Source of the DNA: Minisyncoccota bacterium | Lineage (GTDB): Bacteria; Patescibacteriota; Minisyncoccia; Phycocordibacterales; UBA9973 | Direction of reading: 5' to 3' | Assembly (NCBI GenBank): GCA_036517215.1 | Contig: DATDXF010000016.1 | Coordinates: 3,175-67,174, forward strand | DNA length: 64,000 nt | Part shown: positions 1-64,000 of the stretch, in pieces | Layout of the letters: the number at the start of each line of letters is the position of its first letter | How positions within the stretch are numbered: position 1 is the stretch's first letter | Program-made: the position numbers and the translations under genes | The notes under the pieces: model-generated | Database searches by the model: none | Seen by the model: only the letters and a program-made list of their open reading frames with translations | Told to the model about the DNA's origin: nothing

Positions 1-1306
1 GGGGTATCGCCCCTACGGCGCTATTGGTGTGCAAAGTAGAAAGCACCAAATGCCCGGTCAAGGCCGCCTGTATGGCAAGCTGAGCTGTTTCCTTGTCGCG
101 TATCTCTCCCACCATTATTATATCGGGATCCTGACGCAGAATAGATCGGAGCCCGGAAGCGAAAGTATAGCCGATTTCCGGCATCATCTGTGATTGGTTT
201 ATGTCGGGCATATGATACTCCACAGGGTCTTCCAGGGAAACAATGTTGCTCTTTTCCTTATCAAGAGCGTTCATCATTGAGTAAAGTGTCGTTGATTTTC
301 CGCTCCCCGTAGGTCCGGTAATGAGGATAAGCCCGTAGGGTCTTTTAATCGCTTCCTTCACTATTGCCAAGTTTGTTTCAGAAAGCCCGAGTTGGTCAAG
401 CGGCTTTACTCCTCTCTCCGAGTCAAGGATACGCATGACGACTTTTTCTCCGTAGTATGCGGGCATGGTTGAAACACGGAAGTCGATTTTATGCCCGTCA
501 ATATTCGCACTGAAACTGCCGTCCTGGGGTTTGCGTTTCTCGTCCAAGCGCAGCTTTGCGAGTATCTTTACGCGAGCCACTATCCCCCCGTACACATTCG
601 GAGGCAAGACAATGGTAGTATGGAGGACTCCGTCAATTCGGAAACGCACTTTGACCTTTTCACCGGTAAATTCGATATGTATATCCGAAGCATTGCCTTC
701 AAGGGCGTTCCTGAGTATGACCGCAACTATTTTTATAACTGGCGCGTCCTCCACAATCTTTGCTTCTTCCCCCGCCTTTATATTTTTTATTTCCTTGCTC
801 AGATTTTCCTCGCTTACTCCTTTATCGTCGGCCGCGTCGTCTTTTCCCAGCTCCGCCAGAGCCGACTCTACTTCGCTTCCGAGGCCCTTATATGTTTGCA
901 TTATTCCCTCGTAGTCGCTCTTGGAAATCAAGTACACCTTGAAAGGAATCCCGATTTTTGACGAGATGAACTGCAGGGCATCCATCGCCTGCATGTTTTC
1001 CGGGTCCATAACCCCCACTTCAAGTACTCCGTCTTTTAATTCAATCGGAGCGAAATGGTAGTGAGTAGCAGAGTCTTCGGAAATATACTTGAGGACATCA
1101 AAAGACATTTCTTCAACCTTTACGTTTTTTACGGGAATATTCAAATACTCTCCTTTCATTTCGAGTATTTTCTCTTCCGGTACGCCGGCTTCGATCAAAA
1201 CCGCATCAATATTACCATCGTATTCGGTTTTTGCCCTGTTTTTAATTTCGCCTATCTGGCTCTTATTGATTACCCCTTTTTTTGCTAGTTCTTCTAAAAA
1301 ACTCAT
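1..1306 (-). CDS. pilB: Type IV pilus assembly / secretion ATPase, GspE/PilB family (C-terminus cut by window edge)
   Basis: Own translation of minus strand from ATG at 1304-1306: GspE-N-like N-terminal region, Walker A GPTGSGKSTT, Asp box, His box TLHTNSA; absent from ORF track because it runs off position 1; + strand ORFs 465-961 are antisense artefacts. Confidence 0.85.
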   Translation of the reverse strand, partial: MSFLEELAKKGVINKSQIGEIKNRAKTEYDGNIDAVLIEAGVPEEKILEMKGEYLNIPVKNVKVEEMSFDVLKYISEDSATHYHFAPIELKDGVLEVGVMDPENMQAMDALQFISSKIGIPFKVYLISKSDYEGIMQTYKGLGSEVESALAELGKDDAADDKGVSEENLSKEIKNIKAGEEAKIVEDAPVIKIVAVILRNALEGNASDIHIEFTGEKVKVRFRIDGVLHTTIVLPPNVYGGIVARVKILAKLRLDEKRKPQDGSFSANIDGHKIDFRVSTMPAYYGEKVVMRILDSERGVKPLDQLGLSETNLAIVKEAIKRPYGLILITGPTGSGKSTTLYSMMNALDKEKSNIVSLEDPVEYHMPDINQSQMMPEIGYTFASGLRSILRQDPDIIMVGEIRDKETAQLAIQAALTGHLVLSTLHTNSAVGAIP

Positions 1307-1324
1307 GATTTATGATATTCCAGC

Positions 1325-2095
1325 CTAAGGAGTAGGAGTAACTGTGAACTGCCAGCTACTGGTGCTCTTGCCTTTGTTATTTGTTACAAAAAAACTATAT
1401 ATCCCCTGAACTACTGCCTGCGGCTGGGTAAGACCAAGTGGGGTTACCGAGGAAGGAATAGTAAAAACTATAGCTGTCCCATCGGACGAATTCAGATTTT
1501 GGATGGGAGACGATTTAAAACTTACCTTATTCCCGGATTTACTGAAACCAAATCCTTTTATGGTTACCACCGTGCCGACCGGTCCGGTCAAAGGTGTGAC
1601 AGAAGTTATTGAAAGAGCGTCGTCAAAATGGGTAGTCGCCTCGGCTGTATCTTCATCATTGTCCGTTAGATCCGGCAAATCTAGAATATCCGAAAGATCG
1701 GAAAGATCATCTTCGGGCACATCGAGACTTTCCGTAGGCTCTCCCGGTACATCATTCCCAAACTGGGCAAAAGGATTAGGTCTGCCTTCTGTGCCGTCCT
1801 GGGTAAGAGTAATACTGGAATCTCTGAGTCCCTTAAAAGCCGAGTCGGCTAAAATCGAATCGTCAAGTTTTATATTTCGTACGTTTAATAACAAAGCGAG
1901 AAAATCCTTGGCAACCAGAGAAGTTGCCCCCCCTCCTACTGCGCCCGGAACCGAGCCGTCTATGTTTGGAAGCGTAGTAGCGGATGAAGTTATCAGATTA
2001 GTCTGTTCGGCTGGCGGTTTTGTAAAGTACAGATAAGCCAAAAAGGCAACTACCGCAATTACTATTATTATGATGATGTTTCGGATTTTTAGCAT
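1325..2095 (-). CDS. Hypothetical membrane-anchored protein with C-terminal IPT/TIG-like domain (pilus operon member)
   Basis: 256 aa ORF, N-terminal TM helix, acidic linker, C-terminal VTPLTGPVGTVVTIKGFGF beta-sandwich-like motif; between pilO-like gene and pilB on same strand. Confidence 0.5.
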   Translation of the reverse strand: MLKIRNIIIIIVIAVVAFLAYLYFTKPPAEQTNLITSSATTLPNIDGSVPGAVGGGATSLVAKDFLALLLNVRNIKLDDSILADSAFKGLRDSSITLTQDGTEGRPNPFAQFGNDVPGEPTESLDVPEDDLSDLSDILDLPDLTDNDEDTAEATTHFDDALSITSVTPLTGPVGTVVTIKGFGFSKSGNKVSFKSSPIQNLNSSDGTAIVFTIPSSVTPLGLTQPQAVVQGIYSFFVTNNKGKSTSSWQFTVTPTP

Positions 2096-2099
2096 CGGT

Positions 2100-2702
2100 T
2101 TAATTTTTTAACCAATAAGTTCTGATTTTAAAATCATATTTGTAAACTTCCTCGAATCCTGTTTTCAGTAAAAGCCCCGTGCTCCCGGAGTCGGACGAAA
2201 ATGTAATTGAAGATATATCCACGATTCTCAAGTTGCTTTCAAGGTCTTTCGTAAATTTAATAAACTTATCATAGCTCGCGGAGGTGGAAAATTGTAATTC
2301 AAAAATTCCGTAATCTTTCGGGCCCTGGATGGGAGTATTCCCCCTTATCACCCCCGGGGTCGGCGCGGCGGCCTTGTCGGTAGCGGCATTATACCTGACA
2401 TCTCTTAAGACCAGGCCGTATGGCGTAACCATTTTTTCTATTTCAAGGATAAGGCGTATATTATCTACGTTCTCGGGTAAAAGTTTTTCCAGCTTGCTCA
2501 AGTTCTCTGGGTCAATGGTATTGAACTTTGCGGTCAATTTATCACGTTCGTTTTCAAGCGCTTTCGAATTGTTTAGCGCTTCGTCATAGGAGCTCACTTG
2601 TTCTTTGAGCGTGGCGATATCGTTATATCGCGGATTCGTGAACATGAAAAACAGAGCTACCGAGATTCCTATTAAAATAATTGGCATTATAAATCTAGTC
2701 AT
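2100..2702 (-). CDS. pilO: PilO-like type IV pilus inner-membrane assembly protein
   Basis: 200 aa, single N-terminal TM, coiled-coil region, position downstream of pilM-pilN in operon. Confidence 0.5.
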   Translation of the reverse strand: MTRFIMPIILIGISVALFFMFTNPRYNDIATLKEQVSSYDEALNNSKALENERDKLTAKFNTIDPENLSKLEKLLPENVDNIRLILEIEKMVTPYGLVLRDVRYNAATDKAAAPTPGVIRGNTPIQGPKDYGIFELQFSTSASYDKFIKFTKDLESNLRIVDISSITFSSDSGSTGLLLKTGFEEVYKYDFKIRTYWLKN

Positions 2703-2707
2703 AAAAT

Positions 2708-3337
2708 TTAATTTGGCACAGTGGTATTCTCGACACTATCAGCACTATCGGCGAGCAGGGTTTGCTTGTAGTTAATGAAAGATGGTTCGACCGAGAACTC
2801 TAAATCAAAAAGCACGTTCCCGCTATTGTCCAGCGTTAAATTTGAAAAAACAGGGTCAATCAGATTTTTATTTTTTGTAAACAAATCAGCTTGCAGGGCC
2901 ACGGAACGATAGCCGATAGCCTGACCCGACATTTTTATATCTACGGTGGACCCGTTGTCCGACGCCAGGTCGTAGCTGAATTTCGTATAGCGTACGGTTT
3001 TAAGTGTAATTTTTTCCAGCGCTTCAAAAACAGGGGTAATGGCCATGTGTTTGGATAAAATTTCATTCGAGGCGCGGAGGCGTTTGTCCAAAACCTGCAG
3101 CTCGGCTATCCTGGCAGGTTCAAAGCGGTATTTTGCCAAATTCAAGGTTTCCTCCATTCCGGAAATATTTTTTTGCAGGGCGCTTTTATAGAAATATAAG
3201 CTCCCTGTCGCCACAATCACGGCGAATAAAATCAGAAGGGATAGAACAAATAAAAGGCCTATCGGCCGCGACGATTGAGCACGCTCGGGGACCATCGGCT
3301 TTTTAGGTATAAATGATGTTTGAAAGTTTTGTTCCAT
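2708..3337 (-). CDS. pilN: PilN-like type IV pilus assembly protein
   Basis: 209 aa, single N-terminal TM helix, immediately downstream of pilM. Confidence 0.5.
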   Translation of the reverse strand: MEQNFQTSFIPKKPMVPERAQSSRPIGLLFVLSLLILFAVIVATGSLYFYKSALQKNISGMEETLNLAKYRFEPARIAELQVLDKRLRASNEILSKHMAITPVFEALEKITLKTVRYTKFSYDLASDNGSTVDIKMSGQAIGYRSVALQADLFTKNKNLIDPVFSNLTLDNSGNVLFDLEFSVEPSFINYKQTLLADSADSVENTTVPN

Positions 3338-3435
3338 TTATTGCTCTTATTATATAACAAAGGCTGTTTTTAACGAAGCAAATTGTGTATAACTTCCCCG
3401 ACAAGTACCTCACCCGAAATATATACACCCGATAA

Positions 3436-4563
3436 TTACTGCAACTTTCTGAGTGCCAAGCCGAGTGCCACGGCAAATTCCGGACCCATGTTGGTAAGTA
3501 CCTTATTTAAAAACGCCGGAGCCTCAACTTTTGAAAAGGGATGCCCTATTTCTATTTCCGCTTTAAAATTATTTGTGGCGACTTCGGGAAGTCCCTTTAG
3601 AAGCGAGCCGCCTCCGGTAAATATTACCTTACTGATGGTGCGACCATGCTTCTTCTCGTACCCCAAGAGCACGTTATTTGTTTCGGAAAAAATATAATCG
3701 ACATGCACCCTGATGATATCTGCCAAATTTTTATCCGCGGGATTCCCGAAAAGACCGAACTCTTTTTTCATCTTCTCCGCATCTGTGAACGGAATACTTA
3801 AGGATTTGGAAATAGAGTTTGTGATATCCGCTCCTCCGCGCTCTACCGTGTGGTAATTTTTCACCATCCCGAATTCTACTATCGTCAGCTTGGTCCGCGA
3901 AGCACCGAAGTCGATCAAGAGCACAGGGGAAAGCTCGTGCTCAAAATTAGCGCGAATGGAAGAAAAAACTTCAATTTCAAAAAAGGACGCGGAGAGACCG
4001 CAGCCGGATACAATGGAACGGTATTTTGCAACCGCATCGTTCTGCGTGGCAACCACCAGGACATTTACTTTTTCTGCCACACCCGGAGAAGCTTCGGCGC
4101 TGTTCATGTCTTCAAAGGAAGATTCTTTTTTGGGCAATATGAAATAATCTATGGAAACTTCGTTGACCGGAAGCGGTATGTATTTGCGCGCCTCAGTAGG
4201 GACTACGGAATCTATCTCGGCCACGGTTACCTGCGCAGGAAGCTCAATCGTAAAAATCAGGCTTGACTGCACAGGAATGGAAAGAGCGGGAGAACTCGCT
4301 GTCGCGCCGGACTGTTTTAGAATTTCCTTCAAAGCCAAAATAATTTTTTCAACCGGCGGATTTGTAACCCGTCCGGCTTCCATTTCGTTATAGGGCCCCA
4401 AGGCAATGGAGCCGTATGTTTCAAGGACCGCTTTACTGCCCTTCTTTTTTATCTCAACGATTTTAATCGCGGAAGACCCTATATCAATGCCGATAGCTGT
4501 GCTTTCCCCTCCGCGACCCACAGAGCCGAAGCCGGAAAAAAGATTTTTCAATAGATTGCTCAT
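3436..4563 (-). CDS. pilM: Type IV pilus assembly protein PilM (actin-like ATPase fold)
   Basis: 375 aa; IGIDIGSSAIKIVEI N-terminal motif and overall actin/FtsA-like pattern typical of PilM; first gene of operon. Confidence 0.8.
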   Translation of the reverse strand: MSNLLKNLFSGFGSVGRGGESTAIGIDIGSSAIKIVEIKKKGSKAVLETYGSIALGPYNEMEAGRVTNPPVEKIILALKEILKQSGATASSPALSIPVQSSLIFTIELPAQVTVAEIDSVVPTEARKYIPLPVNEVSIDYFILPKKESSFEDMNSAEASPGVAEKVNVLVVATQNDAVAKYRSIVSGCGLSASFFEIEVFSSIRANFEHELSPVLLIDFGASRTKLTIVEFGMVKNYHTVERGGADITNSISKSLSIPFTDAEKMKKEFGLFGNPADKNLADIIRVHVDYIFSETNNVLLGYEKKHGRTISKVIFTGGGSLLKGLPEVATNNFKAEIEIGHPFSKVEAPAFLNKVLTNMGPEFAVALGLALRKLQ

Positions 4564-4618
4564 CCCATATGAAATTAATTAATAAAGATTCGCTGTAATC
4601 CGTTATTCCCGCAAATTT

Positions 4619-4683
4619 CGTACGGGACACGTTTTTATTATGCTAAAATACCCTACAAGTATAGCATATACCTGTCCCGTTAG
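4619..4683. promoter_or_regulatory. Nested palindrome in divergent pilM/comF promoter region (CGTACGGGACACG ... TATGCTA-N16-TAGCATA ... CCTGTCCCGTTAG)
   Basis: Outer arms ACGGGACA / TGTCCCGT are reverse complements, inner TATGCTA/TAGCATA palindrome; same 9-mer arms recur in the rpmI and rpsZ leaders. Confidence 0.4.
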
Positions 4684-4739
4684 AAATACTCTATGATTAC
4701 AATAAACCACGAAATATTATCAATAAAATTTCTAATGGG

Positions 4740-5402
4740 ATGAGTTTTTTAGACACCATACTTGAGATAATTTTCCCGACAAAATGCGTATTTTGCGGCA
4801 AAAACGGGGACGACCTATGCCTTGAGTGCCTAAGCGGTGCGCCAGCGGCAGAGCGAGAAAGCGCAAAGTGGATATACCCAGTGTATGATTACCGTCATCC
4901 GGCCATTAAAAAATCACTATGGCTACTAAAGTATAAGGGCAAAAAAAGACTTGCCGGTGTTTTTGCGGAAACTCTTTATGAAAAAATTATAGAAGAGTTG
5001 TCCGAATTGTCGGTAATGGAAAATTTCAATCAGCCGATACTGGTTCCCATCCCTCTTGCCTCCGCGAGATACCGGGAAAGGGGGTTCAATCAGTCGGAAT
5101 TGATTTGCAAAGAGCTGATAAAAATAAATGGCGAGCGCCAGTCGGGCATAGAGTTAAAATTGGGGAATAATATCTTAACCAAGACTAAAGACACGGTACA
5201 CCAGGCTCGCATCAAGAACCGGATTGCCCGGCTTAAAAATATTGCCGGAAGTTTCGAGGTAAATAATCCGCTAGCGGTAAAAAGAAAAAACATAATTCTT
5301 ATAGACGATATCTTGACTACCGGAGCCACCCTCACGGAAGCGCGAAAAGTGCTGAAACGCTCCGGGGCGCGAAAAATAATAGCATTCACTTTGGCGCATT
5401 AG
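4740..5402 (+). CDS. comFC: ComF family protein (phosphoribosyltransferase-domain competence protein)
   Basis: N-terminal double CxxC zinc finger (CVFCGKNGDDLCLECL), C-terminal PRTase motif ILIDDILTTGATL. Confidence 0.8.
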   Translation: MSFLDTILEIIFPTKCVFCGKNGDDLCLECLSGAPAAERESAKWIYPVYDYRHPAIKKSLWLLKYKGKKRLAGVFAETLYEKIIEELSELSVMENFNQPILVPIPLASARYRERGFNQSELICKELIKINGERQSGIELKLGNNILTKTKDTVHQARIKNRIARLKNIAGSFEVNNPLAVKRKNIILIDDILTTGATLTEARKVLKRSGARKIIAFTLAH

Positions 5403-5453
5403 GGCACAGAAAAGATTACATAATGTCGTATTTAAGATGGTATAATATTTCGC

Positions 5454-6041
5454 ATGACCGGCTTTTTTGAAACAATACTACCATGGATTGATTCCTCCAA
5501 ATACATTCTGCTTTTTATCGGATGCATAGTCGAAGGACCGATCGTTATGATGGCAAGCGGCTTTCTGCTCCACCTTGGGAAATTCAGCCTACTCCCTATG
5601 TATTTGGTTTTGGTGCTGGGAGACTTTGCGGCCGATATAATATGGTATTGCCTAGGCCGGTTCGGAACCCGCCATACTATTTTCAAATACGGCCACCTGA
5701 TAAAACTTACCCCGGCGGTCCTGGAAAAGATAGAAAACCGCTTTATGAGATACCACCAAAAAATTCTCATCATTTCAAAATTAACAATGGGATTGGGTTT
5801 TGCCATGGTAGTATTAGTTGTGGCCGGAATATTTAAAGTTCCTTTCAAAAATTACGCTGTTTTGAATTTAATCGGCGGTTTTGTGTGGACGGCTTTCTTG
5901 GTTACAATAGGATATTTTTTTGGAAATGTTTACTCCGCCGTACCGGAATCGGCCAAGATTATTTTCGCTTTTGGCGTTCTTATCTTAATTATTTTCGGCA
6001 TACGTTTTGCAAATAATTATTTGACGAAAATAGAAATATAG
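5454..6041 (+). CDS. dedA: DedA/SNARE-associated family membrane protein
   Basis: 195 aa polytopic protein with DedA-type motifs (EGP...G, LGDFAADIIWYCLGRFG). Confidence 0.75.
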   Translation: MTGFFETILPWIDSSKYILLFIGCIVEGPIVMMASGFLLHLGKFSLLPMYLVLVLGDFAADIIWYCLGRFGTRHTIFKYGHLIKLTPAVLEKIENRFMRYHQKILIISKLTMGLGFAMVVLVVAGIFKVPFKNYAVLNLIGGFVWTAFLVTIGYFFGNVYSAVPESAKIIFAFGVLILIIFGIRFANNYLTKIEI

Positions 6042-6046
6042 AAATC

Positions 6047-6769
6047 ATGATATCAATCATCATTCCAACCTTAAATGAGGAAAAGGCAATAGGAAATACC
6101 ATAAACTCCCTGAGAGAGCTCCGTGATTATGATTACGAAATAATAATCTCCGACGGAAAAAGCAAAGACGGAACAGTCGATATAGCAAAATCTCTAGGCG
6201 CAAAAACAATAGTTTACGACGGAGCGGCGCGCCAGACCATCGGAGCCGGCAGAAACCTGGGCACAACCATGGCTTCCGGGGATTTTTTTGTCTTCCTAGA
6301 TGCCGACGTGGTAATCCCCGATATTAACGAATTTTTTAAAAAGACGCTCCGGCTTTTCGGCAAAGACGAACGGTTGGTAGGCCTGGTTGTCCGGCAAGAA
6401 GTGTCCCGGGAAGTTGAGACCCTGCCTGACAGGTTTTTCTTTACAATGGTAAATTATACTTATTTTATCTTGAATAACATTTTTAAATTCGGCGGCGCCG
6501 GAGGCGAATTCCAGATGATCAAAGCCGCGATTTTTAAAAAGCTGGGGGGTTATAATGAAAACTTGGCCGCCGGAGAAGACAACGATATGTTCCAAAGGCT
6601 GGCAAAAAAGGGCAGAACAAGAATAGACATGTCTTTGACAGTTTTACATCTAGGCAGAAGAGCGCATAAAACAGGCTGGCCGAAGTTAATTTTCAGCTGG
6701 ACAACAAATTGGTTCTCGGCACTAATTTTTAATAACTCAGCCAGTAAAGTTTGGGAGGAAATCCGGTAA
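6047..6769 (+). CDS. Glycosyltransferase family 2
   Basis: IIIPTLNEE N-terminus, DGKSKDGT and DAD motifs typical of GT2/GT-A. Confidence 0.8.
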   Translation: MISIIIPTLNEEKAIGNTINSLRELRDYDYEIIISDGKSKDGTVDIAKSLGAKTIVYDGAARQTIGAGRNLGTTMASGDFFVFLDADVVIPDINEFFKKTLRLFGKDERLVGLVVRQEVSREVETLPDRFFFTMVNYTYFILNNIFKFGGAGGEFQMIKAAIFKKLGGYNENLAAGEDNDMFQRLAKKGRTRIDMSLTVLHLGRRAHKTGWPKLIFSWTTNWFSALIFNNSASKVWEEIR

Positions 6770-6777
6770 TTTTTCTT

Positions 6778-7488
6778 ATGAAATTAAGTATAATTATACC
6801 TGCTTATAACGAAGAGGCATACATACAGAATTGCCTTGAAAGTATTCAGAAATACGGGGCGGCCGACTCATGTGAGGTAATCGTGGTAGACAACGGTAGC
6901 ACCGACCGGACCGGCAGCATCGCTTCACGCTTCCCTTTTGTGACAATAGTCTCGGAAAAGAAAAAAGGAAATAGCCACGCCAGGCAGAAAGGGCTTATTT
7001 GCGCGAAGGGCGAGCTTGTCGCGTTTTTGGATGCCGACAGCGCCATAAGCGAAAACTGGCTAAGAGCCGCGATAAAAGAATTCACTTCGGATAGCGACCT
7101 GGTTGCCTTAAGCGGACCGTGCGTTTTTTACGACATTGAAAACCGCTATTCCACGCTTGTCTGGATATATTTTAATATTATAGTTATTCCTTTTTCCAAG
7201 ATAAATTCCGTGGTTTTGCTCGGAAACTTGGTGGTTAAAAAAAGTGCTATAATGGAAATCGGCGGTTTTGACACGAACATAGCTTTTTACGGAGACGACA
7301 CGAACATAGCCAGACGCTTAAAAAAAGTCGGCAAGGTTATGTTAAAGAAGGATTTTATAATTTACACTTCCGCGAGAAGGCTGAAGAAAGAAGGGGTGGT
7401 AAAAACCGGGCTGACATATATAGCGAATTATTGCTCGGAGAAATTTTTTCACCGGCAAGTAACAAAAAAATACCTGGATATAAGATAA
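6778..7488 (+). CDS. Glycosyltransferase family 2
   Basis: LSIIIPAYNEE, VDNGSTD, LDADS motifs; track uses TTG at 6751, ATG at 6778 (MKLSIII) more likely; GGGAGG at 6753-6758. Confidence 0.75.
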   Translation: MKLSIIIPAYNEEAYIQNCLESIQKYGAADSCEVIVVDNGSTDRTGSIASRFPFVTIVSEKKKGNSHARQKGLICAKGELVAFLDADSAISENWLRAAIKEFTSDSDLVALSGPCVFYDIENRYSTLVWIYFNIIVIPFSKINSVVLLGNLVVKKSAIMEIGGFDTNIAFYGDDTNIARRLKKVGKVMLKKDFIIYTSARRLKKEGVVKTGLTYIANYCSEKFFHRQVTKKYLDIR

Positions 7489-7504
7489 TAAGAATTTACT
7501 AAAC

Positions 7505-8143
7505 ATGAAAGAGTATAAGAATTATTTTACCGACAAAAGTTTCCTGATAGCCTTTGTAAGCGCTGTGGCGCTCCTTATGATAAGCCTTGTTGTGCAATAT
7601 CATGCCAGTTTCTATGTCGACCGGTCAGTCAGCGAATCCGTCACCGACATAATTCTTTCCAACACCCGCGCATGGGAAGTGGACGGCATTTTCGTTTACG
7701 GAGCTCTGCTTCTGACTTTTGTGGCAATGGTAGTGGGTTTAAGGAAACCGAATTACTCGCCTTTTATAATGAAAAGTGTCGCGCTTTTTACAATTATCCG
7801 GTCTTGCTTTGTGAGCCTTACCCACATTAGCCCTTTCCCTACCCGCGTGGTCATTGACTCCACCTTCTTTACGCACCCATGGTTTAATGGCATTTTTACG
7901 GGTAATGACCTTTTCTTCTCCGGGCATACCGGAGTGCCGTTTCTTCTGGCTCTGATATTTTGGGAACACAAGATTTTGAGATACATTTTTCTTGGTTTTT
8001 CCATGGTATTCGCGGTAGTTGTTCTTTTGGGCCATTTACACTATTCTATAGATGTCGCTTCCGCTTACTTTATTACCTTCACTATTTTTCATATGTGTAA
8101 ATTTTTATTCAAGAAAGACTGGGAGTTATTTTTAAAAAAATAA
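7505..8143 (+). CDS. PAP2-superfamily-like integral membrane protein
   Basis: Multi-TM 212 aa; SGHT and HYSIDV motifs resemble PAP2 / sphingomyelin-synthase-like phosphatase signature. Confidence 0.4.
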   Translation: MKEYKNYFTDKSFLIAFVSAVALLMISLVVQYHASFYVDRSVSESVTDIILSNTRAWEVDGIFVYGALLLTFVAMVVGLRKPNYSPFIMKSVALFTIIRSCFVSLTHISPFPTRVVIDSTFFTHPWFNGIFTGNDLFFSGHTGVPFLLALIFWEHKILRYIFLGFSMVFAVVVLLGHLHYSIDVASAYFITFTIFHMCKFLFKKDWELFLKK

Positions 8144-8144
8144 A

Positions 8145-9332
8145 ATGAAACATTGTAAAGATTGCGAGCCGGCTCAAGAAATACACGCGATTGCTTATAT
8201 GTCGGTTGTTTTTGGGTGGCTGGACCAGCCGCTTTTCGACATAATGGAGCTCGTCTTCAAAAACACCGCGGAAAAAATTTCTAATAAAATAACCCTGCCA
8301 TTTTTTAAAACTATGGTTTTTTTAAAACTGGGATATTTTACCGATAAACCAGACAAAAATGACACCTGGCGCACAAAATGTTTTTGGGAAGAAGCGGAGC
8401 GCCGAGGCATAAAAATGCGGGAGTTTCACTTGGGGCCAGTGCGCGACGGCTTTATCGCCGAATATAAAGGTAAAACGATGATATTTGACGGACTGCCACG
8501 TCCCGGACTGGAAGAATCCCCCGCCCTTAAATGGATGGACAACAAAGGCACCATGAAAGAGAAATTTTTAAAAGAAGGCCTGCCGGTTGCCCGCGGCGGA
8601 GTCGCTTTTACCAAACGTACCGCTCTTGAAATTTTTAATAGCATAACTAAGCCAGTTATTACCAAACCCAACCTAGGGTCCCGGAGCAGGCACACTACGA
8701 TACACTTGAACACCCCGCAGGACTTGATTATGGGTTTTAAAAAAGCTAAAAAACTCTCCCCGTTAGTAGTCATTGAAGAAGAGCTCCGCGGATATCTTTT
8801 CCGCGGAACCTTGATAGACCGCAAGCTCGCGGGCGTGGTAAGGCGGGATCAACCTGAAGTTACCGGAGACGGAATACATACCTTGCGCGAACTTATGGAA
8901 AAAGAAAACGAGAGACCTGAGCGCATGGGTCCTATTTTCCATCAGATTGTGGTGGATAAAGAGACGGAAACCGAACTGCTAAGGGAAAAAATAACCATGA
9001 ATGATATCCCGGAAAAAGGACGGGTAGTTACTTTTTCCCAAAAAACCAGCCGCGGCTGCGGAGGCACCACCACGGAAGTTACGGATATAATACACCCGGA
9101 TAATGTGGAGATGCTGGAACACGTGGGGAAGTTCTTAAACGACCCCCTTGTCGGCGTGGATTTTATAATGGAAGATATAACCAAATCGTGGAAAGAAGAA
9201 CAACATTGTGGCATCATAGAGTGCAACAGCCTGCCTTTCATAGACCTGCACCACTATCCCCTTTTCGGAAAGCCAAATAACGTAGCCGGAAAACTTTGGG
9301 ACCTGGTGTTGTCGGAATCCAAAACTGATTAA
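8145..9332 (+). CDS. ATP-grasp fold ligase-like protein
   Basis: 395 aa; central region resembles ATP-grasp domain (RimK/cyanophycin-synthetase-like), assignment by pattern only. Confidence 0.4.
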   Translation: MKHCKDCEPAQEIHAIAYMSVVFGWLDQPLFDIMELVFKNTAEKISNKITLPFFKTMVFLKLGYFTDKPDKNDTWRTKCFWEEAERRGIKMREFHLGPVRDGFIAEYKGKTMIFDGLPRPGLEESPALKWMDNKGTMKEKFLKEGLPVARGGVAFTKRTALEIFNSITKPVITKPNLGSRSRHTTIHLNTPQDLIMGFKKAKKLSPLVVIEEELRGYLFRGTLIDRKLAGVVRRDQPEVTGDGIHTLRELMEKENERPERMGPIFHQIVVDKETETELLREKITMNDIPEKGRVVTFSQKTSRGCGGTTTEVTDIIHPDNVEMLEHVGKFLNDPLVGVDFIMEDITKSWKEEQHCGIIECNSLPFIDLHHYPLFGKPNNVAGKLWDLVLSESKTD

Positions 9333-9430
9333 AGTAAAATAATTTGGTCACAATATAATACTTGGTGATAAAAACGTCTGGGATAAAGTGACGGAGTGGA
9401 TAGATAAAATAAAAGAGTTAAAATAAGTTA

Positions 9431-10447
9431 CTAAAGTTTCTTCAGGAATTTGTCCCGAAACCTGGAAAGTATGAGCGGGCTACCGTGTTCATCAAGCGGC
9501 ACTTCGTCAACAATAAAACCATATACATCAATATTATCTACAATGTTGCGAAGTTTTGGGTCAGCGTTAATTTGTCTTTCTGCCGCAAAAAGCGCATCCA
9601 TGTCTTTCAACACTAAAATACCTTGCCCAAAAATTCCTTCATTTTTTTCGCGAGCTGTTAAACTAGTGCCTATATCTCCCCGCAAAGAATCTCCTACGAA
9701 TATCATTCTACCCTTAGGGGTTGAAACGCCTTTTGATTCCAGCACATCAAGCAAATGATGTATCGCGAGCTCCTTTCCTCCCCCGGTCATAGTTTCATCA
9801 GTAGCAATGTCTAAAAATATATCGGAGAGTTTTAAATATTTTGCCAGCTTATCCACAAAAACTTTTGCGTTGGCAGTGAAACCAAACATGGGAATTCCAA
9901 GTTTTGCGTATATATGAGCGAGTTTAAATATCGGAACTATGTTTGATTTTTTGAATTCTTCCGGAGAAATTTCGTAGATTTCATCGCATATCTTTGCAGC
10001 AAGTTCTCCATACTCTTTTAGAATACCCGCTGCTATATTATGCGCGGAATGTCCCGGCTCATCTATCTCTTCTTTGTGCGGCTCAAAACGTTCTTTAAAA
10101 TAAACTTCCGGGTCTCTCCATTCAGTACGACCGTCAATATAGATTCCCTTCATGCGGTCAAACTCACGAAATGAATTCCCAAGTTTGAAGCCTTTATAAT
10201 ATGTTTCTTCCAACTCCAAGGGTTCTTGTTCCGGAAAAAGCTTTGATATCGCTTTGCCATGAATTGTCGAAAGATGCGCGAGTGTTCCGTCAATATCAAA
10301 GAAGGCAATCGCCCGCGGTTTTCCGTCCGCCATTAATTCTATTTTTATTTCCTTTTTATCGCCATCCAAGCCTTCGAGTTCAGACTTAATAAATACCCAT
10401 TTTTTCTCAAATTCGGATGACTGGTAAAAATCTTCAAAAGGATCCAT
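9431..10447 (-). CDS. HAD-superfamily hydrolase
   Basis: FFDIDGTL motif I, VGDSLRGD motif IV. Confidence 0.65.
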   Translation of the reverse strand: MDPFEDFYQSSEFEKKWVFIKSELEGLDGDKKEIKIELMADGKPRAIAFFDIDGTLAHLSTIHGKAISKLFPEQEPLELEETYYKGFKLGNSFREFDRMKGIYIDGRTEWRDPEVYFKERFEPHKEEIDEPGHSAHNIAAGILKEYGELAAKICDEIYEISPEEFKKSNIVPIFKLAHIYAKLGIPMFGFTANAKVFVDKLAKYLKLSDIFLDIATDETMTGGGKELAIHHLLDVLESKGVSTPKGRMIFVGDSLRGDIGTSLTAREKNEGIFGQGILVLKDMDALFAAERQINADPKLRNIVDNIDVYGFIVDEVPLDEHGSPLILSRFRDKFLKKL

Positions 10448-10450
10448 GGT

Positions 10451-10951
10451 CTAGTACTTAAGCGTTTCCATAGAAACTTCCGACTTTGGGTCAAAAGCGT
10501 TGGGGTCTATCTCAAGGTGTGAAATATATTTTTCTTGAACCACAAACTCCCCCAGGAACTTTAAAAAGTCTTCGTTGGCTTCCTTTTCTCCTTTTTCTTC
10601 CATATGTTCCACCGGGTGAGCTTCCGGGGTAAATTCAAAATGTCCGCAGATTTCTCCGTCTTTATAAACCCTTAAATGATATTGGTCCTGAAAATCCGTT
10701 AATTTTCTCCAGCTTAAGACCTGGTCTTCGTCCACCCAGGCGATGAAATGATTTCCAAAACCCCACTTGCTATGCAGGTGCTGCTTGAGACCCTCAAGGC
10801 TCTTGCTTGGGGCAAGCCAGCCAATATGATACTGCTGTCTTCCTTTCTTGTGCCAAATCAGCCCGCTTTTAAGCATAGCTGTCCTTATTGGCAGGAAAAA
10901 ACTATATATAAAATCCCAAATTTTCTGTTTTATTTTATCGGTAAAAGACAT
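10451..10951 (-). CDS. Hypothetical protein
   Basis: 166 aa ORF immediately downstream of HAD gene, same strand. Confidence 0.4.
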   Translation of the reverse strand: MSFTDKIKQKIWDFIYSFFLPIRTAMLKSGLIWHKKGRQQYHIGWLAPSKSLEGLKQHLHSKWGFGNHFIAWVDEDQVLSWRKLTDFQDQYHLRVYKDGEICGHFEFTPEAHPVEHMEEKGEKEANEDFLKFLGEFVVQEKYISHLEIDPNAFDPKSEVSMETLKY

Positions 10952-10986
10952 ATTACTGAAGTATTATAACATAAAACACGCTACGC

Positions 10987-12123
10987 TCAAAAAAGCATGA
11001 AAAGCAGCGAAAAGAGAGCACCTGCCAATAGCCCCGCGACTAGGCTGCTTACGAATATCATCGCGCCATAGAAAATTGCCCGTGCGGCATTTATAATTAT
11101 TTCCCGGAACATAATATATTCCAGAACTCCCTCTTGGTTGGCTTTTTCGTAAGTCATCACATCGGCTGGAATATAAATCATCTTGGTAGACAAACCGCTT
11201 GCGACATTTACCGCAAAGGCATGCGAAACGGTTGTGGCAAAAACACGGCCGAGACCTATGACGGCGTTGGCCGCCGACCCCGCCCAAATTGTTTTCCTTT
11301 TGAATTTATCCGCAAACTTGCCTATTATCAAGTCGGTCGCAAGCGATATTCCACTAGCTATCGTAGCAATCAAACCAAGCATACCGTAGTCTCCCACTAT
11401 GCGCAGAAACACAAAGATGGACCATATTATTCCACTAGCTCCAGTTTCTATCCCGTAAGCAATAAAAGCAAGAGTGTCTCCTAAAGAACGGTTTTTGAAA
11501 ATTCTTTTCAGAGAAAACTCGGTATCCACTTCTTCTTCCCGCGACAAAAAGAGCGGAGCGGCTGAAACCAAAAGAAGCGCGGAAGCCAGTATAAATATAA
11601 ATTTGAAACCAAAACCAACTATAAGCAATCCGCCGATAAAAGGTCCCAGGGCATGGAAAGTCGCAGTGAAGAATTTAAGTTTGCCCACCTCCATCCCCCT
11701 TTCTCCTTTCTTGGTAATCTTAGACAAGTCTAGGTGTAGCGCTGTAAAGTACAAAGCTCGTTTTGCTCCGGCGGTAAAAAGCAGGAACCCAAAAACATAT
11801 AAGCTGCCATTAATCTGCAGTAAGTATAAAAGTAGGAAAAAACATATTTCAAAGACTTTGCTACCCAGAATGGTATGCTTGATGCCAAGTTTTTTTATTA
11901 CTTGTGTCGCCGGAATTACGAAAAGCGCATGAAGCGCATTTTCAACAGCGAAAAAGAGGAAAACTTGGGGCAAGGAATACCCTAGGTTGAAAAGATAAAT
12001 GGGAATAAAAACGCTCACGAGGGCGAGAGCGAGGGCCCGAATGGAAGAACTGGCATACATCTCCCGGAGCTCGTTGCCCCGTAAGATATGAAATTGCCCT
12101 ATATTCATGTGATGAGACTCCAT
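10987..12123 (-). CDS. MFS-type transporter
   Basis: 378 aa, ~12 predicted TM helices. Confidence 0.6.
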   Translation of the reverse strand: MESHHMNIGQFHILRGNELREMYASSSIRALALALVSVFIPIYLFNLGYSLPQVFLFFAVENALHALFVIPATQVIKKLGIKHTILGSKVFEICFFLLLYLLQINGSLYVFGFLLFTAGAKRALYFTALHLDLSKITKKGERGMEVGKLKFFTATFHALGPFIGGLLIVGFGFKFIFILASALLLVSAAPLFLSREEEVDTEFSLKRIFKNRSLGDTLAFIAYGIETGASGIIWSIFVFLRIVGDYGMLGLIATIASGISLATDLIIGKFADKFKRKTIWAGSAANAVIGLGRVFATTVSHAFAVNVASGLSTKMIYIPADVMTYEKANQEGVLEYIMFREIIINAARAIFYGAMIFVSSLVAGLLAGALFSLLFMLF

Positions 12124-12180
12124 GCGAGAATATTATAGCAAAAATCTCACGTTTTTGTAGTTCCCTTAAAATTTATCTTG

Positions 12181-13404
12181 TCATACAGTAACTTCGTAGG
12201 GTTGCGGCCTTTCCCATCTGTATAAAACAATCATTCCGATTATTATAAAAATAGTCATACTGCCTGCCGCGAACCTATAAGCCAGCCCGCCTGTTCCGAA
12301 AAAAGATATTATCCCTCCCCAGGTTAAAGGCCCTACCAGCGTCGCGAAACGCTCCATAATAGTATAGAAGGAGAAGCCGTATCCCATATTGCCTTTATTG
12401 AGCAGGGTGCTTAGGTAAGATCTGGAGATAGTCCAGGACGAGCCAATTAGGAGCCCAGTCAAGGGACTTATGATTGCCACGGTCAGGAAATTCGGGGCAA
12501 TTGCAAGAATAGGCACTGCGATCAGCCAGCCGCCTAAAATTATCTTTAAAGTCCGGAGAGCGCCTATCTTGTCACCCACGGAGCCCGCGACAATCCCGCC
12601 CACTGCCGACATGCCTAAAATCGCGATGAGCAAAATGGATTTTGCCGCATCGGGGGTGGCAAACACCCGGTCCAGATATATGGAATAGTTATTGGTAATA
12701 GTTAACAGCGCGTCGTTGAAAAAGAAAAAGGCGACGAGCATGGGAGTGGCCGCGGATACGGTGAGAAAAGATACCAAATTTTTTCTGGAAATTTTTGCCT
12801 CGTTTTTAAATGCCGCAATACTGATATCCCCGTTTTCTTTTTTGGGCTCCTTGAAGAAAATCATCATCGGGAGCGCAAGAAAGAAAAATAGCAGAACCGA
12901 TGGCAGAAGCGGGGCGACCCTGGAGCCGGCCAAAGGCAGCGTAATTAAGATGCCCGCCACTTGCCCCAAGGAATTGGCAAATTGCCCGATTCCGGAAACT
13001 CTGGATAAATGCTCCGAATCCGCGATGTCCATAAGCATGGGGTTGTAAAACACGAAAGAAAATTGATAGAAATATTGCCCGATTAAAAACAACAGGGCTA
13101 TCGGCATCATATACTGAGTGCCGAATCCGGCCAGCACTGCGGCTGCCCCATAGCTTAAAAATGTTCCCGTAGTTGAAATATTTAAAAATAATTTTCTTTT
13201 TCCGTACTTGTCAGTGAGAGCAGCCAAGGGAGGCGCGGTAAAAAGCAGGATGACCGTGGAAAGAGCAAAAATTGCGTTATACCAAAAGTCCGAAAGCCCG
13301 GCGTCAATCACTATCCACTGCGCGAAGTATAAAAGAAAATTCACGAATATGATGGAGTTCGCGAAATCGTACAGCGCCCAAAGGAATAACTTTTTTTTGT
13401 CCAT
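12181..13404 (-). CDS. MFS-type transporter
   Basis: 407 aa polytopic membrane protein, MFS-like topology. Confidence 0.6.
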   Translation of the reverse strand: MDKKKLFLWALYDFANSIIFVNFLLYFAQWIVIDAGLSDFWYNAIFALSTVILLFTAPPLAALTDKYGKRKLFLNISTTGTFLSYGAAAVLAGFGTQYMMPIALLFLIGQYFYQFSFVFYNPMLMDIADSEHLSRVSGIGQFANSLGQVAGILITLPLAGSRVAPLLPSVLLFFFLALPMMIFFKEPKKENGDISIAAFKNEAKISRKNLVSFLTVSAATPMLVAFFFFNDALLTITNNYSIYLDRVFATPDAAKSILLIAILGMSAVGGIVAGSVGDKIGALRTLKIILGGWLIAVPILAIAPNFLTVAIISPLTGLLIGSSWTISRSYLSTLLNKGNMGYGFSFYTIMERFATLVGPLTWGGIISFFGTGGLAYRFAAGSMTIFIIIGMIVLYRWERPQPYEVTV

Positions 13405-13575
13405 AGATATTAGTCGTTTTGGAGATAATAATATTTCAATATACGGCAGTTAATACAAAACAAAATGCTGGCGGGACAGTAGGGTTAAGTGCCCAGAGGG
13501 ACAAGCTGTGTAAGAATATTCTAGCATATTTGCATCAGTTAAATCAATCTAAGTACTCGGGTCGGGGTCTAGTTT

Positions 13576-13938
13576 TTGAAAAGTTATGCTATTATATTTA
13601 TTATAATGGATTGGATATTAATTGGGCTCCTTGGTCTTAATTTCGTTCTCTCAACTACTGCTGATAGCATTTCCAAATTATGGGCGATGCATCCGGGTTC
13701 AAAGTGGTCCTTTATAACTATTGGGCTTAGTATTCTTACGACTATCAGCTGGATGCTTGTTGTCAGGCGGGCAGGACTTACAGCAGGGAGCGCAATCATG
13801 CTACTTCTTACCATGATTTCTACCGTGCTCATAGGGTTATTTGTTTTCAAAGAGCAGCTTACCCGAGGACAAGGCGTAGGTGTTGCTCTCGGTTTTATCG
13901 CTGCATTATTTTTGCTGAATATTGTTCGGATTCCTTAA
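13576..13938 (+). CDS. Small multidrug resistance (SMR/EmrE-like) 4-TM transporter
   Basis: 120 aa, four hydrophobic helices. Confidence 0.55.
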   Translation: MKSYAIIFIIMDWILIGLLGLNFVLSTTADSISKLWAMHPGSKWSFITIGLSILTTISWMLVVRRAGLTAGSAIMLLLTMISTVLIGLFVFKEQLTRGQGVGVALGFIAALFLLNIVRIP

Positions 13939-13945
13939 AACCAGT

Positions 13946-15097
13946 TTAGGCACTCGGGTCGGCATACTTTCCGACAGCATATAAGGCCTTCGGTATAAGG
14001 GGCAGCCCGCCTATAACAAGAATCAGCTGGGGAAGATGGCCAAAAATAAGATAAGCGATAAGAAGAATACCTGATCCAAGAAGAATACCCGCTGCTCGCG
14101 CGAACTCAAACGCCATTGTACCGCCGAGCACGTTACCCCGAAGCTCGGTACCCATACGTGCTTCCCGACTAACATTTATTATCTCTGTTGCCAATACATG
14201 GAAAACAGTTATAAATAAAAATGCCACAGGCAGATGTACTAGACCGTACCCTACCCATGATAAAATACCTATGCAAAGCGCAAGCCATATAACCCAAGAG
14301 CGGTTATGATCTTTTACCCAACCCGCCAAGTACGCTGCTATCACACTCAGTATGGCAATGCCGGCAGTAATCCAAATCGAAATATCAAATGACCTAGAAA
14401 GTGTAAGAATGATTAGCGGAAGACCCACGATCTTAAGTGGATGACTTGGTTCAAAATTAGCCAGAAACATAGGCATGGAAATTGTTTTTAGATTTTTCCA
14501 GAAGGAAAGACGCGGCAACTCTGGCGTTGGAATCCCACTCAAGGGAATAGTGCTGCCAAGAAGAACTGCGCTCCCGATCAAAAATAGATATAGAAATGAA
14601 GCCTGGGTATGTAGAAATATCCCAGTAATAGCTGCCACAAGACCGCTTAGTGTGTGAAGCGAGGTGATTTGCGCCGAAGAATACCCTGGAGCGCTTGAAG
14701 CTCCTATCACAGTAATCATGATTGTATTCGCGCCGACAACATAAAGCGTATTGCCTATGTTTTCAATAACATGCAGGAAAAAAAGGATCGCGTAGAAATA
14801 GCTATGTTCTGGTAGGAGATAAAAAATACCCACCAAGGCAATAACTTTAAGTACGAGCCCGAAGGTCATGCTGGGAACGAGTCCCCATTTTTTAAATAAT
14901 GCAACCGAAGGTCCGAATCCGACACTTTTCATAAGAAGTGTTGCAGCATGACCTATAACTACGAACAGCAAAGTTCCCAAAATAGATCCCGTTTTTGCGT
15001 ATATAAGCAGTGCACCAAACGCGAAAAAGAGCTGCTCGGTAAATTTATGGAGCAGGGTGTGGAAAAAATATCGCTTGCGTATCTGGTCGTTAGGCAT
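13946..15097 (-). CDS. Polytopic membrane transporter (MFS-like)
   Basis: 383 aa, ~11-12 TM helices. Confidence 0.5.
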   Translation of the reverse strand: MPNDQIRKRYFFHTLLHKFTEQLFFAFGALLIYAKTGSILGTLLFVVIGHAATLLMKSVGFGPSVALFKKWGLVPSMTFGLVLKVIALVGIFYLLPEHSYFYAILFFLHVIENIGNTLYVVGANTIMITVIGASSAPGYSSAQITSLHTLSGLVAAITGIFLHTQASFLYLFLIGSAVLLGSTIPLSGIPTPELPRLSFWKNLKTISMPMFLANFEPSHPLKIVGLPLIILTLSRSFDISIWITAGIAILSVIAAYLAGWVKDHNRSWVIWLALCIGILSWVGYGLVHLPVAFLFITVFHVLATEIINVSREARMGTELRGNVLGGTMAFEFARAAGILLGSGILLIAYLIFGHLPQLILVIGGLPLIPKALYAVGKYADPSA

Positions 15098-15125
15098 GTG
15101 CAGAGAATTATAGCATCTAAGTTTA

Positions 15126-16268
15126 TTAAGGAGCTAAAGCTCTGTCAAGAATAGGTTTAACGACTATAATACTTAAAATTCCTACAAGCAAAACATATTG
15201 TATGTCGACCCCATAATGTACTAGTGCCGCACTTGAAAAGAAAACGATCATAGCTCCGAAATCGGCACCCGCTTCGCCGAAAAAATGAAACCAGAGAGTG
15301 CTCTTAGTGCGCTTGGCCAAATTATATAGAAGAGTGTCGAACGGCTCCTGATAAAATACAAGCACGAATGCCAGTATAAATTGCGCAACAACTATTCCTG
15401 TAACATCCGTAACGAAAAATGCTCTTGCAATGAGGGTAAAGATAAGGCCGATTGATCCGTAGAGGAAAATTTTCTTGCTGTGTCCACCATCAACTAGCTT
15501 TCCTAAGGTTAGATAAAGTATGGCGACAAAAAGTAATTTCAATGCGATCAACCAGCCGAATTGGCTTAGGCTTGTTGCCAAGAAAAATATGGTAACAACC
15601 CATACGAATGCTTCGGCCTGGACCTTGATGCCATCTCCGAGCATCAGCCAGAAACCGCGAAAATCAATAAATTTAAACGCTTCCTTGAATCCCATAACAG
15701 TGTTGGCGGTAAAGTCTGGGATATACAAAAGCGGTAAAACTCCTATAAGCATTACTATTGTGGCGACTACGTACAGAGATCCATATCCGAAAGTAATTAC
15801 TATAAAGCTTCCAACTATAGGAGCGGCAATGCCGAACGTGAGAGCGAATATTTCTCGAACGGCTATTTGACTGCCTCTGCTATCAATATCTCCTAATGCT
15901 GCATAGAGCGAATGAAAGGGCAGGTAATACGCGATATCGGAAATAGCTAGATAAAAAATCAGTATCCAGAACCATAGTCCGATAGTATGAACTTGAGCTA
16001 AAACCGGAAATATTCCTGCGTATACTATAACCCCTAAAATAAACGAGGGCTTAAGTCCAAGGCGCTGTGTCCACCAAAGCGAAAGTGGACGCAGAAAAAA
16101 ACGTAGCCCAAAGCTAGTACCCCAAACCATAGCAACGGCTGGAAGCGAGATACCTTGTTGTAAAAGGTAGATCGGGCCGAAAATAGAAACTATTTTATTA
16201 CAGAAATTCCATAACCCGATATGGATATGAATGAGATTGATGGGGTTTTTCAGAAAAGTTAATATCAT
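15126..16268 (-). CDS. MFS-type transporter
   Basis: 380 aa polytopic, paralogous in topology to neighbours. Confidence 0.55.
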   Translation of the reverse strand: MILTFLKNPINLIHIHIGLWNFCNKIVSIFGPIYLLQQGISLPAVAMVWGTSFGLRFFLRPLSLWWTQRLGLKPSFILGVIVYAGIFPVLAQVHTIGLWFWILIFYLAISDIAYYLPFHSLYAALGDIDSRGSQIAVREIFALTFGIAAPIVGSFIVITFGYGSLYVVATIVMLIGVLPLLYIPDFTANTVMGFKEAFKFIDFRGFWLMLGDGIKVQAEAFVWVVTIFFLATSLSQFGWLIALKLLFVAILYLTLGKLVDGGHSKKIFLYGSIGLIFTLIARAFFVTDVTGIVVAQFILAFVLVFYQEPFDTLLYNLAKRTKSTLWFHFFGEAGADFGAMIVFFSSAALVHYGVDIQYVLLVGILSIIVVKPILDRALAP

Positions 16269-16277
16269 TTCCGTTGT

Positions 16278-16369
16278 TGGCGGAGCCGGGCGGATTCGAA
16301 CCGCCGAGGGGTTTTAAAGCCCCTGCCTCTTTAGCAAAGAGGTACGTTAGACCACTCTGACACGGCTCC
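16278..16369 (-). tRNA. tRNA-Ser (anticodon GCU), type II, CCA encoded
   Basis: Minus-strand reading GGAGCCG...CCTCT-TTGCTAA-AGAGG...long variable arm...GGCGG-TTCGAAT-CCGCC-CGGCTCC-G-CCA; 7/7 acceptor pairs. Confidence 0.8.
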
Positions 16370-16414
16370 GTAAATAACCTAGTTACTCTAGCATATTTAT
16401 GATATTTTTCCATT

Positions 16415-16434
16415 CCTGCCTGCCGGCAGGCAGG
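16415..16434. repeat. 20-nt perfect GC palindrome CCTGCCTGCCGGCAGGCAGG followed by T-run
   Basis: Seen directly; same 9-nt arm recurs at 58797-58814. Confidence 0.6.
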
Positions 16435-16458
16435 TTTTCTGTTATACTCCCCTTATCG

Positions 16459-16544
16459 GGAGAGATGGGTGAGTGGTTTAAACCAACAGTTTACTAAACT
16501 GTCGTCCCCTAAAAGGACCGAGGGTTCGAATCCCTCTCTCACCG
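16459..16544 (+). tRNA. Type II tRNA with apparent anticodon ACU (Ser-like; G73 discriminator, 3-bp D-stem, 17-nt variable arm), CCA not encoded
   Basis: GGAGAGA-TG-GGT-GAGTGGTTTAA-ACC-A-ACAGT-TTACTAA-ACTGT-CGTCCCCTAAAAGGACC-GAGGG-TTCGAAT-CCCTC-TCTCACC-G; acceptor 6/7 (A3:A70 mismatch). Confidence 0.6.
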
Positions 16545-16589
16545 CATTGACAACTTAGTATCGGTGTGTCCTTGTTGCTTATGGCAACA

Positions 16590-16611
16590 GTGCGACCCGA
16601 GTATGTAAAAT
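16590..16611. repeat. Left copy of imperfect direct repeat GTGCGACCCGA-GTAT-GTAAAAT (attL-like)
   Basis: 11-mer GTGCGACCCGA plus GTAT..AAAAT shared with 21721-21761; abuts recQ stop codon. Confidence 0.45.
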
Positions 16612-18422
16612 CATTTAAGAAAAATTCTAGCTAAACGTAATTCTTCATATGAATAATCCTCCCCCAGAATTTCACGTACAGGAGCCAATAAAATACCACC
16701 AGTTTTTTTAAATGCTCCTGTGATTATTTCAAGTCTTTCATTTGAAGGTTTTAAATATGAAATATCTAATTGTGAATCAGTGGCAAAAATTTTTTCAATA
16801 TGACTCACGATGGTGCTGATAGACAATCCACGTCTTTTTGTTATTTCATCGATAGAAAACTTTTGCAGTACTAATTTTTTGGTTTCATCAAAAGTTGAAC
16901 CAGTATATGTGGATTTTGTTTTCGCTTCCGTTTTATAAGTTTCTACATATTGATTAATAACAGACATAAACTTTCCTCCGAACTGCAAAAGTTTCCTATC
17001 TCCGACTCCGCTGATTTCCAAAAACGCCTCTCTAGTCCGTGGAAAATGAGTTGCCATTTCGCGCAAAGCTTTATCTCCGAAAATCATATATGGCGGGAGT
17101 TTTAATTTAGACGCCTCTTGTGTTCTTATTTTCCTTAATTCTTCAAATAATATAGAGTCATATGCTTTATTTTCACTAGAGATATAGGTTCGTGGTCTAA
17201 CAACCTTAAGATTTACTCTATATGTTTCTAGCGGAGTTTGCGCTACGCATCTATCGCAATTTCCACAATTTGCCTCCTTGTATTCTTCATTGAAATAGCG
17301 AAGTAAAAATCTACGACGACACCCCTGGAGATTCCCATATCGTAAGACATATTCTAAATTTTCTTGTGTTTTTTTCTGTTCTGCCGCATCCGCTATATCC
17401 TGTATAAAATAATCATGCTTAAATTTATCGGCATACGAGAAAAATAAAACACACTGTGCAGGCAATCCATCGCGTCCCGCTCGACCAGTTTCTTGATAAT
17501 ACCCTTCAACTGACTTTGGTAAGCTGTGATGAATGACAAGTCGCACATCAGGCTTATCTATCCCCATACCAAACGCAATGGTCGCAACCATAATATTAAT
17601 TTCATCTCGGATAAATTTCTCTTGGTTATCTTTTCTCGTTTTTGAATCCAGACCAGCATGATAGGCGGCAGCTTTGAATCCACGATCGTTCAATTTATTT
17701 ACTAGTGTTTCCGTATCGTTGCGGGAAAAACAATATATAATTACACTCCCATCTCGATATTTGTTTAGTAACGCAAGAATTGACTTAAAAGAATCCTTTT
17801 TTGGCAAGACTTCATAACTCAGATTGGGACGATTAAAACTGGAAATAAAAATTTGAGGACTTTCTAGGCTCAGTTGTTTTACGATATCTTCACGCACTTT
17901 TTCTGTAGCAGTGGCAGTAAGTGCAATAATCGGAATTATAGGAAATTTCTTTCGCAATAATTTTAAATTCCGATAATCAGGCCTGAAATCATGTCCCCAT
18001 TCTGAAATGCAGTGAGCTTCATCAATAGCAATCAAACTTATTTTTAAAGTATGCAAGAAGTCTTCAAACCCCGGCACAGCTAATCGTTCAGGAGCTATAT
18101 ATAAAATTTTTAATTTCCCTGTTTTAGCTTTGTCCATAATACTGACAATTTCTACTGGAGAAAGTGTGCTGTTGATAAGGTCAGCCGTGATGCCGTTTGT
18201 ATGTAGGGCATCAACCTGATCTTTCATAAGGGAAATAAGCGGAGAAATAACAATGGCAATGCCTTCCATCATAAGTGCGGAAAGCTGGAAACAAAGAGAT
18301 TTTCCTCCGCCTGTCGGCATGAGCACGACGCAATCCTTGCTCTCCAATACTCGCTCAATAATTTCTTTCTGAAGCGGTCTGAATTCTTCGTATCCGAAAT
18401 ATTTTTTCAATATATCTTTCAT
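16611..18422 (-). CDS. recQ: ATP-dependent DNA helicase RecQ
   Basis: 603 aa; DEAH box, CISEWGHDFRPDY, zinc-binding CxxC...CxxC, RQC and HRDC-like C-terminus. Confidence 0.85.
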   Translation of the reverse strand: MKDILKKYFGYEEFRPLQKEIIERVLESKDCVVLMPTGGGKSLCFQLSALMMEGIAIVISPLISLMKDQVDALHTNGITADLINSTLSPVEIVSIMDKAKTGKLKILYIAPERLAVPGFEDFLHTLKISLIAIDEAHCISEWGHDFRPDYRNLKLLRKKFPIIPIIALTATATEKVREDIVKQLSLESPQIFISSFNRPNLSYEVLPKKDSFKSILALLNKYRDGSVIIYCFSRNDTETLVNKLNDRGFKAAAYHAGLDSKTRKDNQEKFIRDEINIMVATIAFGMGIDKPDVRLVIHHSLPKSVEGYYQETGRAGRDGLPAQCVLFFSYADKFKHDYFIQDIADAAEQKKTQENLEYVLRYGNLQGCRRRFLLRYFNEEYKEANCGNCDRCVAQTPLETYRVNLKVVRPRTYISSENKAYDSILFEELRKIRTQEASKLKLPPYMIFGDKALREMATHFPRTREAFLEISGVGDRKLLQFGGKFMSVINQYVETYKTEAKTKSTYTGSTFDETKKLVLQKFSIDEITKRRGLSISTIVSHIEKIFATDSQLDISYLKPSNERLEIITGAFKKTGGILLAPVREILGEDYSYEELRLARIFLK

Positions 18423-20542
18423 ATAAGTGAATTACTCTTTAATTTTTTATAAAATTTTTTTCGCTTTTTAAATTGATGATTGAGAAATTCTATCTTCTCG
18501 TCGTGAAAATCAATAATTTGTTTTATGCCTTCTCCGCGAAGTCTGCCGATATATTGTACCAGTTTTCCTTCAAACGAAAATGGAAATGCAAGCACTATCG
18601 TATCAACGCCGTGCACATCAAATCCCTCGCCGAGCAGTTGTCCGGTGGCAAGGAGCACTTGAAAGTTGCCTGCTTTAATTTGGTCAAATTTTATCTTTCT
18701 GGAACGCGCGCTATCGTCGCCAGAAACAGTAATGATTTCGGTTTCACCCCGCAGATATAAGTTGAGTATTTCAATATGTTCTTTGCGCTCGGTAAGCACC
18801 AGGACTTTTCTTTTTGATTTTATTTCCCTAAGAATTGCTTGTACCACCAATTCATTTCTCGCAGAGTCAAACGAAATCACTTTTGCAAGTGCTTCATAGT
18901 GATCTATTTTATAGCGAAACGGCAGAGTGATTTTTGTCGGATGAATGCTTACCTCAAATGTTTTGTTGTCTGACATATTAAAAGATTTTATTTCAGCAAT
19001 AACTGGTCCAATCATAAACTCAGTAATTTTTTCGCTTCCATATTTTCGTTCATGAGTTGCTGTAAGTCCAAAGCAATATCTGCTTTCCAGTAACATAATC
19101 AATTCCCTGTATGTTTTTGCGGGAATGTGATGACACTCGTCAATAATTATTACACCGAAGGAATTCTTAATTTCTTTTAAGTTTTTATATCTCATAAGAC
19201 TTTGTAGTGTAGCAATTGTGACTTGTTTTCCAATCTTTTTTCGTGTCCCCGAAATCGTCCCAATCTGCGTTTTTGGAATGCCTAAAAATTGTTCTGTGCG
19301 TTCAACCCACTGGGAAAGCAGTTGATTTCGATTTACAAGAATAAGTGCGGGTAATTCGAGGCGCGCTATGATTTCTAGGGCAATGACAGTCTTTCCAAAT
19401 CCGGGCGGCGAGACAATAATGCCATTTGTTTTATTTTTAATAATTTCAAGTATTTTTTCTTGTTCTTTTCGAAGTGTAATACTGCTCTTAAACTTTATAA
19501 CTTTATGTTTTTTATATTCTTCTATGACTTTATAAGTAATATTTTTCTCTTTAAGGTAATTTGTCAGTTTTTCAAGAAAACCTCTGGGAAGCGAGATCTC
19601 ATCCGTGCGATCTTGTATTAAGTTGAAATATTTTTCTATGCCAAATACGGATTTACCCAGTTTCTTTTTTGTAGCATATTCCTTGTTAAAAAGATTAAGC
19701 TCTTCTTTTATAAATGAACTAATTACTGATGAAATTTCCTGCTTCTTAATCCGTATCGAGCCATCCAAAACAATATGTACGCAAGAATTATTCAGTGGTT
19801 GTTCATCAGTACCACTGTGTGCAAATAAAAAATCATAAACAGAATCTAATTCTTGAGCCGTGTGTTTATGGCTTGTTTTTAAAAATTCCCATTGATTATG
19901 GTATGGGTTAAAGTTATCATAAAAATAAAATAAAGAAGCATTATGCTTTACGCATTCGCCCTGAAGCGGTAATGCGATTAAATTGCCAAACCCGCCTTCA
20001 GTTATAGTATCTTGGTTTGGAAATAACCGATCAAAACTAACTTCTTTTGCAAATTCAGAATAACCAAAAACCTTTCTTATGATTTCCAGCAAAATAGCTC
20101 GTGACTTCCAGCATGGATATTTTTCTTCAAAGAAAATCCACACGTGGGCGCCATTTCCTGAGCGGGAAATTTCTGTATATGCTTTTAGATTTAGGTTAAT
20201 GCATGCACTCATAAATTTCTGGCTGTCAGTTTTCCAGTCTGCCTCATCAAAATCAGCAACAATAAAATAAGAAGTATTGTCAGGAAGTATTGGATATATG
20301 CCAATAGTTTCTTTGCCTAAAAAATGATTTAGTAAAGTCTCGTCCGTAAGTGGAATTAATTTTTTATTTTCAAAATCTTTTATTGTTCCACCCCTTGCCC
20401 TGTGAGCATTGAACTCATTCCAATCAAAGGAGTACGCGGGAGACCAGCCGCTTTTATCATTTTTTTGCCACCGTCTGGCATAAACATCAGTACGAGCATT
20501 AAAAAGATTATGGTAAATGGTCAGCTTTTCTTGGTTCGTCAT
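18419..20542 (-). CDS. Fusion protein: N-terminal archaeo-eukaryotic Prim-Pol domain + C-terminal SF2 (ResIII/DEAH-type) helicase
   Basis: AEP motifs I (FIVADFDEADW), II (SGNGAHVWIFF), III (FDRLFPNQ...GNLIALP); then Walker A PPGFGKT, DECHH, LTAT, HELICc-like QYIGRLRGEG; stop overlaps recQ start (4-nt). Confidence 0.7.
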   Translation of the reverse strand: MTNQEKLTIYHNLFNARTDVYARRWQKNDKSGWSPAYSFDWNEFNAHRARGGTIKDFENKKLIPLTDETLLNHFLGKETIGIYPILPDNTSYFIVADFDEADWKTDSQKFMSACINLNLKAYTEISRSGNGAHVWIFFEEKYPCWKSRAILLEIIRKVFGYSEFAKEVSFDRLFPNQDTITEGGFGNLIALPLQGECVKHNASLFYFYDNFNPYHNQWEFLKTSHKHTAQELDSVYDFLFAHSGTDEQPLNNSCVHIVLDGSIRIKKQEISSVISSFIKEELNLFNKEYATKKKLGKSVFGIEKYFNLIQDRTDEISLPRGFLEKLTNYLKEKNITYKVIEEYKKHKVIKFKSSITLRKEQEKILEIIKNKTNGIIVSPPGFGKTVIALEIIARLELPALILVNRNQLLSQWVERTEQFLGIPKTQIGTISGTRKKIGKQVTIATLQSLMRYKNLKEIKNSFGVIIIDECHHIPAKTYRELIMLLESRYCFGLTATHERKYGSEKITEFMIGPVIAEIKSFNMSDNKTFEVSIHPTKITLPFRYKIDHYEALAKVISFDSARNELVVQAILREIKSKRKVLVLTERKEHIEILNLYLRGETEIITVSGDDSARSRKIKFDQIKAGNFQVLLATGQLLGEGFDVHGVDTIVLAFPFSFEGKLVQYIGRLRGEGIKQIIDFHDEKIEFLNHQFKKRKKFYKKLKSNSLI

Positions 20543-20550
20543 ACATAATT

Positions 20551-21600
20551 TTATTTCTTCTTATACCTCGTCGTTCGTCCCTGCCCGATGCGTTCCACTT
20601 TTTTCAGCCGTAGAAGAGTATTGAGTGCTTGCGATACAGTAGGGCGTGCAACTTTAGTGACTTTTGAAATTTCACCAGGCGTTGCCTCCGGCACTTTTAA
20701 GAGATATTGCCACACTAAAAGTTGTTTCGGAGAAAGAAGTTTCTCAATATTTTCTTTTGATAATAATTCAATTGCTTGCCTTGCTTGGGTAAGTAGAGCA
20801 GTGAAAAAGAATTCAAGCCATGGCATAATATTTGAGTTGTCAGTTTTTAAAGTTTTCTGGCTTTTACGAAGAGCTATGTAATATTCCGCTTTATTGTCTT
20901 CAACTAATTTCTCATGCGAAACATATGGCATATATGCATAGCCGGCCTTGAGCATCATTAAATTTGTCAGCACACGAGAAAGCCTGCCGTTACCATCTTG
21001 AAAAGGATGAATGTTTAAAAACTCTACGAGAAAGTTGCCGATAATAATGATTGGATGAATTTCTTTTATAACAACGGCTTCTCTTGTCCACTCTACCAAC
21101 TCAAGCATTTCTTTCGGCGTAAGCCACGCAGGTGTAGTATCAAATAATACGCCAATAGATTGACCAGCTTCATTCACCATTTCAACCCTGTTTTCACCTT
21201 TTTTATATTCACCTCGGTGAAGTTTATCTTTCTCAACATATTTTAAAAGTTCTTTATGAAGATGCTGAATACTGCTTTCTGAAAATGGTATCTTGTCATA
21301 AGAGTTGAATACGTTTTCAAGCAGTTCATAGTATCCTCGCACTTCCTGCTTGTCCCGATCGGTGAATTTTTGCATAGAAAGACCACGCATCATTTTTTCG
21401 ATGTCTTCATCGGAGAGCTTAGCTCCCTCGATACGAGTTGATGCACCAGTTGATGTAACTAAAACCGAACGCTTCAACCGTCCAAGTGCCTGTGGATTTA
21501 TTTCCGCTCCACCAATCCATCTGCCTTTTAATTCATCAATTTGATTGATGAATGCCCATAAATTTTGTGGTATATTTTCAATGCGTTTATTGTAGTTCAT
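20551..21600 (-). CDS. Fic/Doc family protein with C-terminal winged-HTH
   Basis: Canonical Fic motif HPFQDGNGRLSRVL; C-terminal wHTH-like segment; 8 nt upstream of Prim-Pol-helicase gene. Confidence 0.8.
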   Translation of the reverse strand: MNYNKRIENIPQNLWAFINQIDELKGRWIGGAEINPQALGRLKRSVLVTSTGASTRIEGAKLSDEDIEKMMRGLSMQKFTDRDKQEVRGYYELLENVFNSYDKIPFSESSIQHLHKELLKYVEKDKLHRGEYKKGENRVEMVNEAGQSIGVLFDTTPAWLTPKEMLELVEWTREAVVIKEIHPIIIIGNFLVEFLNIHPFQDGNGRLSRVLTNLMMLKAGYAYMPYVSHEKLVEDNKAEYYIALRKSQKTLKTDNSNIMPWLEFFFTALLTQARQAIELLSKENIEKLLSPKQLLVWQYLLKVPEATPGEISKVTKVARPTVSQALNTLLRLKKVERIGQGRTTRYKKK

Positions 21601-21713
21601 ATTTGTAATCTAATGTATTACCTATATGAGATTATATTAGATTAAGCAAACAAAAGCAAGGCTTTTTGTGGAATTTAAAATGTCTTTCAAAAAGGATATA
21701 TTTTACAATACAT

Positions 21714-22247
21714 CTAAGAGGTGCGACCCGACTGGTTCGAGTCCCAAGTATACCGCAAAATTTCGGGTAAAGAATTTCCGCCAAAAAATGCGCCCGCGCG
21801 AAGCGCGGGTGATGTGGCCGAATCCGCACCAAACCCAAACCCCGCCAGGATTTTCCACGCTCCGCGTGGCTCAAAAAGTATGGTTCGATTCAAAATTTTA
21901 AAGTTCGAACCGACTTTTTGGAACAAATGAAGATTTTCTTCATTTGTTTTTTCGTTTGCCAATTCTGCATTGGTAATATTGTCCTTTAGGAATTTTTCTG
22001 TAAGTTCGAACCGATTATGAGATTTTTTCTCAAAAGCTGATAATTTCTCTTTGAGAAGCTGTTTAGAGCTAACGAGCGCACTTTTTGCATCGCGATATTC
22101 CTCTAGTGAAAGTGCGTTCTCTAAATACGCCGACATTAGCTTCTCTATTTTAGAATCCAAAAGAGAAATTTCGGCTTTTGTGCTTTGAGAAAAAATCTCA
22201 CTCGATTGGACGGCCAACGATTGATCCTTTTTGTTTTCTTCAATCAT
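21714..22247 (-). CDS. Hypothetical coiled-coil protein (C-terminal third doubtful)
   Basis: Plausible start MIEENKK at 22245-22247; residues 1-125 look like a real coiled-coil protein; C-terminal part runs through a GC-rich hairpin/terminator region. Confidence 0.3.
   Translation of the reverse strand: MIEENKKDQSLAVQSSEIFSQSTKAEISLLDSKIEKLMSAYLENALSLEEYRDAKSALVSSKQLLKEKLSAFEKKSHNRFELTEKFLKDNITNAELANEKTNEENLHLFQKVGSNFKILNRTILFEPRGAWKILAGFGFGADSATSPALRAGAFFGGNSLPEILRYTWDSNQSGRTS
21721..21761. repeat. Right copy of imperfect direct repeat GTGCGACCCGA-[ctggttcgagtcccaa]-GTAT-accgc-AAAAT (attR-like), with T-loop-like GGTTCGAGTCC
   Basis: Direct comparison with 16590-16611; extra 16+5 nt relative to left copy. 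Confidence 0.45.
21789..21812 (-). terminator. Rho-independent terminator (CCCGCGC-TTC-GCGCGGG then ATTTTTT on minus strand)
   Basis: 7-bp GC stem, triloop, T-run; lies inside the 3' part of ORF 21714..22433. Confidence 0.5.
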
Positions 22248-22566
22248 CCATTGGCATCTAGGCACTCGTAGCCCTAGCGGAAATGCCCGAGGCGGATGCC
22301 GAGGGTGCACCTCAAAAAACTTTGCGTAATCACTAAAATATAAACATGGTATAATTTGCCCGAGACAATGTATTTTGAATTTGAATTTCTCCTGCGGGCA
22401 GAATTCTGAATCTCGCCGAATTTCAAAAAACATTCAGCCGAGGCAGGGCGAATCCATATCCCCCAAAATATTGTTTCGCCCTGCCGAATCCATTTTTAGT
22501 AATTTAATCATTTGGATTTAGCTCGAAGTAATTTCGAACTTTGTCCAGTAAACACCGCCAATTTTT

Positions 22567-23376
22567 ATGGAATTCAACTTTTTTTCAAAAAATGGAAAGA
22601 TTCTGCCTATCGCTGAAGCGACAGTATCGCTTGCGTCAATTGAGTACTCGTACGGCTTCGGAGTATACGAAACTATTCGTGTGAACAACAAGCGGCCTTC
22701 TTTTTTGGAAGATCATATTGAAAGGCTGCTTGCCTCAGCAGAGATAATTAAACTAGAGCATATTTTAACTTACGAAAACATAAAAAAATATATAGGAGAG
22801 GTAATAACACACACGAAAGAAAAAACATACAATATAAAGCTTGTGCTTATCGGGGCGCCCAAGCCCGAAGACGCCCATTTTTACATATTCGCGAGCGTGC
22901 CATTCTTCCCCGACAAGAAACTATATCGCGACGGAGTAAGCGTCATGACCACCCAATTTGAGAGAGCATACCCCCAGGCAAAAACTTTGAATATGCTCCA
23001 GAGTTATTTGGCTTACCGCGAGGCAAAAAAGAAAGGTTGCTATGACGCTATTTTGGTAAACCGGGATGGAAATATAACCGAAGGCACGCGGACAAATTTT
23101 CTGACGGTCAAAGGGAACACTATATACTCCCCCCTGGAAAAAGATATTCTCCTCGGGGTAATGAGAAAGCATGTACTCCTGGTAGCGAAAGAAAATGGTT
23201 TTTCCATCGAGGAAAGAAATATCCCGAAAAATAGCCTGAGAGAGTATGACGGGGCTTTTTTGACCAGCACCTCCGCAAAGATATTACCCGTTAGGAAAAT
23301 TGATGATTTCGAGTACGAGAAAATCCCCGAGTCTGTTTATAGACTGATTGGTTTATTCAATCAGGCAATACAATAA
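22567..23376 (+). CDS. Aminotransferase class IV (branched-chain amino acid / D-amino acid aminotransferase family)
   Basis: 269 aa; fold-type IV PLP enzyme pattern. Confidence 0.65.
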   Translation: MEFNFFSKNGKILPIAEATVSLASIEYSYGFGVYETIRVNNKRPSFLEDHIERLLASAEIIKLEHILTYENIKKYIGEVITHTKEKTYNIKLVLIGAPKPEDAHFYIFASVPFFPDKKLYRDGVSVMTTQFERAYPQAKTLNMLQSYLAYREAKKKGCYDAILVNRDGNITEGTRTNFLTVKGNTIYSPLEKDILLGVMRKHVLLVAKENGFSIEERNIPKNSLREYDGAFLTSTSAKILPVRKIDDFEYEKIPESVYRLIGLFNQAIQ

Positions 23377-23380
23377 ACTC

Positions 23381-23767
23381 CTATTTCTTAACGACTTTTT
23401 TTACGGCAGATTTTGATTTTTTTACGGTTTTAGCTGCTTGGTCAGAAACATCGCGCCATTCGTCTTTTAGCTTCTTCCCAAAAGCTTTTATGTCTTTTTC
23501 GTGCAGCTTGTACTGTTTCGCGTAATTCCTGGACACAACATCAACCGCTTTATGATACAGAGGAGGGGTCACTTCTTTTACTTTGTTGATTTCGCGTTTT
23601 ACTTCCTTCTTCATCTTATCAAAAAGGGCTTTCGCTTTCTTTTGGTGCACCTTCGCGTTCGGGCCCAAAAGGTAATAAGCTCCCGCTCCTATAGCTGCCG
23701 CCCCCGCTGCTGCGGCCATCATCCCCTTTCCCGAAATCCCGTCTTTTTTGTTTGTATTTTTGTTCAT
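23381..23767 (-). CDS. YtxH-like small protein (Gly/Ala-rich N-terminal helix, Lys-rich)
   Basis: 128 aa; MMAAAAGAAAIGAGAYYLLGP followed by lysine-rich coiled region. Confidence 0.4.
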   Translation of the reverse strand: MNKNTNKKDGISGKGMMAAAAGAAAIGAGAYYLLGPNAKVHQKKAKALFDKMKKEVKREINKVKEVTPPLYHKAVDVVSRNYAKQYKLHEKDIKAFGKKLKDEWRDVSDQAAKTVKKSKSAVKKVVKK

Positions 23768-23798
23768 AATATTAATGTGTTAATTCAAATTTTTAATC

Positions 23799-24056
23799 TT
23801 ATTTCTCTTCTTTCCTGCTTTTTCTTTTTTTCCGGAAAAAGAAATTAAAAAGCATACTGTCTCTTAAATCCGCAAGCATTTCTTTTGTCGTGTCCCCTAT
23901 CTTATCCACGCTATCCTCTATCTTATCCATAATGTCGGAAAATGTACGGGTAATGCGAATAAGATAAAAAAGTAATATTGCCGCGAGCGCCCACAGTAAA
24001 ACAAAGCCGACCGAAGATATGACAAAGAAAACTTGTGATGCTAATATGCCGTCCAT
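23799..24056 (-). CDS. Small membrane protein (DUF948-like)
   Basis: 85 aa, one N-terminal TM, charged C-terminus. Confidence 0.35.
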   Translation of the reverse strand: MDGILASQVFFVISSVGFVLLWALAAILLFYLIRITRTFSDIMDKIEDSVDKIGDTTKEMLADLRDSMLFNFFFRKKRKSRKEEK

Positions 24057-24092
24057 TATTATATTATATTACATTTAGTATATAATTCAAAC

Positions 24093-26300
24093 ATGCAATT
24101 AAGTGAAAGGCTGGAAGATAAATTCCGTTTGGATATAAACCAGAAAAAGGCGCTCCGCAAGCTGGGGCTTTTTTCTGTGGCAGACTTGTTATTCCATTTC
24201 CCTGTCAGGTATAGCGACATAAGTGAAGTAAAAAGCATAGCGGAACTACTGCCGGGCGACATGGCTACGGTTTCGGGCATTGTAACCAAACTAAAAACCA
24301 AAAAAGCTTTCCGCTCAAAGATTCCCATGGGCGAAGGCGAGATAGAAGACCTGTCCGGAAAAATAAAAATAATTTGGTTCCACCAGGCCTACCTCGCTAA
24401 AATGATAAAAAACGGCGAGAATGTAAAATTGACCGGAAAAGTCGCGGATGGTAAAAGTGGCCCGTACCTCACGAACCCGGAATTCGAAAAAATGCCCGGC
24501 ATGCCGATCGACTCGCACGACACTTTATTTAAAAGCCCCGCCCTGCCAAGGGAGGGGTTTGGGGAGGGTCTATCCTACGCAGTCTACGCGGAAACACGGG
24601 GCGTAACTTCCAAATGGTTTTATCATGCTATTGATAAAACACTAAAAGAAAAAACTCTTGATAATATTGAAGATTATATCCCGGCAGATATTCTAGCAAA
24701 ATACCACCTGCCGACTTTAAAGACCGCGCTTATATGGATACATAAGCCGAAAAACAAAAAGGACGCCGAGAGCGCGCGTAAAAGATTCGCTTTTGAAGAA
24801 GTATTTTGCATCCAGCTGGAACGCCAGCATGACAAGCATGAATACAGGAAAAATAAATCTTTCCAAATAAAACCTGCTGAAAAAGACGTGGAAGAATTCT
24901 TAAAACGCTTCCCTTTTGAGCCGACCAATTCCCAGGAAAAATCTATCGGTACCATACTCGCGGATATGTCAAAAAATTTCCCGATGTCGCGCCTGCTTGA
25001 AGGGGATGTGGGCTCCGGAAAGACAGCGGTGGCCGCAACAGCAAGCTATGTTACGGTGCGGGAACGGCCGAACGGCCAGAGCTTTGGCAATTTGCAGGTA
25101 GCGTACATGGCTCCCACGGAAATACTGGCGACCCAGCATTTTGAATCTTTTATCCAATACTTCAGTCCGCCGGCTAGCGGACTGCCCATAAACATAGGGC
25201 TTATCACTGGAAGCGGCTGCAGAAAATTTCCTTCGAAAGTAAACCCCGGCGGCTGGACCACGATTTCCCGCTCCCAGCTTTTAAAATGGGTAGCTAACGG
25301 TGAAATACCTATTTTAATAGGCACCCACGCTCTTATTCAAAAAACGGTTAAATTTAAAAATCTGGCGCTGGTGGTCATAGATGAGCAGCACCGTTTTGGA
25401 ACAGCCCAAAGACGAAAACTCGTACGCAAAGACAATATTGCCCCACACTTGCTTTCTATGACCGCCACTCCCATCCCGCGCACGCTCGCGCTTACTATCT
25501 ACGGAGACCTCGATTTATCGCTCTTGGAAGAAATGCCGGCCGGCCGGAAACCCATAATCACCGAGATAATAACTCCGCAAAAACGCGAGGAGACTTACGA
25601 AAAAATCCGCGGGGAATTAAAAGCCGGGCGTCAGCTTTACGTCATATGCCCGAGAATTTTCGAACCCGACCCGGAAAAAGAACTTGCTCTTAACGTAAAA
25701 TCCGCCGTCGCCGAAGCCAAGATATTAAAAGAAAAAGTATTTCGGGAATACGAGATAGGCGTGCTTCACAGCAAGATGAGCAAAGAAAAAAAAGAAGAAG
25801 TCATGCGGGAATTTACCGAGGGTTCCATACAGATACTGTGCGCGACTTCGGTCGTGGAGGTCGGCGTCAACGTCCCGAACGCGACTATTATCATCATAGA
25901 GGGAGCCGAGCGCTTTGGACTGGCTCAGCTACACCAACTGCGTGGACGGGTAATAAGAAGCTCGCATCAGGCGTTTTGTTATATTTTTGCCTCCCACTCC
26001 GCTAAAGCTACGAGGGACAAAGGAAGCAAAACTATACAAAGACTGCAGGCTTTAATGACTGCAAAAAACGGTTTTGAGCTTGCGGAGCTTGACCTTGCGC
26101 TCCGGGGCGCGGGTGAACTTTCCGGCACAAAGCAGTGGGGCATTACCGACCTCGGAATGGAAGCCATAAAAAACATAAAAATGGTAGAAGCTGCGCGGAC
26201 AGAAGCCGTCCGCTTGATAGAAGAAGACCCTGAGCTCGTCCGTTATCCCTTACTAAAACAAAAAACCCGCGAAAAGACGGGTGAGTTTCACTTCGAGTAA
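24093..26300 (+). CDS. recG: ATP-dependent DNA helicase RecG
   Basis: 735 aa; N-terminal wedge/OB region, Walker A GDVGSGKT, DEQHRFG, helicase C-terminal motifs. Confidence 0.85.
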   Translation: MQLSERLEDKFRLDINQKKALRKLGLFSVADLLFHFPVRYSDISEVKSIAELLPGDMATVSGIVTKLKTKKAFRSKIPMGEGEIEDLSGKIKIIWFHQAYLAKMIKNGENVKLTGKVADGKSGPYLTNPEFEKMPGMPIDSHDTLFKSPALPREGFGEGLSYAVYAETRGVTSKWFYHAIDKTLKEKTLDNIEDYIPADILAKYHLPTLKTALIWIHKPKNKKDAESARKRFAFEEVFCIQLERQHDKHEYRKNKSFQIKPAEKDVEEFLKRFPFEPTNSQEKSIGTILADMSKNFPMSRLLEGDVGSGKTAVAATASYVTVRERPNGQSFGNLQVAYMAPTEILATQHFESFIQYFSPPASGLPINIGLITGSGCRKFPSKVNPGGWTTISRSQLLKWVANGEIPILIGTHALIQKTVKFKNLALVVIDEQHRFGTAQRRKLVRKDNIAPHLLSMTATPIPRTLALTIYGDLDLSLLEEMPAGRKPIITEIITPQKREETYEKIRGELKAGRQLYVICPRIFEPDPEKELALNVKSAVAEAKILKEKVFREYEIGVLHSKMSKEKKEEVMREFTEGSIQILCATSVVEVGVNVPNATIIIIEGAERFGLAQLHQLRGRVIRSSHQAFCYIFASHSAKATRDKGSKTIQRLQALMTAKNGFELAELDLALRGAGELSGTKQWGITDLGMEAIKNIKMVEAARTEAVRLIEEDPELVRYPLLKQKTREKTGEFHFE

Positions 26301-26301
26301 A

Positions 26302-26859
26302 TTATTTATAATCCGGCTTTAGTTCTTCCTGGCCTTTCATGTGGCTGGATAGCCGCGCGAGAGCATATGCCAAGCTGGACAGACGGTTCAAGTATGCCAG
26401 AGTCGAATCGCTTATATTTATTTTTCCTTCTTCTTTGGCCGCAATCACCCTGCGCTCCGCGCGGCGAACCAAAGTGCGGCAGATATCAAGCACGGCGCTA
26501 TTTTTTGTGGCTCCGCTTATGAAAAAACTTTTTATCGGTGGCAAGATTTTTTCTATGCCGTCCACAACGCTCTCTACTCTATCAACCTTATCTTGTTCTA
26601 TTGTCATAGTGGCTCCGGCCACCTCAGCCTGCACGATGAATAAGTTTTGCTGTATTTCCAGGATAACATCGACAAAGTTAATTTTTTCCGCTCCCAGGGA
26701 AAAACTATCGCCTTCGGTTCTTGCCCGCGCGAGCCCTAGGAAAGAATTCGCTTCGTCGAGTGAGCCTAGCGCTTCAGCCACCAAGGAACTTTTGGAAATG
26801 CGCTGGTCGCATCCAAAAGTCTTGGTAGTGCCACCGTCCCCTTTTCTGGTGTAAAGCAT
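26302..26859 (-). CDS. ATP:cob(I)alamin adenosyltransferase, PduO/MMAB type
   Basis: MLYTRKGDGGTTKTFGCDQRISK...VEALGSLDEANSFLGLA matches PduO-type N-terminus. Confidence 0.75.
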   Translation of the reverse strand: MLYTRKGDGGTTKTFGCDQRISKSSLVAEALGSLDEANSFLGLARARTEGDSFSLGAEKINFVDVILEIQQNLFIVQAEVAGATMTIEQDKVDRVESVVDGIEKILPPIKSFFISGATKNSAVLDICRTLVRRAERRVIAAKEEGKINISDSTLAYLNRLSSLAYALARLSSHMKGQEELKPDYK

Positions 26860-27002
26860 GATATCTAATATTATTCTGATTCACTAAAATTGTAAATATA
26901 ACTTTTTGTAGGGGTTTTGCGAGTGGCGACGAGTAAACTTCAGGATTTTTTAAGCTTCAAAAAATCCGTACCGGAAAAAAGTTTATAGTTACAATTTTAT
27001 AG

Positions 27003-29309
27003 TTATATCTCACAGACTCCCGAAACACAAGCGAACTCTTTTGCGCCGGTAGTATTGTCCGCAGCTTCGTATTGGGAAAGCTTGGAAAAATCAATTTTAC
27101 CGATAGCCCGTGCGCGTCTTTCGTATTCCTCTTTGGTGATGGCCTCATATGGCGCGAGCTGATATACGTGCTCGGAACGTGGCAAGAACGAGAGTCCGCC
27201 AATCCAGTCCCAGTTTTCATATACGAAATTGCCCACCGCTATCCACTCATCCGGACCCACATATATAGTAGCGGAAGGGTTATGCTCCACGAAATGCTCC
27301 TTAAGCCTTTTCCATTCTTTCATCAGATCCAGAGCGGAAACTTCATCTTTGAAAATAGCTCCTTCCGGCGCTTTGACCGGGAATTCGAGAACGTAGGTCG
27401 TAGCGGTAGATTCTGCCTGGCCGACTTCCGGAAGACAAGGCACCCCTTGGTCGCGGGCCATTTGAAGCAATGTGTCGGTGTGGGAAATTCGCACGCGTCG
27501 TATAAAGTACGGCGCATACCACGGATGCATGCCGGAACCGACGCCGAGGAGCTGGCCCGAGTTGCCGTGAGGTTTTACGCAGGTAATAGCCGTAGAAGCA
27601 TTAATGCCGAAACGCTTGGCGTATTTTTTATTTGTTTCCACGGAGTCCGCCTTCAGCATGTCGAGAACTTTGTCGTCGCGGATGATAGGGTTATCGTAGT
27701 AGCCGGTAAGAGATACGCCGAGCAATCTTTCCGCCTCGCAGTTCTCTTTCCATTTTTTTGAAAGGTAGCCGAAGTTGGTAAGCGTCGACTGATAGGTACC
27801 GAGAAGTGTGGCAAGTTCCATTTTTCTTTTTAGTGTCGCTACGGTATCTTTCGGACGGATTACAATGCTGGTTAAATTACAAAATTGCTTGGAGCGCAAA
27901 TAAATTTCTCCGCAAGGATTGAGTCCCATCTGCCTTTCATCTTTGATGGCCGCCCATCTGCGCGCGGGAACCTGTTTCTCCAGCCCGGCGCGGTTGAAAA
28001 TCCCGCGTTCTCCGGATTTTGATTTTACCAAAGAGGTCCACTCATCCAAAAATTCTTCCGCGCCGGGTTTTGCATTGTAAACCGCGGAGTTGTTTGCCAT
28101 TGAGCGCTGTCCTTCAGTCAGATAAAATTGGCCTTTCTTTGCGTCACGCAATTCCGTATCTTCAAGTTCTGATAGGGAGATGAGCGCGCTCCTCCTCACT
28201 CCACCCGCTACCACTATCATCCCGATCTGGCAGATGATGTCATGCATATCCAAATTGGACAAACGGCGTCCCTGCTTGGCTAAAATTTTGCGTCGCGCAA
28301 AATCCATCAAATCCATGAGTGGTTGTGGTCCGGAAGCGCGTCCTCCTGCTGTTTCCAGCCTCGCCCCTGCCGGACGTATCATAGAGTAATCGAATTTTAC
28401 ATCCTTGCCGTCAAACCAGGACTTAAGACCTAAAACAAAAGCATCAGCCCAGCCTTCTTTGCTGTCTATTACCACGTGTGTAGTGGGCTTTTCTTTGCCC
28501 TGCTTCTTTATTTGCGGAAATTGCTGCACATTTTCCCATTCCACCGCGAAACCAAGCCCGGCGCCGCACATTGATATATACATAATTTCTCCTAGGTCCT
28601 GAGGGCAAGTAGGAGCTATATAAGAACAGTTGTATGCCCAGACATTTGACTGGCGGCAGGCCTTACCTGCGGACCACAGAAGGCGCATGGAGGGACAGAT
28701 ATCTTGGTTCAAAATAGCCTCGCGGACATCGTTGTACTCTTTTGCAGTCAGCTTGTCGCTTATATTTTCTTTCATGTAAGCCATATACCTGTCAACGGAT
28801 TCTATCCACGTCTCGCGGCGGCCAAGCTCCGGAATCCAGCGGGAATAAAATTGGTAGAAAATATATTCGGAATAAGGACTGGAAAAATATTTACTGGACT
28901 CTTCCACCGCCTGCCTGACGGACTCGGAAACAGGGCCGAATGCAGCGCGAAGTTCGGAACGCTTGTTTCGGTAAAGAATGTATTTTTTTGCCGTCTCGGT
29001 AAAACCGTTTTTCATCAATTCTTTCTCCACGAAATCCTGCACTAACTCCACCGTAGGCAAGAACTTTGCCGATTTGTTTTTGCTGACCAGGTCATTCCTG
29101 AGGTCGAGCAAGGTTTTGAAAACACTATTAGCGACAACCTCGGACTTTGCCTCATCCCCTTCCCCTGAAACTTCAAACGCCTTAAAGATTGCGCGGGCAA
29201 CTCTTTCAAGTTCAAAGGGAACAACTTCTCCCGTTCTCCTCCTAATGTATTTTATTTTTGCCAGCTCGCTTTTGGAAATTTTTTCGGTTGTTTTTGTTTT
29301 TGTTGTCAT
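27003..29309 (-). CDS. nrdJ: Adenosylcobalamin-dependent ribonucleoside-triphosphate reductase (class II RNR, monomeric NrdJ type)
   Basis: 768 aa; ATP-cone-like N-terminus, RNR core pattern, C-terminal CVSGVCEI redox pair; adjacent to B12 adenosyltransferase. Confidence 0.7.
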   Translation of the reverse strand: MTTKTKTTEKISKSELAKIKYIRRRTGEVVPFELERVARAIFKAFEVSGEGDEAKSEVVANSVFKTLLDLRNDLVSKNKSAKFLPTVELVQDFVEKELMKNGFTETAKKYILYRNKRSELRAAFGPVSESVRQAVEESSKYFSSPYSEYIFYQFYSRWIPELGRRETWIESVDRYMAYMKENISDKLTAKEYNDVREAILNQDICPSMRLLWSAGKACRQSNVWAYNCSYIAPTCPQDLGEIMYISMCGAGLGFAVEWENVQQFPQIKKQGKEKPTTHVVIDSKEGWADAFVLGLKSWFDGKDVKFDYSMIRPAGARLETAGGRASGPQPLMDLMDFARRKILAKQGRRLSNLDMHDIICQIGMIVVAGGVRRSALISLSELEDTELRDAKKGQFYLTEGQRSMANNSAVYNAKPGAEEFLDEWTSLVKSKSGERGIFNRAGLEKQVPARRWAAIKDERQMGLNPCGEIYLRSKQFCNLTSIVIRPKDTVATLKRKMELATLLGTYQSTLTNFGYLSKKWKENCEAERLLGVSLTGYYDNPIIRDDKVLDMLKADSVETNKKYAKRFGINASTAITCVKPHGNSGQLLGVGSGMHPWYAPYFIRRVRISHTDTLLQMARDQGVPCLPEVGQAESTATTYVLEFPVKAPEGAIFKDEVSALDLMKEWKRLKEHFVEHNPSATIYVGPDEWIAVGNFVYENWDWIGGLSFLPRSEHVYQLAPYEAITKEEYERRARAIGKIDFSKLSQYEAADNTTGAKEFACVSGVCEI

Positions 29310-29314
29310 TTGAT

Positions 29315-29977
29315 TTAATTTATTTTGGGATTAAGGATGTTAATAAGTTCGGCGGATTCTTTTTTTCTCTTCTTTACCAAAAAATTATAAATCCCGGGAG
29401 ACAGCACCAGTGCAAAAGTCACGTTACCCAGGAGATGGAGAGCGGTAAAAGGAATTTGCCCAATCATAGAAGCAAAAAATGACTGATTAAAAAAAATAGG
29501 CCCGACGGTAAGGCCTGTGACTGCGTCAAAGGCAAGCGTACCCATGATTGCAAACTTAACATAATCGCGTACTCCAATATTCTTACCCTTTCCGCCGGAG
29601 GCGGATCCGCCTTTGGCGGAAAAGTAAACCGCGGACCACAAGCCGACGGCTCCGTAGGCTCCGGCCGTGAACAACGTTTGCACACCCACGGTCTGTGTTA
29701 TAAGATCGTAAAGAAAAATAGATAAAACCGCAAAAGAAAATCCCATAAATGCCCCGAAGGCGCGCGAGATCGGCATCGTCGAGGCCATTATCGGTTCTAT
29801 GTTTGGAGCGCGCAGAGGAATCAATCTGATGAGTAAGCACACGACGAGCGCGATGAAAAATTTAAGAGGATATTTAGAATAATTTTTGTTTTCCTGCATC
29901 GGACTATAATAATAATCCATTTCATCCACCAGTAGCAAGTGGATAACCGCCATTTTTACGGCGATTTCGCAGAACAA
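29315..29977 (-). CDS. Polytopic membrane protein, possibly ECF-transporter S component (start uncertain; ATG at 29920 or 29953 plausible)
   Basis: 5-6 TM helices, ~190 aa core; first gene of membrane protein-nrdJ-pduO operon. Confidence 0.4.
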   Translation of the reverse strand: MFCEIAVKMAVIHLLLVDEMDYYYSPMQENKNYSKYPLKFFIALVVCLLIRLIPLRAPNIEPIMASTMPISRAFGAFMGFSFAVLSIFLYDLITQTVGVQTLFTAGAYGAVGLWSAVYFSAKGGSASGGKGKNIGVRDYVKFAIMGTLAFDAVTGLTVGPIFFNQSFFASMIGQIPFTALHLLGNVTFALVLSPGIYNFLVKKRKKESAELINILNPKIN

Positions 29978-30064
29978 TACAAAGATAAACGGAGCACAAG
30001 AGAGACTTCCAAAAACCGAGCATCTATAAGAGGTTTAGAGGGTAAATTTTCGGGTAATTTATTG

Positions 30065-30138
30065 TCCGTCCTCTTGGATTCGAACCAAGGACCCCAGAGG
30101 TATAAGCTCTGTGCTCTAACCAACTGAGCTAAGGACGG
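30065..30138 (-). tRNA. tRNA-Ile (anticodon UAU), CCA not encoded
   Basis: Minus-strand reading CCGTCCT-TA-GCTC-AGTTGGTTA-GAGC-A-CAGAG-CTTATAC-CTCTG-GGGTC-CTTGG-TTCGAAT-CCAAG-AGGACGG-A; all stems pair. Confidence 0.8.
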
Positions 30139-30193
30139 AAAAGAGCTGGCATAAGGATAGGATATATTATTTCCGAACCAAAAACAATATATC

Positions 30194-32116
30194 TTATTCC
30201 GGCTTCGGAGGAGCTATGACTTCTTTCTTCTTCAGAAGAATTCCATGCGCCACGAGTATTTTCTCGTATTCTTCCTGCTCCAGAGTTTCCACTTCTATCA
30301 GCCTGGTAGCTATGGCTGTAAATGCTTTTGTATTTTCCCTGAGGACTCTTTCCGCTGTTTTTAACCCGTCGTTTATTATTCTGGATATTTCCGCATCAAC
30401 TTTGGTGGAAACTGTTTCGGAAAATTCTTTTTCCGGCATCTCGCCGTATTGAGGCCTGCCCGGAGATTCCGCCAAAGCTATCGGGCCGATGACATCGGAC
30501 ATCCCCCATCTCGTAACCATAGCACGGGCGATGTTGGTGGCAACCGTTAGATCACTCGATGGCCCCGTGGTTATGTCTCCGAAAATCATCTGCTCCGCCA
30601 CATATCCCCCGAGCGACATGGCGATGTCGTCAATAAATTCTTTTTTGGACTGAAGGCGTCTTTCTTCGAGCGGAAGCTTGAGCGTGTATCCGCCGGCATT
30701 CCCGCGGGAGATTATGGAAACTTTATGCACCGGGTCGGCATGCGGAAGAACAGAAGCGACTATCGCGTGGCCGGCTTCGTGATAAGCGGTAATTTCTTTT
30801 TCCTTTTTGGAAAGCAAGTGACTTTTTCTTTCGGGGCCGAGCATGACTTTTTCTATGGCGCGAATGAGGTCAAACTGAAAAACTTTCTTGCGGTTCTCTC
30901 TGGCGGCCAGTATCGCGCCTTCGTTCATGAGAGAATACAAATCCGCACCGGAAAATCCCGGAGTTCGTTCCGCAATCAATTTCAAATTTATGTCTTCGGC
31001 AAGAGGTTTTTTTACCGCGTGAATTTTCAGTATTTCTTCTCGGTCAGCGCGGTCCGGCAAGTCGAGGATAACTTTTCTGTCAAAACGTCCCGGTCGGATA
31101 AGCGCAGGGTCGAGAACATCCGGCCTGTTTGTAGCCGCCATCACGATGACCTTGTCGTTCGGCTCAAAGCCGTCCATTTCCACCAATATTTGGTTCAAGG
31201 TTTGCTCGCGCTCATCGTTGCCTCCGCCGAACCCTCCTCCCCTAGTGCGCCCTATCGCGTCTATTTCATCCACGAAGATGATTGCCGGAGCTGCGCGCTT
31301 GGCCATTTTGAAAAGGTCTCGCACACGACTGGCTCCAACCCCGACGAACATTTCCACGAACTCGCTTCCCGAAAGGTGAAAAAACGGCACTCCGGCTTCG
31401 CCGGCTACCGCTCTCGCAAGCAGGGTCTTCCCCGTTCCCGGAGCGCCAGTCAATATTACTCCTTTTGGAATTCTGGCTCCTATATCCAGGAACTTCTTCG
31501 GGCTTTTAAGGAAATCCACTATTTCTTTTAGCTCTTCTTTTGCTTCCTTCGCCCCGGCCACGTCCTTGAAGGTTACTTTATTATTTTTATCGTTGGGGTC
31601 GGTAATACGCGCCTTGGACTGACCGAAGGTAAAAGCCTGCATACCGGCGCCCTTTACCTGGCGGGACAGATACCAAAAGAAAAGCAGGATAAAGATTATC
31701 GGCAAAAGAAACGGCAAGATATTCACGAGCCAAAACATAAAACCGCTTTCGTCTTTTATCTGAATTCCGGTGTTGGACAAGGCCTCGGTCGTCACGCCGT
31801 AATTAAACAGCGTTTGCGAAAGAGCTGAGCCGACTTCCTTCTTCGTTATTTTTACATCATCGTTTTGGTAGGTAATCGTCAGCTTGTCTCCTTCAACCAA
31901 AATATTTTTAACTTCGCCAGCCTGAACACTTTTCGCCAAGTCGGATATCGCGACTTCGGGCACCACCTTTGCATCTCCGGAGACCACCAGGTATAGCGCG
32001 GTAATGAGCATGAAGAAAAATATCGCTCCGGCCAAATTTGTCCCGAAGTTTGTTTTCTTGGGTGTTTTTTTACCTTTACTATTTGGTTCTTTTTGGTTTA
32101 AAAAATTAAAATCCAT
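30194..32116 (-). CDS. ftsH: ATP-dependent zinc metalloprotease FtsH
   Basis: 640 aa; two N-terminal TMs, AAA Walker [18 protein letters not shown] zinc motif. Confidence 0.9.
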
Positions 32117-32394
32117 CCCGTTAGAGATAGGAAGCGCCTAATCTGTTTTTAAGATAACGCTTGCCCATTCCCGATTTTAAGAATAATTCTCTCGACTTCG
32201 CTTTACTTTCTAATAAACACGCTTCGTAGTATATCAAAATAAATGGGCCTCGTCCGTTCGTATATGTAGATAAACCTTTGTTGTGCTGATTCAGGCGCTT
32301 CCGTAGGTCTTGCGTATATCCAGTGTAAATTTTGCCGTCTTTCTTACTTTTTAAGATATATGTGTAATAAAACATAGGTAATCTCTAACGGGAT
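32115..32394. repeat. Perfect 14-bp inverted repeats ATCCCGTTAGAGAT (32115-32128) / ATCTCTAACGGGAT (32381-32394) bracketing the GIY-YIG ORF
   Basis: Seen directly; left arm contains the GIY-YIG stop codon and overlaps the ftsH ATG by 2 nt; right arm starts 5 nt after the GIY-YIG ATG. Confidence 0.6.
32121..32375 (-). CDS. GIY-YIG nuclease-family small protein (UPF0213/YhbQ-like)
   Basis: 84 aa; MFYYTYILKSKKDGKIYTGYT...RLNQHN GIY-YIG core. Confidence 0.7.
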   Translation of the reverse strand: MFYYTYILKSKKDGKIYTGYTQDLRKRLNQHNKGLSTYTNGRGPFILIYYEACLLESKAKSRELFLKSGMGKRYLKNRLGASYL

Positions 32395-32529
32395 CCATAT
32401 TAAAGAGATTAGCACAAAATACTTACAAAGAAAAGTTACCGTTATGCGATTCTGCAAGTATAATGACGCTTTCCGTAATATAAAATTACCGCGCAGAAAA
32501 GTGGAACTTTACCAACAAAAAGATTTACT

Positions 32530-34008
32530 TTACTCTTCTTCTGTTACCGCAGAAGTCTTTGGAAATGCAGCCCCTTGTGACATTGTTAAGTATGGTCTAA
32601 ATATAAAGGGTACCCAATAGGACATTTGAGCTCCTTTTCTTTCTTGTAAAAACCCTATATCAATTAGCTGTCTAACTATATTTATAAAATCATTTAATTC
32701 ATTTCTTTTAAAAAGAGCTTTGATTGACTCGGATGTCTGTTCTGTTTTTTCTCCTCTGAAAACTTCAATATATTTTCTTAATGAAGGATACTCTGACCAC
32801 AAGGTTTCTACGCGTGCTTTTGAAACCTCATCTAATGCTAAGGTCAAAGCGTTTGCACTTATTAAGTGCCCAGATGGGTTGCTCCCCGTTCCACCAATTT
32901 CCCCCAATCTAACTTGTTGCTCTCGGGCAAATTTTATGAGATTTATTACCTCTCTAGGCGCAGGATTTTGTTTTCCATCCTGGGCACGTCTTAATATCCA
33001 ATCAAAAGTTTTTGATTTTTTTGGTCCAGGTTCAACTTGGTCAGGGAAAATTGTATAAAAAGCCCCATCTTGTATCTTCGGATTACCTAATGTATCACGA
33101 CTAAGTTTTGTATATTCCTCTACCGCTCGATTGTTAAAAAAACGACTTAAAATTAAATGCCTTAGGGAATCGGGTGTCCACTTAATGTGATAAAAACGAG
33201 TAATATGACTTTGTTCTCTAAACCCTTGCTCGTGAGTTATTCTTTCCCAAATATCATCTCTTAAAAATATTTTAAGCTTAATATTATTAAAAGAAGCAAA
33301 ATCTAAATATACTCTAAACAAAGACCTTAGAGCAGGTATTTCTACTGATGGTTTAGTAAAAGCAACATCTAATCTATCAAACATAATCCACAACTCAATC
33401 CCAGATTTTTCTAGAATTTCGTCAATTTCTTTTAAAAGACTACGAACTGACACTTTTCCAGCCTTTTCTTCTTCTTGGGTGGGTTCACCAAGAACCACCG
33501 AATAAGTTGACCCATCTGGCAATCCTACTGTAGGCTGTAATCTTGAAATATATTCTAGAGCACCTCTAAAAATTTTTTGTAGACCTTCAAGTGGAATAAG
33601 CCCTTCTTCTTTAAGACGTTCCAAAATTGGCTTGAATTTATCTTTGTTCTTTTCATCTCTGTTTATAGAGTTTCCAATTAACGATAAGATATAAATCTTC
33701 CAAAGACTTCTAAACTCGTCTTCACTCAATCCTTTCTCGTTTACAGACTGAAATACAGGATCGCCTGAAATTTCTTCACCTGGAATTAAATAGATATTTC
33801 TTTTAAATAAATTTGGTGCATTTTTTTGGAGAAGAAGGTAAAGAGCGCTTTTTCCTGTTCCTTTTCCGCCATAAATTATATCAAAACGACCCTGGTTTAA
33901 CATTTCCCAAGCTTCTGTTTTAATAAAGTAATTTTCAAGCTCTTTTTGTTCTCTTTCTGCAACACTTTCGCCTAAATCTATTCTTTTTAGTATCTCTAAA
34001 TTATTCAT
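32530..34008 (-). CDS. P-loop NTPase (AAA-like ATPase with long Walker A to Walker B spacing)
   Basis: 492 aa; Walker A IIYGGKGTGKSALYLL near N-terminus, Walker B-like LWIMFDRLD ~160 aa later; ~280 aa C-terminal domain of unknown function. Confidence 0.55.
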   Translation of the reverse strand: MNNLEILKRIDLGESVAEREQKELENYFIKTEAWEMLNQGRFDIIYGGKGTGKSALYLLLQKNAPNLFKRNIYLIPGEEISGDPVFQSVNEKGLSEDEFRSLWKIYILSLIGNSINRDEKNKDKFKPILERLKEEGLIPLEGLQKIFRGALEYISRLQPTVGLPDGSTYSVVLGEPTQEEEKAGKVSVRSLLKEIDEILEKSGIELWIMFDRLDVAFTKPSVEIPALRSLFRVYLDFASFNNIKLKIFLRDDIWERITHEQGFREQSHITRFYHIKWTPDSLRHLILSRFFNNRAVEEYTKLSRDTLGNPKIQDGAFYTIFPDQVEPGPKKSKTFDWILRRAQDGKQNPAPREVINLIKFAREQQVRLGEIGGTGSNPSGHLISANALTLALDEVSKARVETLWSEYPSLRKYIEVFRGEKTEQTSESIKALFKRNELNDFINIVRQLIDIGFLQERKGAQMSYWVPFIFRPYLTMSQGAAFPKTSAVTEEE

Positions 34009-34134
34009 TTTTCCAAATATTAAATGCTATTAACACACAATACTCTTTTTTATCCTCTATGTAAATAACTCCTAGCATTCCTTGAAAAACCTGTAAAGTA
34101 AGTTTGAGATGTACAGAAATTTGGCACAGGTAAT

Positions 34135-34419
34135 TTACTCGCCGTCAGTTCTGGAAAGCTTTGTTGGTATGCCCTTTCTGTATAAATCTACCAGTTTTTC
34201 TTTTTTATCCCTGCGCCATTTTTTAATTTGAATTTCCCTTGAACGAGCTTCTTTTAGAGAATTTTGATTTTCGAGAAAAACTATTTCAAACTTGTCACGA
34301 TTCTTAGTGAAACCTGCGCCCTGATTAGTATTATGTTCTTTTAATCTTCTTTGTGGGTTATCTGTAACACCTATGTATAAATTCCCATATGAATTTTTTA
34401 TCATATATACGAAATACAT
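34135..34419 (-). CDS. GIY-YIG nuclease-family small protein (UPF0213/YhbQ-like), second copy
   Basis: 94 aa; MYFVYMIKNSYGNLYIGVTDNPQRRLKEHN. Confidence 0.7.
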   Translation of the reverse strand: MYFVYMIKNSYGNLYIGVTDNPQRRLKEHNTNQGAGFTKNRDKFEIVFLENQNSLKEARSREIQIKKWRRDKKEKLVDLYRKGIPTKLSRTDGE

Positions 34420-34565
34420 AATTTAATTATATGCCCGTTCGACATGCCCTTCAACTTCGTTCAGGGCAAGCTCAGGGCACTCGCCTCAAAATACCCTTAG
34501 AGTTCCTTGGGTGTTTTTGCTGTGGCTTGCCACGAGCGAATTTTGTCACTACAAAATGAGTCGAG

Positions 34566-34963
34566 TGGAGATGACGGGAATCGAACCCGTGTGCAAAAGG
34601 TTTTTGCAAAGAAGTCTACATGCTTAGCGAGCTTTTTTGTTTAGATTAAAAAATTCTTAAGCGGGCCAAATATTTTTTAACCGAGTTCTAAGTTTTCGAA
34701 AAATGTTCGAACGGGCATTTCCTTATCCCGATAATATTACACCTCTACTCATATATCGGAAGTCTATGAGAGAGACGCCGGCACTCGCTTACGCGAAAGC
34801 TGGAACGAAAGCAAAGTCCTTCATACCGAAGTAATCAGAAACAATTGCTTTAGTTTTGGTAGTCAATTTTGCAATTAACATTTGAACGAATTTTCACGAG
34901 ATTACGTTCATGCTCGACATGCATCAATAGCAAAGCGACCTTCTGTCTATGCCTTGCATCCCC
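34566..34963 (-). ncRNA. ssrA: tmRNA (transfer-messenger RNA)
   Basis: 5' GGGGAUG pairs 7/7 with 3' CAUCUCC-A including G3:U70 alanine identity pair; T-arm ACGGG-UUCGAUU-CCCGU; in-frame GCA resume codon at nt 92 then 27 sense codons ending GCU-UUC-GCG-UAA (..PAFA); smpB immediately upstream on same strand. Confidence 0.8.
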
Positions 34964-34970
34964 CTGAATT

Positions 34971-35042
34971 AGCTTCTAGTAGCTAGTGGCTAGTTTCTAG
35001 TATTTTTCTAGAACCTAGAACCTAACCCCTAAAACCTAACCT
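34971..35042. repeat. CTAG-rich ~70-nt intergenic repeat between smpB and ssrA
   Basis: Multiple CTAG, TAGCTTCTAG and AACCTAG units; homologous in inverted orientation to 53078-53137. Confidence 0.6.
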
Positions 35043-35045
35043 TTG

Positions 35046-35492
35046 TCAACGTTCCTTGAAATCTCTCCGTAGCTCGCGGTCAGTTTCGCGTTTTTTGATG
35101 GTTTCCCGTTTATCGAATTTTTTCTTGCCTTTAACGAGAGCGATCGCTACTTTGATCTTCCTGTTTTTATTATACACCGAAATTGGCACAATTGTCAAAC
35201 TCTTATTCTTTTCGCTTCCCGCCAGCTCCGCAATCTCTTTTTTTGTGAGCAATATCTTCCGGTTGCGGAGCGGGTCGTAGTCTTTCGGAGCGTTTTTAGG
35301 CTGAAACGGTGGTATATTAGCATTGATTAAAAACGCCTCCCCGCCTCTTATTATGACGAAAGCCCCCTCCAGGGACATGTGTCCTCCCCTGACGGACTTT
35401 ACCTCCGTGCCAAAAAGCTCAATACCACTTTCGTATTTTTCCACGGTTTCGTAGTTAAAGCGGGCTTTTCTATTTTCCGCATAATTCGCCAT
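35046..35492 (-). CDS. smpB: SsrA-binding protein SmpB
   Basis: 148 aa; KARFNYET..E.YE.GIEL.GTEVKS.R SmpB signature. Confidence 0.85.
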   Translation of the reverse strand: MANYAENRKARFNYETVEKYESGIELFGTEVKSVRGGHMSLEGAFVIIRGGEAFLINANIPPFQPKNAPKDYDPLRNRKILLTKKEIAELAGSEKNKSLTIVPISVYNKNRKIKVAIALVKGKKKFDKRETIKKRETDRELRRDFKER

Positions 35493-35557
35493 AAATTAAT
35501 CTTAACATAAGTAGCTAAGACTAGTGCTCTAATTTGAAAATAATATATTAAGACAGT

Positions 35558-36583
35558 TTATTCCCTAACAATCCCGTCTCCGGGAGGCACCACCAGGTAG
35601 GTCATGAGGCATCCGGTTATCCCGGAGATAACAATCATCCCTGCCCATGTGTGTACTGCCCACGGAGTCGTGTCTGTCAGTAAAATTGTCACAACATAAG
35701 TTGTAAATAAAATAACCGGCGCGAATATTCCGAAAATCCTTATGTGATGCTCTTTCAAAGAAAGTGAGTAAACTTTTCTATACAGAAAATCAATCAAAAT
35801 ACCCGCAAGGAGAGCGGTCAATATGAATATGTAATATTCTCCGTGCATTAAAGTTATGGCAACGGCATTAAGGGTTAAGATTACCGCAAAACTTCCAAAG
35901 GGAAAAGCCCAATACCTGATGCTTGCCAGGATTAATCCCATGAAAATACTGGTAAACACTATCGCGCCGGCGACTCCGAGCGCCGCCCCGTAATTAATAT
36001 TGATAGGATTTTCATTCAAAAAACTTTGCGCCATCCATGGAAAATTAAACGGGTGTAAAAACTGAAGCATGAATCCAAGGGTCATTAAGAGATAAGAGAA
36101 AGATAGTATTACCGGAATTTTATGTATCTTTTGGGTTGACCTGTTTCTGTACCATATGGCGTGAATCGGTGCGCTTACTACAACGGCGCCGCCGAAAGCA
36201 AGAAGTATATGGGTAGGGCTAAGGAGCGCTTCTATCCCGACTTCTATTCCAAATAACTGATGCCACATTAAATCTCCCGGACCGCCGATAAAAACCAGCA
36301 ATACCCCCCAGAGGGCAAACATATATTCTCGTGGCAACGCACGCCTCCACGCGTAACCTATTTTGTGATTTCTCCACATCTGAGTTAAAAGTAAGAAAGT
36401 AGTCGTAAGTATCCCTAAATAGAAAATCGCATGCCACGGCGTAAGCACTGTTTCTAGAGCAGAATCCAGGTGAGTATGAGCCCAGCCGTCCACAAAACCT
36501 CCGGCTGTCCACCAGCCGGAAAACAATACAAATAACCAGTCAAATAAATTGCTTGAAGGGGCATATCCGATTTTCTTTTCCAT
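35558..36583 (-). CDS. Polytopic membrane protein (hypothetical)
   Basis: 341 aa, ~9 TM helices, Trp/His-rich loops. Confidence 0.5.
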   Translation of the reverse strand: MEKKIGYAPSSNLFDWLFVLFSGWWTAGGFVDGWAHTHLDSALETVLTPWHAIFYLGILTTTFLLLTQMWRNHKIGYAWRRALPREYMFALWGVLLVFIGGPGDLMWHQLFGIEVGIEALLSPTHILLAFGGAVVVSAPIHAIWYRNRSTQKIHKIPVILSFSYLLMTLGFMLQFLHPFNFPWMAQSFLNENPININYGAALGVAGAIVFTSIFMGLILASIRYWAFPFGSFAVILTLNAVAITLMHGEYYIFILTALLAGILIDFLYRKVYSLSLKEHHIRIFGIFAPVILFTTYVVTILLTDTTPWAVHTWAGMIVISGITGCLMTYLVVPPGDGIVRE

Positions 36584-36680
36584 ATGGCGCTATTATATCA
36601 TAGTCTTAGTTGACTTTAAGCCTGAAATACGCTACTATCCTGTAGTAGTCAAAGGCCTTATCGGCCTTACTTTATATCAA

Positions 36681-37184
36681 TTGCGTGAACGAATAAACAA
36701 CCAAATACGGGCGAAGGAGGTTAGGGTTTTAGATAGTGAAAATAAAAATCTCGGTGTTTTAAGCATAAGAGATGCTCTGGAACTCGCACAGAGTAAGGAT
36801 TTGGATTTAATCGAAATATCCCCTAACAGCAACCCTCCGATCGCCAAGATAATGGATTTCGGAAAGTACCAGTACGAAGCCGCAAAGAAACTTAAAAAAG
36901 CCAAGGCCGGCTCCAATAAAACGGAAACGAAATCAATTCAGATAAAGATAGGCACCGGAGACCACGACCTGGAATTAAAAGCGAAAACTGCATCCAAGTG
37001 GATAAAGGAAGGGCACAGGATAAAAGTTGAACTTTTCTTGGCCGGCAGGGCGAAGTATATGGATGAAAAGTTTTTACGGGAAAGGTTGGATAGAGTTTTG
37101 CATTTGATTACCGAAAACTATAAAGTATCAGATACATATAAAAAAGGTCCGAAAGGTTTAACCATAACAATAGAGAAAAAATAA
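36681..37184 (+). CDS. infC: Translation initiation factor IF-3 (non-ATG start; TTG at 36681 or unusual start upstream)
   Basis: INNQIRAKEVRVLD...LDLIEISPNSNPPIAKIMDFGKYQYE IF-3 N- and C-domains; track ORF from 36549 overlaps the upstream gene. Confidence 0.75.
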   Translation: MRERINNQIRAKEVRVLDSENKNLGVLSIRDALELAQSKDLDLIEISPNSNPPIAKIMDFGKYQYEAAKKLKKAKAGSNKTETKSIQIKIGTGDHDLELKAKTASKWIKEGHRIKVELFLAGRAKYMDEKFLRERLDRVLHLITENYKVSDTYKKGPKGLTITIEKK

Positions 37185-37187
37185 AAC

Positions 37188-37257
37188 CTGTCCCGTACTA
37201 AATTTTTGATTACGGGACATAATGATAAAGATTATTAATTAAAATTTTAGTACTGGG
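37188..37257 (+). promoter_or_regulatory. Conserved ~70-nt leader upstream of rpmI: hairpin TGTCCCGTA-N13-TACGGGACA plus pre-start segment complementary to the 5' arm
   Basis: 70/74 nt identical to the minus-strand leader of rpsZ at 55262-55335. Confidence 0.55.
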
Positions 37258-37452
37258 ATGAAAGGAATGAAAACAAATAAATCGTTTAGCAAGAGACTGA
37301 AGCTTACAAAGAGCGGAAAGATTCTTTCCCGCAAGGCTGGCTTCAACCACTTCAACGCGAAACAATCAAGGAGCTCGCAGCTTGCCGGACGCAAGGGAGT
37401 CAGCTTTACCATCAAGAACAAGCCTAAGAGCCATCTATTACCCTTCAACTAA
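37258..37452 (+). CDS. rpmI: 50S ribosomal protein L35
   Basis: 64 aa, MKGMKTNKSFSKRLKLTKSGK. Confidence 0.85.
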   Translation: MKGMKTNKSFSKRLKLTKSGKILSRKAGFNHFNAKQSRSSQLAGRKGVSFTIKNKPKSHLLPFN

Positions 37453-37513
37453 AAGCTTTACTTTTAGTTCGGGCGAAAATTTATAAATTTTTTAGCCATT
37501 TAATTAAAACAAC

Positions 37514-37858
37514 ATGACAAGAGTAAAAAAGGGAGTACACGCGTTAAAAAGAAGGAGAAGCGTATTAAAACAAACGAAGGGCATGCGCCACGGCAGGAGC
37601 ACAAAGGAGCGCCAGGCAAAGGAAGCTCTCTTGCACGCCGGCAATTATTCTTTCGCCCACAGGAAGGATAAGAAATCACACAACCGCAAACTTTGGAATA
37701 TCAAGATAAACGCCGGAGCCCGCGAGCTTGGAATGTCTTACTCAAAGCTCATCGGAGCGCTGAAAAAGAAAAATATAGAGCTGGACCGAAAAATCCTTTC
37801 CGGCCTGGCCGAGCACAACCCTAAAACTTTCGCCAAAATACTGGAAACTGTAAAATAA
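37514..37858 (+). CDS. rplT: 50S ribosomal protein L20
   Basis: 114 aa, MTRVKKGVHALKRRR... L20 pattern. Confidence 0.9.
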   Translation: MTRVKKGVHALKRRRSVLKQTKGMRHGRSTKERQAKEALLHAGNYSFAHRKDKKSHNRKLWNIKINAGARELGMSYSKLIGALKKKNIELDRKILSGLAEHNPKTFAKILETVK

Positions 37859-37866
37859 TAAAAAAA

Positions 37867-37893
37867 CCCCGAGACAACCTCGGGGGTTTTTTT
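37867..37893. terminator. Rho-independent terminator CCCCGAG-ACAAC-CTCGGGG + T7 (A-run on other side; bidirectional)
   Basis: Seen directly after rplT stop and after the convergent minus-strand gene. Confidence 0.8.
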
Positions 37894-38512
37894 ATTGAGA
37901 GTCTGAGACAGACGGCTGGGTGATTTTATACTCAACTTTGTCTTTCCTGACGAGAGCTATTACCCCTTCTACCAGTTTTTTAGGATCGGGATCAATGACT
38001 ATTTTTGGATTTTCCCTGTGCCCTTTTTGCATGATATCTTTAAGTTCTCCGTCCATATCCCAAGGGCCTTCAAAAATACCTATGGGCTTTTTGTCTTCAA
38101 ATGCGACGGTAAACTCATGGATAGTGCCTATGCGGCCGCAGCCGCAGATAACGGCATCTGCGCTCCTGGTTAACAGCAAATCACGGCCGGGGTAGCCAAA
38201 GCCGGTGTATATAACCAAATCCATATAATCCAGCGGGAGTTTGTATACTTCCACGTGCTCGCGTTCGCTTGCGGCCGGAGAAATGCCTATGGAAATTCCG
38301 CCGGCTTCTTTCGCGCCCATGGCCGCCCAAAGAGGAAATCCGGTCGTGGCGCCGGTGACAAGCACCGCGCCCTGCTTTGCTATTTCCCGGCCGAGCTCTT
38401 TGGCGAGGTCTAGCGCCCCTAGGCCGCAATGTCCGGTTTCAGCGGCTCCAGATACACATATTTTTATTTGGTTGTGCCCGTGCTTGGGAGGAAAATTAAA
38501 TTCAGAATTCAT
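37892..38512 (-). CDS. LOG/TIGR00725-family Rossmann-fold protein (DprA/Smf-related family)
   Basis: Start corrected to MNSEFNFPP (ATG 38510-38512); KICVSGAAE...LVTGATTGFP...VICGCGRIGT; track extension to 38770 overlaps upstream gene. Confidence 0.6.
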   Translation of the reverse strand: MNSEFNFPPKHGHNQIKICVSGAAETGHCGLGALDLAKELGREIAKQGAVLVTGATTGFPLWAAMGAKEAGGISIGISPAASEREHVEVYKLPLDYMDLVIYTGFGYPGRDLLLTRSADAVICGCGRIGTIHEFTVAFEDKKPIGIFEGPWDMDGELKDIMQKGHRENPKIVIDPDPKKLVEGVIALVRKDKVEYKITQPSVSDSQ

Positions 38513-38543
38513 GAACCCTATTGTAGCATATCTTTCATCCAAA

Positions 38544-39908
38544 CTAAAAATCCAGCGTGACACTGCTTCCCTGTTCCGGAACATACGCTTCAATGCCCAG
38601 GTTGTCCCGAAGCTTTTGAGCCAAAAACATTTCTGATTTTGGTTCACCCATAACAACAAAAACTTTTTTAACCGTATCCTGCATATCTTCCACGAAGCCA
38701 AGCAATCCGTCGGAATCTTTGTGTCCGGAATATCCGAAAATCGTAACGATGTGGGCCCGAATTGGAACATCTTCCCCGGTTATTCGCACTGTTTTAAGCC
38801 CCTCTTGAATCAGGCGCCCCGGGGTGCCTACGGATTGATATCCCATAAGAAGCAGGGTGTTATTCGGATCCGGCAGGTAGTGCCTTTCGTGGTGCACAAT
38901 GCGCCCGCCCGTAGACATTCCGCTCCCGGCTATGACTATCTTTGGGTTAGGCACGCCAGCGATAAGCTTTGATTCTTCGGACTTAAGAGTATTGTGCATC
39001 CCGGGGAAATCAAAAAGATACTTGCCCGGAGATATGGCTTTTTGGGCGGTATCGTTAAAGTACTCTTTGTATTCCTTGAATACTTCCGTCAAACGTATGG
39101 CAAGTGGCGAATCAAAGAATATCGGCATTATGGGAATGCGATTTTCTTCCAAGAGCGAATCAAGCTCAAATAAAAGTTCCTGCGACCGTTCCAGAGAGAA
39201 AGTCGGGATTATCAGCGTGCCTTGCCTTTTATGGTTATCCTGAATAATCTCCGCCAGTATCTGCCTGCGGTCATCCCTGGATTCGTGGTTCCTGTCTCCA
39301 TACACGGACTCCATTACTAGGTAGTCCACATCCGTGATTTTTTCGGTGTCCGGCAAAAGAGGCGAAGGGCTATTTCCTAGGCCGCCGGTAAAAAGTATTT
39401 TCTTGCCGTTATAAACAAACTCGGTCATTGCCGAGCCGAGGATATGCCCGGCGTTAAAAAAAACAGCTTCTAGATTGTTCGTGATTTTTATATTTTGCTT
39501 GTACGGAAAACCTTTCCAGAGAGCCAGTGACAATTTTATATTTTCCAGGCTGTAAATTTCATCCAAGCCTAGCTCGGTATTTTTGCCAAGGATGCTCGCG
39601 GTATCCTCGAGCATGGGAAGAGCAAGCCCCTTTGTAGGTTCCGTGGAATAAATTTTACCGCGGAACCCTTCAGAGATTAATTTCGGCACTCTGCCCAAGT
39701 GATCCACGTGCGCATGGGATATAAAAAGAAAATCTATCTCCTTTGGGTCATACACAAACGGATTCCAGTTAACGTCATCAGCAAGTTTTTCCCCTTGTGT
39801 GAGCCCGCAGTCTATAAGTATTTTCTTCCCGTCAATTTCCAGAAGAAAATTCGCGCCCGTCACCGAGCCGGTTCCTCCGTAAAATGTTACTTTGGCAGTT
39901 TTTTCCAT
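38544..39908 (-). CDS. MBL-fold / beta-CASP ribonuclease (RNase J / CPSF-like)
   Basis: 454 aa; FISHAHVDHLGRVP metallo-beta-lactamase motif, beta-CASP region. Confidence 0.7.
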   Translation of the reverse strand: MEKTAKVTFYGGTGSVTGANFLLEIDGKKILIDCGLTQGEKLADDVNWNPFVYDPKEIDFLFISHAHVDHLGRVPKLISEGFRGKIYSTEPTKGLALPMLEDTASILGKNTELGLDEIYSLENIKLSLALWKGFPYKQNIKITNNLEAVFFNAGHILGSAMTEFVYNGKKILFTGGLGNSPSPLLPDTEKITDVDYLVMESVYGDRNHESRDDRRQILAEIIQDNHKRQGTLIIPTFSLERSQELLFELDSLLEENRIPIMPIFFDSPLAIRLTEVFKEYKEYFNDTAQKAISPGKYLFDFPGMHNTLKSEESKLIAGVPNPKIVIAGSGMSTGGRIVHHERHYLPDPNNTLLLMGYQSVGTPGRLIQEGLKTVRITGEDVPIRAHIVTIFGYSGHKDSDGLLGFVEDMQDTVKKVFVVMGEPKSEMFLAQKLRDNLGIEAYVPEQGSSVTLDF

Positions 39909-39911
39909 TAT

Positions 39912-40322
39912 CTAATTGGTTACTTGTTTATCCTCCGGCTTTCTTCCCTTAAAAAAATACAGCATCGAGCAAACCCCTCCGGCTAACCCAAGAAAAACAT
40001 CCGAAGTTGTATCTGAAACGCTGAAAGGAAAGCGCCCGATCATATTATTTACATAAAACTCGAAAGCTTCCCAGGAAAGAGCGATGAACAGCACGCATAA
40101 TATAACGTTAACGATAACTCTAGAAGACGGATTAAGCAGAGAAACCCTGCGGGCAAAAAGGTATATAAAAAAGCAGCCGACCCAAAATCCTCCCAAAAAG
40201 TGCAGAACCATGTCAAACCACCAGGTCGTATAGTCTAAGTACAGGCTGATGCCTACAAGGTATAGTACAAAAATAAAAAACATCAGGAATACTAGATGTT
40301 TTAAAAGCCTTTTACTGGTCAT
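39912..40322 (-). CDS. Small membrane protein (hypothetical, VanZ-like topology)
   Basis: 136 aa, 4 TM helices. Confidence 0.4.
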   Translation of the reverse strand: MTSKRLLKHLVFLMFFIFVLYLVGISLYLDYTTWWFDMVLHFLGGFWVGCFFIYLFARRVSLLNPSSRVIVNVILCVLFIALSWEAFEFYVNNMIGRFPFSVSDTTSDVFLGLAGGVCSMLYFFKGRKPEDKQVTN

Positions 40323-40588
40323 AATTATATTTTAGCACCAAAATGATCTTTTGTTAAGAAAAAATCCGCCACCTGAACATTTGGTGCGGAGTTCTTCTTA
40401 GGACTATCTCTGATGTATTACCGTAGCTTTTACGCTTAAGTGGGTGTTAGACGTGCGTAACCAAGGTTACACCCGATCGAAACTCCCATAAATTAGTGTT
40501 CTAGGTAATAATCGGAAATAACCCTATCTAAACTATACTCTCTTATAAAATTCCCGCAACATGGACAAAAAAAATTAGTGTTTCCGAA

Positions 40589-41188
40589 TTAGTTTGCGTT
40601 TAAAAGTGAAATTTTCTTCTTCAGGCTGGTAAGGGAAGAGTAATATTCCGTATGTATGCCGAAATTTTCCGCCCCGGTGATATTCTCCGCGTCATCATCC
40701 ACAAAAAGTATTTCGCTTTTTTTAAAACCGGGCAATTCGTCCCATATTTTGGAAAAAAAATTCTGGCTTGGTTTCTGGTGCCCCAAATGAGCGGAAGCAT
40801 ATGTCTTATCAAAGCTTTCCGCAAAACCCAGCTTGCCTAACATGTACTCAAAACGGTATTTTTCGTTGTTGGTTGCGAGGAAGCATAGAACGCCTTCTTG
40901 TCTTAATTCTTGAATATATCGAATCAATTCGGCGTCCAATTCGCTCTCAAGACCAAACCAGTAATCAAGAAGGGTGTCTACCCCTTTGTCCCAACCCCAC
41001 TCTTCTAAATACGGAGCAATGGTTTCTTTAAGATCTTTTTTGCCAATCAAGCATTCCTGGAAAGGACCCGTAAAAAATGGCAATGTTTTTTGGAGAGAAA
41101 TGTCGTGTTGTTCGGCGAGTGTTTTGCTGAATTTCCTCTTGGTCGGGATAAGCACTCCATCCGCGTCAAAAATAATTACCTTTAGCAT
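40589..41188 (-). CDS. HAD-superfamily hydrolase
   Basis: MLKVIIFDADGVLI motif I. Confidence 0.65.
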   Translation of the reverse strand: MLKVIIFDADGVLIPTKRKFSKTLAEQHDISLQKTLPFFTGPFQECLIGKKDLKETIAPYLEEWGWDKGVDTLLDYWFGLESELDAELIRYIQELRQEGVLCFLATNNEKYRFEYMLGKLGFAESFDKTYASAHLGHQKPSQNFFSKIWDELPGFKKSEILFVDDDAENITGAENFGIHTEYYSSLTSLKKKISLLNAN

Positions 41189-41191
41189 ATA

Positions 41192-41752
41192 TTATTTCAC
41201 TCCAAACTTTTTATAAACATCGTTTAGCATAATGTCGTATTTTTGGTTTACCAGCAAGTCTTCTTTTGCCACCCCGAGTGTTTCCAGCAGCCCGCACAAT
41301 TCGCTCTGTATCTTTTTTCTTTCTTCCGGATTTTCATTGGATACGATTTTTTCAGCCTCAATAAAATCTCCCAGGTCTTTTACATCGTCGAGAACTATTT
41401 CAACATCTCCAAGTTTTGTTTTTATTCTTCTCTTGTCGACAACTATTGTTTCTTTATATTTCAAAAGTTTTAAAATTTCCATCATTGTCTCTCCGTCCCC
41501 AACCTCAAGTTCTCTTTCTATGGAATCTTGCCTGCCGGACTGGGAGATTTTTAAAGTAAAAATAAAAATCCCGTTTTGGTTTCGTACCCGCAGCACAGGA
41601 GTAGTAATCGGAGGCGGAAAAGATACTCTGTCTGGAATAAAAATGTGGTCCACCTGATGGAGCTCTTCGCCAAAGAAACAGCCGAGACTTTGGAGTTTTT
41701 TTATTACCTCCTCCCTGTTCTTTAGGTACGCCTTGATTTCGACTTCATACAT
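41192..41752 (-). CDS. CYTH-domain protein (triphosphate tunnel metalloenzyme / CyaB-like)
   Basis: MYEVEIKAYL - ExExK signature at N-terminus, 186 aa. Confidence 0.6.
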   Translation of the reverse strand: MYEVEIKAYLKNREEVIKKLQSLGCFFGEELHQVDHIFIPDRVSFPPPITTPVLRVRNQNGIFIFTLKISQSGRQDSIERELEVGDGETMMEILKLLKYKETIVVDKRRIKTKLGDVEIVLDDVKDLGDFIEAEKIVSNENPEERKKIQSELCGLLETLGVAKEDLLVNQKYDIMLNDVYKKFGVK

Positions 41753-41765
41753 ATATTTTGGTTAA

Positions 41766-42860
41766 TTAAAGCCCCAGGGCTTTAACAAGTTGTTTTATAA
41801 GGCCAACTACTACGGGCGGAGCAAGCAAGCTATAAGAATCAGCTCCAGCATCGTCTTTGACCACCCAGGCTTCTTCGTCGATAGTTACTTTGCCTGTTGT
41901 TTCATCGTGCTTAAATAAGTATTTGGGAGTTATTTCGTAATCATCCACAATACCATCTTTTATGCTATTAACTGGTATTGCGTTTCTAAGCAGTATCTTG
42001 GGAATCCCATGCAAAGACATGACTTTCTTTATTAATTTGTCGTCCAATTCCAGGCGTTCGCGGATGCTTTCAATTCCCGCGCTGTCTCCTTCTTTGCCTA
42101 CCATGCGCGCGCCCTTGCAGTCGGCGTTGTCGCACTTAAGGAAAAATTGTTTTGTTTTTTCGTCATAACCCGCTTCTTTTGTCGGAAATGTAGTGAGATT
42201 TCTTGGAGACTGGCAGATAGGGCACACGACACGGTTGCGCATGCGTTCATCGAGAACTGATTCTGGAATATTTATTGCAACGAAAATATCCGGGTCCTCA
42301 CGATAATTTATCAAATCCCTAAAGTAAAGCGCGTATTGCACTTGGTCCAAGTCGCGAGGAAAGCCATCCAGGAAAACTGCCTTCTTCCCCATCTGGTCAA
42401 TAGCCCTTTTTACCAGCGCCATAATAAATTCCGTTGGAAGCAACGCTTTCTGGCTCTTTCCTATCAGAGCATCAATTGCTTCATCAATGGAAATATATCC
42501 TCTATAATTTTTTTCCATATATTCTACAATCTTCTGTCTCTCCGAAGGATCTTCAATAATTTTATGCGTTTCCCGGACCAAATCCCCCACCGATATATGC
42601 CCGATTTTATCCGCTCCGAAAATCTCTGCCATTAGTTTAGTGTATGTTCCTTTTCCAGAATTTTTCTTGCCCAGGAGGTAAGCTACAAACGTATTATTCT
42701 CAAAATATTTTTTAAGTTTAGCTATCTCGGCGCCGGCTTTTGCCTCAAAATATTCTTTGCGCTCGGCTTTATCGTTAAGGTCAAACTTAGCGGTAAGATT
42801 ATCTACTGTGGTTTTTATAACTGAGAATTCGGTTAATGGTCCTTTCATATTAAAATTCAA
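41766..42860 (-). CDS. Adenylate-kinase-family nucleoside monophosphate kinase with zinc LID (extended 364 aa form)
   Basis: P-loop LLGKKNSGKGTY, LID region with CPICQ...CDNADC. Confidence 0.5.
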   Translation of the reverse strand: MNFNMKGPLTEFSVIKTTVDNLTAKFDLNDKAERKEYFEAKAGAEIAKLKKYFENNTFVAYLLGKKNSGKGTYTKLMAEIFGADKIGHISVGDLVRETHKIIEDPSERQKIVEYMEKNYRGYISIDEAIDALIGKSQKALLPTEFIMALVKRAIDQMGKKAVFLDGFPRDLDQVQYALYFRDLINYREDPDIFVAINIPESVLDERMRNRVVCPICQSPRNLTTFPTKEAGYDEKTKQFFLKCDNADCKGARMVGKEGDSAGIESIRERLELDDKLIKKVMSLHGIPKILLRNAIPVNSIKDGIVDDYEITPKYLFKHDETTGKVTIDEEAWVVKDDAGADSYSLLAPPVVVGLIKQLVKALGL

Positions 42861-43118
42861 ATAAAAATGAGAGCTTGCGCTCTATTATTGTAATACTTGC
42901 ATTCTAGCAGAAAAATATCTCTTTGCAAAATTCACAATAACCCCCTTGAATAATTGCGAAAAAGAGTTATAATGATTTTCATTATGATGTGGGTAGTGGT
43001 TATTCTAATACTTTTGTTTGCGGGATGGATTTGGGGAGCCACCGGGATAATCTGGACCCTAGTGCTTTTTGTGGTGGTATTCTTTTTGTCTATTTTATAG
43101 ACTGTAAGAATAATTTTT

Positions 43119-45884
43119 TTATTCCATAGAGGTATATCGCGCCATGATTTCGGATTCTACTTCGGCGCGGTCGCGCCCGTATTTCGAATACGAAAGCTCC
43201 TTTAGAGTATCTACTATTTCAGGACTCCCTTTCTCGGGAGGCAAGGTTGTTAAATTAAACGGCTTGGTCGGTTGGCCGCGTACCAGCATATTCACATACG
43301 CATTGTAGTTATCCAGCTTGGTAATATCCTGAGCTGTAAATTGGGGTTTGAATTTGGGTTCTAAGAATGCGGCATCGTCGGTCCCGACCCGGAACACAGC
43401 CATAGAACCTACGTTTCCAAACACGGCATTTTTAATGTTTTCTTCCAGCTGAGTAATATACTGGTGCGCTATATTAAGGGACAAACGGTATTTACGCGCC
43501 TCGGATAAAATAGAGGCAATGGAATCCGTCGTAACGTTCTGGAACTCGTCAATATAAAGGTAAAAGTCATTCATAGGCTTGCCAAACATGTCCACCCGGG
43601 ACAGAGCTGCCATCTGTATCTTGCCCACCAGCACCAAGCCTATCAAATTCGCGTTTATGTCTCCCAGCCGTCCCTTGGAAAGGTTGACCAAAAGAATTTT
43701 TTTCTCATCCATAATTTTTCGGAAGTTGAAAACGGAATTTTGCTGCAGAACCACCGGACGCATTATGTCGTTTGAAATAAAATTATCGAATTTTGACGAA
43801 ATATAAGGCACAAAGTTGGCAAGCGACTGGTCCCCCGTCGTCTGCTCGGCTGAAACCCAAAACTGTTTTATGATTGGGTTCTTACAGCGGGCAAGTTTCA
43901 TATCTCTGAATTCTTTATCTCCTAGGACACGCGTAATCTCAAGTAGAGTGGAGCCTGACTCCGGGTCTTCCATCACCAGAAAAGCGCTGTTCCTGAAATA
44001 CTGCTCAAACATCGCTCCTCCACCTACCTTCATATCGAAAAGCTTATTAAATATGCCCATCATTTCGTTTACCACGAAAGTTTTCTGCTCCGGATATTTC
44101 GGGTCGTATTCAAGCATGTTGAGACCCATGGGGCGCGCGGTATAAGCGGGGTCAAAATATATTACATCATCTATGCGCTCTTTCGGAATGCGGGACAGAA
44201 TGGTCTGGATGTCTGTCCCGTGCGGGTCAATATAACAGCACCCGTCGCCGTTTTTAATATCTTGCGTTATCATGTTGAGCATGATGTTGGTTTTACCGGT
44301 GCCTGTCTGCCCTATCGCGTAAAAATGCCGCATGCGGTCTTCGCGGGCTATGCGTATTTCCGTATCCCGCCCGCGGTAACTGTTTATTCCGAGAAGCACG
44401 CCTTCGGTGCCCATCTCTATCGGCGCGGGAGCTATGCCCGCTTTTGCCTCCCTTAGCTGTGGCTGGCTGCCAATGCCGACAGGAAAATGAAAAACCGAAG
44501 CGAGCTCCTTTAGGTTAAGGGGTAGTATTTTTTCGGGAGAAAATGTTCGGTATGAAAAATCGTGAAAAAGTTTCTTCAGGTCCGCTCCGTGCGCTTGTTC
44601 AAAACGAAACGAGTTGCTGGCCGCTTCCGAAAACTGGTTGAACGAAGATTCTATTTCCCGTAATATTGCTTCGGCGCGTTCCTTGGTGCCGCCGGACGCG
44701 ATGACCCGTATATTAGCCTTCATAATGGTGCTTTTTATTTTATTGCCAATTTTTTCCGCCGCGCCTTCGTCCACCGCGCGCCTGCCCTTCATGTACTTTT
44801 CTTTTTTTTCTTCCTCTTTTTCCTTGTATCCGAAGATCAGCTCTTTCCCCGCCTTCAAAAAGGCTTTGTTGAACTTGTAAAAGTTATCCGCCGCGTGTTT
44901 TACGGAGATGCCGTCTTTGACGTCGTCCAATATCATGTGAAATTCGTTGATGAACTTTTCCCCGGCCGGAGCCACCACGATTTGTATTGCCGCGCCTTCG
45001 CCCGATGTCTGAAGTTTGGAAAAAACGTTCAATATAGGATTCATCGGGTCGTGTTCGATATTGTCGTAAGTCTTGATGGGCATCACCGAACGCTCGGTGA
45101 ACGCCGCGTAGGCTCCGACGGATCCGCCATTCTCGTTGAAGATGTTGTAGTCGTCCCTAACTTCACGGACTTTCGCATTATGGTAAAAAGCCAGGATTTG
45201 TTTTTCAAAAAGGGACAAATGTTTGTTCGGGATGGCCGCGTAAACCACGACTTCGTCGCTTTGGTTGCCGAGCGCCACTTCTAGGACAAAATAACTTTCG
45301 TTTTCGTTGTATTTTCCTTCCCCGATAGACTGCATCCCCGCGTAGAATTGCTCCATCGCTCCTATGAATTCCTTGAACCCTTTTGACTTATCCGCTTCGT
45401 CCGATGGCGGGGGCAGGGTAATTTCAAAAAGCGTCATATTAAAGGCTCTATATAAAGGTGTTCCCTCTTTTACGTCAGCTGTTGCCTGCCCTGTTTTCAG
45501 GTATTGAATGAGGATGCGGTGGAAATCATCTTCGACGTGCGGATTACCCATTGTCTCCACCACGGAAAGCGCGTTTCGGACGCCTTTGGTGATGACTATG
45601 CCAAGGAGTTCTTCCATTACTGTATCGTGCGGTTCGGGCTTCAGGGCGAGAACAATTCCTTCCGCTTCTTTTTGCCCGACAATGTTGTCTTTATGCACGA
45701 CATTTTCAGCTGGTATTTTCTTGTATTCGCCTATCACATCCCGCGTTGCGTTATCTTTCGCGTGCTCTATGTGGCCAATGCTGACCAGTTGCTCTTCCCT
45801 GGCTTTGACATGCGCGCGTAAATAATCAAGCTCATCTTCCGGGCTCTTGAACTTCGGCATCTTCTCAAAAAAGGTCGGTTCCAT
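43119..45884 (-). CDS. VirB4/TraC/HerA-like (DUF87) ATPase
   Basis: 921 aa; Walker A FYAIGQTGTGKT, Walker B YLYIDEFQ, arginine-finger region EARKYRLSLNIAHQ typical of DUF87/VirB4-family. Confidence 0.5.
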   Translation of the reverse strand: MEPTFFEKMPKFKSPEDELDYLRAHVKAREEQLVSIGHIEHAKDNATRDVIGEYKKIPAENVVHKDNIVGQKEAEGIVLALKPEPHDTVMEELLGIVITKGVRNALSVVETMGNPHVEDDFHRILIQYLKTGQATADVKEGTPLYRAFNMTLFEITLPPPSDEADKSKGFKEFIGAMEQFYAGMQSIGEGKYNENESYFVLEVALGNQSDEVVVYAAIPNKHLSLFEKQILAFYHNAKVREVRDDYNIFNENGGSVGAYAAFTERSVMPIKTYDNIEHDPMNPILNVFSKLQTSGEGAAIQIVVAPAGEKFINEFHMILDDVKDGISVKHAADNFYKFNKAFLKAGKELIFGYKEKEEEKKEKYMKGRRAVDEGAAEKIGNKIKSTIMKANIRVIASGGTKERAEAILREIESSFNQFSEAASNSFRFEQAHGADLKKLFHDFSYRTFSPEKILPLNLKELASVFHFPVGIGSQPQLREAKAGIAPAPIEMGTEGVLLGINSYRGRDTEIRIAREDRMRHFYAIGQTGTGKTNIMLNMITQDIKNGDGCCYIDPHGTDIQTILSRIPKERIDDVIYFDPAYTARPMGLNMLEYDPKYPEQKTFVVNEMMGIFNKLFDMKVGGGAMFEQYFRNSAFLVMEDPESGSTLLEITRVLGDKEFRDMKLARCKNPIIKQFWVSAEQTTGDQSLANFVPYISSKFDNFISNDIMRPVVLQQNSVFNFRKIMDEKKILLVNLSKGRLGDINANLIGLVLVGKIQMAALSRVDMFGKPMNDFYLYIDEFQNVTTDSIASILSEARKYRLSLNIAHQYITQLEENIKNAVFGNVGSMAVFRVGTDDAAFLEPKFKPQFTAQDITKLDNYNAYVNMLVRGQPTKPFNLTTLPPEKGSPEIVDTLKELSYSKYGRDRAEVESEIMARYTSME

Positions 45885-45909
45885 TCCCTTAATTATACAG
45901 CAAAATCTT

Positions 45910-46007
45910 AATTTGGGTAAATTACTTTTTTGAACGGTCTGGCCGAGCCCCTCGAGTTTGGGGCGAGGAAAACCGAGGACCTGAGAAAAAGTAATTTACC
46001 TAAATTT
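45910..46007. repeat. ~98-nt element: 21-nt imperfect inverted-repeat arms AATTT(G/A)GGTAAATTACTTTTT flanking a 56-nt GC-rich core; right arm overlaps map stop codon
   Basis: Seen directly; forms a long stem-loop between map and the DUF87 gene. Confidence 0.5.
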
Positions 46008-46775
46008 GGTCAAAATTTCGGGTTCGCCGTCGGTAATCAGAATGCTATGTTCAAAATGGGCGCTCTTTTTTCCATCAGCGGTGCGTATGGTATACCCGTC
46101 TTCGTCGATGGTTACGTTTTTTGTCCCTAGGTTCAACATCGGCTCTATGGCAATAATCATGCCGGGGACAAGCTTTGCGCCTCGGCCTTTTTTCCCAAAG
46201 TTCGGGATGTAAGGGTCTTCGTGTATTTCTCTGCCCACGCCATGCCCAGATAAAACTTCCACTATGCCATATTTTTCTTTTTGCGCGCGGACAAAACTCT
46301 CTACGGCGTAGCCTATGTCACCTACTGTATTCCCGCCTACTGAAGCCTTTATGCCCTCCCCGAGCGCCGCTTCGGTAATTTGCATCAGCTTCAAATCCCT
46401 TTCACTTACGGCTCCAGCCGGCACGCTCATAGCCATGTCTGTAAAAAGACCTTTGTGTTTGACTCCGAGGTCAATAGATACAATATCTCCCTCTTTTAAA
46501 ATTCTGTCTTTTCTGGGTATCCCGTGCACAACTTCGTCGTTGACAGACACACACAGGGTTGCCGGAAAAGGCTTATCTGCTCCGTCAGGACGATAATTAA
46601 AAAAGGCCGGTTGGTCACCCATATCACGGATGAGTTTCTCGGCATACGTGTCGAGCTCTTTCGTGGAAACCCCCGGCGCCACTTTTTCTTTTACCGCATT
46701 GAGCACCGTGGCCAAGCGTTTACCGCATTCGCGTATTATTTCTATTTCTTCCGGTGTTTTAATAATTATAGCCAT
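45996..46775 (-). CDS. map: Methionine aminopeptidase, type I
   Basis: 259 aa; metal-binding D/D/H/E/E pattern. Confidence 0.9.
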   Translation of the reverse strand: MAIIIKTPEEIEIIRECGKRLATVLNAVKEKVAPGVSTKELDTYAEKLIRDMGDQPAFFNYRPDGADKPFPATLCVSVNDEVVHGIPRKDRILKEGDIVSIDLGVKHKGLFTDMAMSVPAGAVSERDLKLMQITEAALGEGIKASVGGNTVGDIGYAVESFVRAQKEKYGIVEVLSGHGVGREIHEDPYIPNFGKKGRGAKLVPGMIIAIEPMLNLGTKNVTIDEDGYTIRTADGKKSAHFEHSILITDGEPEILTKFR

Positions 46776-46784
46776 ATTAAAATT

Positions 46785-47468
46785 CTAAGAAATTACAGTC
46801 CCCGCGAACTTCTCTCCGTTCAAGCATTTTGCCAAGTTACCTATGGGTTTGCCGTTCATAATAGACACTTCTATCCCCGCTTCTTCCGCGGCCTTGGAAG
46901 CTATCGGGTCAAACGGAGTGCTCAAGCCTGCTGAAGTCCACTCTTTCGGAATAAAGTTCCGGTAGTCCGCCCAGGAAATCGTCTCAAGTTTTTTGGCATT
47001 AGGATTTATTTTTGGGTCAGAGTCATACACGTGGTCTATGTTGGATAAGTTTATTATTTTTTTTGCGCCCACGGTTTCCGCCGCTAAAACGGCGTCAAAA
47101 TCGGAGCTGTGCCCCGGTTCATATGCTCCGCCGATTACGATTGGCTTATCCAGAGAAAAAGGTTTGGAAAGGTCGATAATTACTTTATTTAATGCTTGTT
47201 CGTTAAAAATCACCCGCAACAGCTCGGCATTTAAGTTGTTTGTGGCAATTCCTATCCAGTCCAGATTTTCCTTGGAAGCGGGGGTAATCTCATTGGCCGT
47301 GTTTTGATAATTTCTGCAGGTTTTTCCTCCCCCAGTAATGATCACAAACTTTTTGCCTTTTTCGACATGCTCAAGTATTAAGCTCTTAAATTCTCTCAAA
47401 AAATGAGTGTCGAGGGTGTCGGGAACAATCATCGAGCCACCAAGTGAAATAATTATTGTTTCTTCCAT
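46785..47468 (-). CDS. pyrH: Amino-acid-kinase-family protein (UMP kinase-like)
   Basis: 227 aa; IIISLGGSMIVP N-terminal motif and amino acid kinase fold pattern; assignment to UMP kinase tentative. Confidence 0.5.
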   Translation of the reverse strand: MEETIIISLGGSMIVPDTLDTHFLREFKSLILEHVEKGKKFVIITGGGKTCRNYQNTANEITPASKENLDWIGIATNNLNAELLRVIFNEQALNKVIIDLSKPFSLDKPIVIGGAYEPGHSSDFDAVLAAETVGAKKIINLSNIDHVYDSDPKINPNAKKLETISWADYRNFIPKEWTSAGLSTPFDPIASKAAEEAGIEVSIMNGKPIGNLAKCLNGEKFAGTVIS

Positions 47469-47469
47469 A

Positions 47470-48072
47470 TTAAAATTCCAATGCCTTAATAATATCTTTG
47501 TGCACGTCTTCCACCGACTGCTCGCCGTTTATAGTATATATGGTATAACCGGTTTTATCTTTGAAATAATTCATCGCAGGCACAACCTTGTTCACGTATT
47601 CGTCGAACCTTTTGGCGAGGCCTTCTTCCGTGTCGTCATGCCTGCCTCGAAGTAAGTTCCTCTTCATCGCTTCAGTTTCCGTCAGTTCAATATAAATAAT
47701 TTTCACGTTCTCTCTTCCGTGCTCTTGCACCATTTTTTCAAAAACTTTTGACTGAACAACGGTTCTCGGATAACCATCGAAAATTCCATGTTTATCTGAC
47801 GATAATTCCGCTTTTACTTTTTCTAAAACTAATTTATTTGTCATCTCATCAGGTATTAACCTGCCGGAATCAAGCAATTCTTTTACAGTCTTGGTAGTAT
47901 CGTCAACCGCGGAAGACGCGATAATTTGCCGAAAAATCTCGCCTGTACCTATGTACACGCATTCTCCCCCGTCGTTCTTTAGATAGTCCATAAGCAATTT
48001 GACCTGCGTTCCCTTGCCTGAACCCACTATCCCAAAAAATACAAAAGTCTGCGCTGAAGTTTTATCTTCCAT
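47470..48072 (-). CDS. adk: Adenylate kinase
   Basis: 200 aa; P-loop GIVGSGKGTQ, short LID. Confidence 0.8.
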   Translation of the reverse strand: MEDKTSAQTFVFFGIVGSGKGTQVKLLMDYLKNDGGECVYIGTGEIFRQIIASSAVDDTTKTVKELLDSGRLIPDEMTNKLVLEKVKAELSSDKHGIFDGYPRTVVQSKVFEKMVQEHGRENVKIIYIELTETEAMKRNLLRGRHDDTEEGLAKRFDEYVNKVVPAMNYFKDKTGYTIYTINGEQSVEDVHKDIIKALEF

Positions 48073-48154
48073 AAGCTAACAATACAAAATTTAGCCCAAA
48101 AAATCAATAGAAATAAAGGTTTTCTTTTGTAATAGAATATGCTTTACTTAAATT

Positions 48155-48757
48155 ATGAAAAAACTTGGGTTTAACATAGTGCTCCTCGGGATGATAGCGT
48201 CCGGCAAAGAAACCCAGGCCAATGTGCTCAAAAAGAAATATGCCCTGAAATTTGTGGAGTCCGGCGTTTTTTCACGCAAACTCCTAAAAGAAAAGAGCAA
48301 AGACGGAGACTGGGCGCGGCGCACTACAGGCAAAGGCAAGCCTTTGCCCACGGTTCTACTGCAAAATTTTTTGAAAAGGGAGATAAGCAACAAGCCTAAA
48401 AATAAAGACTTGCTTTTTCTCGGCACCCCCCGGCTAAAACCCGAAGCCCAGCTGGTAAAAAAAATCCTTGCCGAAAAAGGGCAGGATTTCCTGGCTTTCT
48501 ACATCAGCCTGCCGGACAAGGAAGTATACAAGCGCTCGTTAAAAAGAAAAGAAAGCAATGTAAAAGAAATTTACAAAGCTTTTGACACCCACAAGCTCAT
48601 TAAAACCCGCATCGCCTGGCACAAAGACCAAGTCGGCAAGAGCGTAAAATATTTTAAAAGCCTAAAAAAACTGAGAGTCATCAACGGCAACCAGCCTGTG
48701 GCGAAAGTTACTAAAGATATTTTGAAAGCTATTGAAAATTATAAACAAGAATCGTAA
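48155..48757 (+). CDS. Adenylate-kinase-family P-loop kinase (paralog)
   Basis: 200 aa; P-loop LLGMIASGKETQ. Confidence 0.55.
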   Translation: MKKLGFNIVLLGMIASGKETQANVLKKKYALKFVESGVFSRKLLKEKSKDGDWARRTTGKGKPLPTVLLQNFLKREISNKPKNKDLLFLGTPRLKPEAQLVKKILAEKGQDFLAFYISLPDKEVYKRSLKRKESNVKEIYKAFDTHKLIKTRIAWHKDQVGKSVKYFKSLKKLRVINGNQPVAKVTKDILKAIENYKQES

Positions 48758-48775
48758 TTCATTTTTGCAATTGTC

Positions 48776-48813
48776 ATGTGGTGAAATTTCGCATATGCGA
48801 AATTTCACCACAT
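48776..48813. terminator. 38-nt perfect palindrome ATGTGGTGAAATTTCGCATATGCGAAATTTCACCACAT between convergent genes
   Basis: Seen directly. Confidence 0.6.
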
Positions 48814-48826
48814 GTTTACATATCAA

Positions 48827-49357
48827 TCAAAGCCCGAAATGCGACCTTAACTTCTTATCGTCTAGAACTTTACTAATTTCTAGAATTTCTACATATTTCC
48901 TGACCCCGAAAAAGTCAGCCACAAACAACAGCTCCCCTTCGCATGGATAAGGATAAATCCAGGCACTTTTCTGAAACTGGTAAAAACCCATATCTTTCAA
49001 TTTCCACCTAAAGGCGTTGCGAGCATTTTTGAATCGAATAGGCAAATCATACATGACCAAACGCCATTTGCCGTCCCATTTCTTGGGCGTTTTAATTACG
49101 ACCTCGTCAATTAAAATGTACTGGAGCTTCTTTTCGCCTTTACCCGTAAGCTCATACTTACCATCTTCTTTCACATATCTGACGAATTTATAACGGCGAA
49201 AGCCACGGAAGATTTGTTTGGCTTCCGGGCTATTGTAAAATCCGGATGCTAAATTTTCTCCAAACGCCACTGCGCACAGCATCCTTTGCGCCAAACTGAT
49301 TCCCTCCCCGCCTATGTTTACAACTTTTTTAATTTTCACCAAATGTTCCCGTTTCAT
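48827..49357 (-). CDS. Hypothetical protein with C-terminal Cas2-like / VapD-like domain
   Basis: 176 aa; WRLVMYDLPIRFKNARNAFRWKLKDMGFYQFQKSAWIYP resembles Cas2 core (LVxYDx...R...L...G.R.Q.SV). Confidence 0.4.
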   Translation of the reverse strand: MKREHLVKIKKVVNIGGEGISLAQRMLCAVAFGENLASGFYNSPEAKQIFRGFRRYKFVRYVKEDGKYELTGKGEKKLQYILIDEVVIKTPKKWDGKWRLVMYDLPIRFKNARNAFRWKLKDMGFYQFQKSAWIYPYPCEGELLFVADFFGVRKYVEILEISKVLDDKKLRSHFGL

Positions 49358-49562
49358 ATTACATGGTTAATTTTAGTATATGCATAAATTCACCACAAGG
49401 CACCGGCGGCCAACAGAATGCAAAACGGGGCAGGTTGTCGACCTCGTGGTCTCGGAATACAAAAAGTGGCTGGAAAAATAATTGAGTAGAAATGAGAAGA
49501 CCGCCTGCGAGGTATGGCCGACGGCCTCCTCGTTCAAGCGGTCTTGATTATCAACCCTCTTC

Positions 49563-49877
49563 CTACTCTATACCCTCAACGGACTCGATCTGCTCGCCCA
49601 GAAGGAGGCGAATCTTCTGGACGTCATCCTCGGTGAGTTCCGTCGGAAATTGCTCGATCGGTTCATCCAGAAGAAGGCGAATCATTTCGGCTTCTTCTGC
49701 AGAAAACCCTGTCGCGGGCTTTTCGGAACATCCCGTGAAGACCAGTACACGGGATACTACGATTTCCTCGCGGATGAGGGTTTTCCCTACGACCCTCACG
49801 ACGTCTTCTTCGAGGCTTCCGATGCCCACGAAGCAAACCCCCTCTTTCGCAATCACCTTGATATGCTTGAACGCCAT
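49563..49877 (-). CDS. Small hypothetical protein with tandem C-terminal peptide repeats
   Basis: 104 aa; repeats EAEMIRLLLDEPIEQF / DVQKIRLLLGEQIESV; GC-richer codon usage than genome. Confidence 0.4.
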   Translation of the reverse strand: MAFKHIKVIAKEGVCFVGIGSLEEDVVRVVGKTLIREEIVVSRVLVFTGCSEKPATGFSAEEAEMIRLLLDEPIEQFPTELTEDDVQKIRLLLGEQIESVEGIE

Positions 49878-49894
49878 CTAGGCCTCCTCCGCGC

Positions 49895-50530
49895 TCAACG
49901 AGCGCTGTTATGGTGACGATTTTGAATCACCTCACGCACCAGCAAGCTGGTCAAGGGTTGCGACAGTCGAGTCTGGATTTCCGAAAGAAAATCCAGGTCT
50001 TCTGGAGACACGGAAGTTTCTCCGCTATCCACGATGGCCTGGAGGAACGGTAGGATGTTCGACAGATCCCCCGAATCTGTCGCCTGCAACAACTCGAGTA
50101 TTAGCTCTGGGGAAACAGGATACAACAACCCGTGCCTCAAAGACTTGAGGGTGGCAAACTGCTGTGACGATACTGAAGCTACACCACTTCTGATGACAGC
50201 TTCAATTAGAAGCATCATGTCGGTAATGTTTCTTTTCTTTTGCTCCGCCTTTGCCACGACGAGCAGTAATCCCTCGGAAACCTCGTCTGTTACCATACGG
50301 ACAAGTTCCTCGGCCGACACCCCCATCGCAACGGCGAAGCCGGCAATCACACGAGGCTTTAGTTGTATGTTCTTGAAGATGATGAGGTTCGAAATGGTTC
50401 CCTGGGCCACTCCAACCTCCCTCGCAAACTCCTTTTGGGTCTTGTGGGAACTCGCAAGATACTCCTTCACCTTAACGCTGAACGCTACATTACTTCTCAA
50501 TAGGTTGACCCTACTGTTTTTTGTTTTCAT
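49895..50530 (-). CDS. XRE-family (Cro/C1-type HTH) transcriptional regulator with ~140-aa C-terminal helical domain
   Basis: 211 aa; KTQKEFAREVGVAQGTISNLI HTH; local GC ~52%. Confidence 0.6.
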   Translation of the reverse strand: MKTKNSRVNLLRSNVAFSVKVKEYLASSHKTQKEFAREVGVAQGTISNLIIFKNIQLKPRVIAGFAVAMGVSAEELVRMVTDEVSEGLLLVVAKAEQKKRNITDMMLLIEAVIRSGVASVSSQQFATLKSLRHGLLYPVSPELILELLQATDSGDLSNILPFLQAIVDSGETSVSPEDLDFLSEIQTRLSQPLTSLLVREVIQNRHHNSAR

Positions 50531-50693
50531 GGAACTCTCCTTTTACTTTATATTACATATTTTAATCAAATTGTCAAGATATTTTACCAATTTAATTTAT
50601 TTTAATCCATATAAAACAAGGTTAGAAAGATTTCCTCAGAATTTTGTTATATTTTATTGACACAAAACCAGTATTGGTATATAATGGCTAAAT

Positions 50694-51482
50694 ATGAAAG
50701 AGCAAATATTAAAAATAGAGCAATTACTCAAGGATAGCGGTTTTTTGGACAAGGAAATATCCATATATTTGACTATATTGGAGCTCGGCAGAGGCACAGT
50801 AGCAGAGATTTCCCGCAAAGCGGGTATAAACCGTTCGACGGGGTATGTAATTTTGGACAGCCTAGCCGGGAAAAACCTGGTAAGCATATCCGGCAAAGAA
50901 CCAAAACAGGAATACGTAGCCCTATCCCCCGCCAACCTGGTGGAGTACCTTAGCGCTCAGGCTGAAAAACAAAAAAAGCTCGCGGAGTCCGCGAGAGAAG
51001 TTCTGCCCGAGCTTACCTCCCTCTACAATGTGGGCGACAGGCCGAGAGTATTTTTTTACGAAGGCCTCGCCGGGCTGGAACACGTGTATGAAGATTCCCT
51101 ATCTTCAAAAGGAGATATCTACTCCACTTCCACCTACGAAGAAATGCATGAGACCCTCCCAAAATATTTTTCTACGTATTATGAACGACGAGCAAAGAAA
51201 AAAGTTTTCGTGCATACGTTCGTAGCTGACACTCCCCTTGCTCGAGAAAGAAAAGCCAACGATGAAATCGAATACCGAGACACTTCACTCATTCCGCAAG
51301 ATAAATTCCCTGTACCAACGGACATAGAAATATATAACAACAAAGTTATGATTGCTTCCTGGAAAGAAAAACTGGGAATCATTATTGAATCGGAAGAAAT
51401 AGCCACCACGCTCCGAAGTGTATTCAAACTTGCCCTGACAGAAGCAAAAAAACACGATAAAATTTTAAGCGAAGAAAATTAG
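50694..51482 (+). CDS. TrmB-family transcriptional regulator
   Basis: 262 aa; N-terminal wHTH LTILELGRGTVAEISRKAGINRSTGYVILDSL. Confidence 0.6.
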   Translation: MKEQILKIEQLLKDSGFLDKEISIYLTILELGRGTVAEISRKAGINRSTGYVILDSLAGKNLVSISGKEPKQEYVALSPANLVEYLSAQAEKQKKLAESAREVLPELTSLYNVGDRPRVFFYEGLAGLEHVYEDSLSSKGDIYSTSTYEEMHETLPKYFSTYYERRAKKKVFVHTFVADTPLARERKANDEIEYRDTSLIPQDKFPVPTDIEIYNNKVMIASWKEKLGIIIESEEIATTLRSVFKLALTEAKKHDKILSEEN

Positions 51483-52747
51483 TACTCCCGCATTGAGATT
51501 TGCGCGTCTACTTTTTTCATGAGGTCTAGAACTACCGAGACGACGATGAGGATGGATGTACCTCCAATGGCTAGAGAAGATATGCCGGTAATACGCTGCA
51601 TGACAAGCGGTAGCACCGCTATGAAACCGAGGAAAGTGGCTCCGAGCAAAGTAATGCGGGTTAACACTTTTGATATATACTGCGAAGTAGAGGGTCCCGG
51701 ACGGATGCCTGGAATAAATGCGCCGTTTTTCTGCAGATTTGTAGAAAGAGATTCGGGGTCAAAAGTGACAGCTGTGTAAAAGTAGGTAAACAAAAATACA
51801 AATACGAAGTACAGGATAGCGTAAATCACGCTGGTCTGCGAGAACGCAAGAAGTACCTCTGAAATCTTGGCAATTATTGGATTAGCAAAACGAGTCAAAA
51901 ATGTGCCAATCATTTGCGGGAAAAGAAGTATGGAGAGAGCAAATATTATAGGAATAACTCCGGCTTGGTTCACGCGCAAAGGCAGGTAGGTAGAGCCCCC
52001 GCCATACATTTTCATCCCTCTCACCCGCTTAGCGTAAGTGACGGGTATAGGTCTCTCTGCCTCGGTAACAAGCACTATCCCCGCTATAATCAGAATTCCG
52101 GCAACCAGAAATATCAGGAAAAGAGGAATCTGCGCAGGGGTAAAGTTAAATACAAGCTGGCTTACGGTGGCAGGAAGCTGGGAAACTATCCCGGCGAAGA
52201 TTATGAGTGAAACTCCATTGCCTATGCCGAATTCGGACACAAGTTCCCCTACCCACATGAGAAGGACCGAACCCGCGACCACTATAAACAAGTTCGTAAT
52301 GCGGTCAAAAGATGTCAGGTTTACCAAAATATTCTGCTGTTCCAGGATATATAAAAGCCCGAACCCCTGGATAACCGCAAGAGGCACGGAGAGGAGCCTG
52401 CTGTATTGGGCGAATCTTTTTCTGCCGGCCTCGCCTTCTTCGCTGTAAATTTTCTTGAGAGCGGGCACCATTATGGTAAGAAGCTGCATTATGATCGAAC
52501 CGGTAATGTACGGACCAACTCCGAGCATTATGACCGATAATGTTGTCAGCCCTCCTCCGGAAAATATATTTAAAATTCCGAAAAACTGGTTATTGGAGAG
52601 AAATCTTGAAAGCTGTATGGCATCAACTCCCGGGATGGGAATAGCGGCAAGCAAGCGGAAAATTATCAAGGCAAAAAGCACGAAGAGAACCTTTCTCCTC
52701 AAGGTACCGTCTGTCCAAACCAGTTTTAATTTATCCCAAAAATTCAT
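51479..52747 (-). CDS. secY: Preprotein translocase subunit SecY
   Basis: 422 aa, 10 TM SecY pattern, position after rplO. Confidence 0.9.
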   Translation of the reverse strand: MNFWDKLKLVWTDGTLRRKVLFVLFALIIFRLLAAIPIPGVDAIQLSRFLSNNQFFGILNIFSGGGLTTLSVIMLGVGPYITGSIIMQLLTIMVPALKKIYSEEGEAGRKRFAQYSRLLSVPLAVIQGFGLLYILEQQNILVNLTSFDRITNLFIVVAGSVLLMWVGELVSEFGIGNGVSLIIFAGIVSQLPATVSQLVFNFTPAQIPLFLIFLVAGILIIAGIVLVTEAERPIPVTYAKRVRGMKMYGGGSTYLPLRVNQAGVIPIIFALSILLFPQMIGTFLTRFANPIIAKISEVLLAFSQTSVIYAILYFVFVFLFTYFYTAVTFDPESLSTNLQKNGAFIPGIRPGPSTSQYISKVLTRITLLGATFLGFIAVLPLVMQRITGISSLAIGGTSILIVVSVVLDLMKKVDAQISMREY

Positions 52748-52767
52748 AATCTTATTTTATATCCGTA

Positions 52768-53070
52768 TTACTTTAGACGTATCTTCTTGCCTTTGATTCC
52801 GAGGCGCTTGCGGATTTCTGAGAATTTTTCATCTTTACTGGCCAGTTTATCCTTTTCTATCATCAAAACTTTTTGAATAGACTTAAACTGGTATCCGCGG
52901 TTCTTTGGCAGCTTCTTAATGATATCACGAAGCTCTGGTCGGCGCTTATTTCCGGCGCGAGCCGTCTGACCTTTGCCTCCCCTGCCGGACGTCTTCGCGT
53001 GCTTGCCGCCACGTCCCACCAACCTGTCTTTTTTATTCTTATGTACTCTTTTTAGGTTATGTATTTGCAT
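52768..53070 (-). CDS. rplO: 50S ribosomal protein L15 (short form)
   Basis: 100 aa; Gly/Arg/Lys-rich GRGGKHAKTSGRGGKGQTARAG. Confidence 0.8.
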   Translation of the reverse strand: MQIHNLKRVHKNKKDRLVGRGGKHAKTSGRGGKGQTARAGNKRRPELRDIIKKLPKNRGYQFKSIQKVLMIEKDKLASKDEKFSEIRKRLGIKGKKIRLK

Positions 53071-53077
53071 TTGATTA

Positions 53078-53137
53078 GGTTCTAGGTCTTAGCTTCTAGG
53101 TTCTAGTGTTTGACTAGCCCCTAGCAACTAGAAACTA
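53078..53137. repeat. CTAG-rich ~60-nt intergenic repeat filling the rpsE-rplO spacer
   Basis: TTAGGTTCTAGGTCTTAGCTTCTAGGTTCTAG...GACTAGCCCCTAGCAACTAGAAACTAG; homologous to 34971-35042. Confidence 0.6.
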
Positions 53138-53728
53138 GTCACTTTCTTTTAATGGTACTTCTTTATTAGCGATGACAACGGTCTCCGGAGTTATTTTTGT
53201 GTATTTTGAAGAAATTTGAGACAGGGCGGCTATGACGGCTTTCGCGTTGTTCAGCTTGTTCTTACTTTTGGATAAAATCTTTCCGGTGACATCCTTCATC
53301 CCGGAGAGCTTCACGATATCGCGCACAACCGAACCGGCCACAAGTCCGCGCCCTTTGTTTGGAAACAGAACCACCTGATTCCCGGAAAATTTAGCGGAAA
53401 GTTCGTGTGGAATAGACATTGTCTTGGTCAGGTTCAAGCGAATCATGTTTTTCTTTGCATTCCGGAGAGCTTTATTGATGGCAAGCGCGGTGTCCCCGGC
53501 CTTACCCAATCCCAAGCCTACGCTTCCTTTTTTATCTCCCGCGACCAGAGCCACGGAGAAAGAGAACCGGCGGCCTCCGGCTACGACACGGGTTACCCGA
53601 CGGATATTCAATATCTTTTGGTCGAATTCTGGCTTGACCCTGTTGAAAGAAGACCTACCGCGTCCGCCGGTATTTCTTTTTTCTCTCATTCCTGTTCCTG
53701 TATTTTCTTTTGGTTTTGGTTTATCCAT
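53135..53728 (-). CDS. rpsE: 30S ribosomal protein S5
   Basis: 197 aa S5 pattern. Confidence 0.9.
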   Translation of the reverse strand: MDKPKPKENTGTGMREKRNTGGRGRSSFNRVKPEFDQKILNIRRVTRVVAGGRRFSFSVALVAGDKKGSVGLGLGKAGDTALAINKALRNAKKNMIRLNLTKTMSIPHELSAKFSGNQVVLFPNKGRGLVAGSVVRDIVKLSGMKDVTGKILSKSKNKLNNAKAVIAALSQISSKYTKITPETVVIANKEVPLKESD

Positions 53729-53739
53729 ACTGATGTTTT

Positions 53740-54081
53740 TTAGAATTCTAATCCCGAGGCGCGCGCCTCATCCGCTACTAATTTTATGCGTCCGGTATAT
53801 TTGAATCCGTTCCGGTCAAAAACGACTTTTTTTATTTTACCGCCTATTGCCGCCGCCGCTATCATCTTGCCTACTTCCTTGGCTCTTTCTGTTTTTGTTC
53901 CCTTGGTTACTTTAACATCGCTAGCCTGCGCCAGGGTCTTGCCGGTCTCGTCATTGATAACCTGCGCGTAAATAAATTTATTTGAACGAAAAACAGTCAG
54001 GCGCGGACGGGCTTCGGTCCCTTTTATCTTTGTTCGAATCTTTTTCTTTAGCCTTATTCTTTTGTCGGTTTTATTTTGCAT
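53740..54081 (-). CDS. rplR: 50S ribosomal protein L18
   Basis: 113 aa. Confidence 0.9.
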   Translation of the reverse strand: MQNKTDKRIRLKKKIRTKIKGTEARPRLTVFRSNKFIYAQVINDETGKTLAQASDVKVTKGTKTERAKEVGKMIAAAAIGGKIKKVVFDRNGFKYTGRIKLVADEARASGLEF

Positions 54082-54098
54082 ATGTTTTACTGTCTATA

Positions 54099-54656
54099 TT
54101 ATACGGTCTTCTTGCCCTGCTTGCGTCTTATAACCTCGCCTTCGTAACGCATTCCTTTTCCTTTATATGGCTCGGGCTTTTTTAGGGCGCGAACTGCGGC
54201 AGTAAAACTTCCGACTAGTTCTTTGTCGATTCCGGTAATCGTAATATTATTTTTCTCGGCAGTGGCGGTAATGGTGTCGGGAATAGGTACGATGACAGGG
54301 TGAGAAAATCCTAAAGCAAAATGCAATTCTTTCCGCTGACCATTAACTTTGACCTCGGACTTGAATCCCACTCCTTCTAAAATCAATTTCTTTTGGTACG
54401 GAGTCTGTACTCCGGCAATCATGTTTTTTATATGCGAAGCGTATGTGCCCCAAAGAGATTTGGAGAATTTATCGTTGCGCTTTATATTCAGGGCTACCGC
54501 CTTTTCCGTAATGTCTATGGTTATGTCATCGCGAAAAATCTTTGAAAGAGAGCCTTTTGGGCCTGTCACCGTAACAACCACGCCATTCTGACCTGCATCT
54601 TTGGTGACTTTCACGCCGCTCGGTATTAAAATTTCCTGTTTGCCTATTCTGCTCAT
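54099..54656 (-). CDS. rplF: 50S ribosomal protein L6
   Basis: Start corrected to MSRIGKQ (ATG 54654-54656); track start at 54698 would overlap rpsH. Confidence 0.85.
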   Translation of the reverse strand: MSRIGKQEILIPSGVKVTKDAGQNGVVVTVTGPKGSLSKIFRDDITIDITEKAVALNIKRNDKFSKSLWGTYASHIKNMIAGVQTPYQKKLILEGVGFKSEVKVNGQRKELHFALGFSHPVIVPIPDTITATAEKNNITITGIDKELVGSFTAAVRALKKPEPYKGKGMRYEGEVIRRKQGKKTV

Positions 54657-54672
54657 AATATTTATGTAATGA

Positions 54673-55059
54673 TTACCAAATTCTAAATAGCGCTTCACCC
54701 CCTACTTGTTCTTTGCGCGCTTCTTTGCCTGATAAAATTCCCTTTGGGGTCGAAAGCACAAGGAGTCCTGTACCGTTCCTGACAGAATGTATGTCTTTCA
54801 TCCCGAAATACACTCTCCTTGATTGTTTTGAAATTCGCTCAACTTCCGCTATTTTCGGCTTTTTGTCCACATACACCAGCCCGACCTCGAGCACGGGCTG
54901 TCCTTTTTTAACTTTCTTGGATACTTCGGACACATAGCCGGCCTTTTTCAGACATTCGCCTATGGCGTTTTTCATGTTGGAGTACGGAATTAAAACAGAC
55001 TCCTTTCCGGCCAGGCTTCCGTTCTTCATTATTATTATCATGTTTGAAATTGAATCCAT
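54673..55059 (-). CDS. rpsH: 30S ribosomal protein S8
   Basis: 128 aa. Confidence 0.9.
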   Translation of the reverse strand: MDSISNMIIIMKNGSLAGKESVLIPYSNMKNAIGECLKKAGYVSEVSKKVKKGQPVLEVGLVYVDKKPKIAEVERISKQSRRVYFGMKDIHSVRNGTGLLVLSTPKGILSGKEARKEQVGGEALFRIW

Positions 55060-55078
55060 ATAAATTTATTTTAAACTA

Positions 55079-55264
55079 CTACCAGCTTGATTTACGAACA
55101 CCCGGAAGCATTCCTTCGTTTGCTAATTCCCTGAAACATATTCGGCAAATACCGAAGTCGCGCATAAAAGCATTTCCCCTGCCACAACGAAAACACCTGT
55201 TTTTCTGCCTGGTGGAAAATTTTTGTTTCTTTTTGCTTCTTGCTATAACTGATGTTTTTGCCAT
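55079..55264 (-). CDS. rpsZ: 30S ribosomal protein S14 type Z (zinc-binding)
   Basis: 61 aa; CFRCGRGNAFMRDFGICRIC. Confidence 0.9.
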   Translation of the reverse strand: MAKTSVIARSKKKQKFSTRQKNRCFRCGRGNAFMRDFGICRICFRELANEGMLPGVRKSSW

Positions 55265-55335
55265 CCCAGTACTAAAATTTTAATTAATAAACTTTGTCTT
55301 TATGCCCCGTAATCAAAAATTTAGTACGGGACAGG
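55265..55335 (-). promoter_or_regulatory. Conserved ~70-nt leader upstream of rpsZ (near-identical copy of rpmI leader)
   Basis: Minus-strand reading CCTGTCCCGTACTAAATTTTTGATTACGGGGCATAAAGACAAAGTTTATTAATTAAAATTTTAGTACTGGG-ATG; 4 mismatches vs 37188-37257. Confidence 0.55.
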
Positions 55336-55488
55336 TAAATAATAAATCGGGAGTGCTCCGCTAATATCTCACTTTTTTTCTCCGAACCTCTAATTATTAG
55401 AGCGTCGGAGGAGAAAAATGGATTAAGCGGAAACTGCTTCCCTTGTTGAGAATATTAGCAGATTAACCCTAAAGAGTCAACCTTGGAG

Positions 55489-55926
55489 CTACTTACAGTT
55501 GGGTACAGAATTCCAGCCGGCGTACCCAAGGCTTCCAACCACTATTTTGCACCAGCCGGGAACTGCATCTGTTTCGAGCTGCACAAGCATGGTATATCCT
55601 TTTGTTCTATCGGTATACCAATATCGATATCTATCACTTCTGGTGCGCGTCGGGTCTTCCGGAAGAGTTGCGATATACTTTGGCGTTAATCCGACTACTG
55701 CGTATACAAAAGAAGTAGTCGCAGAAGGGTACGTATTGTTGTCATTATAAAAGATTTCTGTTGCAGTGACGATTTGGCGCAATTCTACTAACCTTTTAGC
55801 ATCTCTAGCTTTTGCCCGCGCGGTATTTAAGCTTGCCATAACAACGCTAGCCAAAATGCCGATGATGGCAACGACTACCAAAAGTTCTATTAAGGTGAAT
55901 GCTCGGTTTGTTGATTTAATATCCAT
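55489..55926 (-). CDS. Type IV pilin (prepilin-type N-terminal cleavage/methylation domain)
   Basis: MDIKSTNRAFTLIELLVVVAIIGILASVV class III signal peptide; 145 aa. Confidence 0.8.
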   Translation of the reverse strand: MDIKSTNRAFTLIELLVVVAIIGILASVVMASLNTARAKARDAKRLVELRQIVTATEIFYNDNNTYPSATTSFVYAVVGLTPKYIATLPEDPTRTRSDRYRYWYTDRTKGYTMLVQLETDAVPGWCKIVVGSLGYAGWNSVPNCK

Positions 55927-55942
55927 TTATTATGATGGGATC

Positions 55943-56335
55943 TTAATTTATTTTATCAATTTCTAGTTCTGGCGGCGATTCGGTGCTGGGTCCGCTTTTT
56001 AAAAATATAAAAAGAGATACAACAATAGCCAGCACCACAAATCCCAAGAGCACATATTCCGCCTGCCTCTCTTCCTTGATCGCTCCACCGGACCATTTCG
56101 TAACTAATTGCACCATTTTCGGAGTAGCCGTTTCTTTATAATATTTTACCGCTCCATAACTTGGGGTTTCAAACTTCACGCCTTCCACTGCATGCTTTGG
56201 CTCAATAATATTACTTTGCTGAATGACTTTCCCGGGCTGCCCATTTGCCGAAGTATTCCCAAACTCTTCTAGCGCTTTCTTTATCTCTTCGTTTCCCTCT
56301 AGATTCAGATCGTCCATGGTAGTATTATACAACAT
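55943..56335 (-). CDS. Hypothetical protein with C-terminal TM anchor (start uncertain: ATG 56335 or 56317)
   Basis: Track start at 56350 is TTG abutting a terminator; TGtTATAAT-like -10 just upstream of ATG 56317. Confidence 0.4.
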   Translation of the reverse strand: MLYNTTMDDLNLEGNEEIKKALEEFGNTSANGQPGKVIQQSNIIEPKHAVEGVKFETPSYGAVKYYKETATPKMVQLVTKWSGGAIKEERQAEYVLLGFVVLAIVVSLFIFLKSGPSTESPPELEIDKIN

Positions 56336-56350
56336 TTTAAAATATATCAA

Positions 56351-56380
56351 AAAAACAAAAAATCCCCCGCCAGAGGCGGG
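56351..56380 (-). terminator. Rho-independent terminator (CCCGCC-TCTG-GCGGG + T-run on minus strand)
   Basis: Downstream of AbrB-like gene. Confidence 0.6.
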
Positions 56381-56413
56381 CAGGCCTCTACGGGGAACTT
56401 TGGGAGGAATTTT

Positions 56414-56596
56414 TTACTTCTTCTTTTTAGTCTTCGCGTCAATAATAGAGACACCGCGAGCAACACGCTTTACCAGAACTCTTTGCTTCTCCCGCCAGCC
56501 GAGAGAGCGCATGATTTCAGCCGGAATTACTATTGAAAAAGATTTTGCTCTGCCGACTCTTGTTATTTTTCTAATTGAATTTATTGGTCTTGCCAT
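56414..56596 (-). CDS. SpoVT/AbrB/MazE-like swapped-hairpin DNA-binding protein
   Basis: 60 aa; ITRVGRAKSFSIVIPAEIMRSLGWREKQRVLVKRV. Confidence 0.55.
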   Translation of the reverse strand: MARPINSIRKITRVGRAKSFSIVIPAEIMRSLGWREKQRVLVKRVARGVSIIDAKTKKKK

Positions 56597-56623
56597 ACTT
56601 TAACTGATGAGTTAACTCAGTAA

Positions 56624-57022
56624 TTAATTTCTTGTTTTTAATTCTATTTCCTCTTTTTGTAAATCAAATTTAACAATAAAATTTTCAAAAAATCCTTTTT
56701 GCCCGACGAGGCCATATGGCATTACTCTGCCGGCAACATCAGGCATAAAACCTACTTCAGCTTTATGCGTCCACCCTCCTACTTCAATTTCAATACTATG
56801 CAAATAGTATAAAGAGACTTTTCCTCCAACTCCAAATACCTCACGGGGTTTACCTTTAGAAATATCAAGACCGAGCGCTTCACCAACTTCTGAATGAAAA
56901 AGACAAATATCGGCCCCTGAATCAACCAGGGCCTCATAAAGAAGAGATCTGTGATTTGATTTTAATTTAATCTCTATAACAGGTCGTAGCGCTAAACCGT
57001 ATTTCTGATAGTTGAATTTCAT
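56624..57022 (-). CDS. Retropepsin-like aspartic peptidase (clan AA)
   Basis: 132 aa; LVDSGAD catalytic motif (D-S-G-A). Confidence 0.6.
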   Translation of the reverse strand: MKFNYQKYGLALRPVIEIKLKSNHRSLLYEALVDSGADICLFHSEVGEALGLDISKGKPREVFGVGGKVSLYYLHSIEIEVGGWTHKAEVGFMPDVAGRVMPYGLVGQKGFFENFIVKFDLQKEEIELKTRN

Positions 57023-57213
57023 AGAGCCCCAACATAAGCATCTAAGGTTTTTGGCATTCGGCTAAAAATAGGGGAATTATACCCTTTTTTAAAAGCTTGG
57101 TTCATGGCTTCTTTGAGAGTTTTTCCACTTCCCACCACAGTATCTCTGTCATCAGCAAGTGCTACCCAAAGACCTTTATATTTATTGAACATTTTCGTTC
57201 GATCTTTCACCAT
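57019..57213 (-). CDS. Small hypothetical protein (DUF5678-like pattern), translationally coupled to the protease
   Basis: 64 aa; KYKGLWVAL...GKTLKEAMNQAFKKGY; ATGA overlap with downstream ORF. Confidence 0.45.
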   Translation of the reverse strand: MVKDRTKMFNKYKGLWVALADDRDTVVGSGKTLKEAMNQAFKKGYNSPIFSRMPKTLDAYVGAL

Positions 57214-57250
57214 ATTTTAATTATAGCAAACAAATAGTAGAAAGCAAAAA

Positions 57251-57832
57251 CTACTTCTTCTTACTGTCTTCTTCTGTCTTGAAAGGCACCCCTAAGAGCT
57301 CAAAAAATGCTGTTCCTTCTTTGATATTTTTGGCGGTAGAAACCAGAGTAACAGACATCCCGAAAATATCTCGGATATCTTCATCGGCTGTTTCAGGAAA
57401 AATGGTGTGCTCTTTTATGCCTATCGTCAGGTTTCCTATGTTGTCCACCGCCTTGCGGGAAATTCCACGGAAGTCTTTGGTGCGGGGTAAAGCGACATTT
57501 ATAAGTTTTTCAAGGAAGGCGAACATTCTTTTCCCTCGGAGTGTTACGGAAACTCCCACCGGGTCGCCTTGACGAATCTTGAAAGAAGAAATTGACTGCT
57601 TGGCTCCGCGCAGAGTCGTCTTTTGCCCGGTTATTTTTGCGAGCCTGTCGGCAACAGCGTCATTTTTATTTTTGTCTTTCTTTATCATTGTGCCGGTGCC
57701 GACATTGATAACAACCTTTACCATCTTGGGCGCTGCCATTTTGTTCTTATACCCGAAGACACTTTTTAATCTCTCAAAAGCTTCTCCTTCTTTTTCTCTG
57801 ACTGTTAAATTTTCCGTTAAATGTTTTGTCAT
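57251..57832 (-). CDS. rplE: 50S ribosomal protein L5
   Basis: 193 aa. Confidence 0.9.
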   Translation of the reverse strand: MTKHLTENLTVREKEGEAFERLKSVFGYKNKMAAPKMVKVVINVGTGTMIKKDKNKNDAVADRLAKITGQKTTLRGAKQSISSFKIRQGDPVGVSVTLRGKRMFAFLEKLINVALPRTKDFRGISRKAVDNIGNLTIGIKEHTIFPETADEDIRDIFGMSVTLVSTAKNIKEGTAFFELLGVPFKTEEDSKKK

Positions 57833-57842
57833 ATGTTTTTAT

Positions 57843-58064
57843 TTACTTATCTGCTTTTTTGGCGTTTGAAGCGTTTATAGGCATGGCAATACTTATCATG
57901 GAGCCCTTTTCCCCGGACTTTCTAGGCCTCTGGTGCTTCTTCATCATGTTCAAGCCTTCCACGACAATTTTGTTTTCTTTGGGTAAAACACGGATAATTT
58001 TACCTTTTTTACCCTTATCTTTGCCTGCTATCAATATTACGTTGTCATTTTTTTTTAATTTCAT
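57843..58064 (-). CDS. rplX: 50S ribosomal protein L24
   Basis: 73 aa KOW motif. Confidence 0.85.
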   Translation of the reverse strand: MKLKKNDNVILIAGKDKGKKGKIIRVLPKENKIVVEGLNMMKKHQRPRKSGEKGSMISIAMPINASNAKKADK

Positions 58065-58077
58065 AACTTTATACTAA

Positions 58078-58449
58078 TTAAATCACCTCCTGTGCCAAGG
58101 AAATTATCTTTTGAAATCCCTTCTCGGCTAATTCCCTTGGTATTGGCCCGAATACACGGCCAGCCTTCGGGTCTTTTTTGCCTTTTTCCAGGATAACCAC
58201 GGCGTTATCGTCAAAACGAATATATGAACCGTCTTTTCGTCTGTAGGCGCCTCTCGTGCGCACGACGACAGCCTGATGTACGTCTTTCTTCTTGACTCCT
58301 TTGCGGGGGCTTGCAACTTTAACCGAAATAATAACCAGTTCGCCTAAGGTCGCATATCTCTTTTTGGAAGAGCCTAAAATCTTGAACACCTTTCCTACGG
58401 TGCCTCCGGCGTTGTCTGTTATTTTTACCAATGTTTCGTTTTGTATCAT
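58078..58449 (-). CDS. rplN: 50S ribosomal protein L14
   Basis: 123 aa. Confidence 0.9.
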   Translation of the reverse strand: MIQNETLVKITDNAGGTVGKVFKILGSSKKRYATLGELVIISVKVASPRKGVKKKDVHQAVVVRTRGAYRRKDGSYIRFDDNAVVILEKGKKDPKAGRVFGPIPRELAEKGFQKIISLAQEVI

Positions 58450-58540
58450 GATTAATTTTACTGAGCGAAGCGATTATAAAATAATCACCCTGTTAAATCC
58501 GCTTCGCGGCGCCCTTTGGGCGATTTAACAGGGTCGGGTC

Positions 58541-58837
58541 TCAGACGACCCGAAACCTTTTGTCTTTGGAAATCGGCCTGGTTTCCACTATTTCTACTTG
58601 GTCGCCAACTTTATATTTATTTTCCTCGTCGTGCACCTTGTATTTTTTGCTGACTTTGTAAAATTTTCCATATAGAGGATGTTTGATGAAACGGGAAACC
58701 GATACCACAATAGTCTTGTCCATCTTATCGGAAACAACCACGCCCTTTAAAACGTTCCCTTGCCTACCGGTAGGCAGGCCTTTGTTTTCCTTATTTCCTG
58801 CCTGCGCAGGCAGGTCTTGTGCCTTTTTTGTTGTCAT
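58541..58837 (-). CDS. rpsQ: 30S ribosomal protein S17 (with ~27-aa N-terminal extension encoded by two GC palindromes)
   Basis: Core [14 protein letters not shown]...; extension LPAQAGN / LPTGRQGN encoded by CCTGCCTGCGCAGGCAGG and TGCCTACCGGTAGGCAGG. Confidence 0.85.
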
Positions 58838-58846
58838 ATATTTATC

Positions 58847-59038
58847 TTACTTAGATTTCATTTGGGTTAAAACTCTTGCAATCTGTTTCTTTAGGCTGCC
58901 CAGTTCTTTTACGTTCTTGGACCTGGACCCCTCGGCTTTAAAATTAATCAAGCGTACTTCTTCGCGTAAAGCCGTGAGCTTCTTTACAAGCTCCCCTTCT
59001 TTCATATCTTTTAAATGATCTTTCTTTGTTTTAGCCAT
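58847..59038 (-). CDS. rpmC: 50S ribosomal protein L29
   Basis: 63 aa. Confidence 0.85.
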   Translation of the reverse strand: MAKTKKDHLKDMKEGELVKKLTALREEVRLINFKAEGSRSKNVKELGSLKKQIARVLTQMKSK

Positions 59039-59043
59039 AAATT

Positions 59044-59472
59044 TTACTGCTTATGCGCGCGACTGACAATTCTGGTTTTAATTGGCAGCTTGCTGCCGGC
59101 TTTTCGAAGCGCTTCGTGCGCCACTTTCTCTTCGGCTCCGTCCACTTCAAAAATAATGCGTCCGGGCAAGACATCAAAACAATATCCCTGCGGGTCTCCT
59201 TTTCCCTTTCCCATGCCCACCTCCGCGGCTTTTGCGGTAAAAGGCCTGTCGGGGAAAATACGCACCCAATACTTTCCTGTCTTTGTAAGCGTTCGGGAAA
59301 TTACTTTTCGGGCTGACTCGATTTGGGTAGACTTTACCCTTGCTTGTGTTTCGGACTTGAGACCGAAAGAGCCGAAGGCTAGCTTTATGCCGCGCGTGTC
59401 CGCAGAGCGGGATTTCGGGTTGCTCCTACCTGTCTGCCATTTTCTAAATTTTACTTTTTTTGGTATCAACAT
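59044..59472 (-). CDS. rplP: 50S ribosomal protein L16
   Basis: 142 aa. Confidence 0.9.
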   Translation of the reverse strand: MLIPKKVKFRKWQTGRSNPKSRSADTRGIKLAFGSFGLKSETQARVKSTQIESARKVISRTLTKTGKYWVRIFPDRPFTAKAAEVGMGKGKGDPQGYCFDVLPGRIIFEVDGAEEKVAHEALRKAGSKLPIKTRIVSRAHKQ

Positions 59473-59478
59473 AAAAAT

Positions 59479-60204
59479 TTAATCTGTTTTCAGGTTATTT
59501 TCTTTCTCGCTTTTTGGAGAAGTGGAATAGGCAGTTTTGGCAGACTTCTTGTCCGCAAAAATTTTGCCCCGGTATATCCAGACCTTGATGCCGATGGTTC
59601 CGTAAGACAGAATAGCGCGCTCTCGCTTAAAATCTACGTCCGCGCGGAAAGTCTGAAGCGGTATACTTCCTCTCTTTAGCTCTTCCGTACGGGCAATTTC
59701 AGCTCCGCCAAGGCGCCCTCCGAGCACGACTCTCGCTCCTTCTACGCCATGAGCCTGCATTACCTTTTCAATGATTTGCTTGATAACCCTTCGGTACGGC
59801 ATCCTTTTTTCCAGGCCTTCGGCTATCATGTAAGCCACAATGGCCGCGTCCGCTTCCGGGTTCGTAACTTCCATAATTTCCAGTTTGAAATCTTCCGGGC
59901 GCGGAAGCTTCAGACTATCCATCTTTTTCAAAATGTCTTCTTTTAGCTTGGTAGCTCCTTCTCCGGACCTCCCTATTATCAGACCCGGACGGGAAGTTTT
60001 TATAATAAAGCGGGTAGCTTTCCGGCTACGCTCGATTTCAATCGTTGAAACATACATACCCCGTAGCTTTTTTTCCAAATATTGTCGTATCAAAACATCC
60101 CCTTTCAGGTAGGTTACATACTTTTTAGGGTCGGCAAACCAGCGGGACTTCCAGTCTCTTAGTATTATCAATCTATGCGCATATGGGTGTACGATTTTAC
60201 TCAT
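59479..60204 (-). CDS. rpsC: 30S ribosomal protein S3
   Basis: 241 aa, KH domain. Confidence 0.9.
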   Translation of the reverse strand: MSKIVHPYAHRLIILRDWKSRWFADPKKYVTYLKGDVLIRQYLEKKLRGMYVSTIEIERSRKATRFIIKTSRPGLIIGRSGEGATKLKEDILKKMDSLKLPRPEDFKLEIMEVTNPEADAAIVAYMIAEGLEKRMPYRRVIKQIIEKVMQAHGVEGARVVLGGRLGGAEIARTEELKRGSIPLQTFRADVDFKRERAILSYGTIGIKVWIYRGKIFADKKSAKTAYSTSPKSEKENNLKTD

Positions 60205-60205
60205 T

Positions 60206-60604
60206 TTATTTCTTTGGTGATTTTGTTTTTGGTAAAGTTGCTACCTTTGACTTTCTACCTCTTCGGCGGATCGCCGGCGAGGCGATTTCCGCTAAAAGTA
60301 TATTAATGTGGCTGGTGCGCTTGTTTATCCTGTGCCCTGTGCCCATGGCAGCCGGCATCATTCTTTTCATTACTATCCCTTTGTCCACGCGCAATTCCTT
60401 GATCATCAGATTTTCCGCATCTATCCCCATTTGTTTTGCATTCGCAACAGCGGACAAAAGAAGCTTCTTTAAAGGCAGCCCGGCGCGCTTTGCCAGGAAA
60501 TCAAGTTCCGCTATAGCTTCCGCCACGCTCTTCCCTTTTATCAATCCCGCAACCAGGCGGACTTTTCTCGGCGATTGTCTGTAATTTTTTAAAAATGCTT
60601 TCAT
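60206..60604 (-). CDS. rplV: 50S ribosomal protein L22
   Basis: 132 aa. Confidence 0.9.
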   Translation of the reverse strand: MKAFLKNYRQSPRKVRLVAGLIKGKSVAEAIAELDFLAKRAGLPLKKLLLSAVANAKQMGIDAENLMIKELRVDKGIVMKRMMPAAMGTGHRINKRTSHINILLAEIASPAIRRRGRKSKVATLPKTKSPKK

Positions 60605-60632
60605 AATAATTATTTATAGTGAGCTTGTCGAA

Positions 60633-60980
60633 CTATTTCTTTTTCGCGTCATCGGCAGCCGCGGTCGCGGACTTAGCCTGGGCTATTTCGGCTTCTTTCT
60701 TCTTCATTTCAAGCTCTTTCTGCATCTTTCCTCCGTGCTTCATAAATTTCTTCGTTGGAGAAAATTCGCCAAGTCTGTGACCTACCATGTCTTCGGTAAC
60801 CAGAACCTCTACGTGCGTCTTGCCGTTATAAACTCCAAAAGTAAAACCGAGCATCTCCGGGGATATCATGCAGGCCCTTTTCCATGTTTTGACCATCGGG
60901 GTCTGGAGCGGGTTAAGGCCCTCAATCTTTTTTAAGAGCCTTTCGTCAATATTCAGTCCTTTTTTGATACTTCTAGTCAT
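60633..60980 (-). CDS. rpsS: 30S ribosomal protein S19 (Lys/Ala-rich C-terminal extension)
   Basis: Start at MTRSIKKG; track start at 61016 adds 12 non-conserved residues. Confidence 0.85.
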   Translation of the reverse strand: MTRSIKKGLNIDERLLKKIEGLNPLQTPMVKTWKRACMISPEMLGFTFGVYNGKTHVEVLVTEDMVGHRLGEFSPTKKFMKHGGKMQKELEMKKKEAEIAQAKSATAAADDAKKK

Positions 60981-61077
60981 GGTTATTTTCTCTCGTATAA
61001 ACAAAACGGCTCTCATTTGAGCCTTAAATCATACTAACAAATTCAGGAAATAAGTCAAATAAAAGAAATAAAAGGAG

Positions 61078-61442
61078 AACGGAGGGCCGTCGCGTCGCGA
61101 AGGCCCTCCATTGGGGACTGGTTCATAGAACCGGTCCGGGGATGATTGGGCGTAGAAGCCCAGTGGGATGGGTGGAGAATCACTTACTGCGCCGTCCTTG
61201 CGCTATTCGGTGTCCTCCGGCGGGAAGGGTTCAACGGATGTTCTCGGACCCCGACGTCCAGGTCAGTAACTGATCCAACTGCCCGTCGAATGTAGGAACC
61301 CCCACCGACAGTTGTACGTCTTCTTTCGAATGTACAACCGAATTCTCTCTTCGTGGCGGGCGTTCCGGTTCCCTCTAGTGCTCATTGTGCATGGCTCCTT
61401 CTTTGGCGAGCTATCGCTATAGTCCTTCGCCTTCGTTAGGGA
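61078..61442. other. ~360-nt GC-rich (~57-68% GC), ORF-free, stem-loop-dense block between rpsS and rplB; candidate structured RNA
   Basis: Perfect hairpins GGAGGGCC-N13-GGCCCTCC, GACTGGTTC-ATA-GAACCGGTC, GGGC-GTAGAA-GCCC, GTTGTAC-N13-GTACAAC; no ORF >=60 aa in any frame. Confidence 0.4.
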
Positions 61443-61572
61443 TTATATCATACATATTAAAAAAGTCAATGTCAAGATGTTGATAAATCTTGTAAAAATA
61501 AAAAAAATCCCTCCGTGGGAACTTGTGAATCCTGTGTATTAAAAATTAATTTTTAGGACTACAAAGTGAAAA

Positions 61573-61588
61573 GGCGTCGATTGACGCC
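61573..61588 (-). terminator. Rho-independent terminator GGCGTC-AATC-GACGCC + TTTTCACTTT (minus strand)
   Basis: 26 nt after stop of the 39-aa ORF. Confidence 0.6.
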
Positions 61589-61614
61589 TTCGGTGGATGG
61601 AGAGAAAAGCTATG

Positions 61615-61734
61615 CTACTTCTTGAAAACCCGGCCGTTGTACGACTTGCGTGGCGGCGGAGCCTTTACCTTGACGGCGTTGGCGACGTTTTTCGAGTTAG
61701 CTTTCTGCTCCCGAATCAGTTCTCGAAGTGCCAT
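61615..61734 (-). CDS. Candidate small protein (39 aa: MALRELIREQKANSKNVANAVKVKAPPPRKSYNGRVFKK)
   Basis: GGAGAATGTACATC-ATG Shine-Dalgarno, followed by terminator; below the ORF-track length cutoff; inside the rplB-rpsS spacer. Confidence 0.4.
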   Translation of the reverse strand: MALRELIREQKANSKNVANAVKVKAPPPRKSYNGRVFKK

Positions 61735-61803
61735 GATGTACATTCTCCTCACAAATATTATAACATTTTTAAAGAAAAAAGCAACAAAAAATCCCTGTAA
61801 CGA

Positions 61804-61843
61804 GAAAGGCCCGGCCTTCGTAAATACGAAGGCCGGGCCTTTC
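61804..61843. terminator. Perfect 17-bp GC hairpin GAAAGGCCCGGCCTTCG-TAAATA-CGAAGGCCGGGCCTTTC with flanking A/T runs (bidirectional)
   Basis: 10 nt after rplB stop. Confidence 0.7.
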
Positions 61844-61852
61844 TTTATTTTC

Positions 61853-62692
61853 TTATTTATTCTTTCCGGTCTTTCGGCGGGAAACTATAAAGACGTTTGA
61901 GTATTTCTTCGGCCCGCGGGTCTTCCTGCCTCCGGTAACTTTACCCCACATGGTTTTTGGCCTCTTGGTTCCTCGTCCTTGTCTGCCTTCACCTCCTCCG
62001 TATGGATGGTCTACCGGGTTCATCGCCGTTCCGCGGACAGTAGGTCGTATCCCCTTCCACCTGGAGCGTCCCGCTTTTCCGTAATTTTCCAAATGATGTT
62101 CTTCGTTAGAAACAGTACCCACGCACGCGTAACACTCTTCGTTTATTTTTCGAACTTCTGTGGAAGGCATTTTTATGTTTGTGTACCCATCCGCGTTTGC
62201 CACGACTTGCGCGAATATTCCCGCGCTGCGGCCTATCTTTGCTCCGCCCATGGGCTTTATCTCAATGTTGTAAACAAAAGTTCCTACCGGAATGTTTTTA
62301 AGAGGGAGTCTGTTGCCTGCGGTCAAGGGAGCTTTCGGGGAAACAATAAAAGAATCACCGGCCTTTACGGATTTGGGCAAAACAACGTATCTCTTTTCTC
62401 CGTCGCGGTAAACAGCAAGCCCGATAAAAGCCGAGCGGTTCGGGTCGTATTCAATAGATTTTATTTTTGCGGGAATTTCTTTTTTGTCATACAGGAAATC
62501 AACATCCCGGTACAAGCGCTTGTGTCCTGCCCCTTTGTGGCGCATGGTAATGCGTCCCTGGCTGTTTCGTCCTACCGAACGCCTGAATCCATAAGTGAGA
62601 GACTTGGTCGGAGTGGATGTGGTTAAAACTCCCCTGTAGCTCACATTGGTCATTTGTCTCCTTGATTTACTTGTAGGTTTATATGTTTTCAT
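61853..62692 (-). CDS. rplB: 50S ribosomal protein L2
   Basis: Start at MKTYKPTSKSRR; track GTG extension adds MGATCLTCEKQF; 1-nt discrepancy between track frame and displayed coordinates noted. Confidence 0.85.
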   Translation of the reverse strand: MKTYKPTSKSRRQMTNVSYRGVLTTSTPTKSLTYGFRRSVGRNSQGRITMRHKGAGHKRLYRDVDFLYDKKEIPAKIKSIEYDPNRSAFIGLAVYRDGEKRYVVLPKSVKAGDSFIVSPKAPLTAGNRLPLKNIPVGTFVYNIEIKPMGGAKIGRSAGIFAQVVANADGYTNIKMPSTEVRKINEECYACVGTVSNEEHHLENYGKAGRSRWKGIRPTVRGTAMNPVDHPYGGGEGRQGRGTKRPKTMWGKVTGGRKTRGPKKYSNVFIVSRRKTGKNK

Positions 62693-62744
62693 AAATTGCT
62701 TTTCACAAGTCAGACATGTGGCTCCCACATGTCTGACTTGTGAG

Positions 62745-63020
62745 TTAAACGAATTCTATCTTATCTCCTTTTTTTAGATATACTAATGCTTTTCTGCCGC
62801 CTCCCCGCACTCCTTCTTTGCTTCTGCTTTTCATGACTGTTTTCTTTGGAATAGGGAGGACATTTACTTTTACCGGTTTGACTTTATAAAGCGCAAATAT
62901 AGCCTTCTTTATTTCTGTTTTATTGGCGGATTGTGAAATATCAAAAGTATAAACGTTTTTTTCCGCTGAAAAAGAAGCTTTTTCGGTGACCCTCGGATTT
63001 TTAATAATTTGCGTGTTCAT
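62745..63020 (-). CDS. rplW: 50S ribosomal protein L23
   Basis: 91 aa. Confidence 0.85.
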   Translation of the reverse strand: MNTQIIKNPRVTEKASFSAEKNVYTFDISQSANKTEIKKAIFALYKVKPVKVNVLPIPKKTVMKSRSKEGVRGGGRKALVYLKKGDKIEFV

Positions 63021-63039
63021 AAAATAAAATTAGGCTCAA

Positions 63040-63720
63040 CTAGACTCTAGATTCTAAAAACTTAACTGCTTCAATGGGATTCTCTATCAAAAGATATTTA
63101 TGGTTCAGGACGTCCATCGGGTTCAGATTTTTGACGAATACGATTTGGAGCGTTGAAATATTCCTGAAGCTTTTTTCTGTTTTTTCGCTACGGTCGGAGA
63201 GAGCCATAAGGATTTTGGGGTTCTTGGTTTTTATGTTTTTGAAATTTCCGACTTTAACGAGGTTGTCCACGACTTCTGCAGCTTTCTTTGTTTTTATTTC
63301 TGCAGCAGTAAGACTATCGACAAAAAGTATCTCCTTGTCTTTAAGTTTTTTGGAGAGCACGGAAAACAAAGCCTGCGCTCGCATTTTCTTTGAAATTTTC
63401 CTTTTATAGTTCTTCTCTGCGAGCGGACCGTGGGTAACTCCTCCGCCAACCCAGATAGGCGAACGTGAAGACCCGTGACGGGCGCGGCCGGTTCCTTTTT
63501 GCTTCCATGGCTTCTTCCCTCCCCCGCGAACTTCTCCGCGTCCTTTCGTGTCGGCGGTTCCGGCGCGCTTGTTTGAGCGCATGGATTCTACAACCTGGTG
63601 CACCAAGTCTGCGCGCCATTTGGCGGCAAAAACTTTCGCCGGAAGATCAATACTCCCAGCTTCAGCCCCTTTTTGGCTGTATATTTTTGCCTGTATTTTA
63701 TTTTCGGTTTTTGCTTCCAT
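63040..63720 (-). CDS. rplD: 50S ribosomal protein L4
   Basis: 226 aa. Confidence 0.9.
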   Translation of the reverse strand: MEAKTENKIQAKIYSQKGAEAGSIDLPAKVFAAKWRADLVHQVVESMRSNKRAGTADTKGRGEVRGGGKKPWKQKGTGRARHGSSRSPIWVGGGVTHGPLAEKNYKRKISKKMRAQALFSVLSKKLKDKEILFVDSLTAAEIKTKKAAEVVDNLVKVGNFKNIKTKNPKILMALSDRSEKTEKSFRNISTLQIVFVKNLNPMDVLNHKYLLIENPIEAVKFLESRV

Positions 63721-63734
63721 ATATTTATCTCAAA

Positions 63735-64000
63735 TTACCTGCTGACTACTTCCACCAAAGTGCCTCTTCGTCCGGCGATTGCGCCTTTGATAAGCATCAG
63801 ATTGTTTTCCTTATCCACAAACACAACTTGCCGATTCTTCTCCGTAATACGATCAGAGCCCATTCTTCCCGCCATACGCATGCCTTTAGGCACGTGCGTG
63901 CGGAGTCCTCCCCCGATGCTACCAGGCTCACGCTCGGAATGTTTCTGTCCGTGTGTTCTCGGGCCTCCGGCAAAACCGTGCCTTTTGACCACGCCCTGGA
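63735..64000 (-). CDS. rplC: 50S ribosomal protein L3 (C-terminal part; N-terminus beyond window end)
   Basis: GFAGGPRTHGQKHSEREPGSIGG L3 C-terminal pattern. Confidence 0.85.
   Translation of the reverse strand, partial: QGVVKRHGFAGGPRTHGQKHSEREPGSIGGGLRTHVPKGMRMAGRMGSDRITEKNRQVVFVDKENNLMLIKGAIAGRRGTLVEVVSR

Follow-up and report, generated by a model that had tools for sequence, protein, structure and literature searches.

The stretch of DNA analysed here (64,000 nucleotides; hereafter the window) contains four RNA genes according to ARAGORN, among them two serine tRNA genes with the anticodons ACT and GCT. The genes and elements around this pair that the argument needs are the following.

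16278-16369, minus strand: tRNA-Ser(GCU), the partner isoacceptor, with CCA encoded (ARAGORN); divergent from tRNA-Ser(ACU) and 89 nt away from it
16440-16448, plus strand: extended -10 promoter-like motif TGTTATACT, read from the sequence, ending 10 nt before the 5' end of the tRNA
16459-16544, plus strand: tRNA-Ser(ACU), type II, positions 1-73 (ARAGORN, Rfam, covarying family)
16493-16495, plus strand: anticodon A34-C35-U36 (ACT), inside the 7-nt loop UUACUAA at 16491-16497
16541, plus strand: A70, mismatched to base 16461 (A3·A70); U70 in close relatives
16611-18422, minus strand: RecQ, in DNA of 36-39% GC (block 16611-21600)
18419-20542, minus strand: AEP-TOTE PrimPol fused to an SF2 helicase, in the same block and GC range
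20551-21600, minus strand: SoFic-like Fic/HTH protein, in the same block and GC range
24093-26300, plus strand: recG, synteny anchor of the ACU/GCU pair in Patescibacteria (Pfam RecG_wedge, DEAD and RecG_dom3_C)

The window gene is a true serine tRNA gene with an anticodon that begins with A. ARAGORN called a tRNA-Ser with anticodon ACT at 16459-16545(+), and the Rfam tRNA model (RF00005) matched 16459-16544 over model positions 1-71 of 71 with 54.3 bits, against a gathering score of 29. The first-pass annotation had described a cloverleaf with six of seven acceptor pairs, a 3-bp D-stem, a 5-bp anticodon stem, a long variable arm, a canonical T-arm and G73, and every one of these elements matches the sequence. 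The acceptor stem (GGAGAGA/UCUCACC) is interrupted only by A3·A70 (bases 16461 and 16541), the D-stem is GGU/ACC and the anticodon stem ACAGU/ACUGU, the variable arm (GUCC...GGAC) has a stem of at least 3 bp that covaries across 56 relatives, the T-arm reads GAGGG-UUCGAAU-CCCUC, and the discriminator is the G at 16544. The 7-nt loop UUACUAA with its ACU anticodon was likewise borne out by both the sequence and ARAGORN. Neither ARAGORN nor Rfam, whose score is far over threshold, puts the anticodon elsewhere, and the type II serine identity proposed earlier agrees with the ARAGORN call, the long variable arm and G73.

The nucleotides expected to hold the tertiary fold together (U8, A14, G18-G19, A21, U33 and the T-loop GTTCGAATC) are all intact in the window gene. 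The same nucleotides are invariant in the family alignment, in which G18-G19, U33 and the T-loop were fixed by the search pattern used to collect the sequences and U8, A14 and A21 were free to vary. G2:C71 is present in all 56 aligned Patescibacteria ACU sequences. The gene does not encode CCA; the sequence CATTG comes next. Although the minimum free energy fold has a z-score of -2.55, we regard homology and covariation over more than 100 related genes as the main support for a tRNA-Ser(ACU), rather than this z-score.

Two further RNA genes lie elsewhere in the window. A tRNA-Ile(UAU) gene at 30064-30138 (minus strand) encodes no CCA, and ATA usage in the window is very high (33 per 1000 codons). 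This tRNA is listed as generally absent in prokaryotes (PMC8007984); we also found it in five of the fetched genome loci and among the tRNA genes of two viral sets (29 genes). A tmRNA gene at 34563-34963 (minus strand) scored 133 bits. The tag proposed by ARAGORN, ARSNIFRKLRTRLKNIWPA, comes from a region other than the canonical resume codon, and if translation is instead started at the GCA that aligns with the Rfam resume site, the tag is unusually long at 27 amino acids, AKLTTKTKAIVSDYFGMKDFAFVPAFA.

The neighbouring tRNA-Ser(GCU), which had also been noted on first reading, is real by ARAGORN (16278-16369, minus strand), and Rfam does not report it as a tRNA at its gathering score. The D-stem of this gene is degenerate (U10·U25, C11-G24, A12·C23). 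This odd D-arm, GUGUCAGAGUGGUCUAACGUA, is kept across many Patescibacteria, where C11-G24 covaries to U-A. Of 121 ACU loci, 69 had a tRNA-Ser(GCU) gene in the fetched stretch, and its distance from the ACU gene was often below 150 nt; in Patescibacteria the two genes are usually adjacent. The pair also has a larger syntenic context, in that recG lies within a few kilobases of the ACU tRNA in 27 Patescibacteria loci, with up to 82% amino-acid identity to the recG of the window. The distance from the tRNA pair to recG is 7.5 kb in the window, compared to at most about 1.6 kb in close relatives, and in the relatives checked (two loci) the tRNA that faces recG is the GCU gene, not the ACU gene. 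The longer gap and the switched facing tRNA indicate that this spot is rearranged and variable.

The region between the two tRNA genes contains a candidate promoter for the ACU gene. By reading the sequence and comparing relatives we recognised the extended -10 motif TGTTATACT, and a T-rich tract followed by 'tg(c/t)tatact' is kept upstream of the ACU tRNA in its seven closest relatives. TGTTATACT may serve as a promoter; a scan with the sigma-70 consensus returned no -35/-10 promoter for tRNA-Ser(ACU). A perfect 20-nt palindrome, CCTGCCTGCCGGCAGGCAGG, occupies positions 16415-16434 between the two divergent genes and is followed by TTTT. It interrupts an upstream tract that is continuous in close relatives, and it has a terminator-like score on the plus strand yet no plus-strand gene upstream.

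We scanned one genome per species (GTDB) with a pattern for a type II tRNA with the loop YUACUAA, a common T-loop and a Ser-type D-loop. The scan returned at least 120 matches, against approximately five expected by chance by our own estimate, and ARAGORN classified 118 of the 120 listed matches as tRNA-Ser(ACU), corresponding to at least 118 species-level genomes. Pooled together with the window gene and its two metagenome copies, the set comprised 107 unique sequences. The loop UUACUAA occurs in at least 118 genome copies and at least 120 viral copies, as the search pattern required; since the pattern fixed the anticodon loop, the T-loop and part of the D-loop in both the genome and the viral samples, neither prevalence nor loop conservation can be read from these samples.

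Most of the listed genomes with a tRNA-Ser(ACU) are metagenome-assembled genomes (MAGs) of Patescibacteria, with labels that include Saccharibacteria, Paceibacterota, Nomura-, Magasanik-, Zambryski-, Taylor-, Kaiser-, Yanofsky-, Vogel-, Buchanan- and Levyibacteria. The other listed carriers are Planctomycetota, Verrucomicrobiota, Burkholderiales (including Polynucleobacter isolates) and a few others. The window gene belongs to this family: its nearest relatives are ACU genes, a GCU gene lies 89 nt away and recG 7.5 kb away, and it is near-identical to the genes of seven MAGs labelled Nomurabacteria or Paceibacterota, which assigns the window to this group. The earlier remark that an ACU anticodon is rare therefore needs to be divided. 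Such an anticodon is unusual by the textbook and seldom found in model bacteria. In Patescibacteria, however, it is routine, and phage tRNA arrays frequently contain it.

Outside the Patescibacteria, freshwater MAGs contain two families of tRNA-Ser(ACU) (nine and seven loci, respectively), and within each family the sequences closely resemble one another. The labels of these MAGs are Planctomycetota, Chitinophaga, Singulisphaera, Kuenenia and Burkholderiales. The genomes concerned have 50-69% GC and few AGU codons, and some of the taxon labels look unreliable. In one locus of each family the ACU gene sits amid housekeeping genes (Planctomycetota: pyruvate kinase, molybdate transport, MoeA and MoaA). 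A further group of three loci, from Polynucleobacter isolates and a betaproteobacterial MAG, includes ACU tRNAs of cultured strains with mismatches in the acceptor stem; one of them (L016) has the acceptor strands 5' GGAAACG and 3' CCUCUCC, which leaves two mismatches. The mismatched Polynucleobacter copies could be hybrid att-site copies or decaying genes.

Several lines of evidence argue that the Patescibacteria genes form an old family under constraint. The consensus fold of the 56 aligned ACU tRNAs is a cloverleaf in which 18 of 27 pairs exhibit compensatory double changes. With the anticodon left out, ACU genes are 78% identical to one another, a value inflated because the search pattern fixed the loops, compared to 62% for ACU genes against the GCU gene of the same locus. 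The nearest neighbour of an ACU gene is another ACU gene in 90 of 92 cases, a proportion likewise inflated by selection with the pattern. Taken together, the covariation, the clustering of ACU genes, the synteny with GCU and recG and the kept upstream motif indicate that the gene is an old paralogue under purifying selection. We also considered a fresh G34A mutation of the adjacent GCU gene and rejected it, as the two share only ~62% identity.

With regard to origin, we looked in metagenomes for copies of this anticodon arm, leaving position 34 free to vary. The serine tRNAs recovered comprised 96 with GCU and 10 with ACU; the few matches with T or C at this position were tRNA-Arg, and no serine tRNA with U34 or C34 was found in this search. 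The 5' half of the window gene agrees almost base for base with that of an ordinary bacterial tRNA-Ser(GCU). These two results indicate that the ACU family has the backbone of the canonical tRNA-Ser(GCU) with a G34A change. The more divergent member of the Patescibacteria pair is the retained GCU gene, not the ACU gene.

The resemblance to canonical tRNA-Ser(GCU), as represented by E. coli serV and plastid trnS-GCU, extends to the type II architecture, G73, G2:C71 and the purine-rich acceptor strand GGAGAGA. The anticodon arm (CAACAGUUU-N-CUAAACUGUCG) and the T-arm are near-identical to the canonical ones, and the antisense strand of the window gene matches the plastid trnS-derived Rfam family RF04351. 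Unlike the canonical tRNA, the ACU gene has A34 in place of G34, and Patescibacteria have it in addition to a second, divergent GCU gene, not as a replacement.

The same tRNA is carried by viruses. Scanning IMG/VR with the pattern used for the genomes, we identified at least 120 viral contigs, and all 120 listed matches were tRNA-Ser(ACU). The viral genes lie in tRNA arrays, and the median number of tRNAs in a stretch is five. A scan that accepted either anticodon gave 25 ACU and 95 GCU genes among the matches listed. The two are rarely found together, as GCU was present in 3 of 120 ACU loci and ACU in 0 of 94 GCU loci (again among the matches listed), and ACU and GCU thus appear to fill the same slot in phages. 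Codon usage differs between the two groups of viral stretches as follows.

Viral stretches with Ser(ACU): AGU 20.1 and AGC 8.8 per 1000 codons; AGY share of serine codons 48%
Viral stretches with Ser(GCU): AGU 13.7 and AGC 8.4 per 1000 codons; AGY share of serine codons 33%

AGU is higher in the ACU stretches than in the GCU stretches (p=2e-9), and AGC does not differ. A plausible explanation is that phages use Ser(ACU) instead of GCU when their genes are rich in AGU. Ser(ACU) is the only abundant anticodon with A34 in a split codon box in the viral arrays, among the matches listed. As for cultured phages, Xanthomonas phage XaC1 alone was confirmed to have an ACU tRNA (OR258281, 305983-306070; 79% identical to the window gene), and the tRNA is absent from the well-studied phages Felix O1, Aeromonas phage 25 and S-CBWM1. 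The viral genes share the anticodon loop and the type II serine architecture of the window gene, in XaC1 as in many IMG/VR contigs. They differ from it in that they stand in arrays and substitute for GCU, whereas the window gene is chromosomal and paired with GCU.

On the host side, the relation to AGU usage is looser. Patescibacteria loci overall use AGU more than AGC (13.5 and 8.6 per 1000, respectively), but in the window AGC exceeds AGU (11.8 and 7.1 per 1000), and Planctomycetota at ~60% GC with few AGU codons retain a chromosomal ACU gene among housekeeping genes. Because of these two observations, demand for AGU is not the whole story, and we rejected AT-richness or AGU demand as the sole driver.

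We consider it probable, at roughly 75%, that the window gene is an authentic tRNA-Ser(ACU) on the chromosome of a Patescibacteria (CPR) bacterium and a member of an old, conserved isoacceptor family that decodes AGU beside GCU. An observation that sits uneasily with full activity is the acceptor-stem mismatch. Pair 3:70 is AU in 54 of the 56 aligned Patescibacteria ACU tRNAs, GC in one and AA in one, the last being the window gene, whose acceptor stem falls short of full pairing at 3:70 alone. This single mismatch weakens confidence in full activity and leaves the identity call unaffected. The window copy could on this account be an early pseudogene, that is, a decaying or inactive duplicate in a family that is functional elsewhere, with the GCU tRNA reading all AGY codons here. 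Such a history would fit a mismatch found in the window copy alone of the 56, the unencoded CCA, a variable loop that falls 1 nt short of that in the nearest relatives, the minor status of AGU among the AGY codons of the window and the 20-nt palindrome inserted upstream relative to related loci. We nevertheless judge it unlikely. Only one position is unpaired in a gene that scores almost twice the Rfam threshold, the conserved tertiary nucleotides and the extended -10 motif are all retained, and CCA is also absent from about half of the family and from the tRNA-Ile(UAU) of the window. Moreover, the identical tRNA sequence recurs in two independent contigs from different metagenomes, and the mismatch therefore appears to be fixed in the species. 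Of the features that mark a tRNA pseudogene (several broken stems, lost conserved nucleotides, a low score and a lost promoter), the window gene has a single mismatch. As a main reading, the pseudogene suggested by the first-pass annotation consequently gives way to the high score, the strongly covarying family and the clade's extended -10 motif, and A3·A70 leaves a small residual chance of mild decay or loss of function in this copy.

The surroundings of the gene had raised a different suspicion, namely that the tRNA abuts an insertion and is borne by it. The first half of this appears to hold: the low-GC, defence-like block is real, and the stretch from 16611 to 21600 has the look of an inserted defence or conflict module that separates the tRNA pair from recG. 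The second half does not, as the block is a neighbour of the tRNA and not its source. Were the tRNA the cargo or att site of a mobile element (the RecQ/AEP-helicase/Fic block, or a prophage), this would agree with a tRNA 3' end that points to a 36-39% GC stretch encoding an AEP-TOTE PrimPol-helicase and a SoFic-like Fic protein, with a gap between the pair and recG of 7.5 kb here and at most about 1.6 kb in close relatives, and with the frequent carriage of Ser(ACU) by phages. However, direct repeats of the tRNA 3' end were found neither in 15.5-25 kb nor elsewhere in the window, no integrase domain was detected among the nine large ORFs scanned against Pfam, and for the block itself neither flanking repeats nor an integrase were found. 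The tRNA is also orthologous in many Patescibacteria that have the synteny with GCU and recG (27 loci for the pair with recG) and have no such block, and RecQ adjoins the ACU tRNA in four other Patescibacteria loci. A mobile origin is for these reasons highly improbable. A homologue of the AEP-helicase lies near the ACU tRNA in one other locus only, with 37% identity. We also asked whether TOTE denotes a system linked to tRNA and rejected the idea, as the name stands for TPR, OB, TBP and Effector, with no known tRNA component.

Two other readings concern what the tRNA does, not whether it is intact or at home. In one, A34 would be converted to inosine or carry another modification, and the resulting ICU anticodon would read AGU, AGC and AGA and put serine at AGA codons for arginine, making this a recoding or mistranslating tRNA. 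The loop U33-A34-C35 does resemble that of the TadA substrate tRNA-Arg(ACG), and some of the phage ACU arrays also hold tRNA-Arg(ACG), implying hosts with TadA, so that ACU tRNAs probably meet TadA in some hosts. Position 36, however, is U, compared to G in the natural TadA substrate, and four Patescibacteria loci with a purine-34 tRNA-Arg for the CGN box have GCG, not ACG. The codons themselves also speak against the idea. At the AGA codons of the window's recG and recQ, 79% of the aligned orthologue residues are arginine and only 1% serine, and AGU codons of these genes align with serine, as AGC codons do. Judged from these alignments, the genetic code is standard, with AGA as arginine and AGU as serine, and we rejected a code change at either codon. 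AGA is common in the window (10.6 per 1000), and its misreading would therefore be costly. We regard this reading as very unlikely, and the suggestion on first inspection of a recoding or suppressor-like tRNA is not supported by the same data; ACU complements AGU, a serine codon. In the other reading, the role of the tRNA would lie outside translation, as a serine donor for tRNA-dependent aminoacylation of cell wall or lipid or as an RNA with a regulatory or decoy function. Firmicutes are known to have tRNA isoacceptors dedicated to non-ribosomal tasks, and the gene persists in high-GC Planctomycetota with very few AGU codons. But AGU usage tracks the presence of ACU in phages, the mutual exclusion of ACU and GCU in phage arrays is what one decoding slot would lead us to expect, the T-arm and acceptor stem have canonical forms in which no anti-determinants for EF-Tu are obvious, and no conserved partner enzyme was seen near the gene. 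We give this role scant probability.

The tRNA-Arg(GCG) in those four Patescibacteria loci also bears on TadA itself. To our knowledge, tRNA-Arg(GCG) is normally absent from bacteria that use Arg(ACG) with TadA, and no Arg(ACG) was present in any Patescibacteria locus fetched. The use of Arg(GCG) instead of Arg(ACG) in four loci hints that TadA may be absent there. As a general explanation, however, the notion that A34 is safe because TadA is missing is weakly supported and we set it aside, since phage ACU arrays co-occur with Arg(ACG).

The preferred reading, a chromosomal isoacceptor that decodes AGU, suggests how a tRNA of this kind could work. SerRS identifies its tRNA by the long variable arm and by the acceptor end, and not by the anticodon, whereas the synthetases of most other amino acids with NNY boxes use anticodon bases as identity elements. 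Because SerRS ignores the anticodon, a G34A variant should stay charged with serine, and this blindness would explain why, in the viral arrays examined, Ser(ACU) alone is abundant among A34 anticodons of split boxes. A34 would form a Watson-Crick pair with the U of AGU and perhaps pair weakly with the C of AGC. The ACU tRNA would in this way add dedicated decoding of AGU with the code unchanged, while the GCU tRNA would cover AGC and wobble-read AGU. Such an A34 would be harmless only as long as it escapes deamination to inosine, since an ICU anticodon would read the arginine codon AGA as well. That the tRNA is expressed, charged with serine and unmodified at A34, and which codons exactly it decodes, is inferred here from sequence comparison.

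Among known A34 tRNAs, tRNA-Arg(ACG), converted by TadA to I34, is the only one widespread in bacteria. The window tRNA resembles it in having A34-C35 in a 7-nt loop, U33 and A37. It differs in that tRNA-Arg(ACG) serves a four-codon box, is deaminated and has G36 in a U-A-C-G-A loop, whereas ACU belongs to a split box and has U36 in a U-A-C-U-A loop. Genomic A34 tRNAs other than Arg(ACG) have been described in Mollicutes and Leuconostocaceae, namely tRNA-Thr(AGU) and tRNA-Leu(AAG) (PMC8007984). The window gene resembles these in being a genomic A34 tRNA that is not Arg(ACG), but they serve four-codon boxes and usually replace the G34 gene, whereas ACU stands in a two-codon box.

For the window, these results replace a suspected oddity with a plain annotation, a tRNA-Ser isoacceptor typical of its lineage, and they are relevant to annotation pipelines that mark such tRNA genes as suspect. 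The family is moderately surprising, since a 2021 review describes A34 in the Ser/Arg split box as 'universally missing', and as 'prohibited' in phages too (PMC8007984); the window gene itself is typical of its lineage. In full-text searches of the literature we encountered no account of a tRNA-Ser(ACU) from bacteria or phages. The broader proposition, in which tRNA-Ser(ACU) is a functional, selectively kept AGU decoder in the Patescibacteria superphylum, some Planctomycetota and many phages, and phages boost AGU-rich genes with it, is in our estimation about evenly balanced between true and false. If it is true, the exclusion of A34 anticodons from split codon boxes is not universal, and either A34 escapes modification and tells AGU apart from AGR on the ribosome, or A34 is handled in a way that is new to biology. 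The family offers a natural system in which to study why A34 is normally avoided, how TadA chooses its substrates and how A34 discriminates within a split box.

Follow-up and report, generated by a model that had tools for sequence, protein, structure and literature searches.

What is a small, tightly packed block of three genes doing beside a pair of tRNA genes in the genome of an ultra-small bacterium, and how did it get there? The question is raised by contig DATDXF010000016.1 of a Minisyncoccota bacterium (CPR/Patescibacteria; assembly GCA_036517215.1), of which a stretch of 64 kb, in the following called the window, was analysed and compared with related loci (numbered L001, L013, L019 etc.). 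A preliminary description had seen here an operon for a Fic-family protein, a Prim-Pol::helicase fusion and RecQ, bracketed by imperfect direct repeats and constituting a candidate inserted module. The block, hereafter the cassette, consists of the following features:

16611 to 18422, minus strand: RecQ helicase of 603 aa (Pfam DEAD, Helicase_C, RecQ_Zn_bind, HRDC and HTH_40)
18419 to 20542, minus strand: IEE-like protein of 707 aa, a Z1568-like/'TOTE' Prim-Pol (AEP) with an XPB-like SF2 ATPase (PF22548, ResIII and Helicase_C)
20551 to 21600, minus strand: class-II Fic AMP-transferase of 349 aa with a C-terminal winged helix (Pfam Fic and MarR_2/TrmB)
21606 to 21660, minus strand: promoter (-35 TTGCTT, -10 TATAAT) and palindrome, conserved in an alignment of 11 loci

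The reading frames and their Pfam domains, a gap of 8 nt between the Fic and AEP genes, and an ATGA in which the recQ start codon overlaps the stop codon of the AEP gene agree with the gene identities and operon structure proposed before. The ATGA overlap predicts that recQ is translationally coupled to the IEE-like gene, and the arrangement as a whole predicts co-transcription of the three genes from the one conserved promoter, as a candidate operon. The palindrome (TAATCTAAT-N21-ATTAGATTA, 21606-21644) overlaps this promoter and is preserved in L020-L022 by symmetric changes (TAATCTTAT/ATAAGATTA; same alignment of 11 loci). Most close relatives likewise have Fic upstream of the AEP gene, and in 7 contexts the latter is followed by RecQ (the AEP gene and RecQ are linked in L001, L019, L022, L023, L024 and L048).

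The limits of homology are sharp (16613 to about 21660), the promoter/palindrome region forming the upstream edge, where homology to both L019 and L001 stops at about 21659-21660. Window positions 16613-21659 align with 13936-8887 of L019 at 76.6% nucleotide identity, and homology to L001 ends at the same two points, such that three different genomic contexts have these edges in common. With recQ, the cassette measures 5.05 kb, whereas the two-gene core of Fic and the IEE-like gene comprises about 3.4 kb. Its GC content is 36.3% vs 43.6% in the rest of the window, the minimum among 118 windows of 5 kb; the L001 cassette exhibits the same gap, and in both loci the cassette lies 7-9 points below the GC content of the host. 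This minimum, the identical edges elsewhere and the lack of the cassette in L013 (see below) speak for a discrete acquired module beside a tRNA gene, as had been suggested.

Concerning the middle gene, the Prim-Pol domain claimed for it was recovered by an AEP profile search: PF22548 (AEP-TOTE) matches at 1.6e-78 over profile positions 1-229 of 230 (4.4e-99 for an E. coli IEE-type protein). In BLASTP, the protein is 32% identical to IEE of E. coli O157 (E 9e-120), and its residues 1-701 are collinear with residues 45-773 of IEE, with the catalytic residues aligned. The catalytic motifs A (hDhD), B (sxH) and C (hD) are represented by D97/D99, H133 and D171, invariant in 12 homologues and corresponding to D142/D144, H178 and D216 of IEE (BLASTP alignment; IEE residues from PMC9943667). 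The SF2 ATPase possesses GFGKT (with K384), DECHH and, as motif VI, QYIGRLRG; K384, DECH and motif VI do not vary among the 12 homologues either. Among solved structures, the ATPase matches archaeal XPB, and the profile 'PrimPol, CAS-associated' of PADLOC finds the protein at 1.5e-71. By these criteria, the middle protein is homologous over its full length to IEE, an IS-excision enhancer known from enterohaemorrhagic E. coli, in which a Z1568-like AEP and an ATPase of the SF2 helicase-like type are combined (Kusumoto 2011; Calvo 2023, PMC9943667; biochemistry in PMC9943667 and 10.1101/2023.06.07.543989).

The two proteins share their full-length architecture, PF22548, the catalytic Asp/Asp/His/Asp, the Walker A Lys, DExH and the Arg finger, and both are accessory genes that integrative islands carry at hot spots of the tRNA type. 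There are, however, differences: IEE exceeds the window protein by 79 residues, mostly through an additional N-terminal part of roughly 44 residues; the window gene forms an operon with Fic and RecQ, which do not accompany IEE, and its host is a CPR bacterium. [quoted passage not shown] As far as that outline describes these systems, the partners are different, Fic and RecQ standing in the window in place of a TPR-OB/CSD or TBP-domain protein; the gene tables for about 10 kb on either side of the cassette contain neither TPR/CSD Pfam matches nor a TBP-domain protein. CRISPR-associated Prim-Pol (CAPP; PDB 7NQD/7NQF) is the solved structure nearest to the AEP domain (7nqd at E 3e-15), but in the window this domain is fused to an SF2 ATPase and not associated with TPR or Cas partners, and Cas families are absent among the genes neighbouring the cassette.

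The fusion of a Prim-Pol with a helicase had been read as the architecture of a replication initiator. The trio would then have served a now decayed integrative plasmid or element as its replication core, with Fic as its addiction toxin and the 11-mers of the flanks (see below) as att sites. Many mobile elements are replicated by Prim-Pol and helicase modules (PMC11724360), over evolutionary time the cassette has moved, with repeats flanking it elsewhere, and a full-length homologue is carried by 98 plasmid records, often next to toxin-antitoxin genes. [quoted passage not shown] Phage records contained no full-length homologue.

The first gene encodes a protein with the active site HPFQDGNGRLSR, which fits HxFx(D/E)GNGRxxR (Pfam Fic, 1.7e-14), and with an N-terminal inhibitory motif, STRIEG, both read from the translation. 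Its top PDB match is 8uqu (6.5e-33), and the SoFic profile of PADLOC matches residues 42-346, i.e., nearly the whole protein, at 3.8e-42. These features mark it as a putative self-inhibited class II Fic protein similar to SoFic, a validated single-gene Fic anti-phage defence (Millman 2022; PMC12249575; 10.1101/2022.05.11.491447), with which it shares HPFxDGNGRxxR, the inhibitory motif near the N-terminus and a wHTH at the C-terminus. In contrast to stand-alone SoFic, the Fic gene here opens a conserved operon, and the protein's score of 45.5 bits is far below the NCBIfam SoFic equivalog cutoff of 550.

The RecQ protein scores 534.6 for TIGR00614 (recQ_fam; cutoff 219.8) and 629.9 for TIGR01389, just under the equivalog cutoff of 640.2, and its domains predict a complete enzyme with helicase core, Zn-binding domain and HRDC. 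A PADLOC profile for PsyrT, the RecQ-like toxin of PsyrTA phage defence, matches as well (5.6e-111). Yet the full housekeeping architecture (Zn-binding, HRDC, HTH_40) and the score near the recQ equivalog cutoff set the window protein apart, and no PsyrA-like partner is present with it.

The two flanks, from which the insertion had been deduced, contain the following features:

16278 to 16369, minus strand: tRNA-Ser(GCU) with encoded CCA (ARAGORN), conserved in L013 and L019
16459 to 16545, plus strand: tRNA-Ser(ACU) (ARAGORN; Rfam tRNA, 54.3 bits)
16546 to 16612, no strand assigned: spacer from tRNA to recQ stop, with a hairpin (16573-16589, not in L013) and the left repeat (16590-16611)
21714 to 22433, minus strand: truncated large serine recombinase, C-terminal coiled-coil/tail only (homology at 21867-22250)
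21721 to 21761, plus strand: right repeat, with T-loop GGTTCGAGTCC at 21734-21744, an acceptor ...ACCG ending at 21755, and then a CAAAAT... arm
21783 to 21809, minus strand: predicted intrinsic terminator of the recombinase remnant, a GC-rich hairpin with 7 GC pairs, CCCGCGCTTCGCGCGGG followed by a T-run (terminator scan)
22442 to 22485, no strand assigned: hairpin with 18-nt arms, separating the recombinase remnant from the aminotransferase gene (inverted repeat I17)

The 3' end of tRNA-Ser(ACU) points at the cassette, the recQ stop following at a distance of 66 nt in convergent orientation. The window copy of this tRNA exhibits an A3.A70 mismatch and is without encoded CCA; its orthologues in L013 and L019 retain the ACT anticodon, with compensatory changes in the stems. 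In L013, which is without the cassette, ...AGTATCGGCATGACCCGAGTACATAAAAAT directly follows tRNA-Ser(ACT). The spacer motif is thus found in a locus free of the cassette, and the left repeat is old host spacer that predates the cassette. In L019, the tRNA is followed by a spacer of 30 nt, different from that of the window.

Repeats are indeed present where they had been described, and GTGCGACCCGA occurs in the 64-kb window only at 16590 and 21721, but they are weak and marginally above chance. Exact matches of at least 11 nt between the two flank segments turned up at a rate of about 0.6% in shuffled sequence and of 0.66% in pairs of real segments. In 5000 shuffles, the gapped alignment of the preliminary description was reached 27 times, and in 4524 real pairs 35 times (p about 0.005-0.008), all these figures being uncorrected for the choice of the segments, which were picked in the preliminary description. 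A blastn-short comparison of the flanks (500 x 500 nt) gives E 0.047, and the pair lies outside the top 20 repeat families of the region.

The right repeat lies within the last codons of the recombinase remnant and contains the only copy of the T-loop motif GGTTCGANTCC that is found in the window outside real tRNA/tmRNA genes. L049, in which tRNA-Ser(GCU) is directly adjoined by a homologous recombinase, has the identical junction of CCG and CAAAATTTCG. By its composition, the right repeat is a putative decayed 3' fragment of a tRNA joined to the arm of a recombinase element. Rfam gave no tRNA match for this fragment, and its comparison with the 3' half of tRNA-Ser(ACU) no alignment beyond the T-loop and none above chance. 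A tRNA-like fragment 120-155 nt upstream of Fic is common to the window, L005, L021 and L027.

An integrase had been reported as lacking; this has to be revised, as ORF 21714-22433 corresponds to the C-terminal part of a large serine recombinase. Its similarity to the L001 recombinase (BLASTP, E 1e-9) is restricted to residues 341-472, i.e., the C-terminal third, and no Pfam match to the Resolvase catalytic domain exists in the ORF. The 222 homologues of the remnant show 60-92% identity, those of at least 260 aa carrying PF07508 and PF13408, and the neighbouring gene fragment in L049 contains Resolvase and Recombinase domains. Several assemblies break inside this region. The L001 recombinase is also trailed by a comparable GC hairpin. 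The remnant is thus the dead 3' end of a large serine recombinase targeting tRNA-Ser, situated outside the bracketed segment.

One might suppose that recombinase and trio once formed a single element specific for tRNA-Ser, the trio being its cargo, with GTGCGACCCGA as the common core of attL and attR and with later loss of the catalytic half of the recombinase. Some large serine recombinases are known to have common cores of 8-16 bp, the remnant directly adjoins the right repeat, and the window shares with the L001 group, L005, L020 and L039 a serine recombinase beside the cassette. However, the remnant is not enclosed by the 11-mers, and in homologues (L001, L010, L049) the 3' end of the recombinase gene abuts the tRNA itself, so that the tRNA fragment would mark the junction of that element and leave the trio on the host side. 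Moreover, orientation of the recombinase and its distance to Fic differ in every context, L019 and L007 are without any recombinase, and the long repeats of L005, L007 and L021 exclude the recombinase, unlike products of serine recombinases, which to our knowledge do not make repeats of 50-100 nt. A common origin of the two as one element is therefore improbable.

The relatives are more informative on the age of the insertion. L013 is syntenic with the window from the two tRNA-Ser genes to tRNA-Ile; in place of a region of 6 kb it contains 2 kb of unrelated ORFs, homology restarting at 22565 (blastn). A counterpart without the cassette was thus found, with other ORFs in its place; neither a clean (strain-level) empty site nor an excised form was found. 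In L019, which is also syntenic, the trio again adjoins tRNA-Ser(ACU); the genes upstream of it are housekeeping ones (Maf/NUDIX), and repeats are absent, an arrangement that the preliminary description had regarded as speaking against its proposal. The insertion is accordingly either old or recurrent. Protein identities between window and L019 (Fic 91%, RecQ 82%, AEP 72%) are within the range of the flanking genes, such that the cassette could simply be inherited in this clade. The AEP gene of L019 contains an in-frame stop and is therefore apparently dispensable there.

Other contexts point to movement. The same cassette with the same edges is found in L001 at tRNA-Arg, and the two-gene core is situated elsewhere at tRNA-Arg, tRNA-Trp and the 3' end of ddl, bracketed by direct repeats of 46-105 nt. 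In L005 these comprise 46 nt at 98% identity (105 nt at 81%) and include the 3' half of tRNA-Arg; in L007, 62 nt at 95% represent the 3' end of ddl, with a terminator after the distal copy; in L021, 63 nt at 94% are found at tRNA-Trp; and in L027, 101 nt at 85%. Clear repeats of the 3' part of a tRNA are restricted to the relatives L005, L021 and L027. In none of the repeat-bounded copies is an integrase or recombinase found between the repeats, and in the window, the boundaries enclose no genes other than Fic, the IEE-like gene and RecQ.

These contexts bear on the possibility that the trio is a vertically transmitted operon of this CPR clade for DNA repair or replication restart, combining Prim-Pol/MMEJ, RecQ and a Fic regulator, with incidental tRNA adjacency and repeats due to chance. 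CPR genomes are poor in repair genes, which counts for this explanation, and so do L019, whose trio occupies this very site with no repeats around it and shows identities similar to those of the flanking genes, the marginal repeat statistics, and a RecQ nearly at the equivalog cutoff. In addition, IEE-type and AgaPP-type PrimPols carry out repair reactions (PMC9943667, PMC11724360). Against it stand the lack of the cassette in L013, by flank identity the closer syntenic relative, the GC gap in the window and L001, the same cassette at another tRNA in L001, the long direct repeats around the two-gene core at three kinds of target, and the interrupted AEP gene of L019. We consider vertical inheritance doubtful.

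Comparable to the situation described here are tRNA-linked genomic islands and CIMEs, non-autonomous cis-mobilisable elements formed by tandem accretion. Likewise, the cassette is situated at the 3' end of a tRNA, deviates in composition and lies in tandem with an integrase-bearing element or its remnant, and its copies in relatives are bounded by repeats of the target 3' end without an integrase inside. There are also differences: the cassette is very small, the targets vary between near-identical cassettes, the nearby integrases are serine and not tyrosine recombinases, and the window repeats are nearly erased. On balance, the chances are slightly better than even that the trio constitutes an accessory, horizontally moving cassette for conflict or genome maintenance in a tRNA integration hot spot. 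As cargo of such a hot spot, it would have recombined into an att-like copy of the target with help provided in trans, pushing the older recombinase element outward; in the lineage of the window, this event would be old, and the repeats would have decayed to the 11-mer and the T-loop.

A different route would be open if Fic and the IEE-like protein, with or without RecQ, formed a self-sufficient mobile element lacking an integrase. Prim-Pol and ATPase might then insert and excise the cassette by strand-switching and microhomology end-joining at the 3' ends of tRNA or protein genes, with Fic as regulator or addiction factor. This would, if true, account for direct repeats of 46-105 nt without a recombinase between them, but we hold it to be very improbable.

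Concerning its function, the cassette is probably used against foreign or transposing DNA. The IEE-like enzyme may extend, strand-switch and end-join 3' ends of DNA at microhomologies, its substrates possibly being intermediates of transposition, of replication or of invading DNA, which RecQ might unwind or branch-migrate. Fic may repress the operon via the palindrome and, when freed from self-inhibition, AMPylate a target. According to its gene tables, the neighbourhood in the window does not qualify as a defence island.

For the combination of Fic, IEE-like protein and RecQ, any of the roles first proposed had been presumed new. No description of this combination was found in the searchable literature, but it is not unique to the window and occurs commonly among CPR metagenomes. 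The known role of IEE itself is in IS excision and not in phage defence, which counts against a conflict function. In E. coli, IEE is situated in a variable slot after alpA-yfjI-yfjJ of CP4-57-like islands, and the same slot in K-12 holds the anti-phage pair abpB/abpA.

The three genes named in the preliminary description, i.e., Fic, a Prim-Pol fused to an SF2 helicase, and recQ, were found at the place indicated there, tightly packed on the minus strand. Their open reading frames and Pfam domains, together with the two tRNA genes situated to their left, are as follows:

20551-21600, minus strand: Fic gene, 349 aa; Pfam Fic domain and a C-terminal MarR/TrmB-type winged helix
18419-20542, minus strand: AEP gene, 707 aa; PF22548 "AEP-TOTE" (E 1.6e-78), then ResIII and Helicase_C
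16611-18422, minus strand: recQ, 603 aa; DEAD, Helicase_C, RecQ_Zn_bind, HRDC, and HTH_40, the full RecQ set
16459-16545, plus strand: tRNA-Ser(ACT), left of the trio, back to back with the following gene
16278-16369, minus strand: tRNA-Ser(GCT), left of the trio

Fic and the AEP gene are separated by 8 nt, and the recQ ATG overlaps the stop codon of the AEP gene upstream of it (ATGA). In translation, the Fic protein possesses the active-site motif HPFQDGNGRLSR and, at its N-terminus, the inhibitory motif STRIEG; it is SoFic-like by the PADLOC profile (3.8e-42) but falls far short of the NCBI SoFic equivalog cutoff. The RecQ protein reaches 629.9 bits against TIGR01389 (cutoff 640.2) and looks like a genuine RecQ, not a PsyrT-type toxin. 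Among relatives at at least 60% identity, Fic is situated 5' of the AEP gene in nearly every readable context and RecQ 3' of it in seven contexts; because this order recurs, the three proteins are regarded as functionally linked.

Concerning the middle protein, its ATPase half comes closest, among solved structures, to archaeal XPB/Rad25 (E 4e-24), and its AEP half to the CRISPR-associated Prim-Pol CAPP (E 3e-15). The record of E. coli O157:H7 EDL933 encodes a 786-aa AEP and SF2 protein, which matches IEE, the IS-excision enhancer of PMC9943667, in length, strain, and architecture. With this protein, BLASTP aligned the window protein collinearly (residues 1-701 to 45-773) at 32% identity (E 9e-120), such that D97, D99, H133, D171, and K384 fall on the catalytic residues D142, D144, H178, D216, and K451 of IEE; none of these five positions varies among 12 homologues, the most distant of which is 51% identical, and the same is true of the DECH motif and motif VI. 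Judged by its sequence in every respect considered, the middle protein is a member of the IEE/Z1568-like family. IEE is a Mn-dependent, error-prone polymerase performing microhomology-mediated end joining (MMEJ) and a DNA-dependent ATPase without unwinding activity, and it promotes the transposase-dependent excision of copy-out-paste-in IS elements (PMC9943667; 10.1101/2023.06.07.543989).

The E. coli gene, named [quoted passage not shown] by the NCBI pipeline, is present in 876 of 5426 complete E. coli genomes and is found in a variable slot 3' of alpA-yfjI-yfjJ in CP4-57-like islands. The same slot contains the anti-phage pair abpB/abpA in K-12, which suggests that IEE may be a conflict gene in E. 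coli, too. Loci with either occupant of the slot are L060 (3058-9235), L064 (2006-8229), and L063 (K-12 CP4-57, 5645-12154); AbpA of the K-12 slot exhibits Cap4-nuclease and HamA domains. K-12 YfjK (AbpB, the radiation-resistance "cryptic helicase") was rejected as a homologue: the BLASTP match (E 0.001) covers the P-loop only, an AEP domain is absent, and the link to IEE consists solely in the occupancy of this slot.

A translated search recovered full-length homologues on 98 plasmid records and none in phages, in which helicase-only matches were obtained; no relative of the AEP protein was found on the viral contigs searched. The combination of Prim-Pol and helicase had been taken for a replication initiator. 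This reading is weak, since XPB-type ATPases do not belong to the helicase class suited to initiators, IEE is accompanied in E. coli by a replication protein of its own neighbourhood (YfjI-type), and plasmids carry the gene as cargo near toxin-antitoxin genes and IS elements.

That the trio was acquired as a cassette, and is mobile on an evolutionary scale, is well supported. Its GC content is 36.3% vs. 43.6% in the rest of the window (none of 118 sliding 5-kb windows is lower), and 36.1% vs. 44.8% in L001, a related locus. In L013, a MAG labelled Ca. Saccharibacteria, synteny begins at the two tRNA-Ser genes and continues over the aminotransferase and RecG as far as tRNA-Ile(TAT) at 71-78% nucleotide identity, and the counterpart of window positions 16546-22564 consists of about 2 kb with two unrelated ORFs. 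Homology with L019, a further related genome, extends from 16613 to 21659 (76.6% nucleotide identity), and homology with L001 ends at the same edges, i.e., at the recQ stop on one side and some 60 nt 5' of the Fic ATG on the other. The L001 trio (Fic 93%, AEP 85%, and RecQ 77% amino acid identity) adjoins tRNA-Val/tRNA-Arg(TCT), and the large serine recombinase encoded there is intact and diverges from Fic. The two-gene core of Fic and the IEE-like gene has other addresses, namely tRNA-Arg(TCT) in L005, the 3' side of ddl in L007 and L018, and tRNA-Trp in L021, and is further found in L020, L022, L027, L029, L036, L039, and L042.

Imperfect direct repeats had been proposed to bracket the cassette, and both copies are located where the preliminary description placed them (16590-16611 and 21721-21761); GTGCGACCCGA is absent from the window outside of them. 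Their significance is marginal even before any correction for the free choice of the segments: an exact match of at least 11 nt between the flanks occurs in about 0.6% of shuffles and in 0.66% of equally spaced real segment pairs, the proposed gapped alignment was reached by 27 of 5000 shuffles and by 35 of 4524 real pairs, blastn-short on 500-nt flanks gave E = 0.047, and a general repeat finder did not place the pair within its top 20. The left copy is part of the spacer 3' of tRNA-Ser(ACT). Since the cassette-free L013 carries ...AGTATCGGCATGACCCGAGTACATAAAAAT at the equivalent spacer position, the left copy is older than the cassette or has survived a cassette loss. Directly 5' of it, a hairpin with a 6-bp stem and no T-run (TGTTGC-ttatg-GCAACA, 16573-16589) constitutes an insertion in this spacer relative to L013.

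The right copy falls within the final codons of ORF 21714-22433 on the minus strand. No integrase had been recognized in the preliminary description; this ORF, however, is the C-terminal part of a large serine recombinase, its residues 62-189 matching residues 341-472 of the 507-aa L001 enzyme (E 1e-9). For its C-terminal 178 residues, 222 database homologues with 60-92% identity were found, the longer ones with Recombinase and Zn_ribbon_recom domains; the family is very widespread in CPR metagenomes, and many members are situated at contig ends, mostly truncated. Several assemblies of the window's strain are likewise broken inside the remnant, and such breaks are an effect of repeated mobile sequence on the assembler. 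The remnant's terminator is a strong hairpin at 21809-21793. In the homologues, the tail is translated across a tRNA T-arm in antisense ("RDSNPR"). In L049, the recombinase gene adjoins the 3' half of tRNA-Ser(GCU) directly with its own 3' end, and at the junction ...GGCTCCG is followed by CAAAATTTCG; the corresponding window junction consists of ...GTATACCG followed by CAAAATTTCGGG. The junction of CCG with CAAAATTTCG is conserved where the 3' end of this recombinase family runs through the antisense tRNA-Ser T-arm. Among five occurrences of GGTTCGANTCC in the window, four lie in real tRNA/tmRNA genes and the fifth at 21734. From this T-loop motif, the junction shared with L049, and the homology of the remnant, the right "repeat" would therefore represent a decayed tRNA 3' half joined to the arm of a serine-recombinase element that is dead and specific for tRNA-Ser, although no tRNA was called in an Rfam search of 21640-21900 and local alignment to the 3' half of tRNA-Ser(ACU) gave nothing above chance beyond the T-loop.

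Recombinases of this family also occur as tandem full and partial copies (L050, 295-2846) and as a split gene (L049, 9006-10570). In L001, inverted repeats of 164 nt (98%; 5244-5407 and 11900-12063) enclose a segment that comprises the trio together with the intact serine recombinase; the arm on one side corresponds to the recombinase 3' end and takes in the final 5 nt of tRNA-Arg, the arm on the opposite side is its inverted copy 3' of RecQ, and the segment could be invertible or a rearranged element pair. L010, a Yanofskybacteria contig whose IEE-like gene stands alone, has a rolling-circle Rep gene (REP_ORF2-G2P) before a serine recombinase whose 3' end overlaps tRNA-Gln (14267-16527); these two genes, some 4 kb away from the IEE-like gene, may belong to an integrated element of their own.

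L019, which stems from a 115-kb contig, shares synteny with the window between the tmRNA and the part situated to the left of the tRNAs, and its trio (Fic 91%, AEP 72%, RecQ 82% amino acid identity) sits 30 nt from its own tRNA-Ser(ACT), at the place equivalent to that in the window. Neither a recombinase remnant nor repeats were found at this locus, where housekeeping NUDIX and Maf genes are situated upstream; conserved synteny without repeats is exactly the result by which a bracketed insertion was to be refuted. As the trio stands at the same tRNA-Ser, either a cassette already located there in the shared ancestor has been replaced in L013, or this site is targeted repeatedly. The L019 IEE-like gene is interrupted by one in-frame stop (codon 148, 10442-10444; Arg in homologues), with Fic and RecQ intact; a sequencing error or recent pseudogenisation may account for it. 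For the aminotransferase and MFS genes on the flanks, exact-protein look-ups yielded no strain-level empty site or excised form, only the window's arrangement or contigs broken within the recombinase remnant. For the ddl copy, no clean empty site was found, the nearest Ddl relatives being 54% identical; L065 has uvrC-ddl without the cassette and was rejected, as its downstream genes are non-homologous. Because of the L019 result and these negative searches, acquisition on an evolutionary scale is accepted, whereas a recent insertion marked by the proposed repeats is not.

A survey for long repeats found the core bracketed in four places and the bare core of about 3.4 kb in three independent contexts:

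Long direct repeats bracketing the core
L005: 46 nt at 98%, extending to 105 nt at 81%; tRNA-Arg 3' half included
L007: 62 nt at 95%; the ddl 3' end, with the gene's terminator 3' of the distal copy
L021: 63 nt at 94%; 3' flank of tRNA-Trp
L027: 101 nt at 85%; tRNA-like fragments bounding a 7.2-kb island that includes an SNF2 helicase

From repeat to repeat, the unit measures 3.39-3.44 kb in L005, L007, and L021; in the window, the 5.17 kb from the tRNA end to the tRNA-like fragment correspond to such a unit plus recQ. The minus-strand order of the window (recombinase remnant, tRNA fragment, Fic, IEE-like gene, RecQ, intact tRNA) recurs in L005 and L021, where the upstream repeat copy with a decayed tRNA 3' half lies 135-155 nt before Fic. 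Fill-in target-site duplication as the origin of the 46-105-nt repeats is disfavoured, because in L005 the 46-nt core is near-identical and the tRNA-like arm is about 29% diverged, a pattern that would fit recombination of an element-borne copy with the host target.

None of the four repeat-bounded copies contains a recombinase between its repeats. Serine recombinases near the cassette (window, L001, L005, L020, L039) are always situated outside the repeat-bounded unit, in variable orientation and at variable distance, and such enzymes do not produce repeats of 50-100 nt. In the simplest history, a recombinase element would have entered at the tRNA first, and the cassette would then have recombined into the tRNA 3' region, displacing that element outward; the fragment on which this tandem accretion leans is the one lacking alignment past the T-loop and an Rfam tRNA call. 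The locus resembles small non-autonomous, tRNA-linked islands. In L027, tandem tRNA-like 3' fragments (119-1068, 8150-8312, 9304-9424), none called by ARAGORN, bound successive small islands, one with Fic, the IEE-like gene, the SNF2 helicase, and an unknown gene, the next with a 189-aa Fic/Doc protein; no integrase was seen in this array.

Upstream of Fic, the alignment of 11 loci revealed a conserved -35/-10 pair. A palindrome with 9-nt arms, TAATCTAAT-N21-ATTAGATTA (21606-21644), overlaps this promoter including the -10 element, and its symmetry is kept by paired changes (TAATCTTAT/ATAAGATTA) in L020-L022. Because of these paired changes, it appears to be the signature of a dimeric DNA-binding protein and is a candidate operator; the winged helix of Fic itself is the obvious candidate binder.

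For the trio we propose, by analogy with IEE biochemistry, that the Prim-Pol/ATPase would perform extension, template switching, and microhomology joining at the 3' ends of transposition, replication, or incoming-DNA intermediates, and that RecQ would unwind or branch-migrate the branched molecules left by it. Fic would repress the operon and, after displacement of its inhibitory helix, AMPylate a target like SoFic, which does so in abortive infection (PMC12249575). An explicit need for junction processing is part of the strand-switch model (Chandler et al.), and related Prim-Pols borne on mobile genetic elements have been linked with protection from incoming DNA (Thermus, PMC7693054) and with repair by MMEJ (PMC11724360).

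Because TPR-OB and TBP partners are absent within about 10 kb, the locus is not a TOTE system by the definition relayed in PMC12458937, and because cas genes are absent, it is not a CAPP locus. In E. coli, IEE appears as an orphan protein, whereas its homologues here belong to an operon with Fic and are often translationally coupled to RecQ. No description of Fic, an IEE-type protein, and RecQ combined was found in the searchable literature; the combination is common in metagenomes. What the locus contains is, we infer, an IEE-type Prim-Pol/ATPase wired to Fic and RecQ and travelling as a compact cassette in CPR.

IEE has until now been studied only in E. coli, where its role in IS excision is puzzling. 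The Fic-IEE-like arrangement recurs across many CPR lineages, and the operon provides two concrete candidate partners: RecQ, whose branch migration or unwinding may serve the strand-switch intermediates proposed for IEE, and Fic, which may control or complement the IEE-like system. The mobile elements and defence repertoire of CPR are poorly known; small, integrase-less, repeat-bounded cassettes are documented here at tRNA and gene 3' ends. If the trio is a defence or anti-transposon system, it would extend the known repertoire by a Prim-Pol-based mechanism; should it be no more than a repair operon, it would still account for the way in which CPR genomes, poor in repair genes, cope with broken DNA.

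The neighbouring tRNA-Ser(ACT), with anticodon A34, is conserved in three related genomes (the window; L013, 923-1012; L019, 13967-14055). Apart from Arg(ACG), A34 tRNAs are unusual in bacteria. Because substitutions in the L019 copy compensate each other in three stems (acceptor, anticodon, and T), the gene is judged to be under selection. The window copy has an A3.A70 mismatch and does not encode CCA, whereas the L013 copy is perfect and encodes it. For the tmRNA (34565-34963), ARAGORN gives the tag peptide ARSNIFRKLRTRLKNIWPA (then stop), which is atypical, as it lacks the usual hydrophobic terminus of the ...LAA type; the frame predicted for the tag may be wrong.

Follow-up and report, generated by a model that had tools for sequence, protein, structure and literature searches.

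The physiological role and the partners of IEE, a protein of E. coli O157:H7 (ECs_1305 / Z1568), are debated: IS excision, end joining and the 'immobilising' of transposons have all been considered. We know of no partner protein for it. IEE is a Mn-dependent DNA polymerase that carries out microhomology end joining in vitro, and its SF2 domain hydrolyses ATP in a DNA-dependent manner and did not unwind DNA in vitro (PMC9943667). The Mn-dependent polymerase and end-joining (MMEJ) activities, together with transposase-dependent stimulation of IS excision, are known only for the E. coli protein (PMC9943667). Z1568-like proteins are one of the established AEP families (PMC5862659), and a Prim-Pol domain joined to a helicase has been reported as the most prevalent architecture among non-CRISPR homologues of CAPP (Zabrady et al. 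2021, PMC8211822). An analogy has also been drawn with eukaryotic DNA polymerase theta, in which an SF2 ATPase and a microhomology-joining polymerase share one polypeptide (PMC11724360). The analogy is functional only, since the folds are unrelated (family A versus AEP) and the domain order is reversed.

We analysed a 64-kb stretch of DNA (the window) from a Patescibacteria metagenome-assembled genome, in which an ORF with exactly the limits first proposed for it encodes a 707-aa protein. A profile search matched this protein to three Pfam models, AEP-TOTE (PF22548; 263.9 bits, E = 1.6e-78, curated cut-off 27), ResIII and Helicase_C, bearing out the original prediction of a single polypeptide that fuses an AEP domain of the Prim-Pol clade to an SF2 helicase-type ATPase. 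E. coli IEE matches the same three models (PF22548, 329.2 bits, E = 1.7e-98). BLASTP aligned the two proteins at 32% identity over 738 aa (E = 9e-120) in a single alignment of query residues 1-701 with IEE residues 45-773; they are collinear end to end, including the SF2 ATPase. We assign the 707-aa protein, from a Patescibacteria (Candidatus Paceibacterota) host, to the IEE family ('Z1568-like' AEP, Pfam AEP-TOTE), in which an AEP-fold DNA polymerase is joined to an XPB/UvsW-like SF2 ATPase. The SF2 partner had been called unusual. That view is contradicted by the full-length match to an AEP-SF2 fusion that has already been characterised, by the standing of the Z1568-like family and by the prevalence of Prim-Pol-helicase architectures among CAPP homologues.

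Both proteins share the layout of AEP domain, linker module and SF2 ATPase, and both genes sit in horizontally acquired regions. The 707-aa protein differs in being 79 aa shorter, in lacking the roughly 44-aa N-terminal extension of IEE, in its shorter linker and in its Patescibacteria host. Its gene is flanked by fic and recQ, whereas IEE has two genes upstream, one inovirus-Gp2-like and one DUF3987/YfjI, and is surrounded by IS elements; the scanned ORFs of the window included no IS element or transposase. At 32% identity, the substrate could be a different one.

Table 1. Features of the IEE-like gene and its surroundings (positions in the window)
Feature	Position	Strand	Evidence
IEE-family (Z1568-like / Pfam AEP-TOTE) polymerase-ATPase gene, 707 aa	18419..20542	-	ORF, Pfam, BLASTP
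AEP (Prim-Pol) catalytic domain, residues 5-234	19841..20530	-	Pfam E = 1.6e-78; CAPP Prim-Pol fold match
Metal ligands D97, D99, D171	20252-20254, 20246-20248, 20030-20032	-	IEE alignment, conservation
Nucleotide-binding H133	20144-20146	-	IEE alignment (H178), conservation
Y83	20294-20296	-	Position of IEE Y128
Conserved beta/alpha module between AEP and ATPase domains, residues about 255-345	19508..19780	-	AlphaFold secondary structure, conservation
SF2 ATPase core (XPB/Rad25-, UvsW-, RadD-like), residues 355-700	18443..19480	-	Pfam, PDB, Foldseek, motifs
Walker A K384 (GFGKT)	19391-19393	-	Invariant motif
Motif II DECH, residues 468-471	19130-19141	-	Invariant motif
Motif III TAT 494-496; motif VI QxxGR 663-667		-	Invariant motifs
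RecQ-family helicase gene, 603 aa	16611..18422	-	Pfam; NCBI 'RecQ family ATP-dependent DNA helicase', HEY4513237.1
ATGA stop/start overlap, IEE-like gene and recQ	18419..18422	-	Read from sequence
Class II Fic AMPylase with C-terminal winged HTH, 349 aa	20551..21600	-	Pfam Fic, PADLOC SoFic, motifs
Perfect TATAAT hexamer (candidate promoter), 30 nt upstream of Fic start codon	21631..21636	-	Sequence; 23% GC spacer
GC-rich hairpin then T run (terminator-like), upstream of Fic promoter region	21793..21809	-	Sequence
tRNA-Ser (GCU), downstream boundary of three-gene unit	16278..16369	-	ARAGORN
Class II tRNA (long variable arm), anticodon ACU	16459..16545	+	ARAGORN; Rfam tRNA 54.3 bits

Catalytic domains of the IEE-like protein

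The three AEP motifs were found as predicted: motif A is D97-F-D99, motif B is S126...G131-A-H133, and motif C is F170-D171 followed by R172 and P175. All three are invariant across an alignment of 43 homologues. Residues D97, D99, D171, H133, Y83 and K384 correspond to D142, D144, D216, H178, Y128 and K451 of IEE, which are its named catalytic residues other than the arginine finger R735. The mapped set comprises the carboxylates that bind metal, the His that binds nucleotide, the Walker A Lys and the Tyr found in both proteins in place of the ribose-sensing His. It is invariant or nearly so in the 43 homologues, with D97, D99, D171, H133 and K384 strictly invariant.

An AlphaFold model of residues 1-350 (pLDDT 77) returned an AEP fold, not the non-AEP fold that would have overturned the original prediction. 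The six best Foldseek matches were all CAPP Prim-Pol (E = 4e-13, target TM 0.73-0.77), with 7nqe at the top, followed by LigD PolDom and Prim-PolC. A sequence search of the PDB likewise found the Prim-Pol domain of CAPP (7nqd/7nqf, E about 2e-14). CAPP, above all its 'CAPP-Helicase' type and non-CRISPR homologues (PMC8211822), is one of the closest known systems; the closest solved AEP structures are from CAPP (7nqe, 7nqd, 7nqf and 7p9j), and the PADLOC profile 'PrimPol, CAS-associated' (PDLC01465), a CAPP_A-type AEP, matches the 707-aa protein at E = 1.5e-71. Unlike CAPP, the gene lies outside a CRISPR-Cas operon: no CRISPR array and no interspaced or tandem repeats were found across the 64 kb, and no Cas domains among the scanned neighbours (Pfam). 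MpCAPP has TPR and PriCT domains and demonstrated primase activity; both domains are absent from the 707-aa protein. The label of primase is not established: a term search of the IEE paper found no report of priming and a Pfam scan of the 707-aa protein found neither a PriCT nor a Zn-finger domain.

The C-terminal half carries complete SF2 motifs, as had been claimed, and Q663, G666 and R667 of motif VI are invariant in the 43 homologues. Its description as 'DEAH/ResIII' was half right. The ResIII assignment stands (Pfam, E = 2.5e-31), while motif II reads DECH, and it is RecQ, encoded next door, that has the DEAH box. 'Helicase' may also be a misnomer, given that the SF2 domain of IEE is an ATPase without unwinding activity in vitro (PMC9943667). 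A PDB sequence search of this half found XPB (E = 3.6e-24), and Foldseek found XPB, UvsW, RadD and Hef. The SF2 DNA translocases archaeal XPB/Rad25, T4 UvsW and E. coli RadD are the best sequence and fold matches to residues about 250-700; unlike the 707-aa protein, they have no polymerase domain. The NCBIfam XPB model is matched only partially (94.6 bits against a cut-off of 610). Because scores fall far under family cut-offs, the SF2 half is a distinct SF2 branch. pRN1 ORF904 and the D5-like replicative primase-helicases were rejected as counterparts, as the SF2 half is XPB-like, not SF3, DnaB or MCM, and the PriCT and Zn-finger models are unmatched.

The beta/alpha module between the two domains contains 11 residues that are invariant in the 43 homologues (K279, L282, N283, N286, Y289, G296, Y305, F306, P319, G321 and F322). 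It likely corresponds to the N-terminal domain of XPB-type helicases, and the Foldseek alignments to archaeal XPB, whose chains have 437-442 residues, extend over about 480 columns.

A three-gene unit in a widespread family

The IEE-like gene is the middle member of a compact Fic-IEE-RecQ transcription unit with an 8-nt spacer between fic and the IEE-like start codon and a 4-nt overlap with recQ. The unit is poorer in GC than its flanks (GC3 0.29-0.33 versus 0.39-0.56). Judged by sequence, the TATAAT hexamer is a candidate operon promoter, and the terminator-like hairpin would insulate the unit from transcription upstream. The unit adjoins two tRNA-Ser-type genes. The ACU tRNA (anticodon loop TTACTAA) lies 66 nt downstream of the recQ stop codon and is also found beside the cassette in three other loci (L010, L012 and L013); the tRNA pair is also 3′ of RecQ in L010 and near RecQ in L013. 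A literature search did not find a Fic-IEE(-RecQ) cassette described.

IEE-type proteins form 4989 clusters at 50% identity and occur on plasmids and islands in many phyla. Full-length homologues are present on 98 plasmids, among IS elements, recombinases and toxin-antitoxin genes. The family is almost absent from phages: none of 50,697 phage records held a full-length homologue, and IMG/VR contained only 4 loci with IEE-type homologues. The original prediction implied a replicative role: an integrated plasmid or phage-like element would use the protein as its primase-helicase, and RecQ would be its second replication helicase. Mobile-element replicases do include AEP-helicase fusions, pRN1 ORF904 among them (PMC11724360), the unit is low in GC and next to tRNA genes, and 6 of 36 species-representative loci have a serine recombinase close to the homologue. 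However, the low-GC unit holds three genes only, with no integrase, Rep, partition or structural gene among them, and no significant flanking direct repeats were found around it. The undetected priming module and the scarcity in phages also speak against replication, as do the IEE ATPase, which does not unwind DNA, and a domain order that puts the ATPase behind the polymerase (PMC9943667, PMC11724360). We consider a replicase extremely unlikely.

Neighbourhoods were sampled at the 36 species-representative loci and at 66 metagenome loci. The flanks of the IEE-like gene vary between loci. Clustering of neighbours in the 36 loci gave as recurrent families Fic, serine recombinase, RecQ, a SWIM protein and a few short ORFs, several of which lie within the helicase gene on the opposite strand. 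This result bears on membership in a TOTE (TPR, OB, TBP, Effector; PMC12458937) conflict system, in which the protein would be an effector deployed against invading nucleic acids by TPR-cold-shock and TBP sensors. The top-scoring Pfam model bears the name 'TOTE conflict system, AEP domain', and NCBI gives one homologue (P0103) a corresponding name, but E. coli IEE outscores the window protein on that model and lies outside any such system. The genes scanned between 9.4 and 29.3 kb contained no TPR, CSD/S1 (OB) or TBP domain, and neither a TPR-cold-shock/S1 gene nor a TBP gene is recurrent in the 36 loci. We therefore rejected TOTE membership as very unlikely.

Fic and RecQ as neighbours

The upstream gene matches Pfam Fic (E = 1.7e-14) and MarR_2/TrmB HTH models, and its product has the active-site motif HPFQDGNGRLSR and the inhibitory motif STRIEG. 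Fic lies immediately 5′ of the IEE-like gene in 23 of the 36 species-representative loci and in 17 of the 66 metagenome loci, and 22 of those 23 Fic partners retain the active-site motif. Fic and IEE identities are discordant between loci, yet adjacency is kept. In two other lineages, a Saccharibacteria metagenome-assembled genome (L007) and an Arcobacter plasmid, AbiEi/AbiEii fill the upstream slot. As a partner of the IEE-like gene, Fic is conserved more than RecQ is; the original prediction had overlooked it.

SoFic is said to have been described by Millman and colleagues in 2022 as a Fic anti-phage defence that consists of one gene. The PADLOC SoFic profile matches the window Fic over its full length (E = 3.8e-42). 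Both are class II Fic proteins with a C-terminal wHTH, and the catalytic and inhibitory motifs are intact in the window protein. It scores only 45.5 bits against a cut-off of 550 on the NCBIfam SoFic equivalog, which indicates that it is not a SoFic orthologue. Further, SoFic works alone, whereas the window Fic is tightly linked to an IEE-type gene.

The downstream RecQ has a DEAH box, Zn-binding and HRDC domains and an extra C-terminal HTH_40 (Pfam); no RQC winged-helix match was found in its 603 aa (Pfam). It falls just under the cut-off of equivalog TIGR01389 (629.9 versus 640.2 bits) and passes that of subfamily model TIGR00614 (534.6 versus 219.8). The 4-nt overlap noted in the original prediction is real and recurs in L010 and L013. 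A 'dedicated' RecQ, in contrast, is no feature of the family: RecQ adjoins the IEE-like gene in only 4 of the 36 loci, plus the window, and the linkage is limited to a few close Paceibacterota relatives. Its geometry there ranges from overlap or gap to about 3 kb of intervening genes (L044 and L058) or a convergent RecQ on the other strand (L091). The window RecQ is of the ordinary type of many Patescibacteria, which is also found in housekeeping contexts (L045 and L046). Since linkage is patchy and the RecQ ordinary, the adjacency could be positional and not functional.

These data also bear on a chromosomal housekeeping repair operon, in which IEE and RecQ would give this bacterium, with its small genome, an alternative route of end joining or gap repair that has no connection to mobile elements, and Fic would be incidental. 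Microhomology end joining by IEE in vitro, the ATGA coupling shared with L010 and L013, the wide distribution of this RecQ type and the core chromosomal content of the rest of the window (FtsH, SecY, RNR, RecG and tmRNA) are in line with such an operon. It is nevertheless improbable: most loci have no RecQ, the conserved neighbour is Fic, the composition of the unit is atypical in the window, flanks vary, some homologous copies are interrupted by in-frame stops, and plasmid copies sit amid IS and toxin-antitoxin genes.

Proposed function and significance

The best explanation of the locus as a whole, to which we give a probability of about 80%, is a Patescibacteria IEE-family polymerase-ATPase with IEE-like biochemistry and with Fic and RecQ as partners. 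By analogy with IEE, the protein would be a template-slipping, Mn2+-dependent DNA polymerase, which would pair 3′ single-stranded tails through short microhomologies and then extend them, while its ATPase domain would grip the upstream duplex instead of acting as a processive helicase. Likely substrates would be broken or gapped intermediates from mobile DNA, as in transposase-dependent IS excision. RecQ may unwind DNA 3′-5′, laying bare the single-stranded tails or taking apart branched intermediates. The Fic AMPylase-wHTH, the usual partner in this lineage, is probably a toxin-like effector or a regulator of the module; of all the steps proposed here, this one is the weakest.

A more tentative idea, which we think possible but doubtful in full, is that IEE-type polymerase-ATPases are the constant partner in two-gene, toxin-linked cassettes directed against mobile elements. 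The upstream slot would then hold alternative NMP-transferases with a wHTH domain or partner protein, namely a class II Fic AMPylase in Patescibacteria and AbiEi/AbiEii in L007 and the Arcobacter plasmid. RecQ would have been recruited by one Paceibacterota subclade as a third, translationally coupled component.

The AEP-SF2 fusion is already established and experimentally characterised, and to it the 707-aa copy contributes no more than an example from Patescibacteria. We regard the Fic-IEE(-RecQ) cassette as a lead of modest weight. The strongly recurrent, catalytically intact Fic-wHTH neighbour of the gene in Patescibacteria, whose genomes are small, and the coupled RecQ of one subclade are testable candidates for partners of IEE-type enzymes, and the Fic-IEE context suggests that toxin-like NMP-transferases may be linked to DNA end processing.

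Domain structure and family of the 707-aa protein

The predicted fusion of an archaeo-eukaryotic primase (AEP) domain to an SF2 helicase in one ORF was borne out by Pfam domains (see table), invariant motifs and structure matches. In an alignment of 43 homologues (50-85% identity), the AEP residues D97 and D99 (motif A), S126, G131 and H133 (motif B) and D171 (motif C) were invariant, as were the SF2 residues K384 (in GFGKT), D468, C470, H471, T494-A-T496, Q663, G666 and R667. The SF2 helicase motifs were complete, as claimed, but the "DEAH" label did not hold: motif II is DECH, and the DEAH box sits in the downstream RecQ. The possibility of a non-AEP fold in residues 1-350 was checked with an AlphaFold model (pLDDT 77) and a PDB search, and the fold is that of a Prim-Pol. 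All six best matches were Prim-Pol domain structures from the CRISPR-associated Prim-Pol of Marinitoga (7nqe, 7p9j, 7nqd and 7nqf; E=4e-13 to 9e-12; target TM, 0.73-0.77), followed by LigD polymerase domains, Prim-PolC and S-2L PrimPol. The C-terminal 450 residues of a full-length model (pLDDT 79.4) matched archaeal and eukaryotic XPB, T4 UvsW, RadD and Hef, in agreement with PDB sequence matches.

In the IS-excision enhancer (IEE) of E. coli O157, an AEP domain of the "Z1568-like family" forms the N-terminal part and an SF2 helicase domain the C-terminal part of one polypeptide (PMC9943667). With ECs_1305 of the Sakai genome as the comparison sequence, BLASTP gave one collinear alignment (32% identity, 738 columns, E=9e-120) spanning the AEP domain, linker and ATPase. 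IEE matched the same Pfam models (AEP-TOTE, 1.7e-98) and also the PADLOC "PrimPol, CAS-associated" profile at 2.5e-147, versus 1.5e-71 for the window protein. IEE residues D142, D144 and D216 correspond to D97, D99 and D171, H178 to H133, K451 to K384, and Y128, which stands in for the ribose-sensing His (PMC9943667), to Y83; the named residues mapped exclude the arginine finger R735. The full-length collinear alignment, shared Pfam models and residue equivalences place the window protein in the IEE family, of which it is, judged by sequence, a full-length member.

Within the Prim-Pol clade, the Z1568-like proteins count as an established AEP family (PMC5862659). The CAPP paper named a "CAPP-Helicase" type and reported that non-CRISPR homologues most often combine Prim-Pol with a helicase, typically in mobile and transposable elements (PMC8211822). 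The SF2 partner, thought unusual in the original prediction, thus belongs to an architecture long known in the IEE family (PMC5862659, PMC8211822), to which the window copy adds a further member.

A search of 1.84 billion cluster representatives with residues 1-350 returned 4989 clusters (50% identity) at E<=1e-3 and 552 at E<=1e-30; many of the clustered homologues are 700-980 aa long. A word-indexed search gave >7900 matches, the best 120 of which had nearly all the same architecture and, where named, came mostly from Patescibacteria. Full-length homologues were present on 98 plasmids from many phyla, and only four IEE-like loci were found in IMG/VR. No full-length homologue was found in 50,697 phage records, where the helicase half alone matched; a phage origin of the gene was rejected, phage matches being limited to that domain.

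Some homologues are longer by about 400 residues that match no Pfam family (L030, 4491-7871; P0246, 1128 aa; P0254, 1104 aa; L-numbers denote homologous loci and P-numbers single homologous proteins). The extension is C-terminal in L030 (Bacteroidota) and N-terminal in P0254, where the AEP domain begins near residue 375. In-frame stops were found in 4 of 37 loci of the first set and in 2 of 83 matching loci of the viral and metagenome sets. A single stop in an otherwise well-conserved homologue was seen in L010 (8001-10130, at conserved R148), L012, L019, L036, L122 and L052. Such stops fit an accessory gene; the interrupted copies could be pseudogenes or assembly errors.

The three-gene unit and its surroundings

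The window comes from the chromosome of a Candidatus Paceibacterota MAG. Fic, the IEE-like gene and recQ form one compact minus-strand unit surrounded by core genes (RecG, RNR, FtsH, SecY, adenylate kinase and tmRNA). The Fic-to-IEE spacer is 8 nt, and the IEE-like gene overlaps recQ by the tetranucleotide ATGA, confirming the 4-nt stop/start overlap noted originally. The Fic protein matched the PADLOC SoFic profile over its full length (3.8e-42), with active-site motif HPFQDGNGRLSR and inhibitory motif STRIEG. The unit is bounded upstream of Fic by the 23% GC spacer and the terminator-like hairpin, and downstream of recQ by two tRNA genes.

Features of the window and of the 707-aa protein
Feature	Position	Strand	Details
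Fic gene	20551-21600	-	349 aa; class II Fic AMPylase, C-terminal winged HTH; Pfam Fic + MarR/TrmB HTH; HEY4513239, NCBI Fic family
IEE-like gene	18419-20542	-	ORF, 707 aa; HEY4513238, NCBI DEAD/DEAH box helicase family
AEP-TOTE (PF22548)	residues 5-234		Pfam E=1.6e-78
ResIII	residues 355-499		Pfam E=2.5e-31
Helicase_C	residues 567-667		Pfam
recQ	16611-18422	-	HEY4513237, NCBI RecQ family
Perfect TATAAT	30 nt before Fic start codon		within 23% GC spacer
Terminator-like hairpin	21793-21809		GC-rich; upstream of Fic
ORF, 239 aa	21714-22433	-	no family match
ACU tRNA	16459-16545	+	class II (long variable arm, Ser-type); loop TTACTAA; Rfam 54.3 bits
tRNA-Ser(GCU)	16278-16369	-	ARAGORN call
Four tandem genes	10987-16268	-	378, 407, 383, 380 aa
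ORF, 492 aa	32530-34008	-	no Pfam match
tmRNA	34563-34963	-	Rfam 133 bits
ORF, 921 aa	43119-45884	-	weak TraG-D_C, HerA, mad8-type ATPase matches

GC3 of the three genes was 0.29-0.33, versus 0.39-0.56 for genes on either side. Because these values lie below both flanks, they suggest recent acquisition of the trio or its allelic replacement from a lower-GC relative. The GC3 of the window points to recQ as island cargo; in relatives, trio GC3 equals flank GC3.

Profile scans of the region found no integrase, Rep, cas, TPR-OB or TBP genes around the trio. CRISPR association was rejected, there being no arrays in the window. An 11-nt repeat, TCGGGTCGCAC, lies just past recQ and upstream of Fic; it was rejected as a pair of att sites, its score of 22 falling within the shuffle range (mean, 19.4; maximum, 27), and no other flanking repeats of >=14 nt were found around the trio. 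The 3' end of the 239-aa ORF crosses the terminator-like hairpin. Its product weakly resembled the C-terminal part of a large serine recombinase encoded near the L002 IEE homologue (pairwise E=8e-6, 23% identity); a five-recombinase HMM gave E=0.04, and tblastn of recombinases against the window found nothing. The ORF may be a decayed serine recombinase or no gene at all.

The ACU tRNA adjoins a normal tRNA-Ser(GCU) and is kept in L010 (11967-12055), L012 (10808-10897) and L013 (13389-13476). As far as is known, few bacterial tRNAs other than tRNA-Arg(ACG) have A34; its deamination to inosine, if it occurs, would let the ACU anticodon read AGA too. The Rfam gathering-threshold scan of the window listed the ACU tRNA and tRNA-Ile and did not list tRNA-Ser(GCU). 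Just past the tRNA pair, three of the four tandem genes have MFS transporter matches, and the run is by appearance a paralogous transporter array. The tmRNA tag predicted by ARAGORN, ARSNIFRKLRTRLKNIWPA, is basic and does not end in the customary hydrophobic, Ala-rich stretch; this prediction may be mis-framed. The 492-aa ORF, which lies in the lowest-GC stretch of the window (0.347), matched the PADLOC candidate-defence profile PDC-M28C (E=4.9e-20) and may represent another accessory or defence locus. The weak matches of the 921-aa ORF point to a coupling-protein or HerA-like ATPase.

Gene neighbours of IEE homologues

Linkage was scored in 36 non-redundant loci, most of them from GTDB species representatives and the remaining few added by exact-protein look-up, using tblastn with the window proteins and all-against-all clustering of neighbouring ORFs. 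Fic was linked in 23 of the 36, almost always on the same strand and 6-33 nt upstream. A serine recombinase was linked in six loci, RecQ in four (L009, L010, L013 and a truncated copy in L037) and a small convergent SWIM zinc-finger gene in four (Pfam SWIM, 3.8e-7). A few further clusters of small ORFs were each shared by 3-6 loci, and several of these run antisense within the helicase gene. In a further sample of 80 metagenome loci (42-75% identity), Fic was directly upstream in 17 of 66 evaluable loci. Linkage to Fic is far above chance. It does not reflect simple vertical inheritance, since flanks vary between loci and Fic and IEE identities are discordant (74-76% versus 44-45% in L027 and L028; 52% versus 67-73% in L012 and L036). 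The catalytic motif was kept in 22 of 23 Fic partners, the exception being a contig-end fragment, so that all complete partners retain it; the inhibitory motif was kept in 19.

The SWIM protein (~110 aa) is encoded directly downstream of the IEE-like gene in L002 (10117-10440), L012 (10097-10432), L016 and L017, the position held by RecQ in the window, and the gene was also seen in at least one metagenome locus (L054, 6472-6723).

The upstream slot is held by an AbiEi/AbiEii pair in two unrelated lineages, a Saccharibacteria MAG (L007) and an Arcobacter plasmid. The AbiEi-like and AbiEii nucleotidyltransferase-toxin genes lie on the same strand as the IEE homologue (L007, 6070-7966; L049 [CP129951.1], 4361-5883), a placement that parallels the Fic-wHTH gene of Patescibacteria. 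Neighbours of plasmid homologues included IS3, IS630, IS110, IS66 and Tn3 transposases, a TniQ gene, a trio of tyrosine recombinases, and RelE/ParE and VapBC toxin-antitoxin pairs. The E. coli homologue neighbours an inovirus-Gp2-like gene and a YfjI/DUF3987 gene; the short genes upstream of it showed no homology to those upstream of the Massilia homologue.

The nearest RecQ homologues (73-82% identity) were all near Fic and/or an IEE-like gene, in varied arrangements. Among the metagenome loci, a close RecQ lies 2.9 kb from the IEE-like gene in L058, with three opposite-strand genes between, and is convergent with it on the opposite strand in L091. The order in L044 is IEE, three other genes and RecQ, without Fic; in L043 it is Fic, an unrelated 135-aa ORF and RecQ, without IEE. 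That ORF was considered as a decayed IEE fragment and rejected, no similarity being found. More distant RecQ orthologues (L045 and L046, 65% identity) occupy housekeeping contexts, as would suit a core gene. ATGA coupling was common to the window, L010 and L013, and the varied arrangements and contexts in relatives therefore restrict it to a small subclade rather than the family as a whole. A "dedicated RecQ" is accordingly not a general partner, being linked in 4 of 36 loci versus 23 for Fic. L044, which also has the IEE-like gene, bears a diversity-generating retroelement pair (bAvd accessory protein and reverse transcriptase; 10481-11915) 2.7 kb downstream of the RecQ gene.

Predicted activity and relation to known systems

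As a DNA polymerase, the AEP domain of IEE depends on Mn2+, is error-prone and tolerates dislocation of primer and template; the full-length enzyme joins 3' overhangs with >=4 bp of shared homology (PMC9943667). Its SF2 domain is a DNA-dependent ATPase that does not unwind and stabilises upstream-duplex binding; IEE promotes transposase-dependent IS629 excision (PMC9943667) and, according to a Chandler preprint, the excision of a large class of ISs transposing via a circular intermediate. The term "primase" is not established for the IEE family: a Pfam scan detected no PriCT or Zn-finger module in the 707-aa protein, and a term search of PMC9943667 returned no report of priming.

Family membership, intact active sites and operon structure are established for the window protein at the sequence level; it has the sequence-based features of the IEE family, and its activity is predicted. 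By analogy, the enzyme would process DNA intermediates, broken or gapped, that arise from mobile DNA. Where it is co-encoded, the 3'-5' helicase RecQ would expose 3' tails or dissolve branched intermediates. Fic would be a putative toxin-like effector or regulator, the most tentative step of this scheme.

The TPR-OB and TBP partners that define the TOTE system were searched for near the window gene and not found, so the Pfam name AEP-TOTE should not be taken to place the gene in that system. The catalytic domain is of CAPP type, but the CRISPR context is missing. The helicase class and priming module that define a replicative primase-helicase are likewise missing.

No description of the Fic-IEE(-RecQ) cassette of Patescibacteria was found in the searchable literature, and genomic context makes it a modest lead. 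On a broader reading, to which we give a probability of roughly one in four, IEE-type enzymes may be the constant part of anti-mobile-element cassettes that are linked to a toxin, either Fic or AbiEii, and one subclade would have added RecQ to them.
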